Translations under genes and position numbers: made by a program | Shown here: positions 1 through 64,000 of the stretch, one piece after another | Numbering within the stretch: the stretch's first letter is position 1 | Layout of the letters: each line of letters begins with the position of its first letter | Assembly: GCA_002688415.1 (NCBI GenBank) | Contig: NZCX01000030.1 | Span: 1,782 to 65,781, forward strand | Reading direction: 5' to 3' | From: Candidatus Pacearchaeota archaeon | GTDB taxonomy: Archaea; Nanobdellota; Nanobdellia; Pacearchaeales; GW2011-AR1 | Length of the DNA stretch: 64,000 nucleotides | The notes under the pieces: model-generated | The model's input: the letters and a program-made list of their open reading frames with translations, nothing else | Database searches by the model: none | What the model was told of the DNA's origin: nothing

Positions 1-89
1 AATGTGTATAGCTCATGAAGGATATGCTGCTTTATAACCTTTTTCATATAGAGTAAACTTTAAAAGTCTTCAATATGTTGTTCATTTAC

Positions 90-160
90 GGCCCGGTAGG
101 CTAATGGTAGACCGCCTCGTTTACACCGAGATGGCGGAGGTTCGATTCCTCCTCGGGCCA
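90..160 (+). tRNA. tRNA-Val, anticodon TAC (UAC)
   Basis: Hand-folded cloverleaf: acceptor GGCCCGG/TCGGGCC (one G-U), T arm GGAGG-TTCGATT-CCTCC, anticodon loop TT-TAC-AC, discriminator A160, no encoded CCA. One mismatch in the D stem and one at the top of the anticodon stem. TATA-like CTTTAAAA at 58-65. Confidence 0.7.
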
Positions 161-218
161 TATTTTCTTATCACTTTAGAACAACAACCTTTATATACTA
201 AAAAGAATTTCACGAAAC

Positions 219-2069
219 ATGGGTATCGAGAAAGCTTCTGTGGAGCAGAATTTATCAAATGATTATATTCCAAAGGCAAAGATGCCAAATTTGCCAATCA
301 GTAATGAAATTGCCGAAACTCTAAAAAAGAAAGAAGCAGATAAGGCCAAGAAAGACATTGATGACTTTGCAAAAAAAGCAAGAGAAAAATTCAAGTTTAT
401 AGAAGCCATTGGTGTTACCCCAGCACAAGCAAATAAAATCATAGAGGAAGATTATGAGGTTCCAGAAGCAGATAGAAAAAGAGATCTAATACACGTTATT
501 ACGGTAATACCAGAAAAGCAATTTAAAAATATTGGAAAAATTCGGCTTGAAATGATTAAAATAGGGAAAGAAGTTAATAATAAGTTCTGGGTACATGTTT
601 TAACCCCAGTAGACATCTGGAATTTAGGATTAGATTCAAAGTTTGATACATTCGAAGCAGTTGCCATGAGCTTCCCTGTTTATGATAAAAATGGTTTTCT
701 TGCCGGGATAAGAGTCTCAAGTGTTCACAAATCTCTTGTATTGAGAAAATTTGAGAAATATGTAACCACATATGCAATGAATGGTAGTTTCGTTAGAGGA
801 GACACGAAGAAGACAAGCGACATAGACGTTTTCATAATTATCGATGATACAGATGTCAAGCGAATGGGAAGAATCGAACTTCTTGAAAAGCTAAGGGGAA
901 TAATTCACTCATTCAGTAGTGAAGCAATGGCAATTGCGGGAGTTAAGGTTGATTTCAACATGCAGGTTTGGCTTTTGACGGATTTCTGGGAGAGAGTAAA
1001 AGATACAGAGCCGGTGGCATTTACGGCAATTAGGGATGGAGTACCACTTTATGACAGAGGAGCATTTTTACCTTGGAAATCTCTTCTTAGAATGGGTAGA
1101 ATCAAGCCAAGCCCAGAAGCAATTGATATGTTTATGAGTGCTGGAGACAAGCTAAAGGAAAATGTGGACAGAAGAATATTCGACATAGTAATGCATGATT
1201 TATACTGGGGGACAATGAACCCATCACAGGGACTCTTAATGCTTTATGGGCTTGCGCCACAGAATGTTTACGATACCGTAAAAAGCGTTAAGGAGGTTTT
1301 TGTAGAGAAAGAGAAACTTCTAGAAAAGAAATATGCAGACATTTTCGAGAATATAGCCCTAAAGATGTATAAGAATTATGAACATGGAAAAGTTAAGCCA
1401 GGAGATGTTGACGGGAACCAACTTGCTTCAATGACAAAGGATGCCCTAGATTATGTGGGAAGGCTTAAGGAGCTTCGAGTGCAGATTGAGCAAAGAGTGC
1501 GAGAGAAGACAATCGACGATGTGTATAAAAGCTTATTTGAGATGTTGGAGACGCTATTAAACAAAAAAGAAGAAGCAGCAATCATCAAGGCTTTTGAAAA
1601 AGAATTTATCAAGACAGGGAAGTATCCAAAAAGACATCTTACAGATCTCAAGTTTATAGCAAAGGTGAAAAGGGAAGTAATGGGAAAGAAACAAACCAAG
1701 AAAGACAAAAAAGCACTAACCCCAGCAGAAGTATATAAGTTAAGATTGGATGTTGAAACAGCAAGAAGATTTGCCACAGAAATAACCAACCTCCTTGTTG
1801 AGCATAACCAGAGATGTGAGTTTCTCAGTATGGACCGTAAGAAATTTATGATAAAAGGAAAAGACCTAAGCGCAGAAGTATTTTTCTTAGAGAATACATA
1901 CATAATCCAAGGACAGAAAATACAGAGGCTAGAGGGGAACAAGCTTATAGATGCAACACCTGAAGAGGTTCAAAAGGAGATGGTCAAGAAGAGCAAAGAA
2001 ACCAAGATCAACTTCAAGGCCCTTGACACACTAAGAAAGATTTTTGGCGAGTTTGAGTTGATTTACTAA
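219..2069 (+). CDS. Nucleotidyltransferase-domain protein (Pol-beta/minimal NTase superfamily), long 616-aa form
   Basis: GSFVRGDTKKTSDIDVFIIIDD is the G-S...DxD NTase signature. The following region aligns by eye with the 309-aa ORF at 15571-16500 (IRDGVPLYDRGAFLPWKSLLRMGRIKPSPEAI vs IRFGDPLIDYGGFFTPLKVLLNQGKIKSTPEAV). TTTATATA at 190-197 starts 29 nt before the ATG. Confidence 0.8.
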   Translation: MGIEKASVEQNLSNDYIPKAKMPNLPISNEIAETLKKKEADKAKKDIDDFAKKAREKFKFIEAIGVTPAQANKIIEEDYEVPEADRKRDLIHVITVIPEKQFKNIGKIRLEMIKIGKEVNNKFWVHVLTPVDIWNLGLDSKFDTFEAVAMSFPVYDKNGFLAGIRVSSVHKSLVLRKFEKYVTTYAMNGSFVRGDTKKTSDIDVFIIIDDTDVKRMGRIELLEKLRGIIHSFSSEAMAIAGVKVDFNMQVWLLTDFWERVKDTEPVAFTAIRDGVPLYDRGAFLPWKSLLRMGRIKPSPEAIDMFMSAGDKLKENVDRRIFDIVMHDLYWGTMNPSQGLLMLYGLAPQNVYDTVKSVKEVFVEKEKLLEKKYADIFENIALKMYKNYEHGKVKPGDVDGNQLASMTKDALDYVGRLKELRVQIEQRVREKTIDDVYKSLFEMLETLLNKKEEAAIIKAFEKEFIKTGKYPKRHLTDLKFIAKVKREVMGKKQTKKDKKALTPAEVYKLRLDVETARRFATEITNLLVEHNQRCEFLSMDRKKFMIKGKDLSAEVFFLENTYIIQGQKIQRLEGNKLIDATPEEVQKEMVKKSKETKINFKALDTLRKIFGEFELIY

Positions 2070-2111
2070 AGATACCCTAACCTTTAAAAACCATATTTTG
2101 CATAATTTTTT

Positions 2112-2393
2112 ATGGCAGAAACTAAAGGAATCGTAGTACAATTTAGACGTGGAAGAAAGAACTATAAGCCTCGGCACTTTTTGATAGAAGTAGAGGGAAT
2201 TGATAGTAGAGATAAGGCAAAAGAACTAGTTGGAAAGAAGGTTATTTGGACTTCTGCAGGAAAAGAATCTAAGAAGATCAATGGAATAGTGTCAAGTGCA
2301 CATGGGAATAACGGAGTAATTAGAGCCATTTTTGAAAGAGGATTGCCAGGGCAAGCAATTGGAACTGAAGTTGAAATTGGAGGAAAGAAGTAA
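2112..2393 (+). CDS. rpl35ae: 50S ribosomal protein L35Ae (eL33)
   Basis: 93 aa; FRRGRKNYKPRHFLIEVEG...GKKVIWTSAGK...GVIRAIFERGLPGQAIG matches my recollection of L35Ae. TTTAAAAA at 2083-2090 starts 29 nt before the ATG. Confidence 0.85.
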   Translation: MAETKGIVVQFRRGRKNYKPRHFLIEVEGIDSRDKAKELVGKKVIWTSAGKESKKINGIVSSAHGNNGVIRAIFERGLPGQAIGTEVEIGGKK

Positions 2394-2923
2394 TGGCATT
2401 AAGAAAAGCTTCAGCTTACACAAAGAGATATGCAAGACCATTTACAAGAAATTCTAAGAAAAGAAAAAAATCTTACATAAAAACAATCCCAAACTCAAAA
2501 ATTGTTAAGTTCAAGATGGGAGATATAACTGGCTACGACAAAGGGGAATACGCAGTCAAGATCGGAGTAGTTTCTAAAGAGAATGTGCAAGTCAGAGACA
2601 ATTCAATTGAAGCAATTCGTCAGTATTTTAATAGATTCTTACAAGAAAGAGTTGGAAAAGAATTCTACTTAGAAATCAAAATTGTTCCACATCATATTTT
2701 AAGAGAAAATAAAATGCTTACTGGCGCGGGTGCCGATCGTATGCAGACTGGAATGAGTCGTGCATTTGGAAAGACAATGGGCAGAGCGGCATTTGTTAAG
2801 AAAGGGCAGATGATGTTTATTCTCGGGGTTAAGACAAAGAAGGGCGAAATCGAAGCTAGAAAGTTAATCAAATCAGCAAAGGCAAGATTGCCGTGTGCTG
2901 TTGGAACTGTTAACCTGGATTAG
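2393..2923 (+). CDS. rpl10e: 50S ribosomal protein L10e (uL16)
   Basis: 176 aa; N-terminus MALRKASAYTKRYARPFTRNSK and the LTGAGADRMQTGMSRAFGK block are typical of archaeal L10e. Start overlaps the rpl35ae stop. Confidence 0.9.
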   Translation: MALRKASAYTKRYARPFTRNSKKRKKSYIKTIPNSKIVKFKMGDITGYDKGEYAVKIGVVSKENVQVRDNSIEAIRQYFNRFLQERVGKEFYLEIKIVPHHILRENKMLTGAGADRMQTGMSRAFGKTMGRAAFVKKGQMMFILGVKTKKGEIEARKLIKSAKARLPCAVGTVNLD

Positions 2924-2945
2924 GTAGATTTTTATATATAGATTA

Positions 2946-4031
2946 ATGCAGTTTTTTATGAAACAAATATTTATCCTAGGAAGGAACCCAGAATTATCCA
3001 AAGCAGAGATCTTGGCTTATGCTGACACAAGAAATCTTGAACCAAAAGAAATTCTATTTGAGGAAAACTATTTGGTTCTTGAGTTAAATACACAAATAGA
3101 CATCCAGGATCTTGGAGGAACAATAAAGTCCGGAGAGGTTCTAAGCGAAGGAAGTGAAGAGGAAGTTGCAGATTACATAAACAAAGAGGACTTATTTGAT
3201 TCTGACAAATTTACATACGGGGTCTTTGGGAACGTTGACGAAGAAATTCTAAAAGAAAAATTCAAAAGCGAAAAAAGAAAAGCAGTTTTAAAGCACGGAA
3301 GACAAAGAATGAAGTCACAAGGAGGAGAAAAGTTCGAAATTCCAAAATCAGATGTTTGCTTTTTCCTATCAGCACTAGATGATAAATTCTACTTCGGAAC
3401 GCTAAGTCAAGAATATGATTATGAGGGTGTAAAGTCTAGAGACATGGAAAAGCCAGTAAGAAGAGAAGAGCTTGCTATCTCGCCGAGATTATCAAAAATA
3501 CTAATCAACTTAGCAGGAGCGAAAGAAGACGACCTTGTCCTGGATCCTTTCTGTGGAATAGGTGGGATCTTAATCGAAGCCCTGGTTAGGGGAATGAAGG
3601 TTTATGGAGTAGATCGAGATGCAAACGCAATTAAGGGAGCCCTAAGTAACATGTCATGGCTCAAGAAGAACTTCAAAATAATGAAACCTTACATCATAGA
3701 AAGGAGAGACGCGAGAAAAGTTCCAGACAAGCAATTTGATGCCATAGCAACAGAAACTCCTCTTGGCAAAATAGTTAGACACAGGCCAAACAGACAAGAA
3801 GCCAGGGAAACCATTGAAAATTTTGAAAGGTTTATTATGCCCCTATTAAAATATTTCAAGAGCATCAAGAAAGAAAGCGCAAGGATCGCAATTACATTTC
3901 CAAAAATTAGGGAAGCTGGAGTGGATTGTTCATTAGTGGAGGAGGAAACTGGATTGAAGGTTGTAACGGGCCCAATCTTTGAGGGAAGGCCGGGGCAATT
4001 CATCGGACGCGACATCGTGGTCTTTGAATAA
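2946..4031 (+). CDS. SAM-dependent RNA (tRNA guanine-N2, Trm11/Trm-G10-like) methyltransferase, divergent motif IV
   Basis: Motif I VLDPFCGIGGILIEA. The N-terminal domain is of the size seen in Trm11-type enzymes. The motif IV position reads ATETPLG instead of (D/N)PP(Y/F). An alternative ATG lies at 2958. Confidence 0.6.
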   Translation: MQFFMKQIFILGRNPELSKAEILAYADTRNLEPKEILFEENYLVLELNTQIDIQDLGGTIKSGEVLSEGSEEEVADYINKEDLFDSDKFTYGVFGNVDEEILKEKFKSEKRKAVLKHGRQRMKSQGGEKFEIPKSDVCFFLSALDDKFYFGTLSQEYDYEGVKSRDMEKPVRREELAISPRLSKILINLAGAKEDDLVLDPFCGIGGILIEALVRGMKVYGVDRDANAIKGALSNMSWLKKNFKIMKPYIIERRDARKVPDKQFDAIATETPLGKIVRHRPNRQEARETIENFERFIMPLLKYFKSIKKESARIAITFPKIREAGVDCSLVEEETGLKVVTGPIFEGRPGQFIGRDIVVFE

Positions 4032-4212
4032 TAGAAAGATTTAAAAAATCACCATACATAGTTTTTTTATGGATAAGTTAACAGAAATAGAGAGAGAATT
4101 GTGCGCCTCTAGACTTGTCTCTGTTTTTAATTTTTTTACCCAAGCTTGACTTCCTGCTGCTGCAGGGGACATCTATGCAAGATTATAAATTAATTCGCAA
4201 CATAATTCTAAC

Positions 4213-5133
4213 ATGGCATTACCACCAGATATACAAAAACGTAAAATACGAGAAAGATTGATCGGCCTAACTGGAAGAACGAGAATAAAAGAAATTAAAA
4301 AAATTCTAGAAGGACTACCGGATTACCACAACGGACCATACGGAGAGATTAGAAAGAATTTGACTAAAGAAATAGGCAAAGCAAAAACACGCTCAAAAAT
4401 AAAGCACCAGGATTGGTTAGGGGTTCCAAGGCAAGGAGACAAACAATTTGTCTTAGTCGGAAGACCAAGTGTTGGGAAGAGTTCGTTGTTATCAAAATTA
4501 TCAGGGATGGACATAAAGGTTGCAAGTTATGATTTTACCACTCTAAAGCCAATCCCAGCAATAATAAAATTAAATGGAGCACAAATCCAAATTGTTGATC
4601 TTCCAGGACTAATAGAAGGAGCAACCGAGGATGCGGGAGGAGGGAAGCGGCTAATCGGGATTGTAAAGAATACAGATGGAATAATTTTCATGATCGATTT
4701 AACGAAACCACTCACCAAATCAGAAGCAATCTTTAATGAGCTAAAAAAGGCCAATATAGAAAAGCCAATGATTATAGTTGGGAACAAAGTCGATTCACAA
4801 GATTCAAAGAAGAATATTAACAGGATAAAGATGAAATTTAAGGAGAACCTAGTCCTGACTTCTACATCTACAGGGATAGGTTTAGAGAAGCTTAAAGATA
4901 AAATATGGGAAGAAAGCAGGCTTATCAGAGTTTATACAAAAGACAAGAAAGAGCCGATAATTCTTCAAAAGGGATCCACAGTAAAAGAAGCGATTGAGGG
5001 AATTCATAAGAAAATATTGGAGGAATTTAAGGAAGCGGTTATTAGCGGGACTAGTGCAAAGTTTCCTAATCAAAAAGTCGGCCTAGACCATAGACTAGAA
5101 GACGAAGATAGCCTGAAGATCATTACAGGGTAG
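4213..5133 (+). CDS. DRG/Rbg-type Obg-family GTPase with C-terminal TGS-like domain
   Basis: G1 GRPSVGKSS, G3 DLPGLIEGA, G4 NKVD; C-terminal RVYTKDKKEPIILQKGSTVKEAIEGIH resembles a TGS domain. Confidence 0.8.
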   Translation: MALPPDIQKRKIRERLIGLTGRTRIKEIKKILEGLPDYHNGPYGEIRKNLTKEIGKAKTRSKIKHQDWLGVPRQGDKQFVLVGRPSVGKSSLLSKLSGMDIKVASYDFTTLKPIPAIIKLNGAQIQIVDLPGLIEGATEDAGGGKRLIGIVKNTDGIIFMIDLTKPLTKSEAIFNELKKANIEKPMIIVGNKVDSQDSKKNINRIKMKFKENLVLTSTSTGIGLEKLKDKIWEESRLIRVYTKDKKEPIILQKGSTVKEAIEGIHKKILEEFKEAVISGTSAKFPNQKVGLDHRLEDEDSLKIITG

Positions 5134-5332
5134 GGTTTTCAGAAAGAATTAAAAACTCTAGTTTGCAAGAATTATAAAAGGGTTATTCTTGAGGATCCTC
5201 TGACTCTTCAAGATCAAGACATCTATGGAAAAAAATGTCCGATGAACTGGCTTCAGGAGATCTTCGCGAAAGGCTATCTTCCATGGACTAACAAAGCAAA
5301 CAAACTATAAAAAACTATAGGATAACAATAAA

Positions 5333-7126
5333 ATGACAGAACAAGACAGATACAACAGAAAGGTAAATTACAGATACGTTCTTAGTGAATACTGGAAATT
5401 TGCTAGAAAGCACAAGTTCAAACTCTTCTTAGCACTCTTCTTGGTTGTGGTTTTCCAAGGCTTGGCCCTTGTTGACAAATTCATTTTTAAGGTTATCATA
5501 GATAGGGGAACAGAATATAGCTCTGGGATAATAGCTCTAGATATCTTCTTAGAAACCCTCCTAGTTCTATTCGTCATATATGTATCCTTGGAGTTGTTGA
5601 GAATAGTTACTGATGTGGTGCGTATTCATTTCCAAGGAAAAATGGTAGCTAGGATTGTCGAAGATATAAAAAATACATATTTCAACCATATCCTTGATTT
5701 AGATCATGAGTTTCACACGACACACAAAACAGGAAGTCTAATCTCAAGAATAAATCGTTGTTCTAATGCTGTTGATAATTTTAGCGGGAGCCTTACGCAC
5801 GAGGTTGCGCCATTCATTGTTCAGATACTTATCTTATCTGGAGTATTTGCGTATTTTAGCTGGGTTCAGTCTTTAGTCTTATTCGGATTTTCCATTATTT
5901 ACCTTATTAATACTATAATTGTGACAAAAAGATATCAGAAATACAGGATCTCATTTAACAGGGCACAAGATAGCGAAAAAGCTAATTTAGCAGATATATT
6001 TACAAACATAGACTCTGTGAGATACTTTGGAAAGAACAAAAATGTAAAAGAGATATTCAGAGGATTTGTTGACAAGACATTTAAGGAAGATCTTAGGGGA
6101 TGGTATTATTGGAAATGGGCAGACATATCAGGAAAGGCACTTGTAGCCATTGGGTTCTTGGCTCTTCTCGTCTTACCAATTAAAGAATTTATTGCAGGGA
6201 ATATAACATTGGGAACAGTAACATTTGTTTATACAGCTTATCTTGGTTATTTGGGAGCGATCAGAAACTTTTCCCACTCAATGAGAAACATCTCCAGATC
6301 CTTAACGGACATGGAGGACCTATTCGAATATGGAAAGACAAAAAACAACATCAAAGATAAGACAGGGGCAAAAAATCTAGAAATAGAGAAGGGAAGAATA
6401 GAGTTCAATAAGGTAGATTTTGGCTACACAAAAGATAGAAAGATTTTCGAGAAATTCGATCTAAAGATCCCTGCCAACAAGACAGTTGCCTTCGTCGGGC
6501 ATTCGGGATGTGGGAAGACCTCCTTGGTGAAACTTCTTTACAGGTTGTATGATATAGAGAATGGAGAGATCATAATAGACGGGCAAAACATAAAAGATGT
6601 AAAGCAAGAATCTCTTCGTGGTGAGATGTCTATCGTGCCGCAAGAATGTATTTTATTTGACGACACAGTGTATAACAATATTAAGTTTGCGAACCCAAAA
6701 GCCAAAAGAAAGGACGTAATGGAAGCAATCAAATTTGCACAACTAGACAGGATAATCTCAACGTTTCCAGAAAAGGAGAATACAATTGTCGGAGAGAGGG
6801 GAGTAAAGCTTTCAGGTGGAGAAAAACAGAGAGTTAGTATAGCTAGGGCCATATTGGCCAATAAAAAAATACTAGTCCTAGACGAAGCAACTTCAGCTTT
6901 GGATTCAGAAACGGAATGGCAAATTCAACAAGATCTTGAAAAGCTAATGGAAGGCCGAACAAGCATTATTATCGCCCACAGGCTGTCAACCATCATGAAA
7001 GCAGACATGATTGTTGTAATGAAAGATGGAAAAATCGAGCAGAAAGGAACACACAGAGAACTAATTACAGAAGGCGGAGAGTATGCAAAGCTTTGGGAAT
7101 TCCAGAAGGGCGGTTACGTTGAGTAA
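5333..7126 (+). CDS. ABC exporter, fused permease-ATPase (MsbA/type I exporter-like)
   Basis: N-terminal half with about 6 hydrophobic segments. Walker A GHSGCGKTS, signature LSGGEKQR, Walker B ILVLDEATSALD, H-loop IIIAHRL. Confidence 0.9.
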   Translation: MTEQDRYNRKVNYRYVLSEYWKFARKHKFKLFLALFLVVVFQGLALVDKFIFKVIIDRGTEYSSGIIALDIFLETLLVLFVIYVSLELLRIVTDVVRIHFQGKMVARIVEDIKNTYFNHILDLDHEFHTTHKTGSLISRINRCSNAVDNFSGSLTHEVAPFIVQILILSGVFAYFSWVQSLVLFGFSIIYLINTIIVTKRYQKYRISFNRAQDSEKANLADIFTNIDSVRYFGKNKNVKEIFRGFVDKTFKEDLRGWYYWKWADISGKALVAIGFLALLVLPIKEFIAGNITLGTVTFVYTAYLGYLGAIRNFSHSMRNISRSLTDMEDLFEYGKTKNNIKDKTGAKNLEIEKGRIEFNKVDFGYTKDRKIFEKFDLKIPANKTVAFVGHSGCGKTSLVKLLYRLYDIENGEIIIDGQNIKDVKQESLRGEMSIVPQECILFDDTVYNNIKFANPKAKRKDVMEAIKFAQLDRIISTFPEKENTIVGERGVKLSGGEKQRVSIARAILANKKILVLDEATSALDSETEWQIQQDLEKLMEGRTSIIIAHRLSTIMKADMIVVMKDGKIEQKGTHRELITEGGEYAKLWEFQKGGYVE

Positions 7127-7228
7127 GGCATTTTAGATGTTATTTGAGCGTTAACATTTGTATCTGTTGTATCTATAGAATAGTTACAATACCGAAAGCT
7201 TTATAAACAAGTTGCAACAAAATAACAT

Positions 7229-7807
7229 ATGCCAAGAAGAATACCCAAAACAGACGATTCAGTGGAAGATAGAATTAATGATGGATATATAGATCTGACC
7301 TGGTATATGCCAGAAGCACATCCAAATCATGATACATACTCAACTTTGTTTAAGGTTGGGAGAAGAAGAAGAGATCTTAAAGGGTTTAAGACAAGTAACC
7401 AGCTAGCAAGATACGAAAGTGACCCTGTTAGTAGGGTTGTTCTTTCTCCAAGGCCAAAACATGTTGTAGATGTAAAAATACCAGGATGGCAGTATAATGA
7501 AAGCTTAAAGCTATACACTCCAGAGCAGTTCGCAAGATCCATTACAAGAGTTTTCAGGGTCGAAGGGCAAAGAATGGATCTAGATCGTGACCAAACGTTC
7601 ATGTATCTTGGGGGAAACAGAATGGGCAAAACAAATGCTGAAAAAGTTCTCTCTTGCCTAGCAGATGAAACAGATTACGACAACGTAGAGAATCAAAGAA
7701 TTCTTCAGGAAATGTTCAAGAGAATCGATGCAGGCGAACCAATGATCCAAGGGCATGATTTCGTACCATACAAGGGTCCAAAAAGAGATCCAATAGTGGG
7801 AATCTAG
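7229..7807 (+). CDS. Hypothetical protein, first gene of the AAA+/VWA cluster
   Basis: 192-aa ORF with protein-like composition. TTTATAAA at 7200-7207 starts 29 nt before the ATG. 20 nt upstream of the AAA+ gene. No motif recognised. Confidence 0.6.
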   Translation: MPRRIPKTDDSVEDRINDGYIDLTWYMPEAHPNHDTYSTLFKVGRRRRDLKGFKTSNQLARYESDPVSRVVLSPRPKHVVDVKIPGWQYNESLKLYTPEQFARSITRVFRVEGQRMDLDRDQTFMYLGGNRMGKTNAEKVLSCLADETDYDNVENQRILQEMFKRIDAGEPMIQGHDFVPYKGPKRDPIVGI

Positions 7808-7827
7808 GACAACTCTTATTAATCAAA

Positions 7828-8688
7828 ATGAAAAACGGAAAAGAATACAGAATAGAAGAATACACGATAGACGAAGAGCCATTTTATTTAGAATCAGGAG
7901 AAGAAAAAAAGATTTTCAAGGCGGCCCATAAGCATAAAATTCCATTTGCAGCAATTGGCCCAACGGGCTGTGGGAAAACAAGATTTATAGAGCATATGTC
8001 ATATCTTTTAAACGAAGATGCAAAAGACAAAAAACCTCTTTTCTTTGTAACATGCCACGAAGATCTCACTTCAGACGATTTATTGGGGAGAGAAAGGATA
8101 AGCGGAGACTACCTGCCGGGAATTTTACAGAGATGGGCAAAAGAAGGTGGAATCTTGTACCTTGATGAGATTGTTGAAGCAAGACCCGATCTTGTGACCC
8201 TATTGCACCCAGTAATGGAACCAAAAAGAAGGGTATTTTACAATGAAAAAACAGGAAATGTCACAGAATTAAATCCAGAATGTATGTTATCTATGTCATG
8301 GAATCCGGGCTATCAAGATATTACAAGAAGGCTAAAGCCCAGTAGCAGACAAAGGCTTATAACACATAGGTTTAATTATCCAGAACCAGCTCAAGAGGCA
8401 AAGATCATAATGGAAGAATCAGGGGTTGACGCCAAGAATGCTAAAGCACTTGCAGATTTGGGAGTAAGAATCAGGGGGATGAAGGAAGGAGACTTTAGGA
8501 CGCTACAAGAGGGAGCAAGTACAAGGACTTTAATTGATGCAGGAATTCTAATTAAAGAAGGAATATCTCCAAGAGATGCTTGTCAGGACGCGGTTGTAAA
8601 CTGCTTAACAGAAGATACGGACGATGTCTACAAAGAGTTATCACAAGCCCTGGATGAGGTCGTAGAGAATTTCTTCCCGAGGGGATAG
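7828..8688 (+). CDS. AAA+ ATPase, MoxR class, CbbQ/NorQ/NirQ-like
   Basis: Single AAA+ module of 286 aa. Walker A GPTGCGKT, Walker B GILYLDEI. Followed after 1 nt by a NorD/CbbO-type VWA gene, the canonical partner arrangement. Confidence 0.85.
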   Translation: MKNGKEYRIEEYTIDEEPFYLESGEEKKIFKAAHKHKIPFAAIGPTGCGKTRFIEHMSYLLNEDAKDKKPLFFVTCHEDLTSDDLLGRERISGDYLPGILQRWAKEGGILYLDEIVEARPDLVTLLHPVMEPKRRVFYNEKTGNVTELNPECMLSMSWNPGYQDITRRLKPSSRQRLITHRFNYPEPAQEAKIIMEESGVDAKNAKALADLGVRIRGMKEGDFRTLQEGASTRTLIDAGILIKEGISPRDACQDAVVNCLTEDTDDVYKELSQALDEVVENFFPRG

Positions 8689-8689
8689 A

Positions 8690-18544: not shown

Positions 18545-19141
18545 CTATTCATAATTTTCGTTCTGACGATGCCCCTTCATCGCATCTACGTTAGAATTAA
18601 GGTTATTTGTTTTTTGGGATCCTCCAATTTCAAGACGGGAGCGATTTTCTCTTCTTATCTCCCCTATTTTTGAGGGATCTTCCACGACTTCTTGCCCAAT
18701 ACTGTAGGAGAGAGAACCCTCATCATCTTCTGCTGAATAGGGATTAATGGTTTTATAAACTTCTTTTGAAGAATTTTCTACCTCGCGATTATCTACATAA
18801 GATTTTTCTCCAACAGAATCCTTCTTCACAGCACCATAATTAACCTCTTCCCCATTTTCTTCGCCGGGAGGTTTCCAGCCTTGCATTGCCAGTTCCTCTT
18901 CCAAATGGGCTCTCTGTTTTTGAGGTCCTTCACCTCTATGATGCAACAGTTCCGACATGTCCACTTGATCCAAAGTATCTGTAATTCCTTCAGACATCTC
19001 CAATGGAACTTGGGACTCCACATCTTCTTCAAATTTTTCTTCAAGAGTCTCCTCCTTTTTTTCTTCAGAAGATTCTACTTCCTCCTTGGATTCTTCCTTC
19101 TCTTTAGAAACTTTCTTCTTAGTCTTCTTCTTTTTCACCAT
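18545..19141 (-). CDS. Hypothetical acidic/Lys-rich low-complexity protein
   Basis: 198 aa. N-terminus MVKKKKTKKKVSKEKEESKEE, then an E-rich region. CTTAAATA (minus strand, plus coordinates 19170-19163) starts 29 nt before the ATG. Confidence 0.55.
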   Translation of the reverse strand: MVKKKKTKKKVSKEKEESKEEVESSEEKKEETLEEKFEEDVESQVPLEMSEGITDTLDQVDMSELLHHRGEGPQKQRAHLEEELAMQGWKPPGEENGEEVNYGAVKKDSVGEKSYVDNREVENSSKEVYKTINPYSAEDDEGSLSYSIGQEVVEDPSKIGEIRRENRSRLEIGGSQKTNNLNSNVDAMKGHRQNENYE

Positions 19142-19178
19142 GAAAATTAATAGGGCTAGAAATATTTAAGGATTTTGA

Positions 19179-20678
19179 TTATTCATATTTTCCTTTTTTC
19201 TTTTCACCAGCCCCCTTGAACACATCACCAATCTTCTCAACCTTTGGAGAAACCTTAGATTCAGAATAGTTATCAAAATTATCAGAACTTGAAGCCATTC
19301 TATGAGCTTTTTTATAAACATCATAGGTAGTATAGAGTCTGGCAGCAGCAGTGTTGGCAGCTTCTGCCCTCAAGTGTTTTTCGACCCAATTGTCGGGCTT
19401 GATGTCTTTCTCGTCATTTATTTCTACCTCTTTTCCCTTTTTTGCAGAAGAGCTATATGAAGATGGTTTGAAAAGATCAAACAATGCGGTAAATGGGTTA
19501 ATGTCTTGTGATGCACCACCATCTTTCTCCTTGTCCTCCTTGTCTCTTTCTTCTTTTGACTTCAAGAAGTAATCAAAGTCATCCTTTAGCTCCTTAAGCG
19601 CATCCTCAGCAATGTCAAAAGAGTACTTAAGCCCTTCTTCAAAGTCTTCGCTCTCCATCTTTTTTTTCATTAATTTTAATTCTTCTTCGTTAAGAGAATA
19701 AGCATCAAATGTGATATCCACCCTACCACCAAAGGCGAAAGCATAGTTGCCCTTTTCTGCTTTCTGAGCAAGGTGCCCACGATATTGAAAATTTATCAAA
19801 AGAATAGAATTATAATCTCTTCTAATATTGTATCCTTTAACCTGCTTAGGCGCAGTGACCTTTTGCTTGGCAAAAAGGGTCAATTCAAACATAGAAGTAG
19901 AAAATGCATTAACAAGGGCAGCATTTTTATCAAAACCCTTTTGTCTCAATTGCTCAGCAGCTTTAAAGTATGGCTTCATCCACGCAGAGTAAAGCTTGAT
20001 GGTTTCGATCTGACTTCTAAGATAGTTCCTCTCAATTGACTCTCTCTTCCTCAACTCTTTATAAGAAAAGTCTTGCCACTTCAAAAATTCATCGATACGA
20101 GGGATCATAATTCTTTTAACGGCATCATTAATTGTACCATCTTTTGCAGCCATTTTTTCAACATCTTCAACAGAGTTTGCAATCATAAATGCATCCCTTA
20201 GCGTAACATATCCTAGGTCGGCACTCATTTGATGGATAGATCCTCTGCCTCTTTTGGGAAGATCAACACTATCCAGCCAGATTTGTTTTAGGGCAAGCAC
20301 GCCAGCTTCTTTCCTCTTCTTGTCTTTGCTTTTAGCGTCCTCATAATGAGAGAGTCGTTGCTCAAATTCCCTTAAATCATAAAGGAGATTAATGGTTGAC
20401 TTAATAAGTTGATGAAGATCTGCAGAGATCTTGGTACCTTGCTGCTGCATAAGCGTTGCTCTTTGTCCCATCTCAGAAAAGTGACCGGACCCAGGTGAGC
20501 TCATAAAATTATCAGCAATCTTTTCAACGGTAAAGCCAAGATTATTAACAAAATCAAGAATCCAATAATATATTGGTTCTAGCTGGTTTTGAGGAGAGTC
20601 ATAAATTAGCTTATAGGAGGCTAGAGGTTTGCCATGATTCTTACTAACTTTCTCTAACACCTCTTTTATATCTCCCAT
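19179..20678 (-). CDS. Hypothetical protein (499 aa), first gene of the minus-strand cluster
   Basis: Long ORF with normal composition. TATA TTTAAATA (plus coordinates 20707-20700) starts 29 nt before the ATG. No catalytic or NTP-binding motif recognised. Disordered K/E/S-rich C-terminal roughly 130 aa. Confidence 0.7.
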   Translation of the reverse strand: MGDIKEVLEKVSKNHGKPLASYKLIYDSPQNQLEPIYYWILDFVNNLGFTVEKIADNFMSSPGSGHFSEMGQRATLMQQQGTKISADLHQLIKSTINLLYDLREFEQRLSHYEDAKSKDKKRKEAGVLALKQIWLDSVDLPKRGRGSIHQMSADLGYVTLRDAFMIANSVEDVEKMAAKDGTINDAVKRIMIPRIDEFLKWQDFSYKELRKRESIERNYLRSQIETIKLYSAWMKPYFKAAEQLRQKGFDKNAALVNAFSTSMFELTLFAKQKVTAPKQVKGYNIRRDYNSILLINFQYRGHLAQKAEKGNYAFAFGGRVDITFDAYSLNEEELKLMKKKMESEDFEEGLKYSFDIAEDALKELKDDFDYFLKSKEERDKEDKEKDGGASQDINPFTALFDLFKPSSYSSSAKKGKEVEINDEKDIKPDNWVEKHLRAEAANTAAARLYTTYDVYKKAHRMASSSDNFDNYSESKVSPKVEKIGDVFKGAGEKKKGKYE

Positions 20679-20696
20679 AAAAAATAATAGATTAAA

Positions 20697-20729
20697 GGAT
20701 ATTTAAAGTTTGGTAAGGTTTAAATATCC
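20697..20729. promoter_or_regulatory. Palindromic bidirectional promoter: two inverted TATA elements
   Basis: GGATATTTAAA-(11 nt)-TTTAAATATCC is a perfect 11-bp inverted repeat. Each TTTAAATA starts exactly 29 nt from an ATG: 20678 on the minus strand and 20748 on the plus strand. Confidence 0.6.
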
Positions 20730-20920
20730 AAGATTGTTGAAAACGACATGGCTAAAGCAACAGGACTTAAGAAAAATTCTATTTCCATAGTTATAGCTGT
20801 AATTATTTGAGGGTAGGCTTGTACCTACTACCGATAAGATGGTTTCTACTTACGTTAACTGTTTTGAAAGAGAATGTTCTATGCAATTAAATTTAAAAGG
20901 TTGTAAGACTGGGGGAGTTT

Positions 20921-23770
20921 ATGGACTTTAAAGAAATAGAAAGTGAAATGCTCAAATTCTGGGATGAAAATGACATTTACAAGAAATCAAAATTGAAAAA
21001 TGCAAAAGGAAAGAAGTTCTACTTTCTTCAGGGACCACCATACACATCTGGGAAACTCCACATTGGACACGCATGGAACAATGCCATGAAAGATGTTGCA
21101 CTTAGATTTTTTAGATTAAAGGGATTCGATGTTTGGGATAGGGCTGGTTATGACATGCACGGACTTCCGACAGCGAACAAGGTTCAAAAAGAACTAGGAA
21201 TAAAAGACAAAGATGGAATCATAGAGTATGGACTCGATAAGTTCAATACAAGATGCCAAGAGTTCTCAACCAATGCGGCGAAAGAAATGAATGAGGATTT
21301 AAAGAGGATTGGAATTTGGATGGACTTTGAAGACCCATATCTTCCTGTAACAAACGAGTTTATGAGCTCACAATGGGCTCTATTCAAGAAGGCTTTTGAG
21401 CAAGATAGGCTATACAAAGGAAAAAAGATTATGCATTGGTGTAGGGATTGTGAAACATCATTGGCAAAACACGAGCTAGAATATAAAAACACAAAGGACA
21501 ATTCAATATTTCTAAAATTCAAGATAAAAGATAAAGAAAACGAATATCTTATAATATGGACTACAACACCGTGGACAGTTTTGCATAACATGGCAGTAAT
21601 GGCGGGACCAGAGATTGATTACGTAAAAACAGAAGTTAAAACAGAAGATGAAAAAGAAAAGTGGATCATAGCTAAGAATTTAGCAGGTGTTTTCATAAGT
21701 GGACTATTGGGCCTGGAATCGAAAACTTTAGAAGAGTTTAAAGGTCGAGAAATGGAGGGCTTGGAGTATGTTCATCCGTTTTATGAAAAAATTCCGGAAG
21801 TTTATGACAAATTGAAGAAGGAATGGCCAAATGTTCATACAGTTATACTTTCTGATAAATATGTAGATACGACAGCGGGTTCTGGATTGGTTCATTGTGG
21901 TTCAGGGTGTGGCCCAGAGGACTTCGAGGTGGCGCAAGAATATGAAATTGGTGCATTTAATACACTGAATGAAAAAGGAGAGCTAGAGGGCGTTGGGGAA
22001 TTCTCAGGGATGGTTGCCAAAAAAGACGACAAACAATTTGTTGAAAAACTTAAAGAGGTTGGGAGCCTAATAAAACAAACTCCTGTAGAGCATGAGTACG
22101 CACATTGTTGGAGATGTGCAAGCCCCGTAGTTTTCAGAACAACAGAACAATGGTTCCTTAGAATAGAAGATCTTGTTCCAAAGATCTTAGAATATGATAA
22201 AGATATAAAATGGCAACCAGAATTTGCCAAGAAGAACTACGAATCCTGGATTACAAACTTAAAAGATAATGGAGTTACAAGACAAAGATTTTGGGGAACT
22301 CCAATGCCACTTTGGGAATGTAAGTGTGGAGAGATAGACGTAATTGGCTCATCGAAAGAATTAGGAGAGAAGGCAGTAACCCCGGTCCCCGAGAACCTAC
22401 ACAAGCCCTGGATTGATGAAGTTAAATTAACCTGCCCAAAATGCGGCGAAGAAATGACAAGAGTCACAGATGTAATCGATGTTTGGATTGATTCTGGAAC
22501 AACGTCCTGGAATTGTCTTTACTACCCAGAAAAAGAAGAGATATTCAAAAAATATTTTCCAGCAGATCTAATCATGGAAGCAACGGAACAAACAAGGCTT
22601 TGGTTCAGCATGTTACAGCTTTGTTCAACAATTATGTTTGGGAAACCATGCTACAAAGGAGCATACAACCACGGGATGATTTTTGACTTCGAGGGAACGA
22701 AAATGAGTAAGAGCATCGGAAATATTATTTCCCCATATGAAGTTATAGATAAATATTCCTCAGAAATCTTTAGGTACTATATTTGCCAGACAACAGCAGG
22801 AAAGAATATTAACTTTAATTGGGAAGATGTGAAACAAAAACAAAGGAATCTGTTGGTTCTTCTGAATACAAATCGATTCCTAATACAGCTCGGAGACAAG
22901 GGAGACAAAAAAGCGATAGGGATTGAAGAGAAGTATATTCTATCAAGATTAAACTCAACAATAAAAAAAGTCACGAAGCTTTTTGAGGATTATAAGTTCG
23001 ACGAAACAATTGGAGAGATAGAAAATCTATTCCTCGATATATCAAGAGTTTATATCCGATTCGTTAGAGATAAGGCAAATGAAAACCCGCAACTAGTCAA
23101 GTCCGTCCTAGAAGAAGTTTATACAAAAACATTGCAGATGTTCTCAACAATATGCCCACTATTCACAGAAAATATTTGGCAAAGCTTGAGAGAAAAAGAA
23201 GTTGTTAAAGAGGAATCTATCCACCTAAGCAACTGGCCAAAAGTTGATGACAAAAAGATTGATGAAAAACTTGAGCTCAGATTTAATTCCCTATCAGAGA
23301 TTATAGAAGCAGGATTAAGGTTAAGGGATAAGGAGCAAATCGGCTTGAAGTGGCCTTTAGCCTCTGTGGAATTAGCAGGATATATTGGACTCAACGAAGA
23401 TGAAAAAGAAATAATAAAATCTCAATTAAACGTAAAGAAAATTCTTCAAGATAAAGATAGAGGCCTAAAGAGTCCAGAAATAAAATTAGACACAAAACTA
23501 ACCCCCGCGCTAGAAGCTGAGGGATTCGCAAGAGAGATTTGTCGTCGAGTACAGGCAGGGAGAAGGAAGGCTGAGCTTGTTAAGGAGGACAAAATTGAGT
23601 TGTCTATAGAATCAGAGTTCGATGAATTATTAGAAAAACAAGAAGGATTTATCAAAGAAAGAGTAGGGGCAGCGTCGATAAAACTAGAATCAAAAGAGGC
23701 AAATGCTGACTTTACCGAAGAGGGTAAGGTAAAAAATAAGGCCTTTACGCTATCCTTTAAAAAAATCTAA
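20921..23770 (+). CDS. ileS: Isoleucyl-tRNA synthetase
   Basis: HIGH region PPYTSGKLHIGHAWN; GYDMHGLP; editing-domain IIWTTTPWTV; WCRDCETSL; KMSKS as GTKMSKSIGN. Confidence 0.8.
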   Translation: MDFKEIESEMLKFWDENDIYKKSKLKNAKGKKFYFLQGPPYTSGKLHIGHAWNNAMKDVALRFFRLKGFDVWDRAGYDMHGLPTANKVQKELGIKDKDGIIEYGLDKFNTRCQEFSTNAAKEMNEDLKRIGIWMDFEDPYLPVTNEFMSSQWALFKKAFEQDRLYKGKKIMHWCRDCETSLAKHELEYKNTKDNSIFLKFKIKDKENEYLIIWTTTPWTVLHNMAVMAGPEIDYVKTEVKTEDEKEKWIIAKNLAGVFISGLLGLESKTLEEFKGREMEGLEYVHPFYEKIPEVYDKLKKEWPNVHTVILSDKYVDTTAGSGLVHCGSGCGPEDFEVAQEYEIGAFNTLNEKGELEGVGEFSGMVAKKDDKQFVEKLKEVGSLIKQTPVEHEYAHCWRCASPVVFRTTEQWFLRIEDLVPKILEYDKDIKWQPEFAKKNYESWITNLKDNGVTRQRFWGTPMPLWECKCGEIDVIGSSKELGEKAVTPVPENLHKPWIDEVKLTCPKCGEEMTRVTDVIDVWIDSGTTSWNCLYYPEKEEIFKKYFPADLIMEATEQTRLWFSMLQLCSTIMFGKPCYKGAYNHGMIFDFEGTKMSKSIGNIISPYEVIDKYSSEIFRYYICQTTAGKNINFNWEDVKQKQRNLLVLLNTNRFLIQLGDKGDKKAIGIEEKYILSRLNSTIKKVTKLFEDYKFDETIGEIENLFLDISRVYIRFVRDKANENPQLVKSVLEEVYTKTLQMFSTICPLFTENIWQSLREKEVVKEESIHLSNWPKVDDKKIDEKLELRFNSLSEIIEAGLRLRDKEQIGLKWPLASVELAGYIGLNEDEKEIIKSQLNVKKILQDKDRGLKSPEIKLDTKLTPALEAEGFAREICRRVQAGRRKAELVKEDKIELSIESEFDELLEKQEGFIKERVGAASIKLESKEANADFTEEGKVKNKAFTLSFKKI

Positions 23771-23836
23771 TTTTTACTCCTCTAGCAGAGGAAAAATTAC
23801 AGAAACATTTAAATACTAGATTTAGTATAAGCTTTT

Positions 23837-24640
23837 ATGATAGTCAAAGAAGAATTCCTAAGTAGATTAAGGAAGATCTTTGACCTGAACTTATATGAGG
23901 TGAAGGTCTGGACAGCACTTTTGTCGAGGGGAACTTCAACAGCTGGCGAGCTTTCTAGTATCTCTGATGTTCCGAGGTCAAGGACTTATGATATTCTAGA
24001 ATCTCTTGAAAAGAAGGGATTTATTGTAATGAAGCTAGGAAAGCCAATCAAGTTTGTTGCCCTTAAACCAGAGGAAGTCATTGAGAGAGTAAAAAAGAAT
24101 TTGGTCGTCGCAGCAAAGAATAAATCGCAAAGACTTGAGAAGTTAAAGGGTGATGAGGTACTAGAGGAGCTAAACACTATTTTCACCGACGGTATAAAAT
24201 ATGTTGAGCATACAGATCTTTCTGGAGCATTGAAAGGTAGGCAAAATATTTACAATCATTTAGACATGTTAGTTCGTGAAGCCCAAAGCACAATTGTTCT
24301 AGTAACAACAGAAGAGGGTCTTAGCAGAAAACTAGAAGTCTTACTTCCAAGTCTAGAGAAGGCCAAGAAGAGAGGGGTGAAGATAAGGGTTGCTGCACCT
24401 GTAACTGCTGCGAATAAAAGTATAGCCAAAGAATTTTCTAAGGTTGCAGAAATAAAGGCGGTAGACGGTCTGAAGGCAAGATTCTTAATAATAGACTCTG
24501 AACAAATTATGTTTATGCTTCTAAATGACGATGAGGTTCATCCAACATACGACCTAGGGGTTTGGATTAACACGGAATTTTTCGCTAAGTCATTAGAGCA
24601 ATTATTTGACATAGCCTGGGATGGAATGAAAAAAGCTTAA
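23837..24640 (+). CDS. TrmB-family transcriptional regulator
   Basis: N-terminal wHTH LYEVKVWTALLSRGTSTAGELSSISDVPRSRTYDILESLEKKGFI, typical of the TrmB family. 267 aa with a C-terminal effector-like domain. TTTAAATA at 23808-23815 starts 29 nt before the ATG. Confidence 0.8.
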   Translation: MIVKEEFLSRLRKIFDLNLYEVKVWTALLSRGTSTAGELSSISDVPRSRTYDILESLEKKGFIVMKLGKPIKFVALKPEEVIERVKKNLVVAAKNKSQRLEKLKGDEVLEELNTIFTDGIKYVEHTDLSGALKGRQNIYNHLDMLVREAQSTIVLVTTEEGLSRKLEVLLPSLEKAKKRGVKIRVAAPVTAANKSIAKEFSKVAEIKAVDGLKARFLIIDSEQIMFMLLNDDEVHPTYDLGVWINTEFFAKSLEQLFDIAWDGMKKA

Positions 24641-24665
24641 GAAAGAATAATAATTTTAAAAACAA

Positions 24666-26333
24666 TTACATTTTCTCTAACGTTTCTATGCCCAGTAGGC
24701 CCAAGGCCTTGCCAAGGGTAGCCCTAAAGGATTTAACAATCTCAAGGCGGAACCTTTCATTCTCTGATCCCATCACAGGACAGTCATGATAAAATTCATT
24801 AAACTTCTGTGATAGCTCATAGGCATAATTGGCAATAAGATTGGGCGCGAAGTGAGAATAGGACTTTTTAACAATTTCTGGGAAGCTCTCTATTTTTTTT
24901 ATCAAAGCAAATTCACAGTCATCGATCTTTCCAACTTCTAATTTTGCCTTAGATCTAGCCTTTCTTAAAATAGAAGCAGCTCTTGCATAGCTGTAAAGCA
25001 AATATGGCCCAGTGTCTCCCTCAAAGGCTAAGAACCGATCTATATCAAAGACAATCGAATTCTGCCTATGGCTCTTTAGGTCGCCATATTTTATTGCGGC
25101 AACGGCAATTACTCTAGATCTTTTCTCTAATTCTTTCTTCGATATTTTTTCGGAACGTTCTTCTAAGTTCTTCTTAGATTTTTCAATAGTTTCATCTAAA
25201 ACGTCAGATAGATAAACAGTTTTACCTTTTCTCGTAGAAAACTTCTTCCCATCGTTGTCAAGATATAGGCCATGGGCCGCATGAACACAATCCGTTGACC
25301 ACTTAAACCCTAATTTTTCTAGAACCTTAAAGACTTGTCTAAAATGAAGGCTTTGTTCGCTTCCTACTTCATATATTAGCTTATCAAACTTGTATTTTTT
25401 GTAACGGTCAATTGCGGCAGCGATATCCCTTGTTGCATAAAGACTTGTACCATCATTTTTTTGAATCAAAACAACCCCCCCTGCCTTTTTCAAATCAACC
25501 ACCAGAGCCCCCTCACTTTTCTTCAGAAGCCGCTTCTTTTTTAACAGATCAATTACTTCCTGCATTTTATTGTTATAGAGACTTTCTCCAGAAACCTCAT
25601 CGAATTCCACATTCAATAATTTGTAAATTGTATAGAATTTTTCCAGAGAGAAGTCTTTAAATTCTTTCCACATAGCCAGATTGTTTTTATTCCCTTCTTC
25701 TAGCTTCTTAAATTCTAAGCGTGCATCATCGTCAAATTCATCTGTTTTATTTATTTTTACATAAAGTTTTTGCAGGTGTCCTATAGCATCTTTTTTTAAT
25801 TCGGAATCTTTACCCCATTTCTTATAGGCCAGAATTATTTTTCCGAATTGTGTCCCCCAGTCACCAAGATAGTTTATCTTTACTGTCCCATACCCATTTG
25901 CGTTTGCTATTCTCGAAATTGAATCTCCAATTATTGTAGACCTTAAGTGTCCAATACCAAAAGGTTTAGCAATGTTTGGATGCGAGAGGTCGATTACAAC
26001 TTTTTTACCCTTTCCGTTAGTGTTTTCTCCCCACCCATCTTCTAAGCTGTCCACCAACACTTTCTCAGCCAGTCCCACCCTATCTACAAAAAAATTCAGA
26101 TATGGACCTTCTGCCTTTGCTTCAGTGATTTCTTCCGGAAGATTTTTCTCAACAGCCCCAGCAAGGTCCTTTGCTATTTCAGCTGGATTCTTCTTAAACT
26201 TCTTTGAAAGTGTAAAGCAAGGAAACGCGAAATCGCCCAATTTCATCTCTGGGGGAATCTCAATTAAGCGTAAAAGGTCTTCTTTTTTTAACCCAGTCTC
26301 ATTTTCAAGCATTTCAGCCAACACTTCTTTCAT
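24666..26333 (-). CDS. argS: Arginyl-tRNA synthetase
   Basis: Class I HIGH variant SHPNIAKPFGIGHLRSTIIGD; DALR-type anticodon-binding C-terminus ending ...LGIETLEKM; 555 aa. Confidence 0.9.
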   Translation of the reverse strand: MKEVLAEMLENETGLKKEDLLRLIEIPPEMKLGDFAFPCFTLSKKFKKNPAEIAKDLAGAVEKNLPEEITEAKAEGPYLNFFVDRVGLAEKVLVDSLEDGWGENTNGKGKKVVIDLSHPNIAKPFGIGHLRSTIIGDSISRIANANGYGTVKINYLGDWGTQFGKIILAYKKWGKDSELKKDAIGHLQKLYVKINKTDEFDDDARLEFKKLEEGNKNNLAMWKEFKDFSLEKFYTIYKLLNVEFDEVSGESLYNNKMQEVIDLLKKKRLLKKSEGALVVDLKKAGGVVLIQKNDGTSLYATRDIAAAIDRYKKYKFDKLIYEVGSEQSLHFRQVFKVLEKLGFKWSTDCVHAAHGLYLDNDGKKFSTRKGKTVYLSDVLDETIEKSKKNLEERSEKISKKELEKRSRVIAVAAIKYGDLKSHRQNSIVFDIDRFLAFEGDTGPYLLYSYARAASILRKARSKAKLEVGKIDDCEFALIKKIESFPEIVKKSYSHFAPNLIANYAYELSQKFNEFYHDCPVMGSENERFRLEIVKSFRATLGKALGLLGIETLEKM

Positions 26334-26472
26334 AGAATAAAAAGATTATGTGAGTTTATTAAAGTTTGGGAAAGCATAGGCTTAAAAAGGTTAATTAGGT
26401 CTTATTTTTATAGGTAAGGTACAAGATAAACATGTGTGAGATTTCTAATTATAAATTTGTAAGGAGGATAAA

Positions 26473-26724
26473 ATGAAGTTATATGTTGGTAATTTAGCTT
26501 GGGCTGTTGACGATGCAAAACTTAAAGAAATTTTTGCTGCATTCGGAACTGTCTCTGAAGCTGTTGTAATCTCTGATAAGTATTCTGGTCGAAGCAAAGG
26601 TTTCGGATTCGTTACTATTGATGAAGATGAAGGCGGAGCTAAAGCTATTGCAGAAATGAATGGAAAGGCTGTAGAAGGTCGAGAAATTAAGGTTTCTGAA
26701 GCTCAACCACGAGAAGAGAACTAA
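26473..26724 (+). CDS. RRM (RNP-type) RNA-binding protein
   Basis: 83 aa. RNP-2 LYVGNL at residues 3-8 and RNP-1 KGFGFVTI. AGGAGG at 26462-26467 ends 5 nt before the ATG. Confidence 0.9.
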   Translation: MKLYVGNLAWAVDDAKLKEIFAAFGTVSEAVVISDKYSGRSKGFGFVTIDEDEGGAKAIAEMNGKAVEGREIKVSEAQPREEN

Positions 26725-26749
26725 GTTTTCTTTTTGATAGTTACAAAGT

Positions 26750-26784
26750 CCTCAGGCGAAAGCTAGAGGCGTTTTTTATTTTTT
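26750..26784 (+). terminator. Hairpin with GAAA tetraloop followed by two T6 runs
   Basis: CCTC-A-GGC-GAAA-GCT-A-GAGG (26750-26769), then CG-TTTTTT-A-TTTTTT. Begins 25 nt after the RRM stop codon. Confidence 0.55.
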
Positions 26785-26846
26785 AATAATTTTATTATGT
26801 TCTTTAGTACAATAATGCTTATAAAGTAGTTGCGACCTCATTTTTT

Positions 26847-27080
26847 ATGAGCAAAAAGAAACGAAGCCAAGAGAAAAGAAAGAATGGAGCAGGAAGAAGG
26901 GGAGACCCGCATCATAATAAGTATGCCAGCTGTAGTAAAGCAGACACTGTAAGAACAGAAAGAGAGGTGGCGCGTTCGGCAGAGGAAAGGAGATTAAAAC
27001 AAGAAAGGGTAGTGTTGCGCCCAACATATGAAGACCCATTTTCTAGATACAGAGTCTCTTCAACTACCAGTTACTGGTAA
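26847..27080 (+). CDS. Possible small basic protein (77 aa); a non-coding transcript is the alternative
   Basis: CTTATAAA at 26818-26825 starts exactly 29 nt before the ATG, so a transcript probably starts here. The sequence is purine-rich and G+C-richer than its flanks. A CCAG-TTA-CTGG hairpin overlaps the stop. Confidence 0.4.
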   Translation: MSKKKRSQEKRKNGAGRRGDPHHNKYASCSKADTVRTEREVARSAEERRLKQERVVLRPTYEDPFSRYRVSSTTSYW

Positions 27081-27106
27081 TAATGCATTATTAAAATACA
27101 AACATC

Positions 27107-28843
27107 CTACAATTCAACCAAATGACCCTTGCTCTTTTGTTCTCTATCTTTTACACTTCCTTTCTTATTAATTCTAGGTCTTCCAGACTCTTTCTCCTTC
27201 CGTAATGTTATATCCAAACTCTCAAGTAAATTAGTAATTCCTTTTTCAAAACCAACAACTTCACCTGCAATTCCAGATTTGCCACTTTCACCACCAAAAT
27301 TAATTACAGAATCAGCCAAATAAGATACTAAAAGCAAGTCATGATCGATTACAAACGCAGTCTTCTCTTTCTCAACCATCAAATCCTTAATGGCTTTTGC
27401 AACATTAATTCTTTCTTCAACATCCAAGTAAGCACTTGGCTCATCTATCAAATAAACATCTGCCTTCTTGGCAAGGCATCTAGCAATAGAGAATCTTTGT
27501 AGCTCCCCACCAGATAAATCTTTTAATTTCTTATTCTGCAAAACACCCAAATTGAATTGAGAGGAAACCTTTTTGCCAATCTTCTCCTTAAAAATGATAT
27601 CTCTCACGGTCTCTTCGCTTTCAGTAAAGAGATACTGCGGTTTATAAGAAACATCCAAATTCAAGTCAAGTTTTTTCTTAACTCCTTCTTGCTCAACTTC
27701 AAGTTCTCCGGCAAGCGCTCTTACAAAAGTTGTCTTTCCGGTTCCGTTCCTTCCAAGAATCCCTATAACATGATTTTGATGAATCTCACCCTTCTTGACT
27801 TCAAGATTAAAACCAGAATCAAAAGAAACAGAAAAATCATCCCATTCAGAAATCTTCAATCCAGAATTAGGAGCATTCTTTGTAAAGTTAAACTTGAGCT
27901 CCTTATCACGAATTCTCATATTTTCATCCTTCAAGAATCCAGAGAGGTAAGCATTAACTCCTTCTCTGCTTGTTTTAGGTGTAGAAACAACACCGAATGC
28001 TCCTTGCTCTCCAAAGAAAATAGAAAGATAATCTGTTAAATAATCTAAGATCAAAAGATCATGCTCAACGACAACGATTGTTTTTTCTTTAGCAACCTCT
28101 TTAATAAAATCACTAACCCTCAACCTTTCTCCAATATCCAGGTACGCCAAGGGCTCATCATAAAAGTAAATATCTGCTTCACCAAGAGATGCGGCTATAA
28201 TAGCAATTCTTTGAAGCTCACCACCAGAGAGTTTATTCAATTTATTATCCAAAACTTGAGACACATTTAAACTTTCGGCAAATTTCATAATCTGCTTTTC
28301 GTCCCCCCTTTCTTTCAGGAGGTCAATTGCTTTAATATCCTTCGAAAGAGAGCTAAGATTTTGAGGTTTATAAGCGACAGTCTTCCCTCCGAGTTTTTGA
28401 AAATAAGTTAAAAGCTCTTGTCCTTGGAAGAAATCTTTCAATTCTTTTTCAGTTGCTGCTTCTTTGCCAAGATTTAGTTTCTCCTGCCCAGCCAAGATTT
28501 TAACAGCAGTTGTTTTTCCGATCCCATTTCTCCCAAGCATTCCCAAAACACTCCCTTTCTTCGGAGAAGGAAGTCCATACAGAGCAAACCCATTATTTCC
28601 ATAACGGTGAATAATGCTGTCATCATCTATAGCGGGGAGATTAATAATCTTTATAGCAGAAAAGGGGCATCTCTTTTCACAAATCCCACACCCAATACAA
28701 GTCTTTTCGTCTATCTTTGCCGAATCTCCAATAATTATACAGCTATCAGCTTCTTTCTTCTCTATCGGACAACATTTCTTACATTCATGTCCACAGATTG
28801 CGGGCTTACATTTTTCCTTATCGATTACAGCAATTCTTACCAT
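27107..28843 (-). CDS. abce1: ABCE1 / RNase L inhibitor-type ribosome recycling ATPase
   Basis: N-terminal double 4Fe-4S cluster region (CKPAICGHECKKCCP, CIGCGICEKRCP). Two ABC modules (GRNGIGKTT / LSGGELQR; GRNGTGKTT / LSGGELQR). Confidence 0.95.
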   Translation of the reverse strand: MVRIAVIDKEKCKPAICGHECKKCCPIEKKEADSCIIIGDSAKIDEKTCIGCGICEKRCPFSAIKIINLPAIDDDSIIHRYGNNGFALYGLPSPKKGSVLGMLGRNGIGKTTAVKILAGQEKLNLGKEAATEKELKDFFQGQELLTYFQKLGGKTVAYKPQNLSSLSKDIKAIDLLKERGDEKQIMKFAESLNVSQVLDNKLNKLSGGELQRIAIIAASLGEADIYFYDEPLAYLDIGERLRVSDFIKEVAKEKTIVVVEHDLLILDYLTDYLSIFFGEQGAFGVVSTPKTSREGVNAYLSGFLKDENMRIRDKELKFNFTKNAPNSGLKISEWDDFSVSFDSGFNLEVKKGEIHQNHVIGILGRNGTGKTTFVRALAGELEVEQEGVKKKLDLNLDVSYKPQYLFTESEETVRDIIFKEKIGKKVSSQFNLGVLQNKKLKDLSGGELQRFSIARCLAKKADVYLIDEPSAYLDVEERINVAKAIKDLMVEKEKTAFVIDHDLLLVSYLADSVINFGGESGKSGIAGEVVGFEKGITNLLESLDITLRKEKESGRPRINKKGSVKDREQKSKGHLVEL

Positions 28844-28921
28844 GATTATGACTAGAAACTAAGGGTTTTAAGTTTGACTATTTACCCAAAAGTTTACATA
28901 GGCTAAAGGTTGATCTTAAAT

Positions 28922-29257
28922 ATGAAATTCTGTAAAGCTTGTGAGCGTCTCCTAATATTAAGAGAAACAACTGAGGGGAAAAAGGTTTTTCTATGCCCGA
29001 ATTGCAAAAAAGTATTCAAGGCAGAAGGAAACTTGGGGTTAACCACGAAAGAAGAAGTTGAGACAAAAGAAGAAGTTGGTGAAGGAGTTGCAAAAAAGGA
29101 GAAAGGCGTTCCGGGGCATGACTTTAAATGTAAAAAATGTGGGAATAAAAGCTATGAGATTACAGACCTAGGAATAATGTATGGCGATGAAGATTGGATT
29201 TATTTAATGAAATGTACCAATTGTGGTTTTACAGAAAGAGTAGGAGATTATTGTTAG
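28922..29257 (+). CDS. TFS / RpoM (Rpb9-TFIIS)-like double zinc-ribbon protein
   Basis: N-terminal ribbon MKFCKAC..CPNC; C-terminal ribbon CKKCGN..(GDED)..CTNCG. I chose ATG 28922 over the track's TTG at 28910 because TTTACATA at 28893-28900 starts 29 nt before it. Confidence 0.6.
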   Translation: MKFCKACERLLILRETTEGKKVFLCPNCKKVFKAEGNLGLTTKEEVETKEEVGEGVAKKEKGVPGHDFKCKKCGNKSYEITDLGIMYGDEDWIYLMKCTNCGFTERVGDYC

Positions 29258-29261
29258 AGTC

Positions 29262-29474
29262 CTATTCCTTTTTGGCCTGGGTTCCACATTCAGGACAAAA
29301 CTTTTCTCCACCTTCAAAAAGCCAATTACATTTCTCGCATCTCTTTTCTTCTTTCTTAGTCTCAATTATAGCCTCATACCCTTCTCTCCCAGAAAGGATC
29401 TTGCCCATTATGTTCTTTATCTTATCTTTCTCTTCCTCGACCGTTTGAAACTTCCTTAAATCAATTCCATCCAT
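29262..29474 (-). CDS. Small zinc-ribbon protein (70 aa)
   Basis: CEKC..(12)..CPEC. Its own TATATAAA (plus coordinates 29503-29496) starts 29 nt before the ATG. Confidence 0.55.
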   Translation of the reverse strand: MDGIDLRKFQTVEEEKDKIKNIMGKILSGREGYEAIIETKKEEKRCEKCNWLFEGGEKFCPECGTQAKKE

Positions 29475-29505
29475 TAGAATAAAAAATATCTTTTATTTAT
29501 ATACT

Positions 29506-30045
29506 TTATGCGGCATGCACACTATCTTTCCAATAAACCAGGCCAGCAAATATTCCGGTTATGAAAGAAAGTCCTATGACGTAAATAGACCAAGAAACTC
29601 CCCATGTAAGGAAAACCAAAGCAGCTGCCTGTATTGTTGTTTGCAATTTACCAATAAACTTTGCGTCACTAAAAAGAGGAATTCTTTTTATCCTTCTATA
29701 GATAAAAGCAGGAAAGGAAATTGCTTCTCTGGATAAACAAAGGAAGAGGAGGAGCATCTCTACTGGGGAATTCTTAAAGAAAAAGATCAACGCAAACCCA
29801 AAAAGAATTATGAAAATTCTATCTGCAACAATATCAAACTTGGCACCAAGCTCTGTCACCTGATCAAGGCCCCTAGCAAATTGACCATCTAAAAAGTCTG
29901 TAATTCCAGCGAAAGCAAGAAACAAAGCAGCCAAAAACCGATCTCCAGAGAAAAGAAGATAATAAATAGCCAGAATGGTCAACGGAACTCTCCAGAGCGT
30001 TATAAAATTCGGAACATTCACAATTTTTTCTTTTTTATTGGTCAT
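29506..30045 (-). CDS. CDP-alcohol phosphatidyltransferase family membrane protein
   Basis: DFLDGQFARGLDQVTELGAKFDIVADR is the D-x2-DG-x2-AR-x8-G-x3-D-x3-D signature; multiple TM segments. Start set at Met60 of the track ORF (30045) because TATATAAA (plus 30074-30067) starts 29 nt upstream and the longer ORF would run through tRNA-Leu. Confidence 0.85.
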   Translation of the reverse strand: MTNKKEKIVNVPNFITLWRVPLTILAIYYLLFSGDRFLAALFLAFAGITDFLDGQFARGLDQVTELGAKFDIVADRIFIILFGFALIFFFKNSPVEMLLLFLCLSREAISFPAFIYRRIKRIPLFSDAKFIGKLQTTIQAAALVFLTWGVSWSIYVIGLSFITGIFAGLVYWKDSVHAA

Positions 30046-30079
30046 TGTATTAGGAAAGCCTTCAGATTTATATATCTTA

Positions 30080-30162
30080 TGTGGGGAGGAGGATTCGAAC
30101 CCCCGTAGGCAAAAGCCACAGCCGCTTAAAGGCTGCCCGTTTGGCCGCTCCGGCATCCCCAC
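30080..30162 (-). tRNA. tRNA-Leu, anticodon TAA (UAA), long variable arm
   Basis: Reverse complement folds: acceptor GTGGGGA/TCCCCAC, anticodon stem CAGCC/GGCTG with loop TT-TAA-GC, long variable arm TGTGGCTTTTGCCTAC, T arm GGGGG-TTCGAAT-CCTCC, discriminator A. Confidence 0.85.
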
Positions 30163-30288
30163 ATAAAAACATTCAATAAATACAGTATAAAAACTTTTGG
30201 AAGACACATCATAAATATCCAAGCGAGATCATAAATTCACTTGAGAATTAATATAAAATTTTAAATAAACAATCAACTAAAGAGTTTT

Positions 30289-30843
30289 ATGATGATTGAA
30301 TTGGTGCGTATTCATGCACATCTTTGTGGTGATGGTTTTATGTTTTTTGGAGAATCTTCAGAAAGGGATCGCAAACACTCTGCAACGGTAGGATACTCAA
30401 ATAATAACTACTGCCTTATAGAAAAATTTAGAGATGATTTTAATGCTGTTTTCAAAGTTCAGATGAAGTTAAGAAAGAATAGAAAAGAAGTAACAGTCAG
30501 GAGTATAAGGATTTATAAGGAGCTTCTGAAATTGTTCGGAGAGCTATCTTCTTTTAAGTGGAGAATCCCGATTGAAATAAAGAATTTAGATACACACTCA
30601 AAGATGGAATGGTTAAAGTCATTTTTTGAGGATGAAGCATATCACGAGAAAAAATATAATAGGTTAAAAACTAAGTCAATGAATCTTGGTGGGCTAAAGG
30701 ATATTAAGGAGATTCTAGATTCATTAGAGATTAATTCGGTAATTACGGGACCAAATTGTGACAAGAGCTACTATATCACAATTCCAAGATTTGATAATAT
30801 CGATCTTTTTAAGGATTTCAAGAAACAACCTGCCAGAAAGTAG
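30289..30843 (+). CDS. Free-standing LAGLIDADG-type homing endonuclease-like protein (184 aa)
   Basis: Two dodecapeptide-like motifs: VRIHAHLCGDGFM and MEWLKSFFEDEAY. TTTAAATA at 30260-30267 starts 29 nt before the ATG. Confidence 0.6.
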   Translation: MMIELVRIHAHLCGDGFMFFGESSERDRKHSATVGYSNNNYCLIEKFRDDFNAVFKVQMKLRKNRKEVTVRSIRIYKELLKLFGELSSFKWRIPIEIKNLDTHSKMEWLKSFFEDEAYHEKKYNRLKTKSMNLGGLKDIKEILDSLEINSVITGPNCDKSYYITIPRFDNIDLFKDFKKQPARK

Positions 30844-30847
30844 AGAG

Positions 30848-30922
30848 TAGCGGGGAGTAGATTTGAACTACTGACCTCGAGGTTATGGGCCTCGCGAGCT
30901 GACCAGACTGCTCCACCCCGCT
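30848..30922 (-). tRNA. tRNA-Met, anticodon CAT; initiator-like (A1:U72)
   Basis: Reverse complement AGCGGGGTGGAGCAGTCTGGTCAGCTCGCGAGGCCCATAACCTCGAGGTCAGTAGTTCAAATCTACTCCCCGCTA. Acceptor AGCGGGG/CCCCGCT with an A1-U72 pair as in archaeal initiators. Anticodon stem CGAGG/CCTCG. Elongator Met or Ile2 cannot be excluded. Confidence 0.8.
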
Positions 30923-31020
30923 ATAATTAAGCTACTTAAGGTGTGTTTTTAAAATTAATGTTTGATAGAAAAAGCCACTCCTACAGAAAGGTTTTTAAAT
31001 GAAAATTTTGTTGAATGAAT

Positions 31021-31611
31021 ATGTTTTATGAACTTCTCGTAACTGATCATGTAAGGGTCGATCCAACAAAGTTTGGATTAGAGACAGGCGAAGCAGTAAG
31101 AGCACAATTAGAAGAATCTTACACAGGCTTCCAAGATAAAGATATCGGAACAGTCGTAGCAGTTTTAGAGGTTTTAGAGGTGAATGAGGGAGTAATAATT
31201 CCAGGAGATGGAGCAGCATATTACGAATCAACTTTCAAGATTATAGTTTTTAGACCGGAATTACAAGAAGTAGTTTATGGAACAATTGAAGAAATCACAA
31301 ACTTCGGTGCTTTCATCAATTTGGGAGCGATCAGGGGAATGATCCACATATCTCAAGCAATGGATGATTTTGTTTCTTTCTCCGAGACAGGTTCTTTAAA
31401 CGGAAAAGATAGTAAAAGAGTATTAGTTTCTGGAGACAAATGTGTTGCAAGAGTTGTAGCAATCTCATACAAGGGGGAATCTCCAAAGGTTGGTCTAACG
31501 ATGAGGCAGCCAGGACTTGGAAAGGTCGAATGGGTAGAAGCTGAAAAAGAAAAAGCAAAAAGACAAGCAGCAGAGGCAGTTAAGAAAGAAGCTAAGGAGG
31601 CAAAGAAATAA
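31021..31611 (+). CDS. rpo7: DNA-directed RNA polymerase subunit Rpo7 (E') with K/E/A-rich C-terminal tail
   Basis: MFYELLVTDHVRVDPTKFG N-terminus and an S1 domain (GTIEEITNFGAFINLG..GMIHISQ). Start set at 31021 (TTTTTAAA at 30992-30999 starts 29 nt upstream); the track starts at 31015. Confidence 0.85.
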   Translation: MFYELLVTDHVRVDPTKFGLETGEAVRAQLEESYTGFQDKDIGTVVAVLEVLEVNEGVIIPGDGAAYYESTFKIIVFRPELQEVVYGTIEEITNFGAFINLGAIRGMIHISQAMDDFVSFSETGSLNGKDSKRVLVSGDKCVARVVAISYKGESPKVGLTMRQPGLGKVEWVEAEKEKAKRQAAEAVKKEAKEAKK

Positions 31612-31808
31612 TGGCAGGAAAAGCAAAAGAAAAGGCTTGTTTAAATTGTAAGGCACTTTATATCGGAACAGCATGCCCAAAATGTGGAGAGACTCCATCA
31701 AGCGAGTCATTTAAAGGAAGAGTTCATGTTTTTAATCCAGAGAAGTCAGAATTAGCAAATAAAATGGATATTCACAAAGAGGGTGAGTTTGCGATTAAAA
31801 CAAAATGA
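31611..31808 (+). CDS. spt4: Transcription elongation factor Spt4 (RpoE'')
   Basis: 65 aa; zinc ribbon CLNC..(10)..CPKC; position directly after rpo7 as in most archaea. Confidence 0.8.
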   Translation: MAGKAKEKACLNCKALYIGTACPKCGETPSSESFKGRVHVFNPEKSELANKMDIHKEGEFAIKTK

Positions 31809-32218
31809 AATTAAATACGATTAAACAGGAAAAAAATCCATTTTTAGAAAGGGAAGAGTTGATTGTTGAAATAACAGAAGAAGCTATGCCAACAAAAGAA
31901 GGAATTCTGGAATCTCTAGGAAAGGATAAAGATCTTTGTGTTATCAAAAAGATTAATTCCAATTTCGGAAGAGGGAAATTTGTTGCAGAGATCACAGTTT
32001 ATGACACTCCAGAAGCCAAATCAAAATACATGACAATAGCAAAAAAGGTTAGAGCCAAGATAGAAGCTGATAGAAAATCTGCAGATGAGGCAGCTAAGAA
32101 GGCAGAAGCAGATGCAGCACAGAAAGCAGAGGCCCCAGCAGCTGAACCAGAAGTTAAGGCAGAAGAACCAAAAGAAGAAGCTCCAGTCGAAGAAGTAAAA
32201 GAAGAGGCCAAGGAATAA
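31805..32218 (+). CDS. rps24e: 30S ribosomal protein S24e with A/E/K-rich C-terminal extension
   Basis: The N-terminal roughly 85 aa ([17 protein letters not shown]...[15 protein letters not shown]) match S24e. The last roughly 55 aa are low-complexity. Confidence 0.85.
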
Positions 32219-32448
32219 TGTCAGTAAAAAGACCAAAAATCAAGGGAAAGAAAAAACATAAGAACAAGCCAACTTCAAAGAAAGCAAGTAAGTATAAAAT
32301 TGAGGATGGAAAGTTGGTAAAAGCAAGAAGCTGCCCAAGGTGTGGTCCAGGAATATTTCTAGCAGTTTCAAATGGAAGATCTTATTGTGGAAGATGCCAC
32401 CTAACAGAGTTCGATAAAAAAGAAGTTGATGCTAAATTAGAGAAATAA
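32218..32448 (+). CDS. rps27ae: 30S ribosomal protein S27ae (eS31)
   Basis: 76 aa; basic N-terminus; zinc ribbon [11 protein letters not shown]...YCGRC. Confidence 0.85.
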
Positions 32449-32452
32449 TAAC

Positions 32453-32773
32453 ATGGATGCATATATGAGAGGCAGCTTTGACGCGAATCACGGTAGGGGA
32501 TTCTGTCCTGGCCGAATAACAGACTTTAAGGACTTTATAAATTATTCTAGAGGGTACATTGTCAATAGACAACAAGCAGGAGAGATTCAGGAAGATGACG
32601 AAGAAGTGGAGAGCAGAGAAATGAGTACAAAACCACTAGTTTTAATGGACAATAAAGAGATAGATCTTTCTTTGCTTGGAACAGGTAGCCCAAGGGCACA
32701 ACATTTACAAGGTGGAAAATTACCCGATCTAAGAACACAGTTGGCAAAAGGAAACAGGGTCTACAGAGAATAG
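32453..32773 (+). CDS. Hypothetical protein (weakly supported ORF)
   Basis: 106-aa ORF beginning 4 nt after the rps27ae stop. No SD, no TATA, no motif. Kept only because of its operon position. Confidence 0.3.
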   Translation: MDAYMRGSFDANHGRGFCPGRITDFKDFINYSRGYIVNRQQAGEIQEDDEEVESREMSTKPLVLMDNKEIDLSLLGTGSPRAQHLQGGKLPDLRTQLAKGNRVYRE

Positions 32774-33038
32774 AATTAATTTTTAAAGGGTTTTAATTCA
32801 TTACCATAATTCAAAATAATTATCTTTGGATTATATAGATTAGAACCCTGGGAGATGCGATAAAGCGAGCTAAATAGTGCCTTACCGCTCTCTCCTGGGG
32901 AAAAAGAGGTGATATTATATTGAATGCGTTAATCTTTATAAAGCTTTCGGTGATGTTGTAATTTCGTAGTGACAATGGTATACCAAGCACACTATTTATC
33001 ACAATAAACCTTATTAACTTCCAATACAATTCTCTGAT

Positions 33039-33953
33039 ATGAAAAAAGAGGAGAGAATTAACCAGTCGCAATTCTACGATCTTATAACTGGGGAAGAGCT
33101 TAGCTGGCAGGCCATAATTTATGATCTAATAAAAACAGAGCAATTAAGCCCATGGGATATAGAGATCGGAGTCCTAGCAGACAAGTATGTTGAGAAGATT
33201 GCGGAGCTAGAAGATGAAGATTTCTTTGTCTCATCAAAGGTTTTACTTGCTTGCGCACTTCTTCTAAGATTAAAATCAGAGATCTTAGCAAATAATTACA
33301 TACAAGAACTTAATGATTCTTTATTCGGGAAGAAAGAAATGCAGGTTACATTAGACTTAGAGAACTTCGTAATTGACGAAGGAGAGCTCCCAATTCTAAT
33401 TCCCAAAACCCCAATGGCAAGGCATAAGAAAGTTACACTTGAACAGCTCATGGGAGCATTGAATAAAGCCATGAACACAGAAAACCGTAGAATCAAGAGA
33501 CATATTAAGTCAACGCAAGCTGAAAGGTCTGCTCTTGTTGTTATGCCAAAGAACACACTAGTCCCATTAAAAGTAAGGATTAAAAGTATATTCTTGATCG
33601 TTCAGAGCCATCTCAATGTTAATAAAGAACATATAGGCTTTCACGAGCTGGCAAAAGACAAAGAAGAGAAGCTAGCAACATTCTTACCAGTATTGCATCT
33701 TTCTAATCAAGAAAAAGTTCACCTACACCAACCGATCCATTTTAAAGAGATCTATATTAGAGACAAGATTCATCCAGATGAAGAAGCAGATCTGGTAAAT
33801 GGACTTGGATTAATCGAAGGAATTAAAGAAATAGCAGAAATTTCAGGAGAAGATTCTGGAGAGACGATGACAAGAGAGCAGGTTCAGATAGGAGAGGGAG
33901 AAAGAGGAGTGTATATTGGGCAAACGGCGATCAAAGTTGGAGAGATTAACTAG
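33039..33953 (+). CDS. scpA: Segregation and condensation protein A (kleisin ScpA)
   Basis: N-terminal FYDLITGEELSWQAIIYDLIKTEQLSPWDIEIGVLADKYVEKI...SSKVLLACALLLRLKSE is the ScpA N-terminal domain pattern. A winged-helix-like C-terminus is present. Confidence 0.8.
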   Translation: MKKEERINQSQFYDLITGEELSWQAIIYDLIKTEQLSPWDIEIGVLADKYVEKIAELEDEDFFVSSKVLLACALLLRLKSEILANNYIQELNDSLFGKKEMQVTLDLENFVIDEGELPILIPKTPMARHKKVTLEQLMGALNKAMNTENRRIKRHIKSTQAERSALVVMPKNTLVPLKVRIKSIFLIVQSHLNVNKEHIGFHELAKDKEEKLATFLPVLHLSNQEKVHLHQPIHFKEIYIRDKIHPDEEADLVNGLGLIEGIKEIAEISGEDSGETMTREQVQIGEGERGVYIGQTAIKVGEIN

Positions 33954-34636
33954 CCATTAACAATTTCCAAGAAATCACTGATTTTTGAAAAATCACTAAA
34001 CAAATAATCGGGATTTTCTGACTTTAACTTTTCTACCGAATCGTTTCCCGTTGCAACGGCGATAGCCATGACCCCACCATGTCTTGCACATTCAATATCA
34101 AGAATAGTATCACCTATAATAAAAACATCTTTTTTATCAAACTTAATGCTTGTTTTATCTTCAGCATCTTTCATTCCAATGTCAACCAATTCCCCTCTAA
34201 TTTTTGTTTCACCACCAAAGGCCCCAACATTAAAATATTTCCAAAGACCGACGGCTTCTAGTTTCAATCTTGCCATTTCGAAAGTGTTTCCAGTAAGTAA
34301 GCCGACTACATGACCAAAAGAGAGTAGCTTTTTAACCAGGTCTTCCGCCCCATTTATTTTTTCAAAAGTCTTCCCGTCCCTTATAGCTTCTCTCAATGGA
34401 CCAGCATCATGTAGCGCATCTAAGAATCTTGAGTCTCCTTCAGGTTCTTTAATCCCCAGTGCTTCCAATATTTCTGCAAGAATTCGTCGATAAGTCTTTC
34501 CCTCGGCATCATATTTACCTCCAAGGTCTCCGATGTCGAGATTAAAATACTTCTTCAGGTTTTTTGTTGTCATGCCGACACCACCACCCTTAATTAGAAT
34601 CCCATCAATGTCAAACAGTATTAATCTTTTTTTCAT
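33950..34636 (-). CDS. HAD-superfamily hydrolase (phosphatase)
   Basis: Motif I LFDIDGILI, motif II GLLTGN, motif IV IIGDTILDI. Confidence 0.8.
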   Translation of the reverse strand: MKKRLILFDIDGILIKGGGVGMTTKNLKKYFNLDIGDLGGKYDAEGKTYRRILAEILEALGIKEPEGDSRFLDALHDAGPLREAIRDGKTFEKINGAEDLVKKLLSFGHVVGLLTGNTFEMARLKLEAVGLWKYFNVGAFGGETKIRGELVDIGMKDAEDKTSIKFDKKDVFIIGDTILDIECARHGGVMAIAVATGNDSVEKLKSENPDYLFSDFSKISDFLEIVNG

Positions 34637-35791
34637 TTAATTAAGCAACTCTTTCTCACTCATTTCTTTTTCTTTTCCAGAAACCATATCTTTAACTTTG
34701 TATTTTTTAGCCTTAACTTCATTCGCACCAATAACAATAACTTTCTTAACTTTCTTAACATTAGCATATTCCATTGCTTTCTTTAGTGTTTTATCAAGAA
34801 GAACCTGGACAGAGTTACCTACACCACGAAGAGAATCTGCCAATTGAATAGTTTTCTTATTTTGGTCCAAAGAGATAAGGAGATAGTCTATATAATCAGG
34901 TTTTGTCTTTGCCAAAAGGAAAATAGGTTCGAACCCCAAACTAATTCCAGTAGATTGTGTACTACCAATAAGATAAGATCCTCCACCACACAAGGAAACA
35001 CTCAATTCCTCAGCCCAAAATTCAAAGATTGTTCCATTATAATATGATAGACCCCTAGCAAGAGTTGGTCGGAAAGTAATCTCAGTGCCATATTCCTTAC
35101 ATAGTTTTTTCAGTTCTTTAATCTCCTTGTATGAACCATACTTCTCAAATCCCTTTTCTTCTTGTGTAAAAATCTTCAACAGCCTCTCTGCATTAAGTTT
35201 TTTCAAATTATCTGCAACTTCTTTCTTAGTAAGCTTTCCGAGTTTGTCTAGTTCTCTTATTACTTGTTCCCTATCCATCTCTTTTATATTCTCTGTCTCA
35301 AGAATCTCATTGATCAATTTCCTATTGTTAAAGTAGAGCTTGGTCTTTATTCCAAGAGCATTAAAGATCCGAGCACCCATAACCATACACTCTGCTTCGT
35401 CATTTGCCGAACTACCTATAACATCTGCATCACACTGAATGAATTGCCTTAATCTTCCCTTCCTGATTGGCTCATCCCGAAAAACAGAATCTAATTGATA
35501 TCTTTTATATGGTAATTTCTGGTTTTGGGCAATCCTTTTCAGTTGAAACGTTAACTCATATCTCAAGGCTAATTTTCTTTTTCCCCTATCCTCTAAGCTA
35601 AAAATATCTCTAACTGCTTCATCATTTTGATTATCTCCACGAACAAAGTCTTCCATCTCAACCGCAGGAGTCTCAGCGGGATCAAAACCAAAACTCTCGA
35701 AAGCACTAACTATAATTTTCTTAATCTTTGAACGTTTTCTAGCCTCATCTCCTATAAAATCCCTGAAGCCTTTTACAGTATTTGTATCCAT
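34637..35791 (-). CDS. hisS: Histidyl-tRNA synthetase (short, 384 aa)
   Basis: VKGFRDF N-terminus; motif 2 YQLDSVFRDEPIRKGRLRQFIQCDADVIG; motif 3 region LCGGGSY; C-terminal anticodon-binding-like domain. Confidence 0.8.
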   Translation of the reverse strand: MDTNTVKGFRDFIGDEARKRSKIKKIIVSAFESFGFDPAETPAVEMEDFVRGDNQNDEAVRDIFSLEDRGKRKLALRYELTFQLKRIAQNQKLPYKRYQLDSVFRDEPIRKGRLRQFIQCDADVIGSSANDEAECMVMGARIFNALGIKTKLYFNNRKLINEILETENIKEMDREQVIRELDKLGKLTKKEVADNLKKLNAERLLKIFTQEEKGFEKYGSYKEIKELKKLCKEYGTEITFRPTLARGLSYYNGTIFEFWAEELSVSLCGGGSYLIGSTQSTGISLGFEPIFLLAKTKPDYIDYLLISLDQNKKTIQLADSLRGVGNSVQVLLDKTLKKAMEYANVKKVKKVIVIGANEVKAKKYKVKDMVSGKEKEMSEKELLN

Positions 35792-35792
35792 A

Positions 35793-35966
35793 TTATTTCT
35801 TGGGTAATTTCTTTAATAAACCTTTTGAACGAGGGTTGCTATATAGTCTTCCAACAAACCTACACCCCGCGGATCTTGGTCCAAAATTTTTCAGCTCATA
35901 TTCTTCGACTTCTTCTCTTGCTCTAGCCATGTCTTCTTCTGTAGCAAAATAATTATCTTTTTCCAT
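35793..35966 (-). CDS. Small hypothetical protein (57 aa) between tRNA-His and hisS
   Basis: AAGGAGGAG ends 5 nt before ATG 35966 (the track starts at 35984). Its stop lies 1 nt from the hisS start. Confidence 0.45.
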   Translation of the reverse strand: MEKDNYFATEEDMARAREEVEEYELKNFGPRSAGCRFVGRLYSNPRSKGLLKKLPKK

Positions 35967-35991
35967 TCTTACTCCTCCTTTCATTCAAAAA

Positions 35992-36063
35992 GGTGGAAGG
36001 CGAGAATCGAACTCGCGCCGCACGGACCACAACCATGAATTCTACCATTAAACTACAACCACC
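35992..36063 (-). tRNA. tRNA-His, anticodon GTG, with encoded G-1
   Basis: Reverse complement G-GTGGTTG-TA-GTTT-AATGGTA-GAAT-T-CATGG-TTGTGGT-CCGTG-CGGC-GCGAG-TTCGATT-CTCGC-CTTCCAC-C. G-1 opposite C73 is the His identity element. The acceptor stem has two adjacent U-U mismatches (5:68, 6:67). Confidence 0.75.
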
Positions 36064-36225
36064 ATAAATTTAGTTAGGGAACTAGAATTATAACATTGTA
36101 AGCAATATAGATTTTGAGAAAGAATAGAGTTTAAACTAGGAAGGACCTTACTTCGGACAATGCCGAGAACTCCAAACTAATTTTCTCATAGAATATTTTG
36201 ATTCTGAGGGTATTTAAACTTTATG

Positions 36226-36783
36226 TTATATGTTCACCAAGGGCAACATCTTATGATAGACTTTCGCAGTAATCTTACAATCATCCAAAGCATTATGAGC
36301 CTTAGAATAATCAACCCCAAAATGTTCTGCAATGGTTCCTAATTTTGCGTTCTTGAAAGGATTAACAAGCCCCCGTTTTTTCAACCTTTCCCAAATGTAT
36401 CTCGTATCTTCTTTTTCTTCTGAAAATGGAAGTTCCAATCCTTCATCTTCAAACATAACTCTCAAAAAGTTCTTATCGAAATGCACACAATGTCCTAAAA
36501 TTGGGATTGCAGTAAGTGAATGGACATCAAGAAACTGATTAACTTTTTTGCAGGCGACTTTCGGAAGCATTCCTTGCTTGTGATGTTCATTTATATTAAT
36601 CCTATTAATCTTCATCGCTGTTTTGCTTAGATTATATTCATCATGTTTAACAAAAAGGTGTCTATCGTCGACAAATTGAAGCTTTGAAGGAGAAACGTCT
36701 ATCAAAGACATACCAATTGTTAGGACTTGATGTTGATCAGGATGCAACCCACTGGTTTCAGTATCAATAACTAGTCTCTTCAT
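36226..36783 (-). CDS. DEDDh 3'-5' exonuclease (DnaQ/epsilon-like fold)
   Basis: ExoI LVIDTETSGL, ExoII GHCVHFDKNFL, ExoIII HNALDDC. CTTAAATA (plus 36812-36805) starts 29 nt before the ATG. Confidence 0.8.
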   Translation of the reverse strand: MKRLVIDTETSGLHPDQHQVLTIGMSLIDVSPSKLQFVDDRHLFVKHDEYNLSKTAMKINRININEHHKQGMLPKVACKKVNQFLDVHSLTAIPILGHCVHFDKNFLRVMFEDEGLELPFSEEKEDTRYIWERLKKRGLVNPFKNAKLGTIAEHFGVDYSKAHNALDDCKITAKVYHKMLPLVNI

Positions 36784-36874
36784 GCGGTAATAAATAGCTA
36801 AGAGTATTTAAGTTTTCATATATTTTCATGCGCAAAGTATAAAAAGGAGAATAGCCTTTGATTATTCCTGTTGA

Positions 36875-37318
36875 ATGACGATGATTGAAGAGATTATTAA
36901 AGAGAAAACCAGTGCAGATCACCTTCTGTATGTAAGTTTGAAGTATACGAAGACCGGAGACGTAATTCTGAATCTTCTTTCTAGGTGGAAGAGCTTGATG
37001 GAACTAAGTTTTGACTTCTTAATAGCAGATAAGATTGAAAAAGGAAAAATCCCAAGAGAGCCCGCAAGCCCAAAAGAAAGAATCGAATTTATGAAAAAGT
37101 ATTTCAAAAAACAAATTGCAATTCAAGACGCAATACCATTATATGTTTTTTTCAAAAGAGTTCCAGGACTTCCAAAGTCTCGAGTTGGCGAATTTAGAAA
37201 AAATGTTGCTCTTAATGTAAAGATGCCAAATGAAATAGTTATCATCAATATGGAAAAACTAGCAGAATACTCTGAGGTTCTTGACAGATTCGTAAATGTC
37301 ATTAAAACTTTCGCTTAA
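36875..37318 (+). CDS. Hypothetical protein
   Basis: 147-aa ORF; no motif recognised. Confidence 0.5.
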   Translation: MTMIEEIIKEKTSADHLLYVSLKYTKTGDVILNLLSRWKSLMELSFDFLIADKIEKGKIPREPASPKERIEFMKKYFKKQIAIQDAIPLYVFFKRVPGLPKSRVGEFRKNVALNVKMPNEIVIINMEKLAEYSEVLDRFVNVIKTFA

Positions 37319-38127
37319 ACGCAGTTCATAACTTCACAGAAATTACATAACTCTTTTCTTGCTGGCTCACCACATTTCTTACACATCGCAATTTCCATTT
37401 TATTATTACCTCTCAGCTTAGGTAAAATCTTTTGAAAACCTTCAACAACTTTCAACTTTTGTTTATTATTAAGATCTTTAGTCCAACTCCTTGTCTCAAC
37501 CCGATATGTTCCAAAGGCACAAGGGCATTTCTCATAAAGAATTTTGAAATTATTGCTCTTGGCATATTTTCTGATTTCATCTTCCGGCGTAAAAAACAAG
37601 GGCTTAATCCTTTGCACAAATCCCTCAACAGGCTTGCCACCAGTGGCAGGAGAAGAATTCACTCCCAAAAGCACATTGCCTTTAAGAAAGTTCATTAAAA
37701 CGTTCTGAGCCTCATCGTCAAGATTATGTCCTGTCGCAAGCTTCTTAGCTCCAAGCTTCTTCGCATGTTTATTCAAAATCCACCTTTTAACAGTCCCGCA
37801 AACAGAACATCCAGTTAAATTTTTCTTTTTCTTAACAATAGATTTGATAAAACAAATTCCTTGCCCAAGTTCCTTCTTCAGATCAACAATAGTTAACGGG
37901 ATATCATTTTCCTTACAAAACTTAATCATATTTTCATTATGTGTCTTGGACCACTGTCCCAAATACAGGTCAATCATCAGCCCATGCACATTATAGCCTA
38001 ATTTTTTAAGAATATAGACCAAGCTTGTAGAATCCTTGCCGCCAGACAGGGCCACAACAACCTTTTCTCCTTTCTTGATTAAACCATGATCTTTAATCGT
38101 CTTAGCGATTTGCTTTTCAATATCCAT
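37315..38127 (-). CDS. PP-loop ATPase, tRNA 2-thiolation enzyme (TtuA/Ncs6/TtcA family)
   Basis: PP-loop ALSGGKDS; CSVCGTVKR; GHNLDDEAQNVLMN; C-terminal CKKCGE..CNFC zinc finger. Confidence 0.8.
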   Translation of the reverse strand: MDIEKQIAKTIKDHGLIKKGEKVVVALSGGKDSTSLVYILKKLGYNVHGLMIDLYLGQWSKTHNENMIKFCKENDIPLTIVDLKKELGQGICFIKSIVKKKKNLTGCSVCGTVKRWILNKHAKKLGAKKLATGHNLDDEAQNVLMNFLKGNVLLGVNSSPATGGKPVEGFVQRIKPLFFTPEDEIRKYAKSNNFKILYEKCPCAFGTYRVETRSWTKDLNNKQKLKVVEGFQKILPKLRGNNKMEIAMCKKCGEPARKELCNFCEVMNCV

Positions 38128-38161
38128 AAAATCTAAACAGAATTAAGGGTTTTAAATGTAG

Positions 38162-38602
38162 TTATTCAGACTGTTGCTCAGAATAGGTTCCAACAACATT
38201 CATAGAAGAAATTGTATATGATGAACAGCTAGATTCTTCAAACATGATATATCTTATCTCTCCAAGTGCCTTAAGTGTAAAAACCGCAGGAGAAGGAACA
38301 TCTTTCCATGATTCTTTAACAAACCAAGTTTCTCCATCCTTACTAACTTTTACTTGTCCCCAGCAAGTGTTTCTATCGTCAGTCCATGAAACTTCGATCT
38401 CATCAACGCTAACAAGTTTACCAAGGTCAAAAATCTCAGATTCAGAAACATCTCCACTAAACTCTTCTTGATAATCTTTTGAAAGAATGCCTTCACCTAT
38501 GACATTACCAGTTAAATTAGCAACAAATCCTGTTGCTATCAAATATAGTAATGCGGCAACAAATACAGCTCCAAAAATAGCTACAACAGTCTTCATGTTC
38601 AT
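38162..38602 (-). CDS. Membrane-anchored protein with possible galactose-binding-like (F5/8 type C-like) beta-sandwich
   Basis: N-terminal TM helix TVVAIFGAVFVAALLYLIATGF. The pattern VDEIEVSW...VKVSKDGETWF resembles discoidin-type domains (weak). Palindromic TTTATAAA at 38624-38631 starts 29 nt before the ATG. Confidence 0.5.
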   Translation of the reverse strand: MNMKTVVAIFGAVFVAALLYLIATGFVANLTGNVIGEGILSKDYQEEFSGDVSESEIFDLGKLVSVDEIEVSWTDDRNTCWGQVKVSKDGETWFVKESWKDVPSPAVFTLKALGEIRYIMFEESSCSSYTISSMNVVGTYSEQQSE

Positions 38603-38641
38603 AACTATAAAGGGTCTAGCTTATTTATAAAGTTTTGCGTA

Positions 38642-40111
38642 CTAGAAGCTACTAAAGCCCGTTGCTTCTTGAATTCGGTATTGCCAATATTTTCTTAAAG
38701 AAGTGTCCTTGTATGTTTCGAATTCTGTTGTAAAATGGCCATTCTCATTATTCCAAAGTCTATCAAACAAATAACCTACATCTGTCTCAATCTTTGTTCC
38801 TTCGGGAGATATAATTTTAACATTCATCTCCAAATTGAAGTTTCCGATGTTTCTCTTTGTCAAGTTGGCAGAACCAAGAAGGATAATTACGCTACCATCA
38901 GCTTTTCTTATTACAACTATCTTGCTATGCTGCTGTTCCCCATTTGTGTCATACCATCTTACGTTAATTTTACCATCAGATTTCTTCACAAGCTCCCAAG
39001 CAACCTGCCTATTCGGAATTCCAGATTTCTCTCTTGCAAATGCGTCCTTATTGGGATCAAGAATAAGCTCTATCTCAACACCCCTCTCACTTGCCTCCAA
39101 TAGAGCATTTACAATTTTCCTGTCAGAGAGATAAAACATAATCATCTCAATCTTATCGCCCTCAGCGCTATCTCCGATCTCTTCCAAAAGACTATCCCTA
39201 ATCTTCTCTTCCGTTAATAGTTGGACCTGTATGTTCCCGGTTGTTACGTCAGCATCTAAATCCCCGAGTATATTATCAACGGTCCCATAATCACTAGAGA
39301 AACGCTCAACAGCAGATTCTGCCATCAAAACATCCTCACCGAGAGAACCATAGACCTTAACACCAACATTTGAATGTTTAGAGCTTGCTTCATGAGGATT
39401 GGCGGAAGTTACAATACTAACAATTCTATCCCCCTGGTCTGCAACAATAACTTTTCTATGGTTTGCCTTTGTATTCATTAGTTTAAGAAAACTCCTTAGG
39501 GTAACCTTTTGCCCAATATTACCAAGAGGATGTGATATCCAACCATCACCACCAGTCCCAAACCATTGTAAATAAGCTCTCCAAAACCCAGAATAGATTA
39601 AGTTGACATCCCTAAGGGCATTCAACTCAGTAACAACCACGGAAATATTATTCTCTCTCAATTCAATGAGTTCATCTGAAGTATAGGATCCATAGAAATT
39701 ATTTATGGGATCTGTAATAAAAACAATCTCAATTGCGGGATTATCAATCTTCTTTTCAATCAAGAGATTCTTCATATCTGTTGTTAAATTCTTATAGCGA
39801 ACCTTCTCGGAGTAATCTGTATTGAACAAGAACATATCGATTACAATAAAATCCTCCGCCATGTCAATAACCCTAAAAACCTCGTCAAAGATCTCTTGTT
39901 CAATTACAGATTCATTATCTCTAACGTAATTTAAGTCATAAAGGAACTCAATATCATCATCTGAAACATTGTAAACAGAACCTTCAATGCTGATCCCCTC
40001 AGGGAGGACCTTAAATTTTGCATAGAATCCCACAATAAGCCAAATGATCAGGAACGCATAAAAAACATACAGAGCAATCCTTTTTTTAGAAATCTTCACA
40101 CTCTTTCCCAT
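38642..40111 (-). CDS. Phospholipase D superfamily protein (two HKD motifs; cardiolipin synthase-like), N-terminal TM anchor
   Basis: HKD-1 HRKVIVAD; HKD-2 HSKIVVIRKADGSVIILLGSANLTKRN; N-terminal hydrophobic helix. Confidence 0.8.
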   Translation of the reverse strand: MGKSVKISKKRIALYVFYAFLIIWLIVGFYAKFKVLPEGISIEGSVYNVSDDDIEFLYDLNYVRDNESVIEQEIFDEVFRVIDMAEDFIVIDMFLFNTDYSEKVRYKNLTTDMKNLLIEKKIDNPAIEIVFITDPINNFYGSYTSDELIELRENNISVVVTELNALRDVNLIYSGFWRAYLQWFGTGGDGWISHPLGNIGQKVTLRSFLKLMNTKANHRKVIVADQGDRIVSIVTSANPHEASSKHSNVGVKVYGSLGEDVLMAESAVERFSSDYGTVDNILGDLDADVTTGNIQVQLLTEEKIRDSLLEEIGDSAEGDKIEMIMFYLSDRKIVNALLEASERGVEIELILDPNKDAFAREKSGIPNRQVAWELVKKSDGKINVRWYDTNGEQQHSKIVVIRKADGSVIILLGSANLTKRNIGNFNLEMNVKIISPEGTKIETDVGYLFDRLWNNENGHFTTEFETYKDTSLRKYWQYRIQEATGFSSF

Positions 40112-40182
40112 GCTTAAAAAAGCAAACCCCTATATAAAACTCTTTTGCCAATATTTATAAACATCTTTCTCTCTAATTAAAT

Positions 40183-40746
40183 ATGGATTTGAGCAAGGCG
40201 ATTAAAACAAGAAAGAGTGTGAGATATTTTTCTCCCAAGAAAGCAGATTGGAGAAAGATCCTACAGGCAATTGATTACGCTAGGTTTGCACCTGCTGCAG
40301 ATAATATTTTTGTAAACAAGTTTATTCTTGTTAGTGATAAAAAATTAATTGAAAGAATTGCAGGAGCAGCACAACAATCATTTATAGAAGAAGCAAGCTA
40401 TGTCGTTGTGGTTACTTCAAATCCCTCAGAGTTAGTAAGGCGATACAAAGAAAGAGGAGAAAGATGGGTTGCGCAGCAGACAGGGGCAGCAATTGAGAAC
40501 TTCCTTCTGGCTCTTAACGAAAGAGGATTGGCATCAGGATGGATCGGGCATTTCTCTGATAATATTGTAAAAGACGCATTGGGAATACCAGATGAAATTA
40601 CAGTTGAAGCTGTCTTCCCAGTGGGAAAGGAATCAAGGGCTAAAAAATCAAGGATTTCTCCTCCTCAAGACCTTGAGAACACAGTTTACTTTGACGCATG
40701 GGGAGAATACGAAATGACAGCTGAGCCAATTGTAAAACAAAGATAA
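40183..40746 (+). CDS. Nitroreductase-family flavoprotein
   Basis: IKTRKSVRYF N-terminus and overall 187-aa size are typical. TTTATAAA at 40154-40161 starts 29 nt before the ATG. Confidence 0.7.
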   Translation: MDLSKAIKTRKSVRYFSPKKADWRKILQAIDYARFAPAADNIFVNKFILVSDKKLIERIAGAAQQSFIEEASYVVVVTSNPSELVRRYKERGERWVAQQTGAAIENFLLALNERGLASGWIGHFSDNIVKDALGIPDEITVEAVFPVGKESRAKKSRISPPQDLENTVYFDAWGEYEMTAEPIVKQR

Positions 40747-40809
40747 TTTCTAAAAAAATAAAAAAGGGATAAAATCCCAAAATAAAATATGGCTCTTTGG
40801 CCGGCGTGT

Positions 40810-41892
40810 TTAACTTAGATCATCTAAACCTAAATCGTTTACACTAACTTGGTTGTCTTCTTCAAACATTGAACCCTTATTCCTTCCTAGAATGTATGGT
40901 GACTTAACACCAGTCATAATTGTAATGACTCTTACTCTTCCTTGGAATTCCTTGTTAACTCTCGCACCGATCATAACTTGAGCTTCTGGGCTCAAATTCT
41001 CAGTTACAAGACGTCCAATTGTATCGAATTCTTCAAGTTTTAAGTCTGGTCCGCAAGTTACGTGGATCAGTGCTCCTGTAGCTCCCTTATAATCCACATC
41101 CAATAGTGGGTGTGTTAGGGCCTGCTGAACAGCAGCGTCTACCTTTGCGTTTGAATTGTCTTCACCAATACCGATCACAGCAACATCTCCTCCTTTCATA
41201 ATGGAAGAAACATCAGCATAATCTAAGTTGATTAAAGAAGGTAATGTGATTGTCTCAACAATACCTTTAATCATAGTGGAAACTAATTCATTTGCAACTG
41301 CGAAAGCTTGTTCCATAGGTAACTGTCCTGCAATATCAACTAATCGATTATTGTCCAGAACAATTACTGTATCAACAGCTTCTCTTAATTCTTGAAGTCC
41401 AAATTCTGCACGGTCAATTCTAGCTTTTTCAGCCTCGAAAGGCATTGTGTATACCGCAATTACTACCGCGCCTGTTTCTTTAGCTAATTGAGCTATAACA
41501 GGTGCGCAACCAGTTCCGGTTCCTCCTCCTCCACCAGCCAGAACAAAAACCATATCCGAATTCGCTACAGCTTTTTTCAGGTCAGTTAAGGACTCTTTTG
41601 CGGCTTCTTTACCTTTTCGTGGGGCTCCTCCAGCACCTAAACCTTTTGTAAGTTCCTTACCGATAAGGATCTTCTCGTCGGTCTTAGTGATAGATAAATG
41701 CAATGCGTCGGTATTTACACCATAAACAGTTGCACCATTAATCCCTTTGTTGAAAAGCCATGTTGCCATGTTACAACCACATCCACCGCAACCAAAAACT
41801 TTAATGTTAGCCTTTCCGGCTTTCAATTCACTAAAGTTTATGCTATTAGCGTCCGCAGTTTCTATTGCTTCTTTTGCAAAATCAAGTGGCAT
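40810..41892 (-). CDS. ftsZ: Cell division GTPase FtsZ
   Basis: IKVFGCGGCGCN and the tubulin signature LAGGGGGTGTG; T7-loop region NLDYADV. Confidence 0.95.
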   Translation of the reverse strand: MPLDFAKEAIETADANSINFSELKAGKANIKVFGCGGCGCNMATWLFNKGINGATVYGVNTDALHLSITKTDEKILIGKELTKGLGAGGAPRKGKEAAKESLTDLKKAVANSDMVFVLAGGGGGTGTGCAPVIAQLAKETGAVVIAVYTMPFEAEKARIDRAEFGLQELREAVDTVIVLDNNRLVDIAGQLPMEQAFAVANELVSTMIKGIVETITLPSLINLDYADVSSIMKGGDVAVIGIGEDNSNAKVDAAVQQALTHPLLDVDYKGATGALIHVTCGPDLKLEEFDTIGRLVTENLSPEAQVMIGARVNKEFQGRVRVITIMTGVKSPYILGRNKGSMFEEDNQVSVNDLGLDDLS

Positions 41893-42010
41893 CCTCTTTA
41901 TATTAATAACCTCCTTTCAATTATCATACAATTTAAGAGTGCCCTCTGTTTAAAAATATATATGTGATGAGAAGGATATTTTCAAGGAGAATGATTTGTT
42001 TAGATAGCTC

Positions 42011-42562
42011 TTAAAATTTCATCCACGGTGCAACTACAATCCATATATTAATCAAAAACACATCTAATTTTTCTATCAATCCAAATTTTTTAAACTTCCC
42101 ATCCCGATATATTTTTTGAGTCCAACATATAACAGGAAAAAGCAGAAGGTTCAAGGTTCCAATTACAAGATGGAAATAGTTTCCTCTTGTTATTATGGAG
42201 TACGAGATAAGACCAATAGGAAATGCTAAAAATACCAATATAGCACCAAAGTCATGGAGCATTATTTGCATTGGAGGACCCCTAAGCCTTACAATTCCAA
42301 CAAGAATAACCCCAAGTCCAGTTAGTAGGATGAAAAAAGAAGGAATGTTGTAGCCAGACAACCAGAACTTGTAGGCCATAATCAATTCGCTAACTCCCGC
42401 AATGATAAATGCAGAGGTCATCAAAAAGCTCTTCTTTCCGAGAGCAGCATCGCTCAATGCATCCCTTTCAAATTTATATCCCCTCTTTACAAAGTGAATA
42501 AGGACACTTATAACAAAGAAATAAACTGCACACAAGAAAGCAACAAAATACAACCACTCCAT
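42011..42562 (-). CDS. Integral membrane protein, unknown function
   Basis: 183 aa with about 6 hydrophobic segments. CTTAAAAG (plus 42591-42584) starts 29 nt before the ATG. Confidence 0.6.
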   Translation of the reverse strand: MEWLYFVAFLCAVYFFVISVLIHFVKRGYKFERDALSDAALGKKSFLMTSAFIIAGVSELIMAYKFWLSGYNIPSFFILLTGLGVILVGIVRLRGPPMQIMLHDFGAILVFLAFPIGLISYSIITRGNYFHLVIGTLNLLLFPVICWTQKIYRDGKFKKFGLIEKLDVFLINIWIVVAPWMKF

Positions 42563-42579
42563 AAAGCCTTTAGAGAAAA

Positions 42580-43590
42580 TTAGCTTTTAAGTTTTTTGGA
42601 ATACTCTCTGAGATTTTGCTTGAACTTTTTAAGGTCTTTTTTTTGTATGGTTGCCCCAGACGCCTTATCGTGACCACCGGCTGAAGATTTTTTAAGGTTT
42701 TTAGTACATTCTTTTAAAAGATCATTCATCTTTACCTTCCCCGTCTGGTTTCTTGCAGATAAGGAAATTATGTCTTTTGACTTTGGGCAGGCGAAAACAA
42801 AAGTTTTCTTTGGACTTTTGAAACTTAGCTCTGTTATCACAGCAGACTTTATTGGGTACCTTGGATAAAACGGATAATAGGTAACTTTCCCTACCATTTC
42901 TTTCTTTTTCTTAAACCCCCTCAGATTTCTTTCTATCTCACTTCCTACTTTTTTATCATACTTATCAAGTCTTGCAAGATCTTTAAGGGTTCTTATCTTT
43001 TTTAGGATATTAAAGACTTTTCTAGGGTTTTTGTGGAAGTAGATTCCAGTTCTTACAATCCTATAATTGACTCTTCTAAAGAATTCGTCCAATGACAACC
43101 CATTTGACCTTGCATATTTCAGAATCTGCTTTCTATTCTCTGGCTTTTGAGATCCAACATCTGCCGAAAGAGCCATAGCCTTTAATAACTCTGTTCCCCC
43201 AATAAGCTTAAACACAGTTTCAGCTGAAGAGATCTCTGATTTTGTTTTTAATTCAAGAACATTTCTAGGAAAGTTGTCATCAGAGGGGTGGTGGTCTGTA
43301 TAAAAAACCTTTTTACCCTTAAAGACCCAAGACTCTTTAACAAAAACATTTGAACCAAGATCAACAATCAGGATTTTATCAAATCTTTCCAGTCCAAATT
43401 TCCTGAAGGAAGAAATTCCCCTCACGAATCCAAATGTCTTAGGTCTTACGCCATTCTTTTTACAAAAATTATATAGAAGAATTGCAGCAGTATAGCCATC
43501 AAGATCGGTGTCATGAATAATGGCAACCTTGTCTTTCTTTGAAATAGAATTCAAGAATACCTTCGCTTGCTTGTTGTTTATTTTTGTCAT
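42580..43590 (-). CDS. DHH/DHHA1 phosphoesterase (NrnA/RecJ-like)
   Basis: Motif I IIHDTDLDG, motif III YTDHHPS, DHHA1 GGHDKASG. Confidence 0.8.
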   Translation of the reverse strand: MTKINNKQAKVFLNSISKKDKVAIIHDTDLDGYTAAILLYNFCKKNGVRPKTFGFVRGISSFRKFGLERFDKILIVDLGSNVFVKESWVFKGKKVFYTDHHPSDDNFPRNVLELKTKSEISSAETVFKLIGGTELLKAMALSADVGSQKPENRKQILKYARSNGLSLDEFFRRVNYRIVRTGIYFHKNPRKVFNILKKIRTLKDLARLDKYDKKVGSEIERNLRGFKKKKEMVGKVTYYPFYPRYPIKSAVITELSFKSPKKTFVFACPKSKDIISLSARNQTGKVKMNDLLKECTKNLKKSSAGGHDKASGATIQKKDLKKFKQNLREYSKKLKS

Positions 43591-43611
43591 GTCTGAGTAA
43601 GTTCGGCAAGG

Positions 43612-43619
43612 TTTAAATA
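43612..43619. promoter_or_regulatory. Single shared TATA element serving two divergent leaderless genes
   Basis: TTTAAATA (reverse complement TATTTAAA). Its start is 29 nt from ATG 43641 on the plus strand and, read on the minus strand, 29 nt from ATG 43590. Confidence 0.5.
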
Positions 43620-43634
43620 GTTGTCTCTATTGAA

Positions 43635-44675
43635 ATGTCTATGGGGGTAGAGTTATTGGACCGACGAGTAGCGGAGTGTGTTGGTCTGTGGTTGGCAGAG
43701 GGAGATAATAAAACTCGTATGGAAATTACGTTCACTAACAATTGTTGGCCACTTATAGACCACTTCTTTAAGACTATCAAGAAGATCTTTAATATAGAAA
43801 ATTTCAGGTTTAGAATTTATACCTATACTCCTAATGGCTCAAAAGTGCAGATTCCGATTAAAGGAATTAGGAAAAGGTATTATTTACACAAGAGAGCCAC
43901 AAAACCATATTTTATACTTAGGTTGGCCTCTGTTGAGATTGTTAAGGAATGGAAGAAAATCGTAAGAGATACCCTTGCTAATAAGGATTTTTCACCCTAT
44001 GTTTTAAGAGGATTCTTCGCAGGTGAAGGGAATATACATTCAGGAGCACATAATAATCGAGTTTTAAGAATTGCACAGGGAATTAGGAAAAAGTATATTG
44101 AAGATCTTCTAAACCAAATAGGAATTACAAAATACTCTTTTTATGCTCCTAAAAGATATTACCTGATTTGGAATAAGAAAAACTGGGACATCTTTGCTAA
44201 ATTGAAAATTGCAGACCTACATCCAGACAAAAAAGAGAGATTTTGGAGATTATATAGCTCATTCAAGGAAGAACATTACTCTCCGAATTATCTTATAGAA
44301 GAAGTTTATAAGAATCTAAATTCACCAAAAACCACAAGAGAATTAGCAAAAATTTACAAGAGATCTTTTGCTAGGCTTCAAGATGTTGTAATTCTTTTGA
44401 AAAAACAGGGAAGAATTTCCAATTTTCAGATTGGTAGCGTAAGTTATTGGACAAAAGACGAAAATGAGTTAATCATTTCTAAGATAAAGAAGAAATATCT
44501 TGAATTTTCTAAGTCTCCAAGATTAACATTTGAGTTTTCAAAAAAGTTTAAAGTTGATTGGCAGTCCTCTAACAGAAGACTTAAAGAGCTAGAAAAATTA
44601 GAATTAGTTAGGAGGAGAGAAGATAAAAAATGGATAAAGACGCAAGCAAAGAAAAAAATAACTGTAATTGGATGA
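43635..44675 (+). CDS. LAGLIDADG-type endonuclease-like protein with C-terminal wHTH-like region (346 aa)
   Basis: Motifs AECVGLWLAEGDN and YVLRGFFAGEGNI. C-terminal ...RRLKELEKLELVRRREDKKW looks wHTH-like. The likely true start is ATG 43641 by TATA spacing. The stop overlaps the rnhB start (ATGA). Confidence 0.65.
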   Translation: MSMGVELLDRRVAECVGLWLAEGDNKTRMEITFTNNCWPLIDHFFKTIKKIFNIENFRFRIYTYTPNGSKVQIPIKGIRKRYYLHKRATKPYFILRLASVEIVKEWKKIVRDTLANKDFSPYVLRGFFAGEGNIHSGAHNNRVLRIAQGIRKKYIEDLLNQIGITKYSFYAPKRYYLIWNKKNWDIFAKLKIADLHPDKKERFWRLYSSFKEEHYSPNYLIEEVYKNLNSPKTTRELAKIYKRSFARLQDVVILLKKQGRISNFQIGSVSYWTKDENELIISKIKKKYLEFSKSPRLTFEFSKKFKVDWQSSNRRLKELEKLELVRRREDKKWIKTQAKKKITVIG

Positions 44676-45328
44676 TTGGAGTGGACGACAGCGGTCGTGG
44701 CCCCGTCCTTGGGCCAATGACCTTGGCAGGAGTACTTATCAAAGGAGAAGCTGAACAGGAGACCATAAGGGAGATGGGTGCTAAAGACTCAAAGCTTCTA
44801 ACCCCCTATATAAGAAAGCAAATTGGCGAGCAAGTAAAATTCAAGTACAAATACAAGATAGAAAACGCAGACCCAAAAGAGATCGATGATTTTCCAAATT
44901 TAAACAATCTAGAGGCAGTAAAGGCAGGTCTAATTATTAACTATCTCATGAAAGATATTGATGAAAAGGTAAAAGTTATTGTTGATGCTCCAAGCATAAA
45001 TGCAAAAGCCTGGGGAGAATACCTAATGCAGACTATCGTTAAAAAAGACCAAGTAGAACTTTTCTCAGAACATAAAGCAGACCTAAACTGGCCAGTTGTT
45101 TCCGCTGCATCTATAATCGCGAAAGAGAACAGAGAAGAAAACATAAAAAAACTGAAGAAAGAACTTGGCGTGAACTTCGGCAGCGGATACCCAAGTGACC
45201 CAAAAACAAAAGAATTCTTACAAGAAAACTGGAACAATCCAAAGTTTGATGAGCTAATCAGAAAGACCTGGAGCACATACAAGAAGATAGCAGAAAAAGA
45301 AAAACAACAAGAGCTTTATCTATTGTAA
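44672..45328 (+). CDS. rnhB: Ribonuclease HII
   Basis: MIGVDDSGRGPVLGPM (catalytic D-x-x-G-R-G-P), AKDSK, DAPS, ASIIAK. Start set at Met15 of the track ORF, giving a 4-nt ATGA overlap with the upstream gene. Confidence 0.9.
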   Translation: MIGVDDSGRGPVLGPMTLAGVLIKGEAEQETIREMGAKDSKLLTPYIRKQIGEQVKFKYKYKIENADPKEIDDFPNLNNLEAVKAGLIINYLMKDIDEKVKVIVDAPSINAKAWGEYLMQTIVKKDQVELFSEHKADLNWPVVSAASIIAKENREENIKKLKKELGVNFGSGYPSDPKTKEFLQENWNNPKFDELIRKTWSTYKKIAEKEKQQELYLL

Positions 45329-45760
45329 TTAAGCAGCATCATAGTCAGCATTAACTTCATCTGCGATTCTGGCCATATCGGGGTTGTCCCTTTTAATCAC
45401 TCTCCTTATCATGAATTCAGCCAAAATTTCCCCTCCATTTCTTCCAATTGTAGAAGTCTCTCGATCGGGGCATTCTTCAATTTCCCCAGAGTTCTCTAAG
45501 GTGTGTGCTAATAGTTGATAAAAGTTCCCAAATCCATGTTCTTGTTGAGAAATGACCACGGATTCCATAGCAACACAAGGACAGCCTTTTTTAGTACAAT
45601 GTGGCTCATACGATCTTTGCGCCCCACAAGAATCCACCACAAGCCTATTCCCTGTTTCAAAAAACCCACAGTCGATGTCTCTAACCGCTTGCAAAACTTC
45701 TTCCCTATCCCTATCTGAAGGAATAAGCATTAGGTAGTCACAAGAGGGTACTTTTTCCAT
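45329..45760 (-). CDS. Hypothetical Cys-rich protein (143 aa)
   Basis: Start moved to Met29 of the track ORF because TTTTTATA (plus 45789-45782) starts 29 nt before ATG 45760. Seven Cys including CTKKGCPC. No family recognised. Confidence 0.5.
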   Translation of the reverse strand: MEKVPSCDYLMLIPSDRDREEVLQAVRDIDCGFFETGNRLVVDSCGAQRSYEPHCTKKGCPCVAMESVVISQQEHGFGNFYQLLAHTLENSGEIEECPDRETSTIGRNGGEILAEFMIRRVIKRDNPDMARIADEVNADYDAA

Positions 45761-45880
45761 AAAATAAAAAGTTGTACAGGCTATAAAAACATTATTATTC
45801 TCAACTATATACCAAACAAACCCCAAACACCCATATCCCACCACGATAATAAATATAAAGAAACTATTACAATATTTATA

Positions 45881-46438
45881 ATGAGAGAATATAAGTGGAG
45901 CTTCAAATCAAATAAGCAGGAGAATAGGGTGAGAATGTGGGAAGCTAATAATTTGGATCTAGGAATTAATCAAAGAAATGAAGAAGGCACAAGGGGAAAT
46001 TATTATTCTGATGTTTCTGATTTAACAATTCTTTCAGGGATTTTAAGATATTGTCTTGATGAGGGTGTAGACTTAAAGAGTTATCTCTCCAAAAGTAAAA
46101 GTTTTAGGAGATTATTGAAAAAGGCGAGTATCCCTAAAGATATGAGCATGAGGCCGGTGTTCTACTCGCACTCAGCCCAAGATTTCGATAGAGGATTGGA
46201 ATTTAATGTTGGAGTTGAGAACAAGAACGGATCGCTCCATCTCAAAGGCATTCGTCCAAATGAAAAAGGAATACTTCTCCCTTCTGCCCAAGTCCCAAGA
46301 TTGTTGCATGGGATGGTTCATGTTAGAAATTATATAGGAGTTATAGGGGCCTTCAACAGATATTGCCATTTAATTAACACTTTTTTAGAAGATCCTGTTA
46401 ATGGAATACCCGGATTGAAAAATTTCGGAAGAGAATGA
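45881..46438 (+). CDS. Hypothetical protein
   Basis: 185-aa ORF. AATATAAA at 45852-45859 starts 29 nt before the ATG. No motif recognised. Confidence 0.55.
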   Translation: MREYKWSFKSNKQENRVRMWEANNLDLGINQRNEEGTRGNYYSDVSDLTILSGILRYCLDEGVDLKSYLSKSKSFRRLLKKASIPKDMSMRPVFYSHSAQDFDRGLEFNVGVENKNGSLHLKGIRPNEKGILLPSAQVPRLLHGMVHVRNYIGVIGAFNRYCHLINTFLEDPVNGIPGLKNFGRE

Positions 46439-46479
46439 CAAACAAATTCTTAAAAACCCTTCTTCCCTTCTAAAATCCA

Positions 46480-49347
46480 ATGAGTACCCATATCAAAAAG
46501 TTGGTGATGCACGGCTTCAAGTCTTTTGCAAGAAAAACAGAGATCCCATTTGAAGATTCTATGAACGTAATTGTTGGGCCAAACGGATCGGGAAAATCTA
46601 ACATTACCGACGCTCTTTGCTTCGTTTTAGGAAGAATAAGCATTAAATCAATCAGAGCGGCAAAGGCAGCAAACCTACTTTTCTCTGGAAACAAAACCTA
46701 CAAAGGAGCCCAAGAAGCCTCTGTAGAATTAATCTTTGACAACAAAGGAAAATCATTCACATTGGACACGCCAGAGGTATCAATAAAAAGAATTGTAAGG
46801 AAAAACGGTTCTTCAGTATACAAAATCAACAATGAAACCAAAACAAGGCAAGAATTATTAGAGCTTTTAGCTCAAGCGGGAATAGATCCCCATGGTTTTA
46901 ACATTGTTCTACAGGGAGAGATCCAATCCTTAGTTAAAGCAACAGCGGAGGAAAGAAGAAGAGTTCTAGAAGATGTAGCAGGGATCTCAATTTATGAAAC
47001 CAGAAAACACAAAGCACTAAGAGAGCTAGAAAAAACAGATGAAAAACTAAAGGAAGTGGCAGCTGTTCTAAGAGAAAGGAATTCTTACATGAAAAACCTA
47101 GAAAAAGAAAAACAGGAAGCATTATTATTCCAAAAACTAGATGAAACAATAAAGAGATCTAGGAAAACAATCTTAGCCTTAGGAAAAGCCGATAAAGAGA
47201 AAGACTTATGGGGAATAGACAAACTAATAGAAGAGGCCAACGTAGAAGTTAACAAGCTAAAAGATGAAATATCTAAGAAGAAAATAGGAGTAGAAGAACT
47301 AGAGGCGAAAATCAATAGTATAAATAAGAAAATCCAGGACTCAACGAGCAACGAAAAAGAGGACCTACATAACGAAATCAGTGAATTAAGAGCAGAATTA
47401 GCAGGCTTAGAGGTTAGAAAAGAAAACTTTGAACGAAGAGTAGATCAAAACAAACACAAAAATCTTGAGTTGGGTAAAAAACAAGGAGAACTAGAAGAAG
47501 AAATAAGTAAAATTCAAACAAAAACACCCGAGATAAAAGAAACCCAAAAGACTCAAAAAGATTTACAAGAAAAGTTCGATAAGTTAGAAGAAAGAAAAAG
47601 AAAATTCTACTTAATAAAATCAGAAATAGCACAATTAGAAAGCGTTAGAGAACAAGCAAACAAATTCTTAATTGAAAGCAAGAAAGAAATAGCTCTTATT
47701 GAAAGAAATGTAGAAACTCTCTTTAATGAAATCAAATTCGCCAAATCTCTTGATGCAGCTCAGAGGCTAAAGGCTGAAACAAAAGAGCAAGTTGGAAAAT
47801 TAAGAAGAGAAATGGAACATTTAGAAAGAGTCTCCTTAGAAAAAGAGCGAAGAAATGCTGTTCTTGAAGATGAAATCAAGCGAGAAGAGTCTTTGGTTGG
47901 ATCTATTTTAGATTTAAAGAATTGCCCTACTTGTAAACAAGTTGTTGGAGAAGATTATAAACAAACTATTCAAGGCGATTCGGGTGGGAAGATAAAGAAA
48001 GCTAAGAAAGAAAAAGAAGAAAACGAATCTATTAAGAACAAAACGAATGCAAGAATTGAAAACATCACACAAGAGCTTTTCCAATTGAATGAAACCTTAT
48101 CTGAAGTTGAAATTGATTCTATGAAAGTTAAGAATGCTGAAGAAAAGAAGATCCAGATTAAGAAAATAAGTGAAGAGCAGGCAGTATCAAGAGAAAACCT
48201 TACAAGTATAAACGCTAAACTTTCCAAATTGAACCAAGAATTTGAAGGCCTGAAAGGAATTGAAGAAGAATATGATGAAGTAAGAGTAAGAATACAAGAA
48301 CTTTCCTTTAAGGATCTTGATATAGATTCTGAAATTGGCTTAAAGCAAAAAGAGATTAATCGTTTGAACATTGAAAAGAAATCCTTAGTTAGAGATAGTG
48401 AAGAATCTCAAATTGAATTGAAGAAGGTTGTTGTCTTAATAGAAGAAAAGAAAGGAACACTTGAGAGAAAAGAGAAAAAAGAAGCTGAATTATATGAGAA
48501 GTTTGAGAAATTCTTTGATGAAAAAACAGAGTTAGGGGATAAACAGAAAGCTTTAGAGACAGACGTCATTGGTTTTGAGCACAACTTAAGGAGCTATGAA
48601 GAGAAAATAAATGAGAATAAGATAAAGAAGGCGCAGTTAAACGCACATATAGAATCTATTGAAGCTGAAATGAGAGTTTATTCTGATGTTGAAGTTTACA
48701 AGCTGAATGAATCGGAGGTTAAAGAAAGATTACAAAAAGCAGAGTTTAGGAAGTCGAGATTAGGAAGTGTTAATATGAGAGCAGTTGAGGTTTTTGACAA
48801 AGTTCAGGAACAAGTTCGATTGATCAAAGAAAAAGTTGAAGTTATTGAAGGCGAGAAAGAGAAGATTGAGAAGATCATTGCAGAAATTGATAAGAAGAAA
48901 AAGAAAGCTTTTATGACGACTTTAGAAGCTGTAAATACATATTTCACTCGTAACTTTTCACAATTATCTAGAAAAGGACAAATTAGTTTAGAACTTGAAG
49001 ATAAAAAAAATCCTTTTGAAGGAGGGTTGAATATTTTGGTTAGAGTTAATAGAGGAAAGTATTTCGACATCACAAGTTTAAGCGGAGGAGAAAAGACAAT
49101 GGTTGCACTATCTCTGATCTTCGCTATCCAAGAATACAAACCTTATTGTTTCTATATCTTCGATGAAATCGACGCTGCTCTGGACAAACACAATTCTGAA
49201 TTGTTGGCTGCCTTGATTAAGAAATACATGAAGACAGGACAATACATAATAGTTACACACAACGATACTTTGATTTCTGAGGCTAGTAATCTGTATGGGG
49301 TTTCAATGCAAGAGAATATTTCCAAGATTATTAGCTTGAAGGTGTAG
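46480..49347 (+). CDS. smc: SMC-type chromosome segregation ATPase, hinge-less, with central CxxC
   Basis: N-head MHGFKSF...GPNGSGKSNITDALCFVLG..S.K..RA....LLFSG. C-head LSGGEKTMVALSLIFAIQEYKPYCFYIFDEIDAALD...YIIVTHN. About 630 aa of uninterrupted coiled-coil-like sequence in between. 955 aa total. Confidence 0.9.
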   Translation: MSTHIKKLVMHGFKSFARKTEIPFEDSMNVIVGPNGSGKSNITDALCFVLGRISIKSIRAAKAANLLFSGNKTYKGAQEASVELIFDNKGKSFTLDTPEVSIKRIVRKNGSSVYKINNETKTRQELLELLAQAGIDPHGFNIVLQGEIQSLVKATAEERRRVLEDVAGISIYETRKHKALRELEKTDEKLKEVAAVLRERNSYMKNLEKEKQEALLFQKLDETIKRSRKTILALGKADKEKDLWGIDKLIEEANVEVNKLKDEISKKKIGVEELEAKINSINKKIQDSTSNEKEDLHNEISELRAELAGLEVRKENFERRVDQNKHKNLELGKKQGELEEEISKIQTKTPEIKETQKTQKDLQEKFDKLEERKRKFYLIKSEIAQLESVREQANKFLIESKKEIALIERNVETLFNEIKFAKSLDAAQRLKAETKEQVGKLRREMEHLERVSLEKERRNAVLEDEIKREESLVGSILDLKNCPTCKQVVGEDYKQTIQGDSGGKIKKAKKEKEENESIKNKTNARIENITQELFQLNETLSEVEIDSMKVKNAEEKKIQIKKISEEQAVSRENLTSINAKLSKLNQEFEGLKGIEEEYDEVRVRIQELSFKDLDIDSEIGLKQKEINRLNIEKKSLVRDSEESQIELKKVVVLIEEKKGTLERKEKKEAELYEKFEKFFDEKTELGDKQKALETDVIGFEHNLRSYEEKINENKIKKAQLNAHIESIEAEMRVYSDVEVYKLNESEVKERLQKAEFRKSRLGSVNMRAVEVFDKVQEQVRLIKEKVEVIEGEKEKIEKIIAEIDKKKKKAFMTTLEAVNTYFTRNFSQLSRKGQISLELEDKKNPFEGGLNILVRVNRGKYFDITSLSGGEKTMVALSLIFAIQEYKPYCFYIFDEIDAALDKHNSELLAALIKKYMKTGQYIIVTHNDTLISEASNLYGVSMQENISKIISLKV
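49264..49347 (+). repeat. Direct repeat copy 1: functional smc 3' end (last 27 codons plus stop)
   Basis: 74 of 84 nt identical to 52829-52912. The first 26 nt are identical. Confidence 0.95.
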
Positions 49348-49495
49348 ACGCTTTATCTATTACCTCTATGAGAATCACAAAAAAATCACGAGAATTCCCT
49401 TATCTTAAGGGTAATAATCATCGAGAGTATATAAAGCTTTGGTGCGTTTATCGACGGAGGGATAGATTTTTAAAGTATTTTGGGTTTTTTTAATT

Positions 49496-51244
49496 ATGAC
49501 AAGGAATATTCCAGATTATTCTAATTTTCAGTTCATAAAAGACATATGGCATTTCTTAAAATTTCGTAAAGGCAGATTTCTTTTTTTAACAATAATCCTG
49601 GCATTCGGGGCCTCTGCAGGATTAGTTGGTACAGTATACATTGCAAAAATAGTTGATCTATTTGTTAGTGGAAACGGAGGTTATAGTCTATTCTATAACT
49701 ACCTGGCAATTATAGTGGGCATTAGCGTTGGAGGGGCATTCCTTCAGCAGTATGGAAAACACAGCATGTATTTAATTTCTGCAGACATACAGAAAAACGC
49801 AAAAGTTGAAGCATTCAGGAAGTTGCTCCAGGGAGACTTAATATGGCACGAAGGCGAAAGCACGGGGGCAAAAATGGAAAAAATTGAAAATGGAGTAAAC
49901 AAACTTGGAGGACTTCTTGGACTCTGGAGAAGACGAGCAATTCATATAACTATTCAAATTTTAGGTATTATCGGAGTATTTGCATTTATTGATCTAAAAT
50001 ATGCAGCGATCGCATTAATCTATATGGTTGTTTACCTATTTTTAGAACTTAATTTAAATAAAAAACTAAGTGAAAGTACAAAAAGATTGAGAATAGCGAG
50101 GGAATCCTCTTCGGGGAAAGCATATGAATTCTCATCAAACATTAGTACGATTAAGGCTTTGGGTATGGAAAAAAGTTCAAGTAAGCATATTATGGAGAAA
50201 GAAAATGATGTGCTAAGAATGAAATATCTTCAAAGAAGGGCCATAACTTTCAAGTGGCTATCTATACAACTCGTCGCAAGTTTATTCTTTGGCCTATTCA
50301 TATTTCTAGTTGGGAAGGACATTTTAGCTGGAATTTTAACTGTTGGAATGATTGTTATCTACATTGATTACGTTAGGCGACTTACCAAGGCATTAAATCT
50401 AATCTCTGAAGAAGCAGATAGGCTAATTGAGATCAAATATGGAGTATTTAGAATGATGAAAATATTTAGAATGATTCCAGATATAAATGAAGATGACACA
50501 GGCCCGCTAAGAGAATGGAGAACTATCAAGATTAACAACCTCGGGTTCAGATACAGGGAAGATAAAATCCTGCAGGGATTCAATTTGGGTATAGCAAAGG
50601 GTGAAAAAATTGGAATAGTTGGGATGAGCGGAAGCGGGAAATCCACTTTATTTAAACTTTTATTAAAACTACATCTAGTAAAAGAAGGCGAGATTCTATT
50701 CGATAAGAAAAATATTGAAGACATAAGTAGAGACTCTCTCCTAAAGAAGATCTCTGTGGTTCCACAAGAAACCGAATTATTCAACTTGAGCCTTAGAGAG
50801 AATATAACTCTCTCCAAGAGTGGGAGATTTAACTTAGAAAAATACAAAAAAGCATTGGAGATAAGCCAAGTCTCAAAATTTATTCCAAAACTAAAAAATA
50901 AAGACCTTACTTTTGTAGGGGAGAAAGGTATACGCTTATCCGGTGGGGAGAAACAAAGAATTGGAATAGCAAGGGCAATATACAAAGATAGTGATATAAT
51001 TATCTTAGATGAATCAACTTCGAACCTGGACTACGCCAATGAACGTAGAATATTGGATGCCATTGATAAAAAACTCAAAAACAAGACATTAATCCTGGCC
51101 GCACATAGATTAACAACCCTGGAATCCATGGACAGAATTCTTTTTATTGAAGGGGGAAAAATTGTCGAGGAAGGAAGCTATAAGGAATTAATAGAAAAAA
51201 GAGGAAAGTTCTACAAACTATGGAAATCTCAGAAGAGAAGATAA
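49496..51244 (+). CDS. ABC exporter, fused permease-ATPase (second copy of this type in the window)
   Basis: TM-rich N-terminal half. Walker A GMSGSGKST, signature LSGGEKQR, Walker B IIILDESTSNLD. TTTTTAAA at 49467-49474 starts 29 nt before the ATG. Confidence 0.9.
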   Translation: MTRNIPDYSNFQFIKDIWHFLKFRKGRFLFLTIILAFGASAGLVGTVYIAKIVDLFVSGNGGYSLFYNYLAIIVGISVGGAFLQQYGKHSMYLISADIQKNAKVEAFRKLLQGDLIWHEGESTGAKMEKIENGVNKLGGLLGLWRRRAIHITIQILGIIGVFAFIDLKYAAIALIYMVVYLFLELNLNKKLSESTKRLRIARESSSGKAYEFSSNISTIKALGMEKSSSKHIMEKENDVLRMKYLQRRAITFKWLSIQLVASLFFGLFIFLVGKDILAGILTVGMIVIYIDYVRRLTKALNLISEEADRLIEIKYGVFRMMKIFRMIPDINEDDTGPLREWRTIKINNLGFRYREDKILQGFNLGIAKGEKIGIVGMSGSGKSTLFKLLLKLHLVKEGEILFDKKNIEDISRDSLLKKISVVPQETELFNLSLRENITLSKSGRFNLEKYKKALEISQVSKFIPKLKNKDLTFVGEKGIRLSGGEKQRIGIARAIYKDSDIIILDESTSNLDYANERRILDAIDKKLKNKTLILAAHRLTTLESMDRILFIEGGKIVEEGSYKELIEKRGKFYKLWKSQKRR

Positions 51245-51454
51245 TGAGAATAGAGTGTTTGAAGGTATGAATTTTACAGAACCAAAAGATTTTTAAGCAT
51301 GTTTCAATTATTCTTTTTATGACAGGTAAATGTCTCTGGCAATAGGTTTTCAGACTCTTTCTTAGCCTGTGCTTTATTATGTAATCCAAAGATTGACTTT
51401 TTTGAGAGTTCTTTTCTTTGGAAAACTAAATTTAAGCGAAAGCGGGAGGAAAAT

Positions 51455-52130
51455 ATGATGGAAAATCAATCCTATAATTTAGGGAAAACTTGTCGGTGGG
51501 GGGATACTGGAAGTTAAGAATTCAAAAGAATTTTTTGATACAAACCCTTCAGCGTTAGATCAGGTTTCTTCTACAATTTGCGAAGGGTTTGGCCGCCAAT
51601 TAGAAGCAGAGGATATTTATGAGCACATTACAACCCCAGAGAAGCTTCTTTTATTCCAAAGTCAAGGAATTATAAAAGGCATGGGGAGTTATACGACAAG
51701 AGTTTTAGAGAATGGATTAAGATATCTTGTGGTTGACGGAGTGGTTTTTGCTCCCGAACTTCAGAGGAAGGGACTTTTTTCAAAAATAACCAATGCGGCC
51801 CTTACAGGTTCAGAGGGTTTTGTTTGTCTTAGAACTCAGAACCCACGAATGTTCAGAGCATTAGAAAATCTTTGTTCTATAACCGTTGGCGCAAGGGAAA
51901 ATCTTCGAGGGATATTTGAAAAAGTTAGAGAAGATCTCGTAGACTATTTTGGTTGTGAAACAGACCCACTTGGAGTTATCAAAGGTTACTATGGTGGGCT
52001 CTTTTATGGAGAAAGGCCAGAGCATAAAGAAATAGATCCTTTGTTCTCTGAATTAGGAGTAGATCTTGACAAAGGTGATGCGCTTTTGGCAATCGGAGAT
52101 ATCAGGGTCTTTAACGGAATTGTAGCATAA
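51455..52130 (+). pseudogene. GNAT-family N-acetyltransferase interrupted by a +1 frameshift near its 5' end (or assembly error)
   Basis: GGGAGGA at 51444-51450 precedes ATGATG at 51455. That frame stops at 51515-51517. The frame of the 51681-52130 track ORF is open back to 51483 and reads GKLVGGGILEVKNSKEFF... The two frames join at an A4 (51485-51488) or G6 (51498-51503) run. GNAT motif A is PELQRKGLFSKI. Confidence 0.6.
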
Positions 52131-52136
52131 AGTAAA

Positions 52137-52808
52137 ATGGAAGAACCAAATATTGTTTATTGTTTGCATGGAAATGAGAAGTGTGGGCTAGAAGTTGCTA
52201 AAAGCCTGCCTTCCATTCCATCTTTTTTAGGAAATAAAAAGGCTTTCGAAGAGAATAAAAGATTTATTGAAGCGGACCTTAATAGAGTTTTTCCAGGAAA
52301 GAAAGATGGAAATTACGAAGAGAGAGCAGCCTATCAGTTATTAAAAAAGCTAAAAGATAGAAAATATGTTATAGATATCCATTCTTCTTCCAATAAATGT
52401 CCTTTGTTCGGAATTATTACTTCTCCAAATAGGGAAAAGATTGAATTTGCAAAAAAACTTGGTCTAAAGAGGTTGGTGATTATGCCTCCCTCCTTTGCCA
52501 AAAAACGAGCTTTGATAGATTTTGTTGAAATAGGAATCAGCCTTGAAATCGGACCGCATAACAGACAAGAAAATGTAACAGAAATCTTGGGGAAAATACA
52601 GAATTTTGTCGAAGGGCAAACGTGTTTAGATGAAATGGAAATCTTTGAAGTTTTTGATGTGATTCGTAGATCTGAAACGGACTTAAATTTAGAGAATTTT
52701 GATTTTGTTGAGAGAGATTCGGTGAAAGATTATGGCTTTACTGCTGTGTTGGTTAATGAAGATTCTTATGGAGACATATTATGCCTGGCGGCTAGAAGGA
52801 TTAGTTAA
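52137..52808 (+). CDS. Succinylglutamate desuccinylase / aspartoacylase (AstE-AspA) family zinc hydrolase
   Basis: CLHGNEKCG, DLNRVFPG, E..A and IDIHSS match the family's ligand pattern. Confidence 0.7.
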   Translation: MEEPNIVYCLHGNEKCGLEVAKSLPSIPSFLGNKKAFEENKRFIEADLNRVFPGKKDGNYEERAAYQLLKKLKDRKYVIDIHSSSNKCPLFGIITSPNREKIEFAKKLGLKRLVIMPPSFAKKRALIDFVEIGISLEIGPHNRQENVTEILGKIQNFVEGQTCLDEMEIFEVFDVIRRSETDLNLENFDFVERDSVKDYGFTAVLVNEDSYGDILCLAARRIS

Positions 52809-52828
52809 CGAATTATTATGATTGGGAA

Positions 52829-52912
52829 GATACTTTGATTTCTGAGGCTAGTAACTTGTATGGGGTTTCAATGCAAGAAAACATTAGCAAGATAATTAGC
52901 TTGAAGGTCTAA
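52829..52912 (+). repeat. Direct repeat copy 2: orphan smc 3'-end fragment (27 codons plus stop, no upstream ORF)
   Basis: Encodes the identical peptide DTLISEASNLYGVSMQENISKIISLKV*. It has 10 nt changes relative to copy 1, all synonymous. The in-frame upstream sequence hits a stop at 52802-52804. Confidence 0.95.
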
Positions 52913-53196
52913 AACCAAATCTTTTCTTTTGTCTCCACAAACAAAAACCTTTTTTCTCTGATGGTATGGCTAACAACTAATCCTAATCCAAAAGAAACTA
53001 ATCCTAATGAAAATATAAAAATACTTACAACAAAACAACCAAGACCAACGCAACTATGATGCAATCTTGTATGTTTAATTTTTAACCCGATTTCTTTTTT
53101 CTGTATTTTACTCCTAAATCTCTCAAGAAATGCTAAGCTCAAATCTCCAAAAATACCTAGCACAAAAAAGACAGCAAAAACATAGTACCAATACAT
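52909..53196 (-). CDS. Small membrane protein (95 aa)
   Basis: Two clear hydrophobic helices; a basic loop. Confidence 0.5.
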   Translation of the reverse strand: MYWYYVFAVFFVLGIFGDLSLAFLERFRSKIQKKEIGLKIKHTRLHHSCVGLGCFVVSIFIFSLGLVSFGLGLVVSHTIREKRFLFVETKEKIWF

Positions 53197-53339
53197 AATT
53201 TCATCAGGAAAACAAGGTATTTATGTTTTACGCAATAAACAAACCCTTTATAAAGACCGTCGACAAATTTAAAATTCACAAACCCATAGCTTTTTATACT
53301 CAAATTTCGCACTAGTTTCATAATAATAACAGATTGTTA

Positions 53340-53510
53340 TGTTGGAGAGTCCTTGGGTTTTGAACCTTTAGGGGCTCATGACTCAAGAAATTTAATTCTT
53401 GATATTACAAACCTGACGAGGTAATAATACGAACTAAGAGGTACCGTAAACGGACTCACTGAAAACTGAGTAAGAAATCTCATTGAGATATGAAACCGTC
53501 GGTACACACA
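53340..53510 (+). promoter_or_regulatory. Long structured 5' leader of the DEAD-box helicase gene
   Basis: The nearest TATA-like elements (TTTATAAA at 53247-53254; TTTTATAC at 53293-53300) lie at least 220 nt before ATG 53521. Local hairpins: TCAAGAA/TTCTTGA (53383-53402), CCG-TAAA-CGG (53444-53453), ACTCA/TGAGT (53454-53471), ATCTC/GAGAT (53477-53489). Possible long-range pairs: GAGTCC (53346) with GGACTC (53452), and GTACCG (53441) with CGGTAC (53500). Confidence 0.4.
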
Positions 53511-53520
53511 AATATTCACA

Positions 53521-55014
53521 ATGGAAAAGTTCAAAGAACTAGGACTGAATCAAGGACTCCTTGATGCTATCAAAGCAAAAGGAATCACAGATCCTACCGA
53601 AATACAAGAGAAAGCAATCCCTCTAGCCTTAGCAGGAGAAGATATTGTAGGAGGATCGGCAACAGGTTCAGGAAAAACTTTAGCATTCTCAGCTCCAATA
53701 ATCCAAAACCTAAAACCAGGAAACTTCCCAAAAGCATTAATTCTAACACCAACAAGAGAACTAGCCGAACAAGTAGCAGATGCATTCAAAGACTTCTCAA
53801 AAGAACACAAATTAAGAGTTACAAAAGTATACGGCGGAGTTTCAATAAACCCTCAAATAAAATCTCTTGAAAAATGTGATGTTGTTGTTGGAACACCTGG
53901 AAGAATATTAGACCACCTAAACAGAGGGACATTAAACCTTAGAGAAATAGAATTCATAGTTTTAGACGAAGCAGATAGAATGTTCGATATGGGTTTCCAT
54001 CATGACGTAGAAAAGATAATCAAAAATTGTCCAGACAAAAGACAAACTTTACTATTCTCCGCAACAATAACAAGAGAAATCGGACACCTAATTGACAAAT
54101 ACACAAAAAACCCAAAAACAATCGCAGTAAAAAGTTATATTGACGCATCAAAACTAAAACAAATCTACCACGATGTAGATAACAGACAAAAATTCTCTTT
54201 ACTAGTTCACTTACTAAGAAATGAAAGTCAAAAACTAGTGATGGTTTTCTGTAACACAAGAATGATCGTTGATTTTGTTGAAAAAAACTTAAGAAAATGT
54301 GGAATTCAAGCAAGAGCAATCCATGGTGGTTTAAGCCAAAACCAAAGAACAAGAGTTTTAGGAGATTTTCATGGAGAAAAAGTTGACGTTTTAGTTTGTA
54401 CAGATGTTGCAGCAAGAGGTTTGGACATAAAAGGAATAAGTCATGTTTACAATTACGACCTACCTTCTGTAAGTGAAGATTACGTTCATAGAATTGGAAG
54501 AACAGCAAGAGCTGGAGATGACGGTATAGCAATAAGTTTACTTTCAGATAGAGATTATGATAATTTTAGAAGAGTTCAAAGAAATGAGAACCTAAAGATT
54601 GAAAGATTAGATCTCCCAGAATTCGTACCAATCAGAGTAGAAATGATCAGAAGAGGAAATGGACGTGATGGAAGAGGCGGAAACAGCTCAAGAGGCAGAG
54701 GCCGTGGAAGAGAAGGAAGCCGTGGTGGAAGTTTTAGCAGAGGACGATCAAGTTCTGGTGGCTCAAGAGGTGGTAGTTTTAGTCGTGGTAGATCAAGCTC
54801 TGGACCAAGGAGAAGTTCAGGTGGAAGAGACTCAGGTCCTGGAAGACGAGGAAGAATGAATGCTAGTAGAGACGGAGATTCAAGAGGCGGTTCACGTGGT
54901 GGTCGATCAGGTGGATTTTCAAGAGGACGATCAAGTTCTGGTGGCTCAAGAGGCGGCCCTAGAAGAAACAACGGCGGAAGACCAAGATCAAGTTCTGGAA
55001 GCTTTAGAAGATAA
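53521..55014 (+). CDS. DEAD-box ATP-dependent RNA helicase with RGG/SR-rich C-terminal tail
   Basis: Q-motif region, motif I GSATGSGKT, Ia PTRELA, II VLDEADRM, III SAT, VI HRIGRTARAG. The last roughly 120 aa are R/G/S repeats. Confidence 0.95.
   Translation: MEKFKELGLNQGLLDAIKAKGITDPTEIQEKAIPLALAGEDIVGGSATGSGKTLAFSAPIIQNLKPGNFPKALILTPTRELAEQVADAFKDFSKEHKLRVTKVYGGVSINPQIKSLEKCDVVVGTPGRILDHLNRGTLNLREIEFIVLDEADRMFDMGFHHDVEKIIKNCPDKRQTLLFSATITREIGHLIDKYTKNPKTIAVKSYIDASKLKQIYHDVDNRQKFSLLVHLLRNESQKLVMVFCNTRMIVDFVEKNLRKCGIQARAIHGGLSQNQRTRVLGDFHGEKVDVLVCTDVAARGLDIKGISHVYNYDLPSVSEDYVHRIGRTARAGDDGIAISLLSDRDYDNFRRVQRNENLKIERLDLPEFVPIRVEMIRRGNGRDGRGGNSSRGRGRGREGSRGGSFSRGRSSSGGSRGGSFSRGRSSSGPRRSSGGRDSGPGRRGRMNASRDGDSRGGSRGGRSGGFSRGRSSSGGSRGGPRRNNGGRPRSSSGSFRR
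54739..54953 (+). repeat. Exact 32-bp direct repeat inside the helicase tail
   Basis: AGAGGACGATCAAGTTCTGGTGGCTCAAGAGG occurs at 54739-54770 and again at 54922-54953. A diverged third unit lies between them. It encodes RGRSSSGGSRG. Confidence 0.9.
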
Positions 55015-55068
55015 AACTATACACCAGAGAACACATTTATTTTTAAAGGTTAAGCCATTTCAACATGA

Positions 55069-55512
55069 ATGACAGATTTAATCCATGGAAAAGATGACTA
55101 TAGGATAAGAAACCCTAACAAAGAGCATGAGAATTTCTATCCATGTATGTATGTTAGAGATGAAATAATAAGGGACGCAGGAGAGTGGCATTTATTTGCA
55201 GGAATTTGGAGCAAGGGATGTCTTCTAAGGGTAAGGGTCCCTGTCGAAGGATTTAAGGATTTGGGGCGAGACATTTTGGAATCTGAGAGGTTGGTAGCAA
55301 AAGTTGTTACATTCACCAAAAGTGAGAGATCTGGAAATGGAGAAGAGTTAGTCAATACATTTATTGAAGAGGCATATAATTTGATAAGAAATTCGGGCTC
55401 ACGAACAAGTACAATTAGAGAAGATGCTGAAAACCTTGCGGGCATCTATGGCATTCAAGACGAAAAAGCTAGACTAAGAATAATTATAGACCATGCCAAA
55501 CATACTGATTAA
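55069..55512 (+). CDS. Hypothetical protein
   Basis: 147 aa. TTTTTAAA at 55040-55047 starts 29 nt before the ATG. No motif recognised. Confidence 0.55.
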   Translation: MTDLIHGKDDYRIRNPNKEHENFYPCMYVRDEIIRDAGEWHLFAGIWSKGCLLRVRVPVEGFKDLGRDILESERLVAKVVTFTKSERSGNGEELVNTFIEEAYNLIRNSGSRTSTIREDAENLAGIYGIQDEKARLRIIIDHAKHTD

Positions 55513-55535
55513 CAAGAGAGACGGTATTTATTTTT

Positions 55536-55859
55536 ATGAAAAAACCTCTAACAAGAAGCCAAGTTGAAAGTCTTCTTGAAAAAGACATTGTCTGTGATAC
55601 CCTAAGAAGATTAGGTGAAAAAGCTAAAAGGTGGACTGGAGGGGGAGCATTAAACCACCGTGTAGTCGCAGTAGGATTTTTAGCAGAAACAGGTGCAAGA
55701 AATATCTCGGAGGGATTTACCCCGATCAAGTCAAAGGCTACATTTAGTGAAATGAAAGCAGTAGATAGAGAAATGTACAAAGAAACATTAAATCTGATTT
55801 ACCCGATAATTAGGGCTGGAATTTACTCAAAACAAGCAGAAGTTCAGATCTATTTCTAA
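55536..55859 (+). CDS. Hypothetical protein
   Basis: 107 aa; probably co-transcribed with 55069-55512. No motif recognised. Confidence 0.45.
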   Translation: MKKPLTRSQVESLLEKDIVCDTLRRLGEKAKRWTGGGALNHRVVAVGFLAETGARNISEGFTPIKSKATFSEMKAVDREMYKETLNLIYPIIRAGIYSKQAEVQIYF

Positions 55860-56614
55860 AGCCCTAAAGAAAATAACCTGGTTCCTAAAAGAAAGAACGG
55901 AAGGACAATCTGAAAGAATAGCCAGATAATCAAAAGCCAAACCCATATGCTCATACCCTGCCTTCTAGTTTTGGCGGGCTTCCCATCAGACCATCCACTT
56001 TCAAGAGGATCTTCAACCCTAGGGTTCTTGTGCATATAAAGTTTATAGAATATAATTGTCAGCATGCTTAATGTTCCATCAATGATTGCCATGGCCCCTA
56101 AAAGTCTAAAGAAGAAGGCTCCAAGTTGGGTAAAAGCATTTTCCATATAGATTATAGGCATCAACATAACAACAACTATTAACATGAAAAGATAATTAGC
56201 AAAAACAACACCATCAATATAGTTCTCCTTGTTAAGAGCCTTTGACAAAATATCAGCATGAAGGGCAGCAAATCCAAAAACAAAGAAAGTCCTATATGTC
56301 TCCCAAACAGTTTCACTAGAGAAAATATCCCAGATGCCAAAGATAGAGGTAAAGAAACTTACCACAATCAGAATAAATACAACATTAATGAAGAAAGACA
56401 GCCTGTCAAAAGTTCCTTTCCTTTCGTCGTCCCATATAAAACAGAGAGCGACAAGGGAATGAAGAATAACAATAAAGAGTGTCCATAAAACCCTAGCGGC
56501 GGTCTCTGTAAAGTCTCCAACCAAAACAGAAACAACAGCAACAACTGCAGAAACAACTAAAGCCAAAATCATATTATATATAAAGAACTTTTTGAATTCA
56601 GCAAAGTCTATCAT
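55856..56614 (-). CDS. Polytopic membrane protein, unknown function
   Basis: 252 aa with about 7 hydrophobic segments. CTTATAAA (plus 56643-56636) starts 29 nt before the ATG. Confidence 0.65.
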   Translation of the reverse strand: MIDFAEFKKFFIYNMILALVVSAVVAVVSVLVGDFTETAARVLWTLFIVILHSLVALCFIWDDERKGTFDRLSFFINVVFILIVVSFFTSIFGIWDIFSSETVWETYRTFFVFGFAALHADILSKALNKENYIDGVVFANYLFMLIVVVMLMPIIYMENAFTQLGAFFFRLLGAMAIIDGTLSMLTIIFYKLYMHKNPRVEDPLESGWSDGKPAKTRRQGMSIWVWLLIIWLFFQIVLPFFLLGTRLFSLGL

Positions 56615-56644
56615 ATTATACTTTTAACTTAGATATTTATAAGG

Positions 56645-57319
56645 TTATGCTTTATTAAAACCGCGATATCTGTTTAAGCTACTCAAAAATCCAGAAGGCT
56701 CCATTCGCGTTTCTTTTTTAGATGCCCCATCCTTTCCGAATACAATGTCTGATGAAGCCCAAAATGGAAGCACACCCATACAAACTCCTGCACGTACAAC
56801 TTCTGCCCCAATATATGCAACATCCCTTACGGCTCTTTTAGAATTACCCTTTATATTATGAGGATAATTCTCATTGGCCCCTATTGTCACAAGAGAGATA
56901 ACTGGAAGAGCACGATTATAGATGGAGTTTCTATGATCCCTCTCCATCGGGATAAGGGTTTCTACGCCGTGGGTGAACTGAGAGGATTTTCTTTTTGCTA
57001 GGCCGGATTGTCTTGGTAATTTCGAAATTGCATTCTTAAATGTGTCTTCCCGGTCACGACCATTCCGAAGTTGACCAATGAAGTCGCCTACAGCATGAGA
57101 ATAGTCAAATCCTTCCATATGTCTATAAAATCTGCCTCCTTTGAAGAAGTGTTCTTCGTGGAGGTAGGCTAATGCAATGCGTGGCTTAGTTTTCCAGTGA
57201 AGAATATTTCTTGTTTCTAATGTAAGCTCACGATCTAATTCCTCAAGACCTTCATCAATCCTTTTATCAAACATATGTTGAACCTGCATCCTAAATCGCT
57301 CTTGAGGAGTATGTCCCAT
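56645..57319 (-). CDS. Hypothetical protein
   Basis: 224 aa. CTTAAAAG (plus 57348-57341) starts 29 nt before the ATG. No motif recognised. Confidence 0.55.
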   Translation of the reverse strand: MGHTPQERFRMQVQHMFDKRIDEGLEELDRELTLETRNILHWKTKPRIALAYLHEEHFFKGGRFYRHMEGFDYSHAVGDFIGQLRNGRDREDTFKNAISKLPRQSGLAKRKSSQFTHGVETLIPMERDHRNSIYNRALPVISLVTIGANENYPHNIKGNSKRAVRDVAYIGAEVVRAGVCMGVLPFWASSDIVFGKDGASKKETRMEPSGFLSSLNRYRGFNKA

Positions 57320-57379
57320 TTATCTTTGAATGATTTCCAGCTTTTAAGAATTATTATACTAGAATATACAATGTTTTAC

Positions 57380-57562
57380 CTATTCTTTCTTCTGAGTCAA
57401 ATCAACGCCAAGTTCCTTAAGCCTATTTGCATGCGCTTGGATACTGCCTTCAACAACCTGAAGCATTTGCATAAGACCTTCTCTTTCTTTGATCAAAGTC
57501 GTAAGTGAACCCTGTAAGAAAGGAACTTCTTGTTCTTTCGGAATCTCATTTTTTTCTGCCAT
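57380..57562 (-). CDS. Small helical (coiled-coil-like) protein, 60 aa
   Basis: CTTAAAAA (plus 57591-57584) starts 29 nt before the ATG, which supports expression despite the small size. Confidence 0.5.
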   Translation of the reverse strand: MAEKNEIPKEQEVPFLQGSLTTLIKEREGLMQMLQVVEGSIQAHANRLKELGVDLTQKKE

Positions 57563-57655
57563 AAGAATAAAGGATTTGGAAGGTTTTTAAGGATGTTGGT
57601 AAGATAGGTGTTGCAGAATATAAATTCTTAAAAAGAAAGTCAGCTGAACTTATAT

Positions 57656-58075
57656 ATGTCGATGGAAGGAGAAGTTTTTGTTTTTGAGCATTATGATGTT
57701 TATAGTAGAGATAGGCCATGCCTTGTTCCTTTGATAGTTGAGGGTGGAAAATTAAAAGAAATTCAAGAATTTGGGAGCACAGATCCACAGGAAATAACTT
57801 GGGGCGAAAGTGAGAGAAAACTTGCAGAGCTTTTACGCGAGAAAGGAATTGATTCTGTTTGGACTTGTGGGGGAGAGTGTATGTATGACGAGGTCTTAGA
57901 TTTTGTAACACATTTTAGCGGCGGAGAAGGAAAATACGCATTCCATTACGACCCTGTTGAGCGAGGAATCTCGGATGGAATAACTGTTCAGACATTTACA
58001 GGAGATAGAAGACTAAGTACTGAAGAAAGAAATGCTAAGTGGAAAGATCTTGCGGAGTTTCACGAAGGGGAATGA
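57656..58075 (+). CDS. Hypothetical protein
   Basis: 139 aa. CTTAAAAA at 57627-57634 starts 29 nt before the ATG. Preferred over the antisense ORF 57546-57911, which has implausible composition. Confidence 0.55.
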   Translation: MSMEGEVFVFEHYDVYSRDRPCLVPLIVEGGKLKEIQEFGSTDPQEITWGESERKLAELLREKGIDSVWTCGGECMYDEVLDFVTHFSGGEGKYAFHYDPVERGISDGITVQTFTGDRRLSTEERNAKWKDLAEFHEGE

Positions 58076-58136
58076 GGATTCTGTAAGAGAAGATGCAAAA
58101 GATAGTTTTTTAAATAAGTTAACCATATAAATTATA

Positions 58137-58463
58137 GTGAAAACAAAATCAATTCTTACAGAGATCAGTAAGATTGTTGTATTATTTCTAGCATTAGCAG
58201 TTCTAACTTACATGACCTTTGTCTCTGCATTCTATTGTGCATTTGACCCACACCTTCATGATTTCTCTCAGGAGTTAATGTGCTCCACGCTTAAGCCAAT
58301 AACATGGATAGCCCTCATTGGGTTCCCACTGATACCATTCGCAATATATTTTATTACAAAAAAGATTAATAAAAGATTTTCTTGGAAAGCCACGGGGATA
58401 TCGGCATTAGCGTTATTAATCCTAAGTGGCTTAATATATGCCTGGATAAGTTTAGTCCGTTAA
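58137..58463 (+). CDS. Small membrane protein (GTG start)
   Basis: 108 aa with 3 hydrophobic helices. TTTAAATA at 58109-58116 starts 28 nt before the GTG. Confidence 0.5.
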   Translation: MKTKSILTEISKIVVLFLALAVLTYMTFVSAFYCAFDPHLHDFSQELMCSTLKPITWIALIGFPLIPFAIYFITKKINKRFSWKATGISALALLILSGLIYAWISLVR

Positions 58464-58507
58464 GAGTATGGGCAAGGTTTATAAACCTAAATTTCAAATT
58501 AATTATA

Positions 58508-58533
58508 CCAATGATTAACCCTTGGTTATGAGG
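58508..58533 (+). promoter_or_regulatory. K-turn-like hairpin in the rpl7ae leader
   Basis: 5'-CC-AAU-GA-U-UAACC-CUU-GGUUA-U-GA-GG-3'. This gives a C-stem C508-G533 and C509-G532, a 3-nt bulge at 510-512, tandem G513.A531 and A514.G530, U515.U529, and then 5 Watson-Crick pairs capped by a CUU loop. TTTATAAA at 58478-58485 predicts a transcript 5' end near 58507. Confidence 0.5.
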
Positions 58534-58572
58534 CGGGAACGCTTCTAGATAACTAAACAAAAAATACAAAAA

Positions 58573-58869
58573 ATGGCAGATATTTACGAAATTGTAGAGA
58601 AAGCAAGTAAGACAGGAAAGGTCGAGAGAGGCGTAAATGAAGTAACAAAAGCAGTTGAGCGAGGAATCGCAAAAGCTATCGTTGTTGCTAGCGATGTTGA
58701 TCCAAAAGAATTAACACAACATTTACCAATCCTTTGTGAAGAGAAGAAAATCCAATTCTTTGAAGCAGATTCAAGAGAAAAGTTGGGTATCTCAGCACAA
58801 ATAAATAGACCTACTGCTGCAATCGCTATCATAGAAGTTGGCGAAGCAAAACTTGATTCTCTCAAATAA
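58573..58869 (+). CDS. rpl7ae: 50S ribosomal protein L7Ae (K-turn-binding protein), short 98-aa form
   Basis: RGVNEVTKAVERGIAKAIVVASDVDPKELTQHLPILCEEKKI matches the L7Ae core (NE.TK..ERG.AKLV..A.DV.P.E...HLP.LCEE). Confidence 0.85.
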   Translation: MADIYEIVEKASKTGKVERGVNEVTKAVERGIAKAIVVASDVDPKELTQHLPILCEEKKIQFFEADSREKLGISAQINRPTAAIAIIEVGEAKLDSLK

Positions 58870-58893
58870 ACAATCAAATTAACGGATTAAAGA

Positions 58894-59193
58894 ATGGCTA
58901 AGCAAGAACAAAAGAAAAAGCAAGAGAAATCGAAAGGAGCATCAAAAGGTAGTGAGAAACTTACAGAAGAAGGTGCAGTTCCAGCCATTGTTGAAGCCGC
59001 ATTAGGAAGAGGCGGAACAAGAGGAGAAATCACACAAGTTAAAGCAAGAATTCTACAAGGGAAAAACAAAGGAAAATCAATAAGAAGAAATGTCAGGGGA
59101 CCAATCGCAAAGAGAGATATTCTAATGTTAAGAGAAACAGAAATTGAAGCACGAAGAGTTGGCAAAAGAGTAAGACGGGGGTCACAAAGCTAA
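58894..59193 (+). CDS. rps28e: 30S ribosomal protein S28e with K/E-rich N-terminal extension
   Basis: Core PAIVEAALGRGGTRGEITQVKARIL...IRRNVRGPIAKRDILMLRETEIEARR matches S28e. About 25 extra N-terminal residues. Confidence 0.85.
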   Translation: MAKQEQKKKQEKSKGASKGSEKLTEEGAVPAIVEAALGRGGTRGEITQVKARILQGKNKGKSIRRNVRGPIAKRDILMLRETEIEARRVGKRVRRGSQS

Positions 59194-59194
59194 G

Positions 59195-59461
59195 ATGGAA
59201 AGACATTTAGACAAAGCAACACTATTAGGACTTGTTGAAGAATTATTCACCGTAAAAGACGAGTTACGAGAGGACGGGGTAGAAGTCGCTGGAAGCTCCA
59301 ACGAAGTGGCTATGAAAGTAGAGGCCATAGCAATTGCACGATCCTATGAGAAAGATCTGGAGTCCACAAAACAATATTCTTGTGAAGTTAATAAGAATGG
59401 CAGAAGGGAAAGTGAAGATGGTGGTTACGTTTTAAGAGTCCATAGGAGGACAAAGAGTTAA
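59195..59461 (+). CDS. Hypothetical small protein (88 aa) inside the r-protein operon
   Basis: Starts 1 nt after the rps28e stop. No motif recognised. Confidence 0.45.
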   Translation: MERHLDKATLLGLVEELFTVKDELREDGVEVAGSSNEVAMKVEAIAIARSYEKDLESTKQYSCEVNKNGRRESEDGGYVLRVHRRTKS

Positions 59462-59462
59462 A

Positions 59463-59687
59463 ATGACATTCTCAAAAGAAGAAATTACCAGGGCATATCA
59501 TGCTGCAAAATTTGCCGCACATTACGTAATACCCGGCGTCTCTCACGGGGGTGCTGCTTCATTTGGGACAATTTTCAAGGCGCTTGCGGGACACGAGGGA
59601 GCAGCGGTTCCGGTAGTTGAGCACTATGATCGAGAAACAGGAATATTATCAATAGCAGGAGGATTGTCTCAACATGCCACTATGTAG
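59463..59687 (+). CDS. Hypothetical small protein (74 aa) inside the r-protein operon
   Basis: Starts 1 nt after the previous stop and overlaps the rpl24e start by 14 nt. Visibly G+C-richer than its neighbours. Contains the AGGAGG (59657-59662) that serves rpl24e. Confidence 0.45.
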   Translation: MTFSKEEITRAYHAAKFAAHYVIPGVSHGGAASFGTIFKALAGHEGAAVPVVEHYDRETGILSIAGGLSQHATM

Positions 59688-59874
59688 CTTCTGCCGAAAG
59701 CAATATGAATTCCCAAGAGGAACAACAGTTATCCTAAAAGCGGGCGAAGCAAAGTTTTATTGTTCTAGCAAATGTAGAAAAAACAGTGAAATGGGAAGAA
59801 ATAATAAGAAAGTTAAGTGGATCAGAAAGAGCGATCAGGTAAAAGCAATGCATGCTAAGAAAAAGAAGAAATAA
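59674..59874 (+). CDS. rpl24e: 50S ribosomal protein L24e
   Basis: MPLCSFCRKQYEFPRGTTVILKAGEAKFYCSSKCRKN is the L24e zinc-ribbon N-terminus. 66 aa. Confidence 0.9.
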   Translation: MPLCSFCRKQYEFPRGTTVILKAGEAKFYCSSKCRKNSEMGRNNKKVKWIRKSDQVKAMHAKKKKK

Positions 59875-59936
59875 TTCCATATTTTCAGTTTTCTCGTCGA
59901 CAAACTTCAAAAATACCATAGAAATGTTTATAAAGC

Positions 59937-60926
59937 ATGAAGGTTTTTTTAAGGTATAAAAGAGGTCTAAACAATATGGATAAAGAAGATTCTGTGAAAA
60001 ATATCAAGGCTCTAAAGAGCCTTGGGGCCGTGCGTGACGAATTTGACATTATAGAACTATCCAAAAAGGTAAAGAGACAGGGAGATGTGTTGATTCTTTC
60101 AAAAGAGTTAAAGATAAAGCCTAGAATCCTTAAATCTGCTGTATATGAAGGAAGAATATTGTCCTTGTTGCCTGACATATCAAAAAGTAAAGCTGGAATT
60201 CTGGCTTCATTAAGAACAGATAGAGATGTGAGGAAATTTGCAAAAATCCATGATCTCGGGAGCATTTCAGCAAGAGAATTAATAAAAAAAGTAAGACTGT
60301 GGAATAAAAATCTTGAAGAAAATCCATTCAATCTGTTAACCAGAAAGGAACACGAGGTTATATTGGGTACTCTAATGGGAGATGCGAGCATCAGGAAGAG
60401 AGAAAGAAATTCTTGTTTGCGCTTTTCTCATTCGATAAAGCAAAAGGAGTACTGTAAGATCAAGAAAGAAATCCTTGAGAGTTTCAATCTGTCAGAGTTT
60501 AGGGAATATAAACGACTAAAAAAAAATGGGATCTTACATACTCTGGATTTTGCCACTAAGACCCATTCAGTTTTTAATTATTATAGGAATCTATTCTATT
60601 CAGAAGGAAAGAAGGTAATCACACAAGAAATTCTAAATCAACTCACTTCAAGAAGTTTGGCATTCTGGATTTGTGATGACGGTAGTTACTGCAAAAGTGG
60701 GAAATATATTATCCTTTGTACAAATTCTTTCTCATTTGAAGAGCATCAATTAATCCAAAGATTTTTCCTCAAGAAGTTTGGATTAAATCCAACTATTGGT
60801 TTTAGAGACAATAAGTATCACTACTTAAGGTTTAGTAAATCAGACACAGAAAAGCTTGTTAATATAGTAAAACCTTTTATACCCCCTTTCATGAATTATA
60901 AAATTGGAGTAACAAAAAATGTCTAA
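59937..60926 (+). CDS. LAGLIDADG-type homing endonuclease-like protein (329 aa) with N-terminal extension
   Basis: Motifs EVILGTLMGDASI and LAFWICDDGSY, about 100 aa apart (double-motif type). The start is uncertain (59937 or in-frame ATG 59976). The 3' end overlaps the gyrB start by 8 nt. Confidence 0.7.
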   Translation: MKVFLRYKRGLNNMDKEDSVKNIKALKSLGAVRDEFDIIELSKKVKRQGDVLILSKELKIKPRILKSAVYEGRILSLLPDISKSKAGILASLRTDRDVRKFAKIHDLGSISARELIKKVRLWNKNLEENPFNLLTRKEHEVILGTLMGDASIRKRERNSCLRFSHSIKQKEYCKIKKEILESFNLSEFREYKRLKKNGILHTLDFATKTHSVFNYYRNLFYSEGKKVITQEILNQLTSRSLAFWICDDGSYCKSGKYIILCTNSFSFEEHQLIQRFFLKKFGLNPTIGFRDNKYHYLRFSKSDTEKLVNIVKPFIPPFMNYKIGVTKNV

Positions 60927-62826
60927 TAAAGAAGAAGGATATAGCGCAAAAAACATCAAGGTTCTCGAGGGGCTTACTGCGGTGAGGAAACGTCCTGCGA
61001 TGTACATAGGGTCGACAAACAAGGTAGGTTTACACCATATGATATGGGAAGTTGTAGATAATTCTGTAGACGAACATATGATAGGAGTTTGTACTTTAAT
61101 CAAGGTTATTATCAACAAAGATGGTTCTATGTCAGTTGAAGATAACGGTAGGGGAATGCCTGTGGATCCACACCCGGTTTACAAAGTCCCTGCAATGGAA
61201 ATAATTGTGACAAAACTTCATGCAGGAGGAAAATTTGATGGAAAAGCCTATGCGGTTTCTGGTGGTTTACATGGAGTAGGAATTTCGGTAGTAGCAGCCT
61301 TATCAAAACACATGGAAGTTGAAGTAAGAAAAGATGGAACCATTTACAAGCAAACTTACAAGATCGGGATTCCATCATCAAAGGTTGAAAAGATAGGAAA
61401 ATACAAAGGAAAAGAAAATGGAACGAAAGTTACATTCTATCCAGACGATGAAATATTCTCAACAACAGACTTCGATTACAAAACAATGTCAACAAGATTT
61501 AGGGAAATGTGCTTCCTAAACGCTGGAATGAAAATAGTATTAGAAGACCATAGGGGAGAAAACGTAAAGAAAGAAGAATTCTGCTACGAAGGAGGACTTC
61601 AGGAATTTGTAAAGTGGTTGAACAAAACAAGAAAACCAATACATCAAAAAGTAATTTACTTCAAGAAACAAGAGGGTTCAACAATAGCAGAAATAGCAAT
61701 ACAATATACAGATTCATATAATGAAAACATTCAAGGTTTCGTTAACACTATCAATACAATAGAGGGAGGAACACATGTTGTTGGACTAAAAAGCGCATTA
61801 ACAAGAGTCATAAACGATTATGGGACAAAGAAAGGAAGCCTAAAGAAAGGACAAAAGCTAAGTGGAGATGACGCAAGGGAGGGAATAACAGCAATCATAT
61901 CATTAAAGCTTGCAGAGCCACAGTTCGAAGGTCAAACAAAAACAAAATTAGGAAACGGAGAGGTTAAGGGACTAATAGATTCAATGGCTAGCTCTGCATT
62001 ATCAGAATTCTTTGAAGAAAATCCTAGCGTAGCAAAATCAATTATCAATAAAACTTTAGCAGCACTAAAAGCAAGGGAAGCAGCAAAGAAAGCAAAAGAC
62101 CTTGTTCGTAGAAAAAATGCATTAACGGGTGGAGGTTTGCCAGGAAAGTTAGCAGATTGTTCAAGCAAGAAAACAGAGAACACAGAATTGTATGTTGTAG
62201 AGGGAGATTCAGCTGGCGGAACCGCAAAAAGTGGAAGAGATAGAGAAACTCAGGCGATTCTTCCATTGAGAGGTAAAATACTTAATGTTGAAAAGTCTAG
62301 TCCATCAAGAGCACTGGGTAGCGAGATGATTTCTAACTTGGTAACTGCAATAGGGTGCGGAGTAGGAGAACATTTTGACATTTCAAAGCTTCGTTATAAC
62401 AAGATTATAATCATGACAGACGCAGATGTTGATGGTGCGCACATAAAGACACTTCTATTGACATTCTTCTTCAGATATATGCCCCAATTAGTAGAGGCAG
62501 GACATATTTTTGTAGCAGTAGCACCGTTCTATAGCGTTAAGAAAAATGGAAAAATTCATTACATGTATAATAACGAAGAATTGAAACAAAAGAAAAAAGA
62601 ATTAGGAGAGAACATAGAAGTTGGAAGATTCAAGGGTCTTGGTGAAATGAATGATGAACAGTTATGGAATACAACTATGAATCCAAAGACTAGAAGATTA
62701 AAGCAAATAGAAATTGAAGACGGTGTTGAGGCAGACGAAACTTTCAGCTTACTAATGGGAGACGCAGTTGCTCCGAGAAGACAATTCATCGAAGAAAATG
62801 CGGAGAAGGCGGAGGTTGATTTGTAA
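60919..62826 (+). CDS. gyrB: DNA gyrase subunit B
   Basis: YSAKNIKVLEGLTAVRKRPAMYIGST, GGLHGVG, Toprim EGDSAGG and PLRGKILNVEK, IMTDADVDGAHI. Confidence 0.95.
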   Translation: MSNKEEGYSAKNIKVLEGLTAVRKRPAMYIGSTNKVGLHHMIWEVVDNSVDEHMIGVCTLIKVIINKDGSMSVEDNGRGMPVDPHPVYKVPAMEIIVTKLHAGGKFDGKAYAVSGGLHGVGISVVAALSKHMEVEVRKDGTIYKQTYKIGIPSSKVEKIGKYKGKENGTKVTFYPDDEIFSTTDFDYKTMSTRFREMCFLNAGMKIVLEDHRGENVKKEEFCYEGGLQEFVKWLNKTRKPIHQKVIYFKKQEGSTIAEIAIQYTDSYNENIQGFVNTINTIEGGTHVVGLKSALTRVINDYGTKKGSLKKGQKLSGDDAREGITAIISLKLAEPQFEGQTKTKLGNGEVKGLIDSMASSALSEFFEENPSVAKSIINKTLAALKAREAAKKAKDLVRRKNALTGGGLPGKLADCSSKKTENTELYVVEGDSAGGTAKSGRDRETQAILPLRGKILNVEKSSPSRALGSEMISNLVTAIGCGVGEHFDISKLRYNKIIIMTDADVDGAHIKTLLLTFFFRYMPQLVEAGHIFVAVAPFYSVKKNGKIHYMYNNEELKQKKKELGENIEVGRFKGLGEMNDEQLWNTTMNPKTRRLKQIEIEDGVEADETFSLLMGDAVAPRRQFIEENAEKAEVDL

Positions 62827-63011
62827 TGACAGGTGGCTTACCAACTCCAGAAAGTGTAAGGATGGCCTCTGGACAGTTGGCAGAACTACTCGAGTTTTTT
62901 GTTGAAACGGAGGATACTACTTATCGCTTGAAAAGCGGAGATGACACTAAGGGTATTATGATCCATTCACCCTATGTAATCAATCAAGCACCAGTGGGGA
63001 GGAACAACTAA
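62826..63011 (+). CDS. Hypothetical small protein (61 aa) between gyrB and gyrA
   Basis: The ATG overlaps the gyrB stop (TAATG). No motif recognised. Confidence 0.4.
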   Translation: MTGGLPTPESVRMASGQLAELLEFFVETEDTTYRLKSGDDTKGIMIHSPYVINQAPVGRNN

Positions 63012-63012
63012 G

Positions 63013-63416
63013 ATGGAAGAATGTATTTTTTGTAAAATTGCGAATGGAGAAGTTGATCACGCAAGAATTTGGGAAAATGAAAAATATGTCGCATTTCTAG
63101 ATGTAAACCAGGCCGTTAAGGGACAAGCTCTAGTTGTTCCAAAAGAACACTTAGAAAGCAACATATATGAAAACAGAGAAGAAGATATCTCTGAAGCAAT
63201 GCTTGCAGCAAAAGAAGTTGCTAAACTTTTACAGAAGAAATTAAATGCAGAAAGAGTTCTAACAATCATTGAAGGTCTAGAAGTCAACCATTTACATATA
63301 AAACTATACCCGTATAAAAAAGAGAAAGACGAAGATTTCCCAGGATACAAATTTATAGGCGGAAAAGACAGAACGCCACAAGAGCTTCATGAAATAAAGA
63401 AGGAGATTCTAGAATA

Positions 63417-63417
<1 letters not shown>
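63013..63417 (+). CDS. HIT (histidine triad) family hydrolase with variant triad
   Basis: CIFCKI N-terminus, PKEH, and a triad region NHLHIKLYP (H-x-H-x-K rather than H-x-H-x-H). Confidence 0.75.

Positions 63418-64000
<583 letters not shown>

What the first reader, a model, noticed from the sequence alone, without database searches (positions are those of the whole stretch)
49264..52912. 3.5-kb insertion at the smc stop codon, bracketed by two synonymous-only versions of the smc 3' end
The last 27 codons plus stop of smc (49264-49347) recur at 52829-52912. 74 of 84 nt are identical and the first 26 nt are identical. All 10 differences are silent: AAT/AAC, CTG/TTG, GAG/GAA, AAT/AAC, TCC/AGC (Ser to Ser through three changes), ATT/ATA, GTG/GTC, and stop TAG/TAA. 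Both copies encode DTLISEASNLYGVSMQENISKIISLKV*. Homology starts abruptly, since the upstream flanks are unrelated, and the second copy has no ORF feeding into it. Purely synonymous divergence means both copies evolved as working gene ends in different lineages. This is the signature of an integrative element whose attachment site carries a surrogate 3' end for the target gene. It leaves the displaced native end at the far junction. The bracketed segment carries an ABC exporter, a frameshifted GNAT and an AstE/AspA-family hydrolase. It carries no integrase, so the element is either decayed or mobilised in trans.
Basis: partly seen in the sequence, partly recalled or inferred. Interest (0 to 1): 0.75.

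Follow-up and report, generated by a model that had tools for sequence, protein, structure and literature searches.

The report
Integrase-less gene island inside smc's end
A marine Pacearchaeota (DPANN archaeon) genome carries a 3.5-kb, three-gene island inserted in the last 84 bases of its chromosome-segregation gene smc; the island brings its own replacement gene end, and similar integrase-free insertions recur at the smc end in about one in six related lineages.

Summary
The window is a TARA Oceans Pacearchaeota contig. The right junction is present in three further contigs.

The four closest relatives (SMC 79-86% identical) have smc followed directly by the DEAD-box helicase, which is an empty site. 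So this is a real insertion with a foreign but functional smc end.

No integrase was found in the island or among the window ORFs of at least about 110 aa that were scanned. No smc-end fragment was found in IMG/VR.

The event is not unique. About 14 of 85 Pacearchaeota lineages have a second smc end downstream. The separating insert is a 31-127-nt hairpin-rich spacer or a small cassette (ParE toxin-antitoxin, single ORFs), and none carries an integrase. Among about 670 other gene ends, no repeat reached the stop codon.

Best reading: a non-autonomous cassette that enters and leaves by recombination between the two gene-end copies. Whether host homologous recombination or a trans-acting recombinase does this is unresolved.

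The "frameshifted GNAT" is not decay. The same +1 frame break is conserved in four diverged lineages.

The parts
46480..49347 (+). smc (955 aa), intact. Its last 84 nt are copy 1 of the repeat.
   Evidence: Pfam SMC_N at 2.3e-52. 79-86% identical orthologues of the same length.
49264..49347 (+). Copy 1 of the smc end (attL-like). It is in frame and supplies the working C-terminus and a TAG stop.
49264..49289 (+). 26-nt stretch identical in both copies (the second is at 52829-52854). Candidate crossover region.
   Evidence: Hypergeometric p=0.04 for no changed codon among the first 8.
49348..49426 (+). 79-nt junction-proximal leader of the island. It holds imperfect inverted copies of parts of copy 1 (49361-49378 and 49404-49424) and the palindrome CCCTTATCTTAAGGG.
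   Evidence: Inverted repeat I5, 21 nt at 76%. Read directly from the sequence. The fold is not significant, z=-1.18.
49427..49495 (+). Upstream (promoter/5' UTR) region that travels with the ABC gene.
   Evidence: 77% identical to the stretch just upstream of the 67%-identical ABC homologue in L013/L014.
49496..51244 (+). ABC exporter (fused permease and ATPase, 582 aa), island cargo.
   Evidence: Pfam ABC_membrane and ABC_tran. Best non-self homologue is 67% identical and lies in unrelated contexts. Only 29% identical to the host paralogue at 5333-7126.
51455..52130 (+). GNAT-like gene with a conserved +1 frame break. The Shine-Dalgarno (ribosome-binding) motif and ATG open a short frame at 51455-51517. 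The main frame is open over 51483-52130. The proposed shift comes after AAA 51485-51487, with reading resuming at CTT 51489.
   Evidence: Homologues pass the Acetyltransf_1 cut-off. Uninterrupted distant homologues exist.
52137..52808 (+). Short AstE/AspA-family hydrolase (223 aa), full length, island cargo. It forms a conserved gene pair with the GNAT-like gene.
   Evidence: Pfam AstE_AspA_cat at 1.5e-14. Alignment to homologues runs end to end. The pair is conserved in L095, L097 and L108.
52809..52828 (+). 20-nt right edge of the island, between the AstE stop and copy 2.
52829..52912 (+). Copy 2 of the smc end (attR-like). It is an orphan with no ORF feeding in, has a TAA stop, and is contiguous with the native downstream flank.
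52909..53196 (-). Convergent 95-aa ORF that overlaps the orphan's stop by 4 nt. Relatives also have a small convergent ORF right after smc.
   Evidence: No Pfam match.
53521..55014 (+). DEAD-box helicase, the conserved right neighbour of smc at empty sites.
   Evidence: Pfam. 87% identical to the L006 gene, which lies 212 nt after the L006 smc.

Best explanation
The 3,565-nt unit (copy 1 plus 49348-52828) is a horizontally acquired, non-autonomous cassette.

How it got in: a DNA molecule carrying an 84-nt smc 3' end from a related Pacearchaeota lineage underwent a reciprocal crossover with the host smc inside that shared gene end, probably within the 26 identical bases. This left smc with a replacement end and pushed the native end 3.5 kb downstream as an orphan.

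What it carries: it is a composite of a short junction leader, an ABC exporter with its own upstream region, and a GNAT-like/AstE-like gene pair.

Wider pattern: it belongs to a recurrent class of insertions at the smc 3' end in Pacearchaeota. In every case the insert lies between two copies of the gene end and carries no recombinase.

My preferred mechanism (inferred): gain, spread and precise loss run on recombination between the gene-end copies, supplied by the host. The smc body acts as the left homology arm. The orphan copy acts as the right arm, which pairs with the native end of a naive genome. Copy-to-copy recombination removes the insert cleanly.

Shown: the insertion, the foreign functional end, the lack of an integrase, and the recurrence and specificity for smc.
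Inferred: the enzyme, and the direction and frequency of transfer.
For: 1. Empty site in all four closest relatives.
2. Silent-only divergence: 0 of 200,000 random simulations reproduce it.
3. Both junctions are present in several contigs.
4. Cargo genes have best non-self homologues of only 59-67% identity, in other contexts, whereas SMC has 86% relatives.
5. No recombinase in the island or among the scanned window ORFs.
6. A second smc end lies downstream in about 14 of 85 lineages. The reverse-complement control gave 0 hits.
7. Among 743 ORF ends, only smc gave repeats that reach the stop codon. That is 4 smc hits. The other 2 hits stop short of the stop.
8. Carrier lineages are scattered over the SMC tree. 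Close relatives at 85-89% identity lack the insert, and homologous spacers occur in non-sister lineages.
9. Inserts range from 31 nt to 3.5 kb. They include a ParE toxin-antitoxin pair, and none has an integrase.
10. Orphan copies range from perfect (L016: 11 nt differences, 0 aa changes) to decayed (L054, L061, L105). This is expected for displaced ends of different ages.
Against: - No excised or circular form and no island-free variant of this same population was seen.
- No donor lineage was found.
- A 42-84-nt arm is short for homologous recombination across about 10% divergence.
- The duplication starts at discrete positions (-97, -84, -42 in nine lineages, about -22). Carriers of the -42 class also share a helix between the start of copy 1 and the bases right after the stop (duplex energy median -12.1 against -5.1 kcal/mol, p=1.8e-5). 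Plain homologous recombination does not predict this. It hints at a site- or structure-specific factor.
- Sliding-window identity of the window's smc against L006 shows no 3'-end discontinuity (no imported tract), but no close enough reference exists.
Confidence: 0.55

Rival explanations
1. It is a classical site-specific integrative element. It has either lost its integrase (a cis-mobilizable element, CIME) or is an att-only hitchhiker moved by an smc-specific tyrosine or serine recombinase encoded elsewhere (virus, plasmid or ICE). The 26-nt identity is the att core.
For: - The layout is exactly attL-island-attR, with the identity block at the 5' edge of the repeat and a surrogate end after it.
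- Discrete start positions recur across lineages. This resembles the sublocation preferences of integrases in tRNA genes (my own knowledge).
- Integration into the 3'-distal parts of archaeal protein genes is documented: 14 of 68 thaumarchaeal elements (PMC6563490).
- CIMEs are a defined category (PMC5704250).
- A 67%-identical ABC homologue lies beside T4SS-like and tyrosine-recombinase-like genes in L011/L012.
Against: - No integrase in any of the 14 inserts or among the scanned window ORFs.
- No smc-end fragment in IMG/VR.
- Inserts of 31-34 nt, homologous in non-sister lineages, are too small to have moved as double-stranded circles.
- Independent loss of the integrase in every instance is not parsimonious.
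Confidence: 0.28
2. It is a one-off acquisition with no ongoing mobility. Either homology-facilitated illegitimate recombination or aberrant excision captured the smc end plus downstream genes in a donor, and the piece was then inserted once into this lineage.
For: No other copy of this island and no close homologue of its cargo exists in 5.8 billion proteins. The island is fixed, at 99.96-100% identity, in the other contigs that cover it.
Against: The same type of event recurs at smc in 13 other lineages, and at no other gene end whose repeat reaches the stop. In a linear one-ended event, the illegitimate join would not be expected to coincide with the start of donor homology.
Confidence: 0.12
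3. It is an in-situ tandem duplication of the smc end followed by drift, or an assembly artefact.
For: None beyond the existence of a direct repeat.
Against: The differences are silent only and include a TCC/AGC serine switch. Several contigs agree. The empty site in relatives shows that 3.5 kb of foreign genes lie between the copies.
Confidence: 0.02

Closest known systems
Genomic islands and integrated elements that target the 3' (or 5') end of a protein-coding gene and restore it. Examples: thaumarchaeal integrated mobile elements (PMC6563490), dusA-specific islands (PMC4482086), and ICESt1/3 in fda (my own knowledge).
   Same: There is a direct repeat of the target-gene end at both junctions. 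The in-frame copy keeps the gene intact and the displaced end lies at the far junction. Relatives have an empty site, and the cargo consists of accessory genes.
   Different: No integrase is present in this or in any of the 13 other smc-end insertions. The repeat is long (84 nt) and diverged at silent sites, rather than a short identical core. The target (smc) was not found in my literature searches.
CIME, cis-mobilizable elements (definition in PMC5704250).
   Same: attL-like and attR-like repeats are retained, while integration and transfer genes are absent.
   Different: A CIME is defined as a decayed ICE or IME and depends on a cognate ICE that integrates at the same site. No such autonomous partner was found for smc.
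Microcin H47 genomic island of E. coli (PMC5426353).
   Same: It is a small island flanked by direct repeats and encodes no site-specific recombinase. Its excision depends on host functions.
   Different: It is bacterial, its repeats are not a gene end, and it has no surrogate coding sequence. Its mechanism is also unknown.
Transposons and casposons with target-site duplications. Casposons insert into the 3' end of ef-2 (PMC6563490).
   Same: They insert at the 3' end of a conserved gene and are flanked by direct repeats.
   Different: Target-site duplications are identical when formed and have a fixed short length. Here the repeats are 16-97 nt, differ by silent changes only, and there are no terminal inverted repeats and no transposase.

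Membership tests
Integrase-mediated integrative element (island, provirus, ICE or IME) | Direct repeats derived from the target at both junctions | tested here: met
   84-nt repeat, 75 of 84 identical.
Integrase-mediated integrative element (island, provirus, ICE or IME) | Empty target site in related genomes | tested here: met
   smc is followed by the DEAD helicase in the P0002-P0005 lineages.
Integrase-mediated integrative element (island, provirus, ICE or IME) | Element-encoded tyrosine or serine recombinase | tested here: not met
   No recombinase domain passing a Pfam cut-off in the island or in the roughly 50 window ORFs of at least about 110 aa that were scanned. The only recombinase-family hit is a sub-threshold Resolvase match in the TrmB-family ORF 23837-24640.
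Integrase-mediated integrative element (island, provirus, ICE or IME) | Excision to a circular form, with attP and attB junctions | not testable with these tools
   No read data. IMG/VR holds no orphan smc end.
CIME (cis-mobilizable element) | Keeps attL and attR but lacks integration and transfer genes | tested here: met
CIME (cis-mobilizable element) | A cognate autonomous element uses the same att site | tested here: not met
   None of the 14 inserts at smc ends carries an integrase. Nothing was found in viral contigs. The search is limited to about 85 genomes and IMG/VR.
Transposon, casposon or MITE with target-site duplication | Short duplication of fixed length, identical when made; terminal inverted repeats; transposase | tested here: not met
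   The repeats are 16-97 nt across lineages and diverged at silent sites only. No terminal inverted repeats at the island ends.
Diversity-generating retroelement (variable repeat and template repeat at a gene's 3' end) | Reverse transcriptase nearby and adenine-specific mismatches that change amino acids | tested here: not met
   No reverse transcriptase. The differences are T/C, C/T, G/A, T/C, T/A, C/G, T/A, G/C and G/A, all silent.
Xer/dif-dependent integrative element (IMEX) | A dif-like 11-6-11 site duplicated at both ends | not tested
   No archaeal dif model was at hand. The varying start of the duplication (-97 to -17) argues against a single dif.
Archaeal bulge-helix-bulge intron (considered for the small spacers only) | Two 3-nt bulges separated by a 4-bp helix at the two boundaries | tested here: inconclusive
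   A palindromic UGCA lies at both boundaries in the -42 class, but no exon-exon helix was found. Checked by hand on the sequences and folds.

The most novel reading that the evidence does not exclude
Pacearchaeota may harbour an undescribed class of integrase-free insertion modules specific for the smc 3' end.

The smallest members are 31-127-nt hairpin-rich spacers whose first bases pair with the start of the duplicated gene end. Larger members carry cargo: a toxin-antitoxin pair, single ORFs, or the three-gene island seen here.

They would propagate either as 'self-flanked' homology cassettes or through a structure- or guide-based targeting step that nobody has characterised.
Probability: 0.3. 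Interest if true: 0.8.

Novelty: new variant of a known kind. Interest (0 to 1): 0.55.

Why it matters
Almost nothing is known about how DPANN archaea, with their tiny host-dependent genomes, gain accessory genes.

This locus shows a concrete route. An exporter and an acyl-transfer/deacylase pair were slotted into the end of an essential chromosome-maintenance gene without breaking it.

The same gene end is reused in about one lineage in six, with no recombinase in sight. That gives a defined and testable hotspot for gene flow in uncultured archaea. It may also point to a recombination or targeting mechanism that works without an element-encoded integrase.

The side finding offers a candidate case of programmed frameshifting in archaea: a +1 frame break conserved in four lineages of a GNAT-like gene.

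Tried and rejected
1. Donor search. The proteins closest to the ABC and AstE genes are only 67% and 59% identical and lie in unrelated contexts. No donor was found.

2. A degenerate DNA pattern for the 27-aa smc end gave 10 hits in JGI metagenomes, all at ordinary full-length smc ends. It gave none in IMG/VR. A looser 13-codon pattern also gave none in IMG/VR.

3. AstE relatives in viral contigs: none.

4. Integrase hunt among the window ORFs: none. There are only weak LAGLIDADG matches, and one sub-threshold Resolvase match in the TrmB-family ORF 23837-24640.

5. Which copy is native: comparison with L006 and L008 is uninformative (70 against 70 and 65 against 63 identities).

6. Mosaic or co-conversion tract in smc: no signal.

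7. Rfam on the spacers: nothing. The spacers do not recur elsewhere in 1.4 Mb of loci.

8. RNAalifold on five long spacers gave no usable consensus.

9. A bulge-helix-bulge intron model for the small spacers fits only half of the motif.

10. DGR, transposon and in-situ duplication models were rejected (see the membership tests).

11. Recent duplication of the host ABC paralogue was rejected: 29% identity.

12. A significant RNA fold at the window's own junctions was not found: z=-1.18 and +0.47.
Full report
**What is there.** Window 49264-49347 is the last 27 codons plus stop of a 955-aa smc. It recurs at 52829-52912. 75 of 84 nt are identical and there are no gaps. All 9 differences are silent, and both copies encode DTLISEASNLYGVSMQENISKIISLKV*. 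The first 26 nt are identical and the flanks on both sides are unrelated. The second copy has an in-frame stop 8 codons upstream and no start codon. This is the outstanding direct repeat of the window. Nine random substitutions never preserved the peptide and stop in 200,000 simulations.

**Source and reality of the junctions.** The window is part of TARA_SAMEA2619974 scaffold_144 (90.9 kb). NCBI names the ABC and AstE proteins as Candidatus Pacearchaeota archaeon CMI41_04280 and CMI41_04290. Four contigs carry this exact SMC with the same neighbours. Three further contigs (L003, L004, L005) contain the AstE-orphan end-95-aa ORF-helicase junction at 99.96-100% identity. An assembly artefact is excluded for practical purposes.

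**It is an insertion.** The four closest SMC relatives (86, 82, 82 and 79% identity) all show FtsZ-DHH-RNase HII-SMC-(small variable, mostly convergent ORF)-DEAD helicase-...-L7Ae-S28e-L24e. They have no ABC, GNAT or AstE genes. The three whose DNA was available also lack a second smc end. At the DNA level, L006 aligns to the window up to 49343 and resumes at 52829-52908 and at 53520 onward. L008 behaves the same way. The segment 49348-52828 is therefore extra.

**Nature of the cargo.**
- The ABC exporter is only 29% identical to the host paralogue at 5333-7126.
- Its best non-self homologues (67%) lie in unrelated Pacearchaeota contexts. One lies beside T4SS-like and tyrosine-recombinase-like genes.
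- About 60 nt just upstream of the ABC gene (49427-49487) is homologous to the region upstream of the L013/L014 homologue. The ABC gene therefore came with its own upstream region.
- The AstE-like protein is full length, and its best non-self homologue is 59% identical.
- In three other lineages it is preceded by the same GNAT-like gene, in core-genome contexts.
- The island is thus a composite of at least two units plus a 79-nt junction leader.

**No recombinase.** Pfam scans of the island and of about 50 window ORFs of at least about 110 aa found no tyrosine or serine recombinase or transposase passing its cut-off. They found only weak LAGLIDADG-type matches, plus one sub-threshold Resolvase match in a TrmB-family ORF. 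IMG/VR contains no smc-end fragment and no AstE relative.

**The event is not unique.** I fetched 80 Pacearchaeota smc loci from GTDB genomes and 10 from JGI metagenomes. I searched downstream of each smc for a second copy of its own end.

Besides the window lineage, these have a second, intact or nearly intact 13-codon end plus stop, 31-127 nt after the first:
- L016: 11 nt differences, 0 aa changes, including two TCN/AGY serine switches.
- L030: 4 differences, 0 aa changes.
- L052: 1 difference, plus a third partial copy.
- L022, L060, L078 and L098: 1-2 aa changes each.

L054, L061 and L105 have decayed copies.

L031, L088 and L059 have 16-34-nt repeats of the very end, including the stop. 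These repeats flank small gene cassettes:
- L031: a 126-aa ORF.
- L088: a ParE-family toxin with an upstream antitoxin-like gene.
- L059: a 326-aa ORF with no Pfam match.

In total that is about 14 of 85 lineages.

**Controls.**
- The same peptide scan on reverse-complemented downstream DNA gave 0 hits.
- Among 743 ORF ends in the same loci, six had an exact repeat of at least 20 nt downstream. Four of these were smc. The other two did not reach the stop codon.

**Distribution.** Carriers are scattered over an SMC tree. Relatives at 85-89% identity lack the duplication. Homologous spacers occur in non-sister lineages: L061 with L030/L078, L052 with L078, and L016 with L098. None of the inserts encodes an integrase.

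**Structure of the small inserts.** In the nine lineages whose duplication starts 42 nt before the end (at ATGCA), the bases right after the smc stop are complementary to the start of copy 1. The helix follows the local codon choice:
- CAUGAU/AUCAUG in L030.
- AUGCAGGA/UCCUGCAU in L016.
- CAAGAAGGUUUG/CAAACAUUCUUG in L022.

RNAduplex energies are -6.8 to -16.8 kcal/mol (median -12.1) in carriers, against a median of -5.1 in 71 other lineages (Mann-Whitney p=1.8e-5). The spacers also carry hairpins with compensatory changes between lineages. They fold better than shuffles: z=-3.8 for L016 and -2.3 for L030. They match no Rfam family and occur nowhere else in the fetched DNA. The window's own junction has only imperfect inverted copies of copy 1 and no significant fold.

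**Mechanism.** The topology is that of a single reciprocal crossover between the host smc and a molecule carrying a diverged smc end. The in-frame copy is continuous with foreign DNA. The orphan is continuous with the native flank. Homology starts abruptly at the same base in both copies. This excludes in-situ duplication. It also makes a linear one-ended illegitimate event unlikely.

The data do not show which enzyme made the crossover. I favour host-supplied recombination between gene-end copies (confidence 0.55) for three reasons:
- Every one of 14 instances lacks a recombinase.
- Inserts as small as 31 nt are shared by non-sister lineages.
- A cassette flanked by the gene body and a second gene end carries its own two homology arms for entering a naive genome, and a built-in route for clean loss.

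Periodic replacement of the orphan by a recipient's working end would also explain why orphans are so often still perfect. I give the trans-acting, smc-specific recombinase (CIME-like) model 0.28. The discrete start positions and the conserved helix are not predicted by plain homologous recombination.

**Relation to known systems.**
- Integration into the 3'-distal part of protein genes with restoration of the gene is well known in bacteria. In archaea, 14 of 68 thaumarchaeal elements do this (PMC6563490). The dusA islands are another example (PMC4482086).
- Integrase-less, repeat-flanked derivatives are called CIMEs (PMC5704250).
- An integrase-less island that excises through unknown host functions is documented in E. 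coli (PMC5426353).
- This case shares the layout. It fails the defining test of an element-encoded recombinase, or of a cognate autonomous partner.
- My literature searches found no report of smc as a target, and no report of this pattern in DPANN.

**The 'frameshifted GNAT'.** The gene upstream of AstE has its conserved N-terminal region in a frame with no ATG, GTG or TTG after the preceding stop. A Shine-Dalgarno (ribosome-binding) motif and an ATG lie 7-15 codons upstream of the putative shift, in the frame that requires a +1 shift. Exactly the same arrangement is present in L095, L097 and L108 (AstE 49-59% identical). The shift always comes just before a CTT codon: GGG AAA A CTT, ATA AAA T CTT, CTG AAA T CTT and AAG ATT C CTT. 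More distant homologues are uninterrupted. One of them starts MVENILK, which resembles the 0-frame peptide MVKNEILK of L097. Homologues pass the GNAT Pfam cut-off. This is a conserved recoding candidate, not decay.

**Verdict.** The locus is an integrase-free island with a surrogate smc end. It is one member of a recurrent, smc-specific class of insertions in Pacearchaeota whose recombination machinery remains unidentified.

Noticed in passing
window 51455-52130; L095 7250-7993; L097 5670-6385; L108 5345-6004: The GNAT-like gene paired with AstE needs a +1 shift between a short Shine-Dalgarno/ATG-initiated frame and the main frame. The shift falls at the same place (just before a CTT codon; AAA-N-CTT in three, ATT-C-CTT in L108) in all four diverged lineages examined. 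Distant homologues are uninterrupted. This is a candidate conserved programmed +1 frameshift in archaea.
   Followed up: partly
L016 12821-13000; L030 4937-5051; L052 5673-5860; L060 2903-3080; L098 7188-7359 (-); L022 4776-4990; L078 5907-6025; L054, L061, L105: A second copy of the last 13 codons plus stop of smc lies 31-127 nt downstream. It is separated from the first by hairpin-rich spacers whose first bases pair with the start of copy 1. Differences are mostly silent, and some copies are decayed.
   Followed up: partly
L088 7403-8015; L031 12262-12766; L059 12839-13927: Small gene cassettes are inserted at the smc stop and flanked by 16-34-nt repeats of the smc end: a ParE toxin with an antitoxin-like gene, a 126-aa ORF, and a 326-aa ORF.
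   Followed up: partly
window 30289-30843, 43635-44675, 59937-60926: Three free-standing LAGLIDADG-like ORFs lie in intergenic positions. The second (between DHH and RNase HII) and the third (between L24e and gyrB) are absent from the closest relatives. This suggests active homing-endonuclease gene traffic.
   Followed up: no
window 45329-46438 and 55015-57338: Further lineage-specific blocks of genes with no Pfam match flank smc and the helicase. They are absent from L006 and carry no flanking repeats.
   Followed up: no
P0117 (SMC homologue, 1486 aa): One Pacearchaeota SMC carries an intein with a LAGLIDADG domain (Pfam PF14528 and PF14890).
   Followed up: no
L011 151-5995 and 12192-16420; L012: The 67%-identical ABC homologue lies between three tandem genes with faint tyrosine-recombinase N-terminal matches, a large helicase, and a TraC/TrbC-like T4SS module. 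This is a candidate conjugative element in Pacearchaeota.
   Followed up: no
window 50954 (inside the ABC gene): Two contigs (L003, L004) both begin exactly at this coordinate and share one SNP at 51210. This may mark an assembly-graph branch, caused either by strain variation or by a repeat with other ABC genes.
   Followed up: no
window 54500-55014: The DEAD-box helicase has a long, GC-rich RGG/SR-type C-terminal tail built from 35-nt repeats (54739-54773, 54922-54956, 54979-55013).
   Followed up: no
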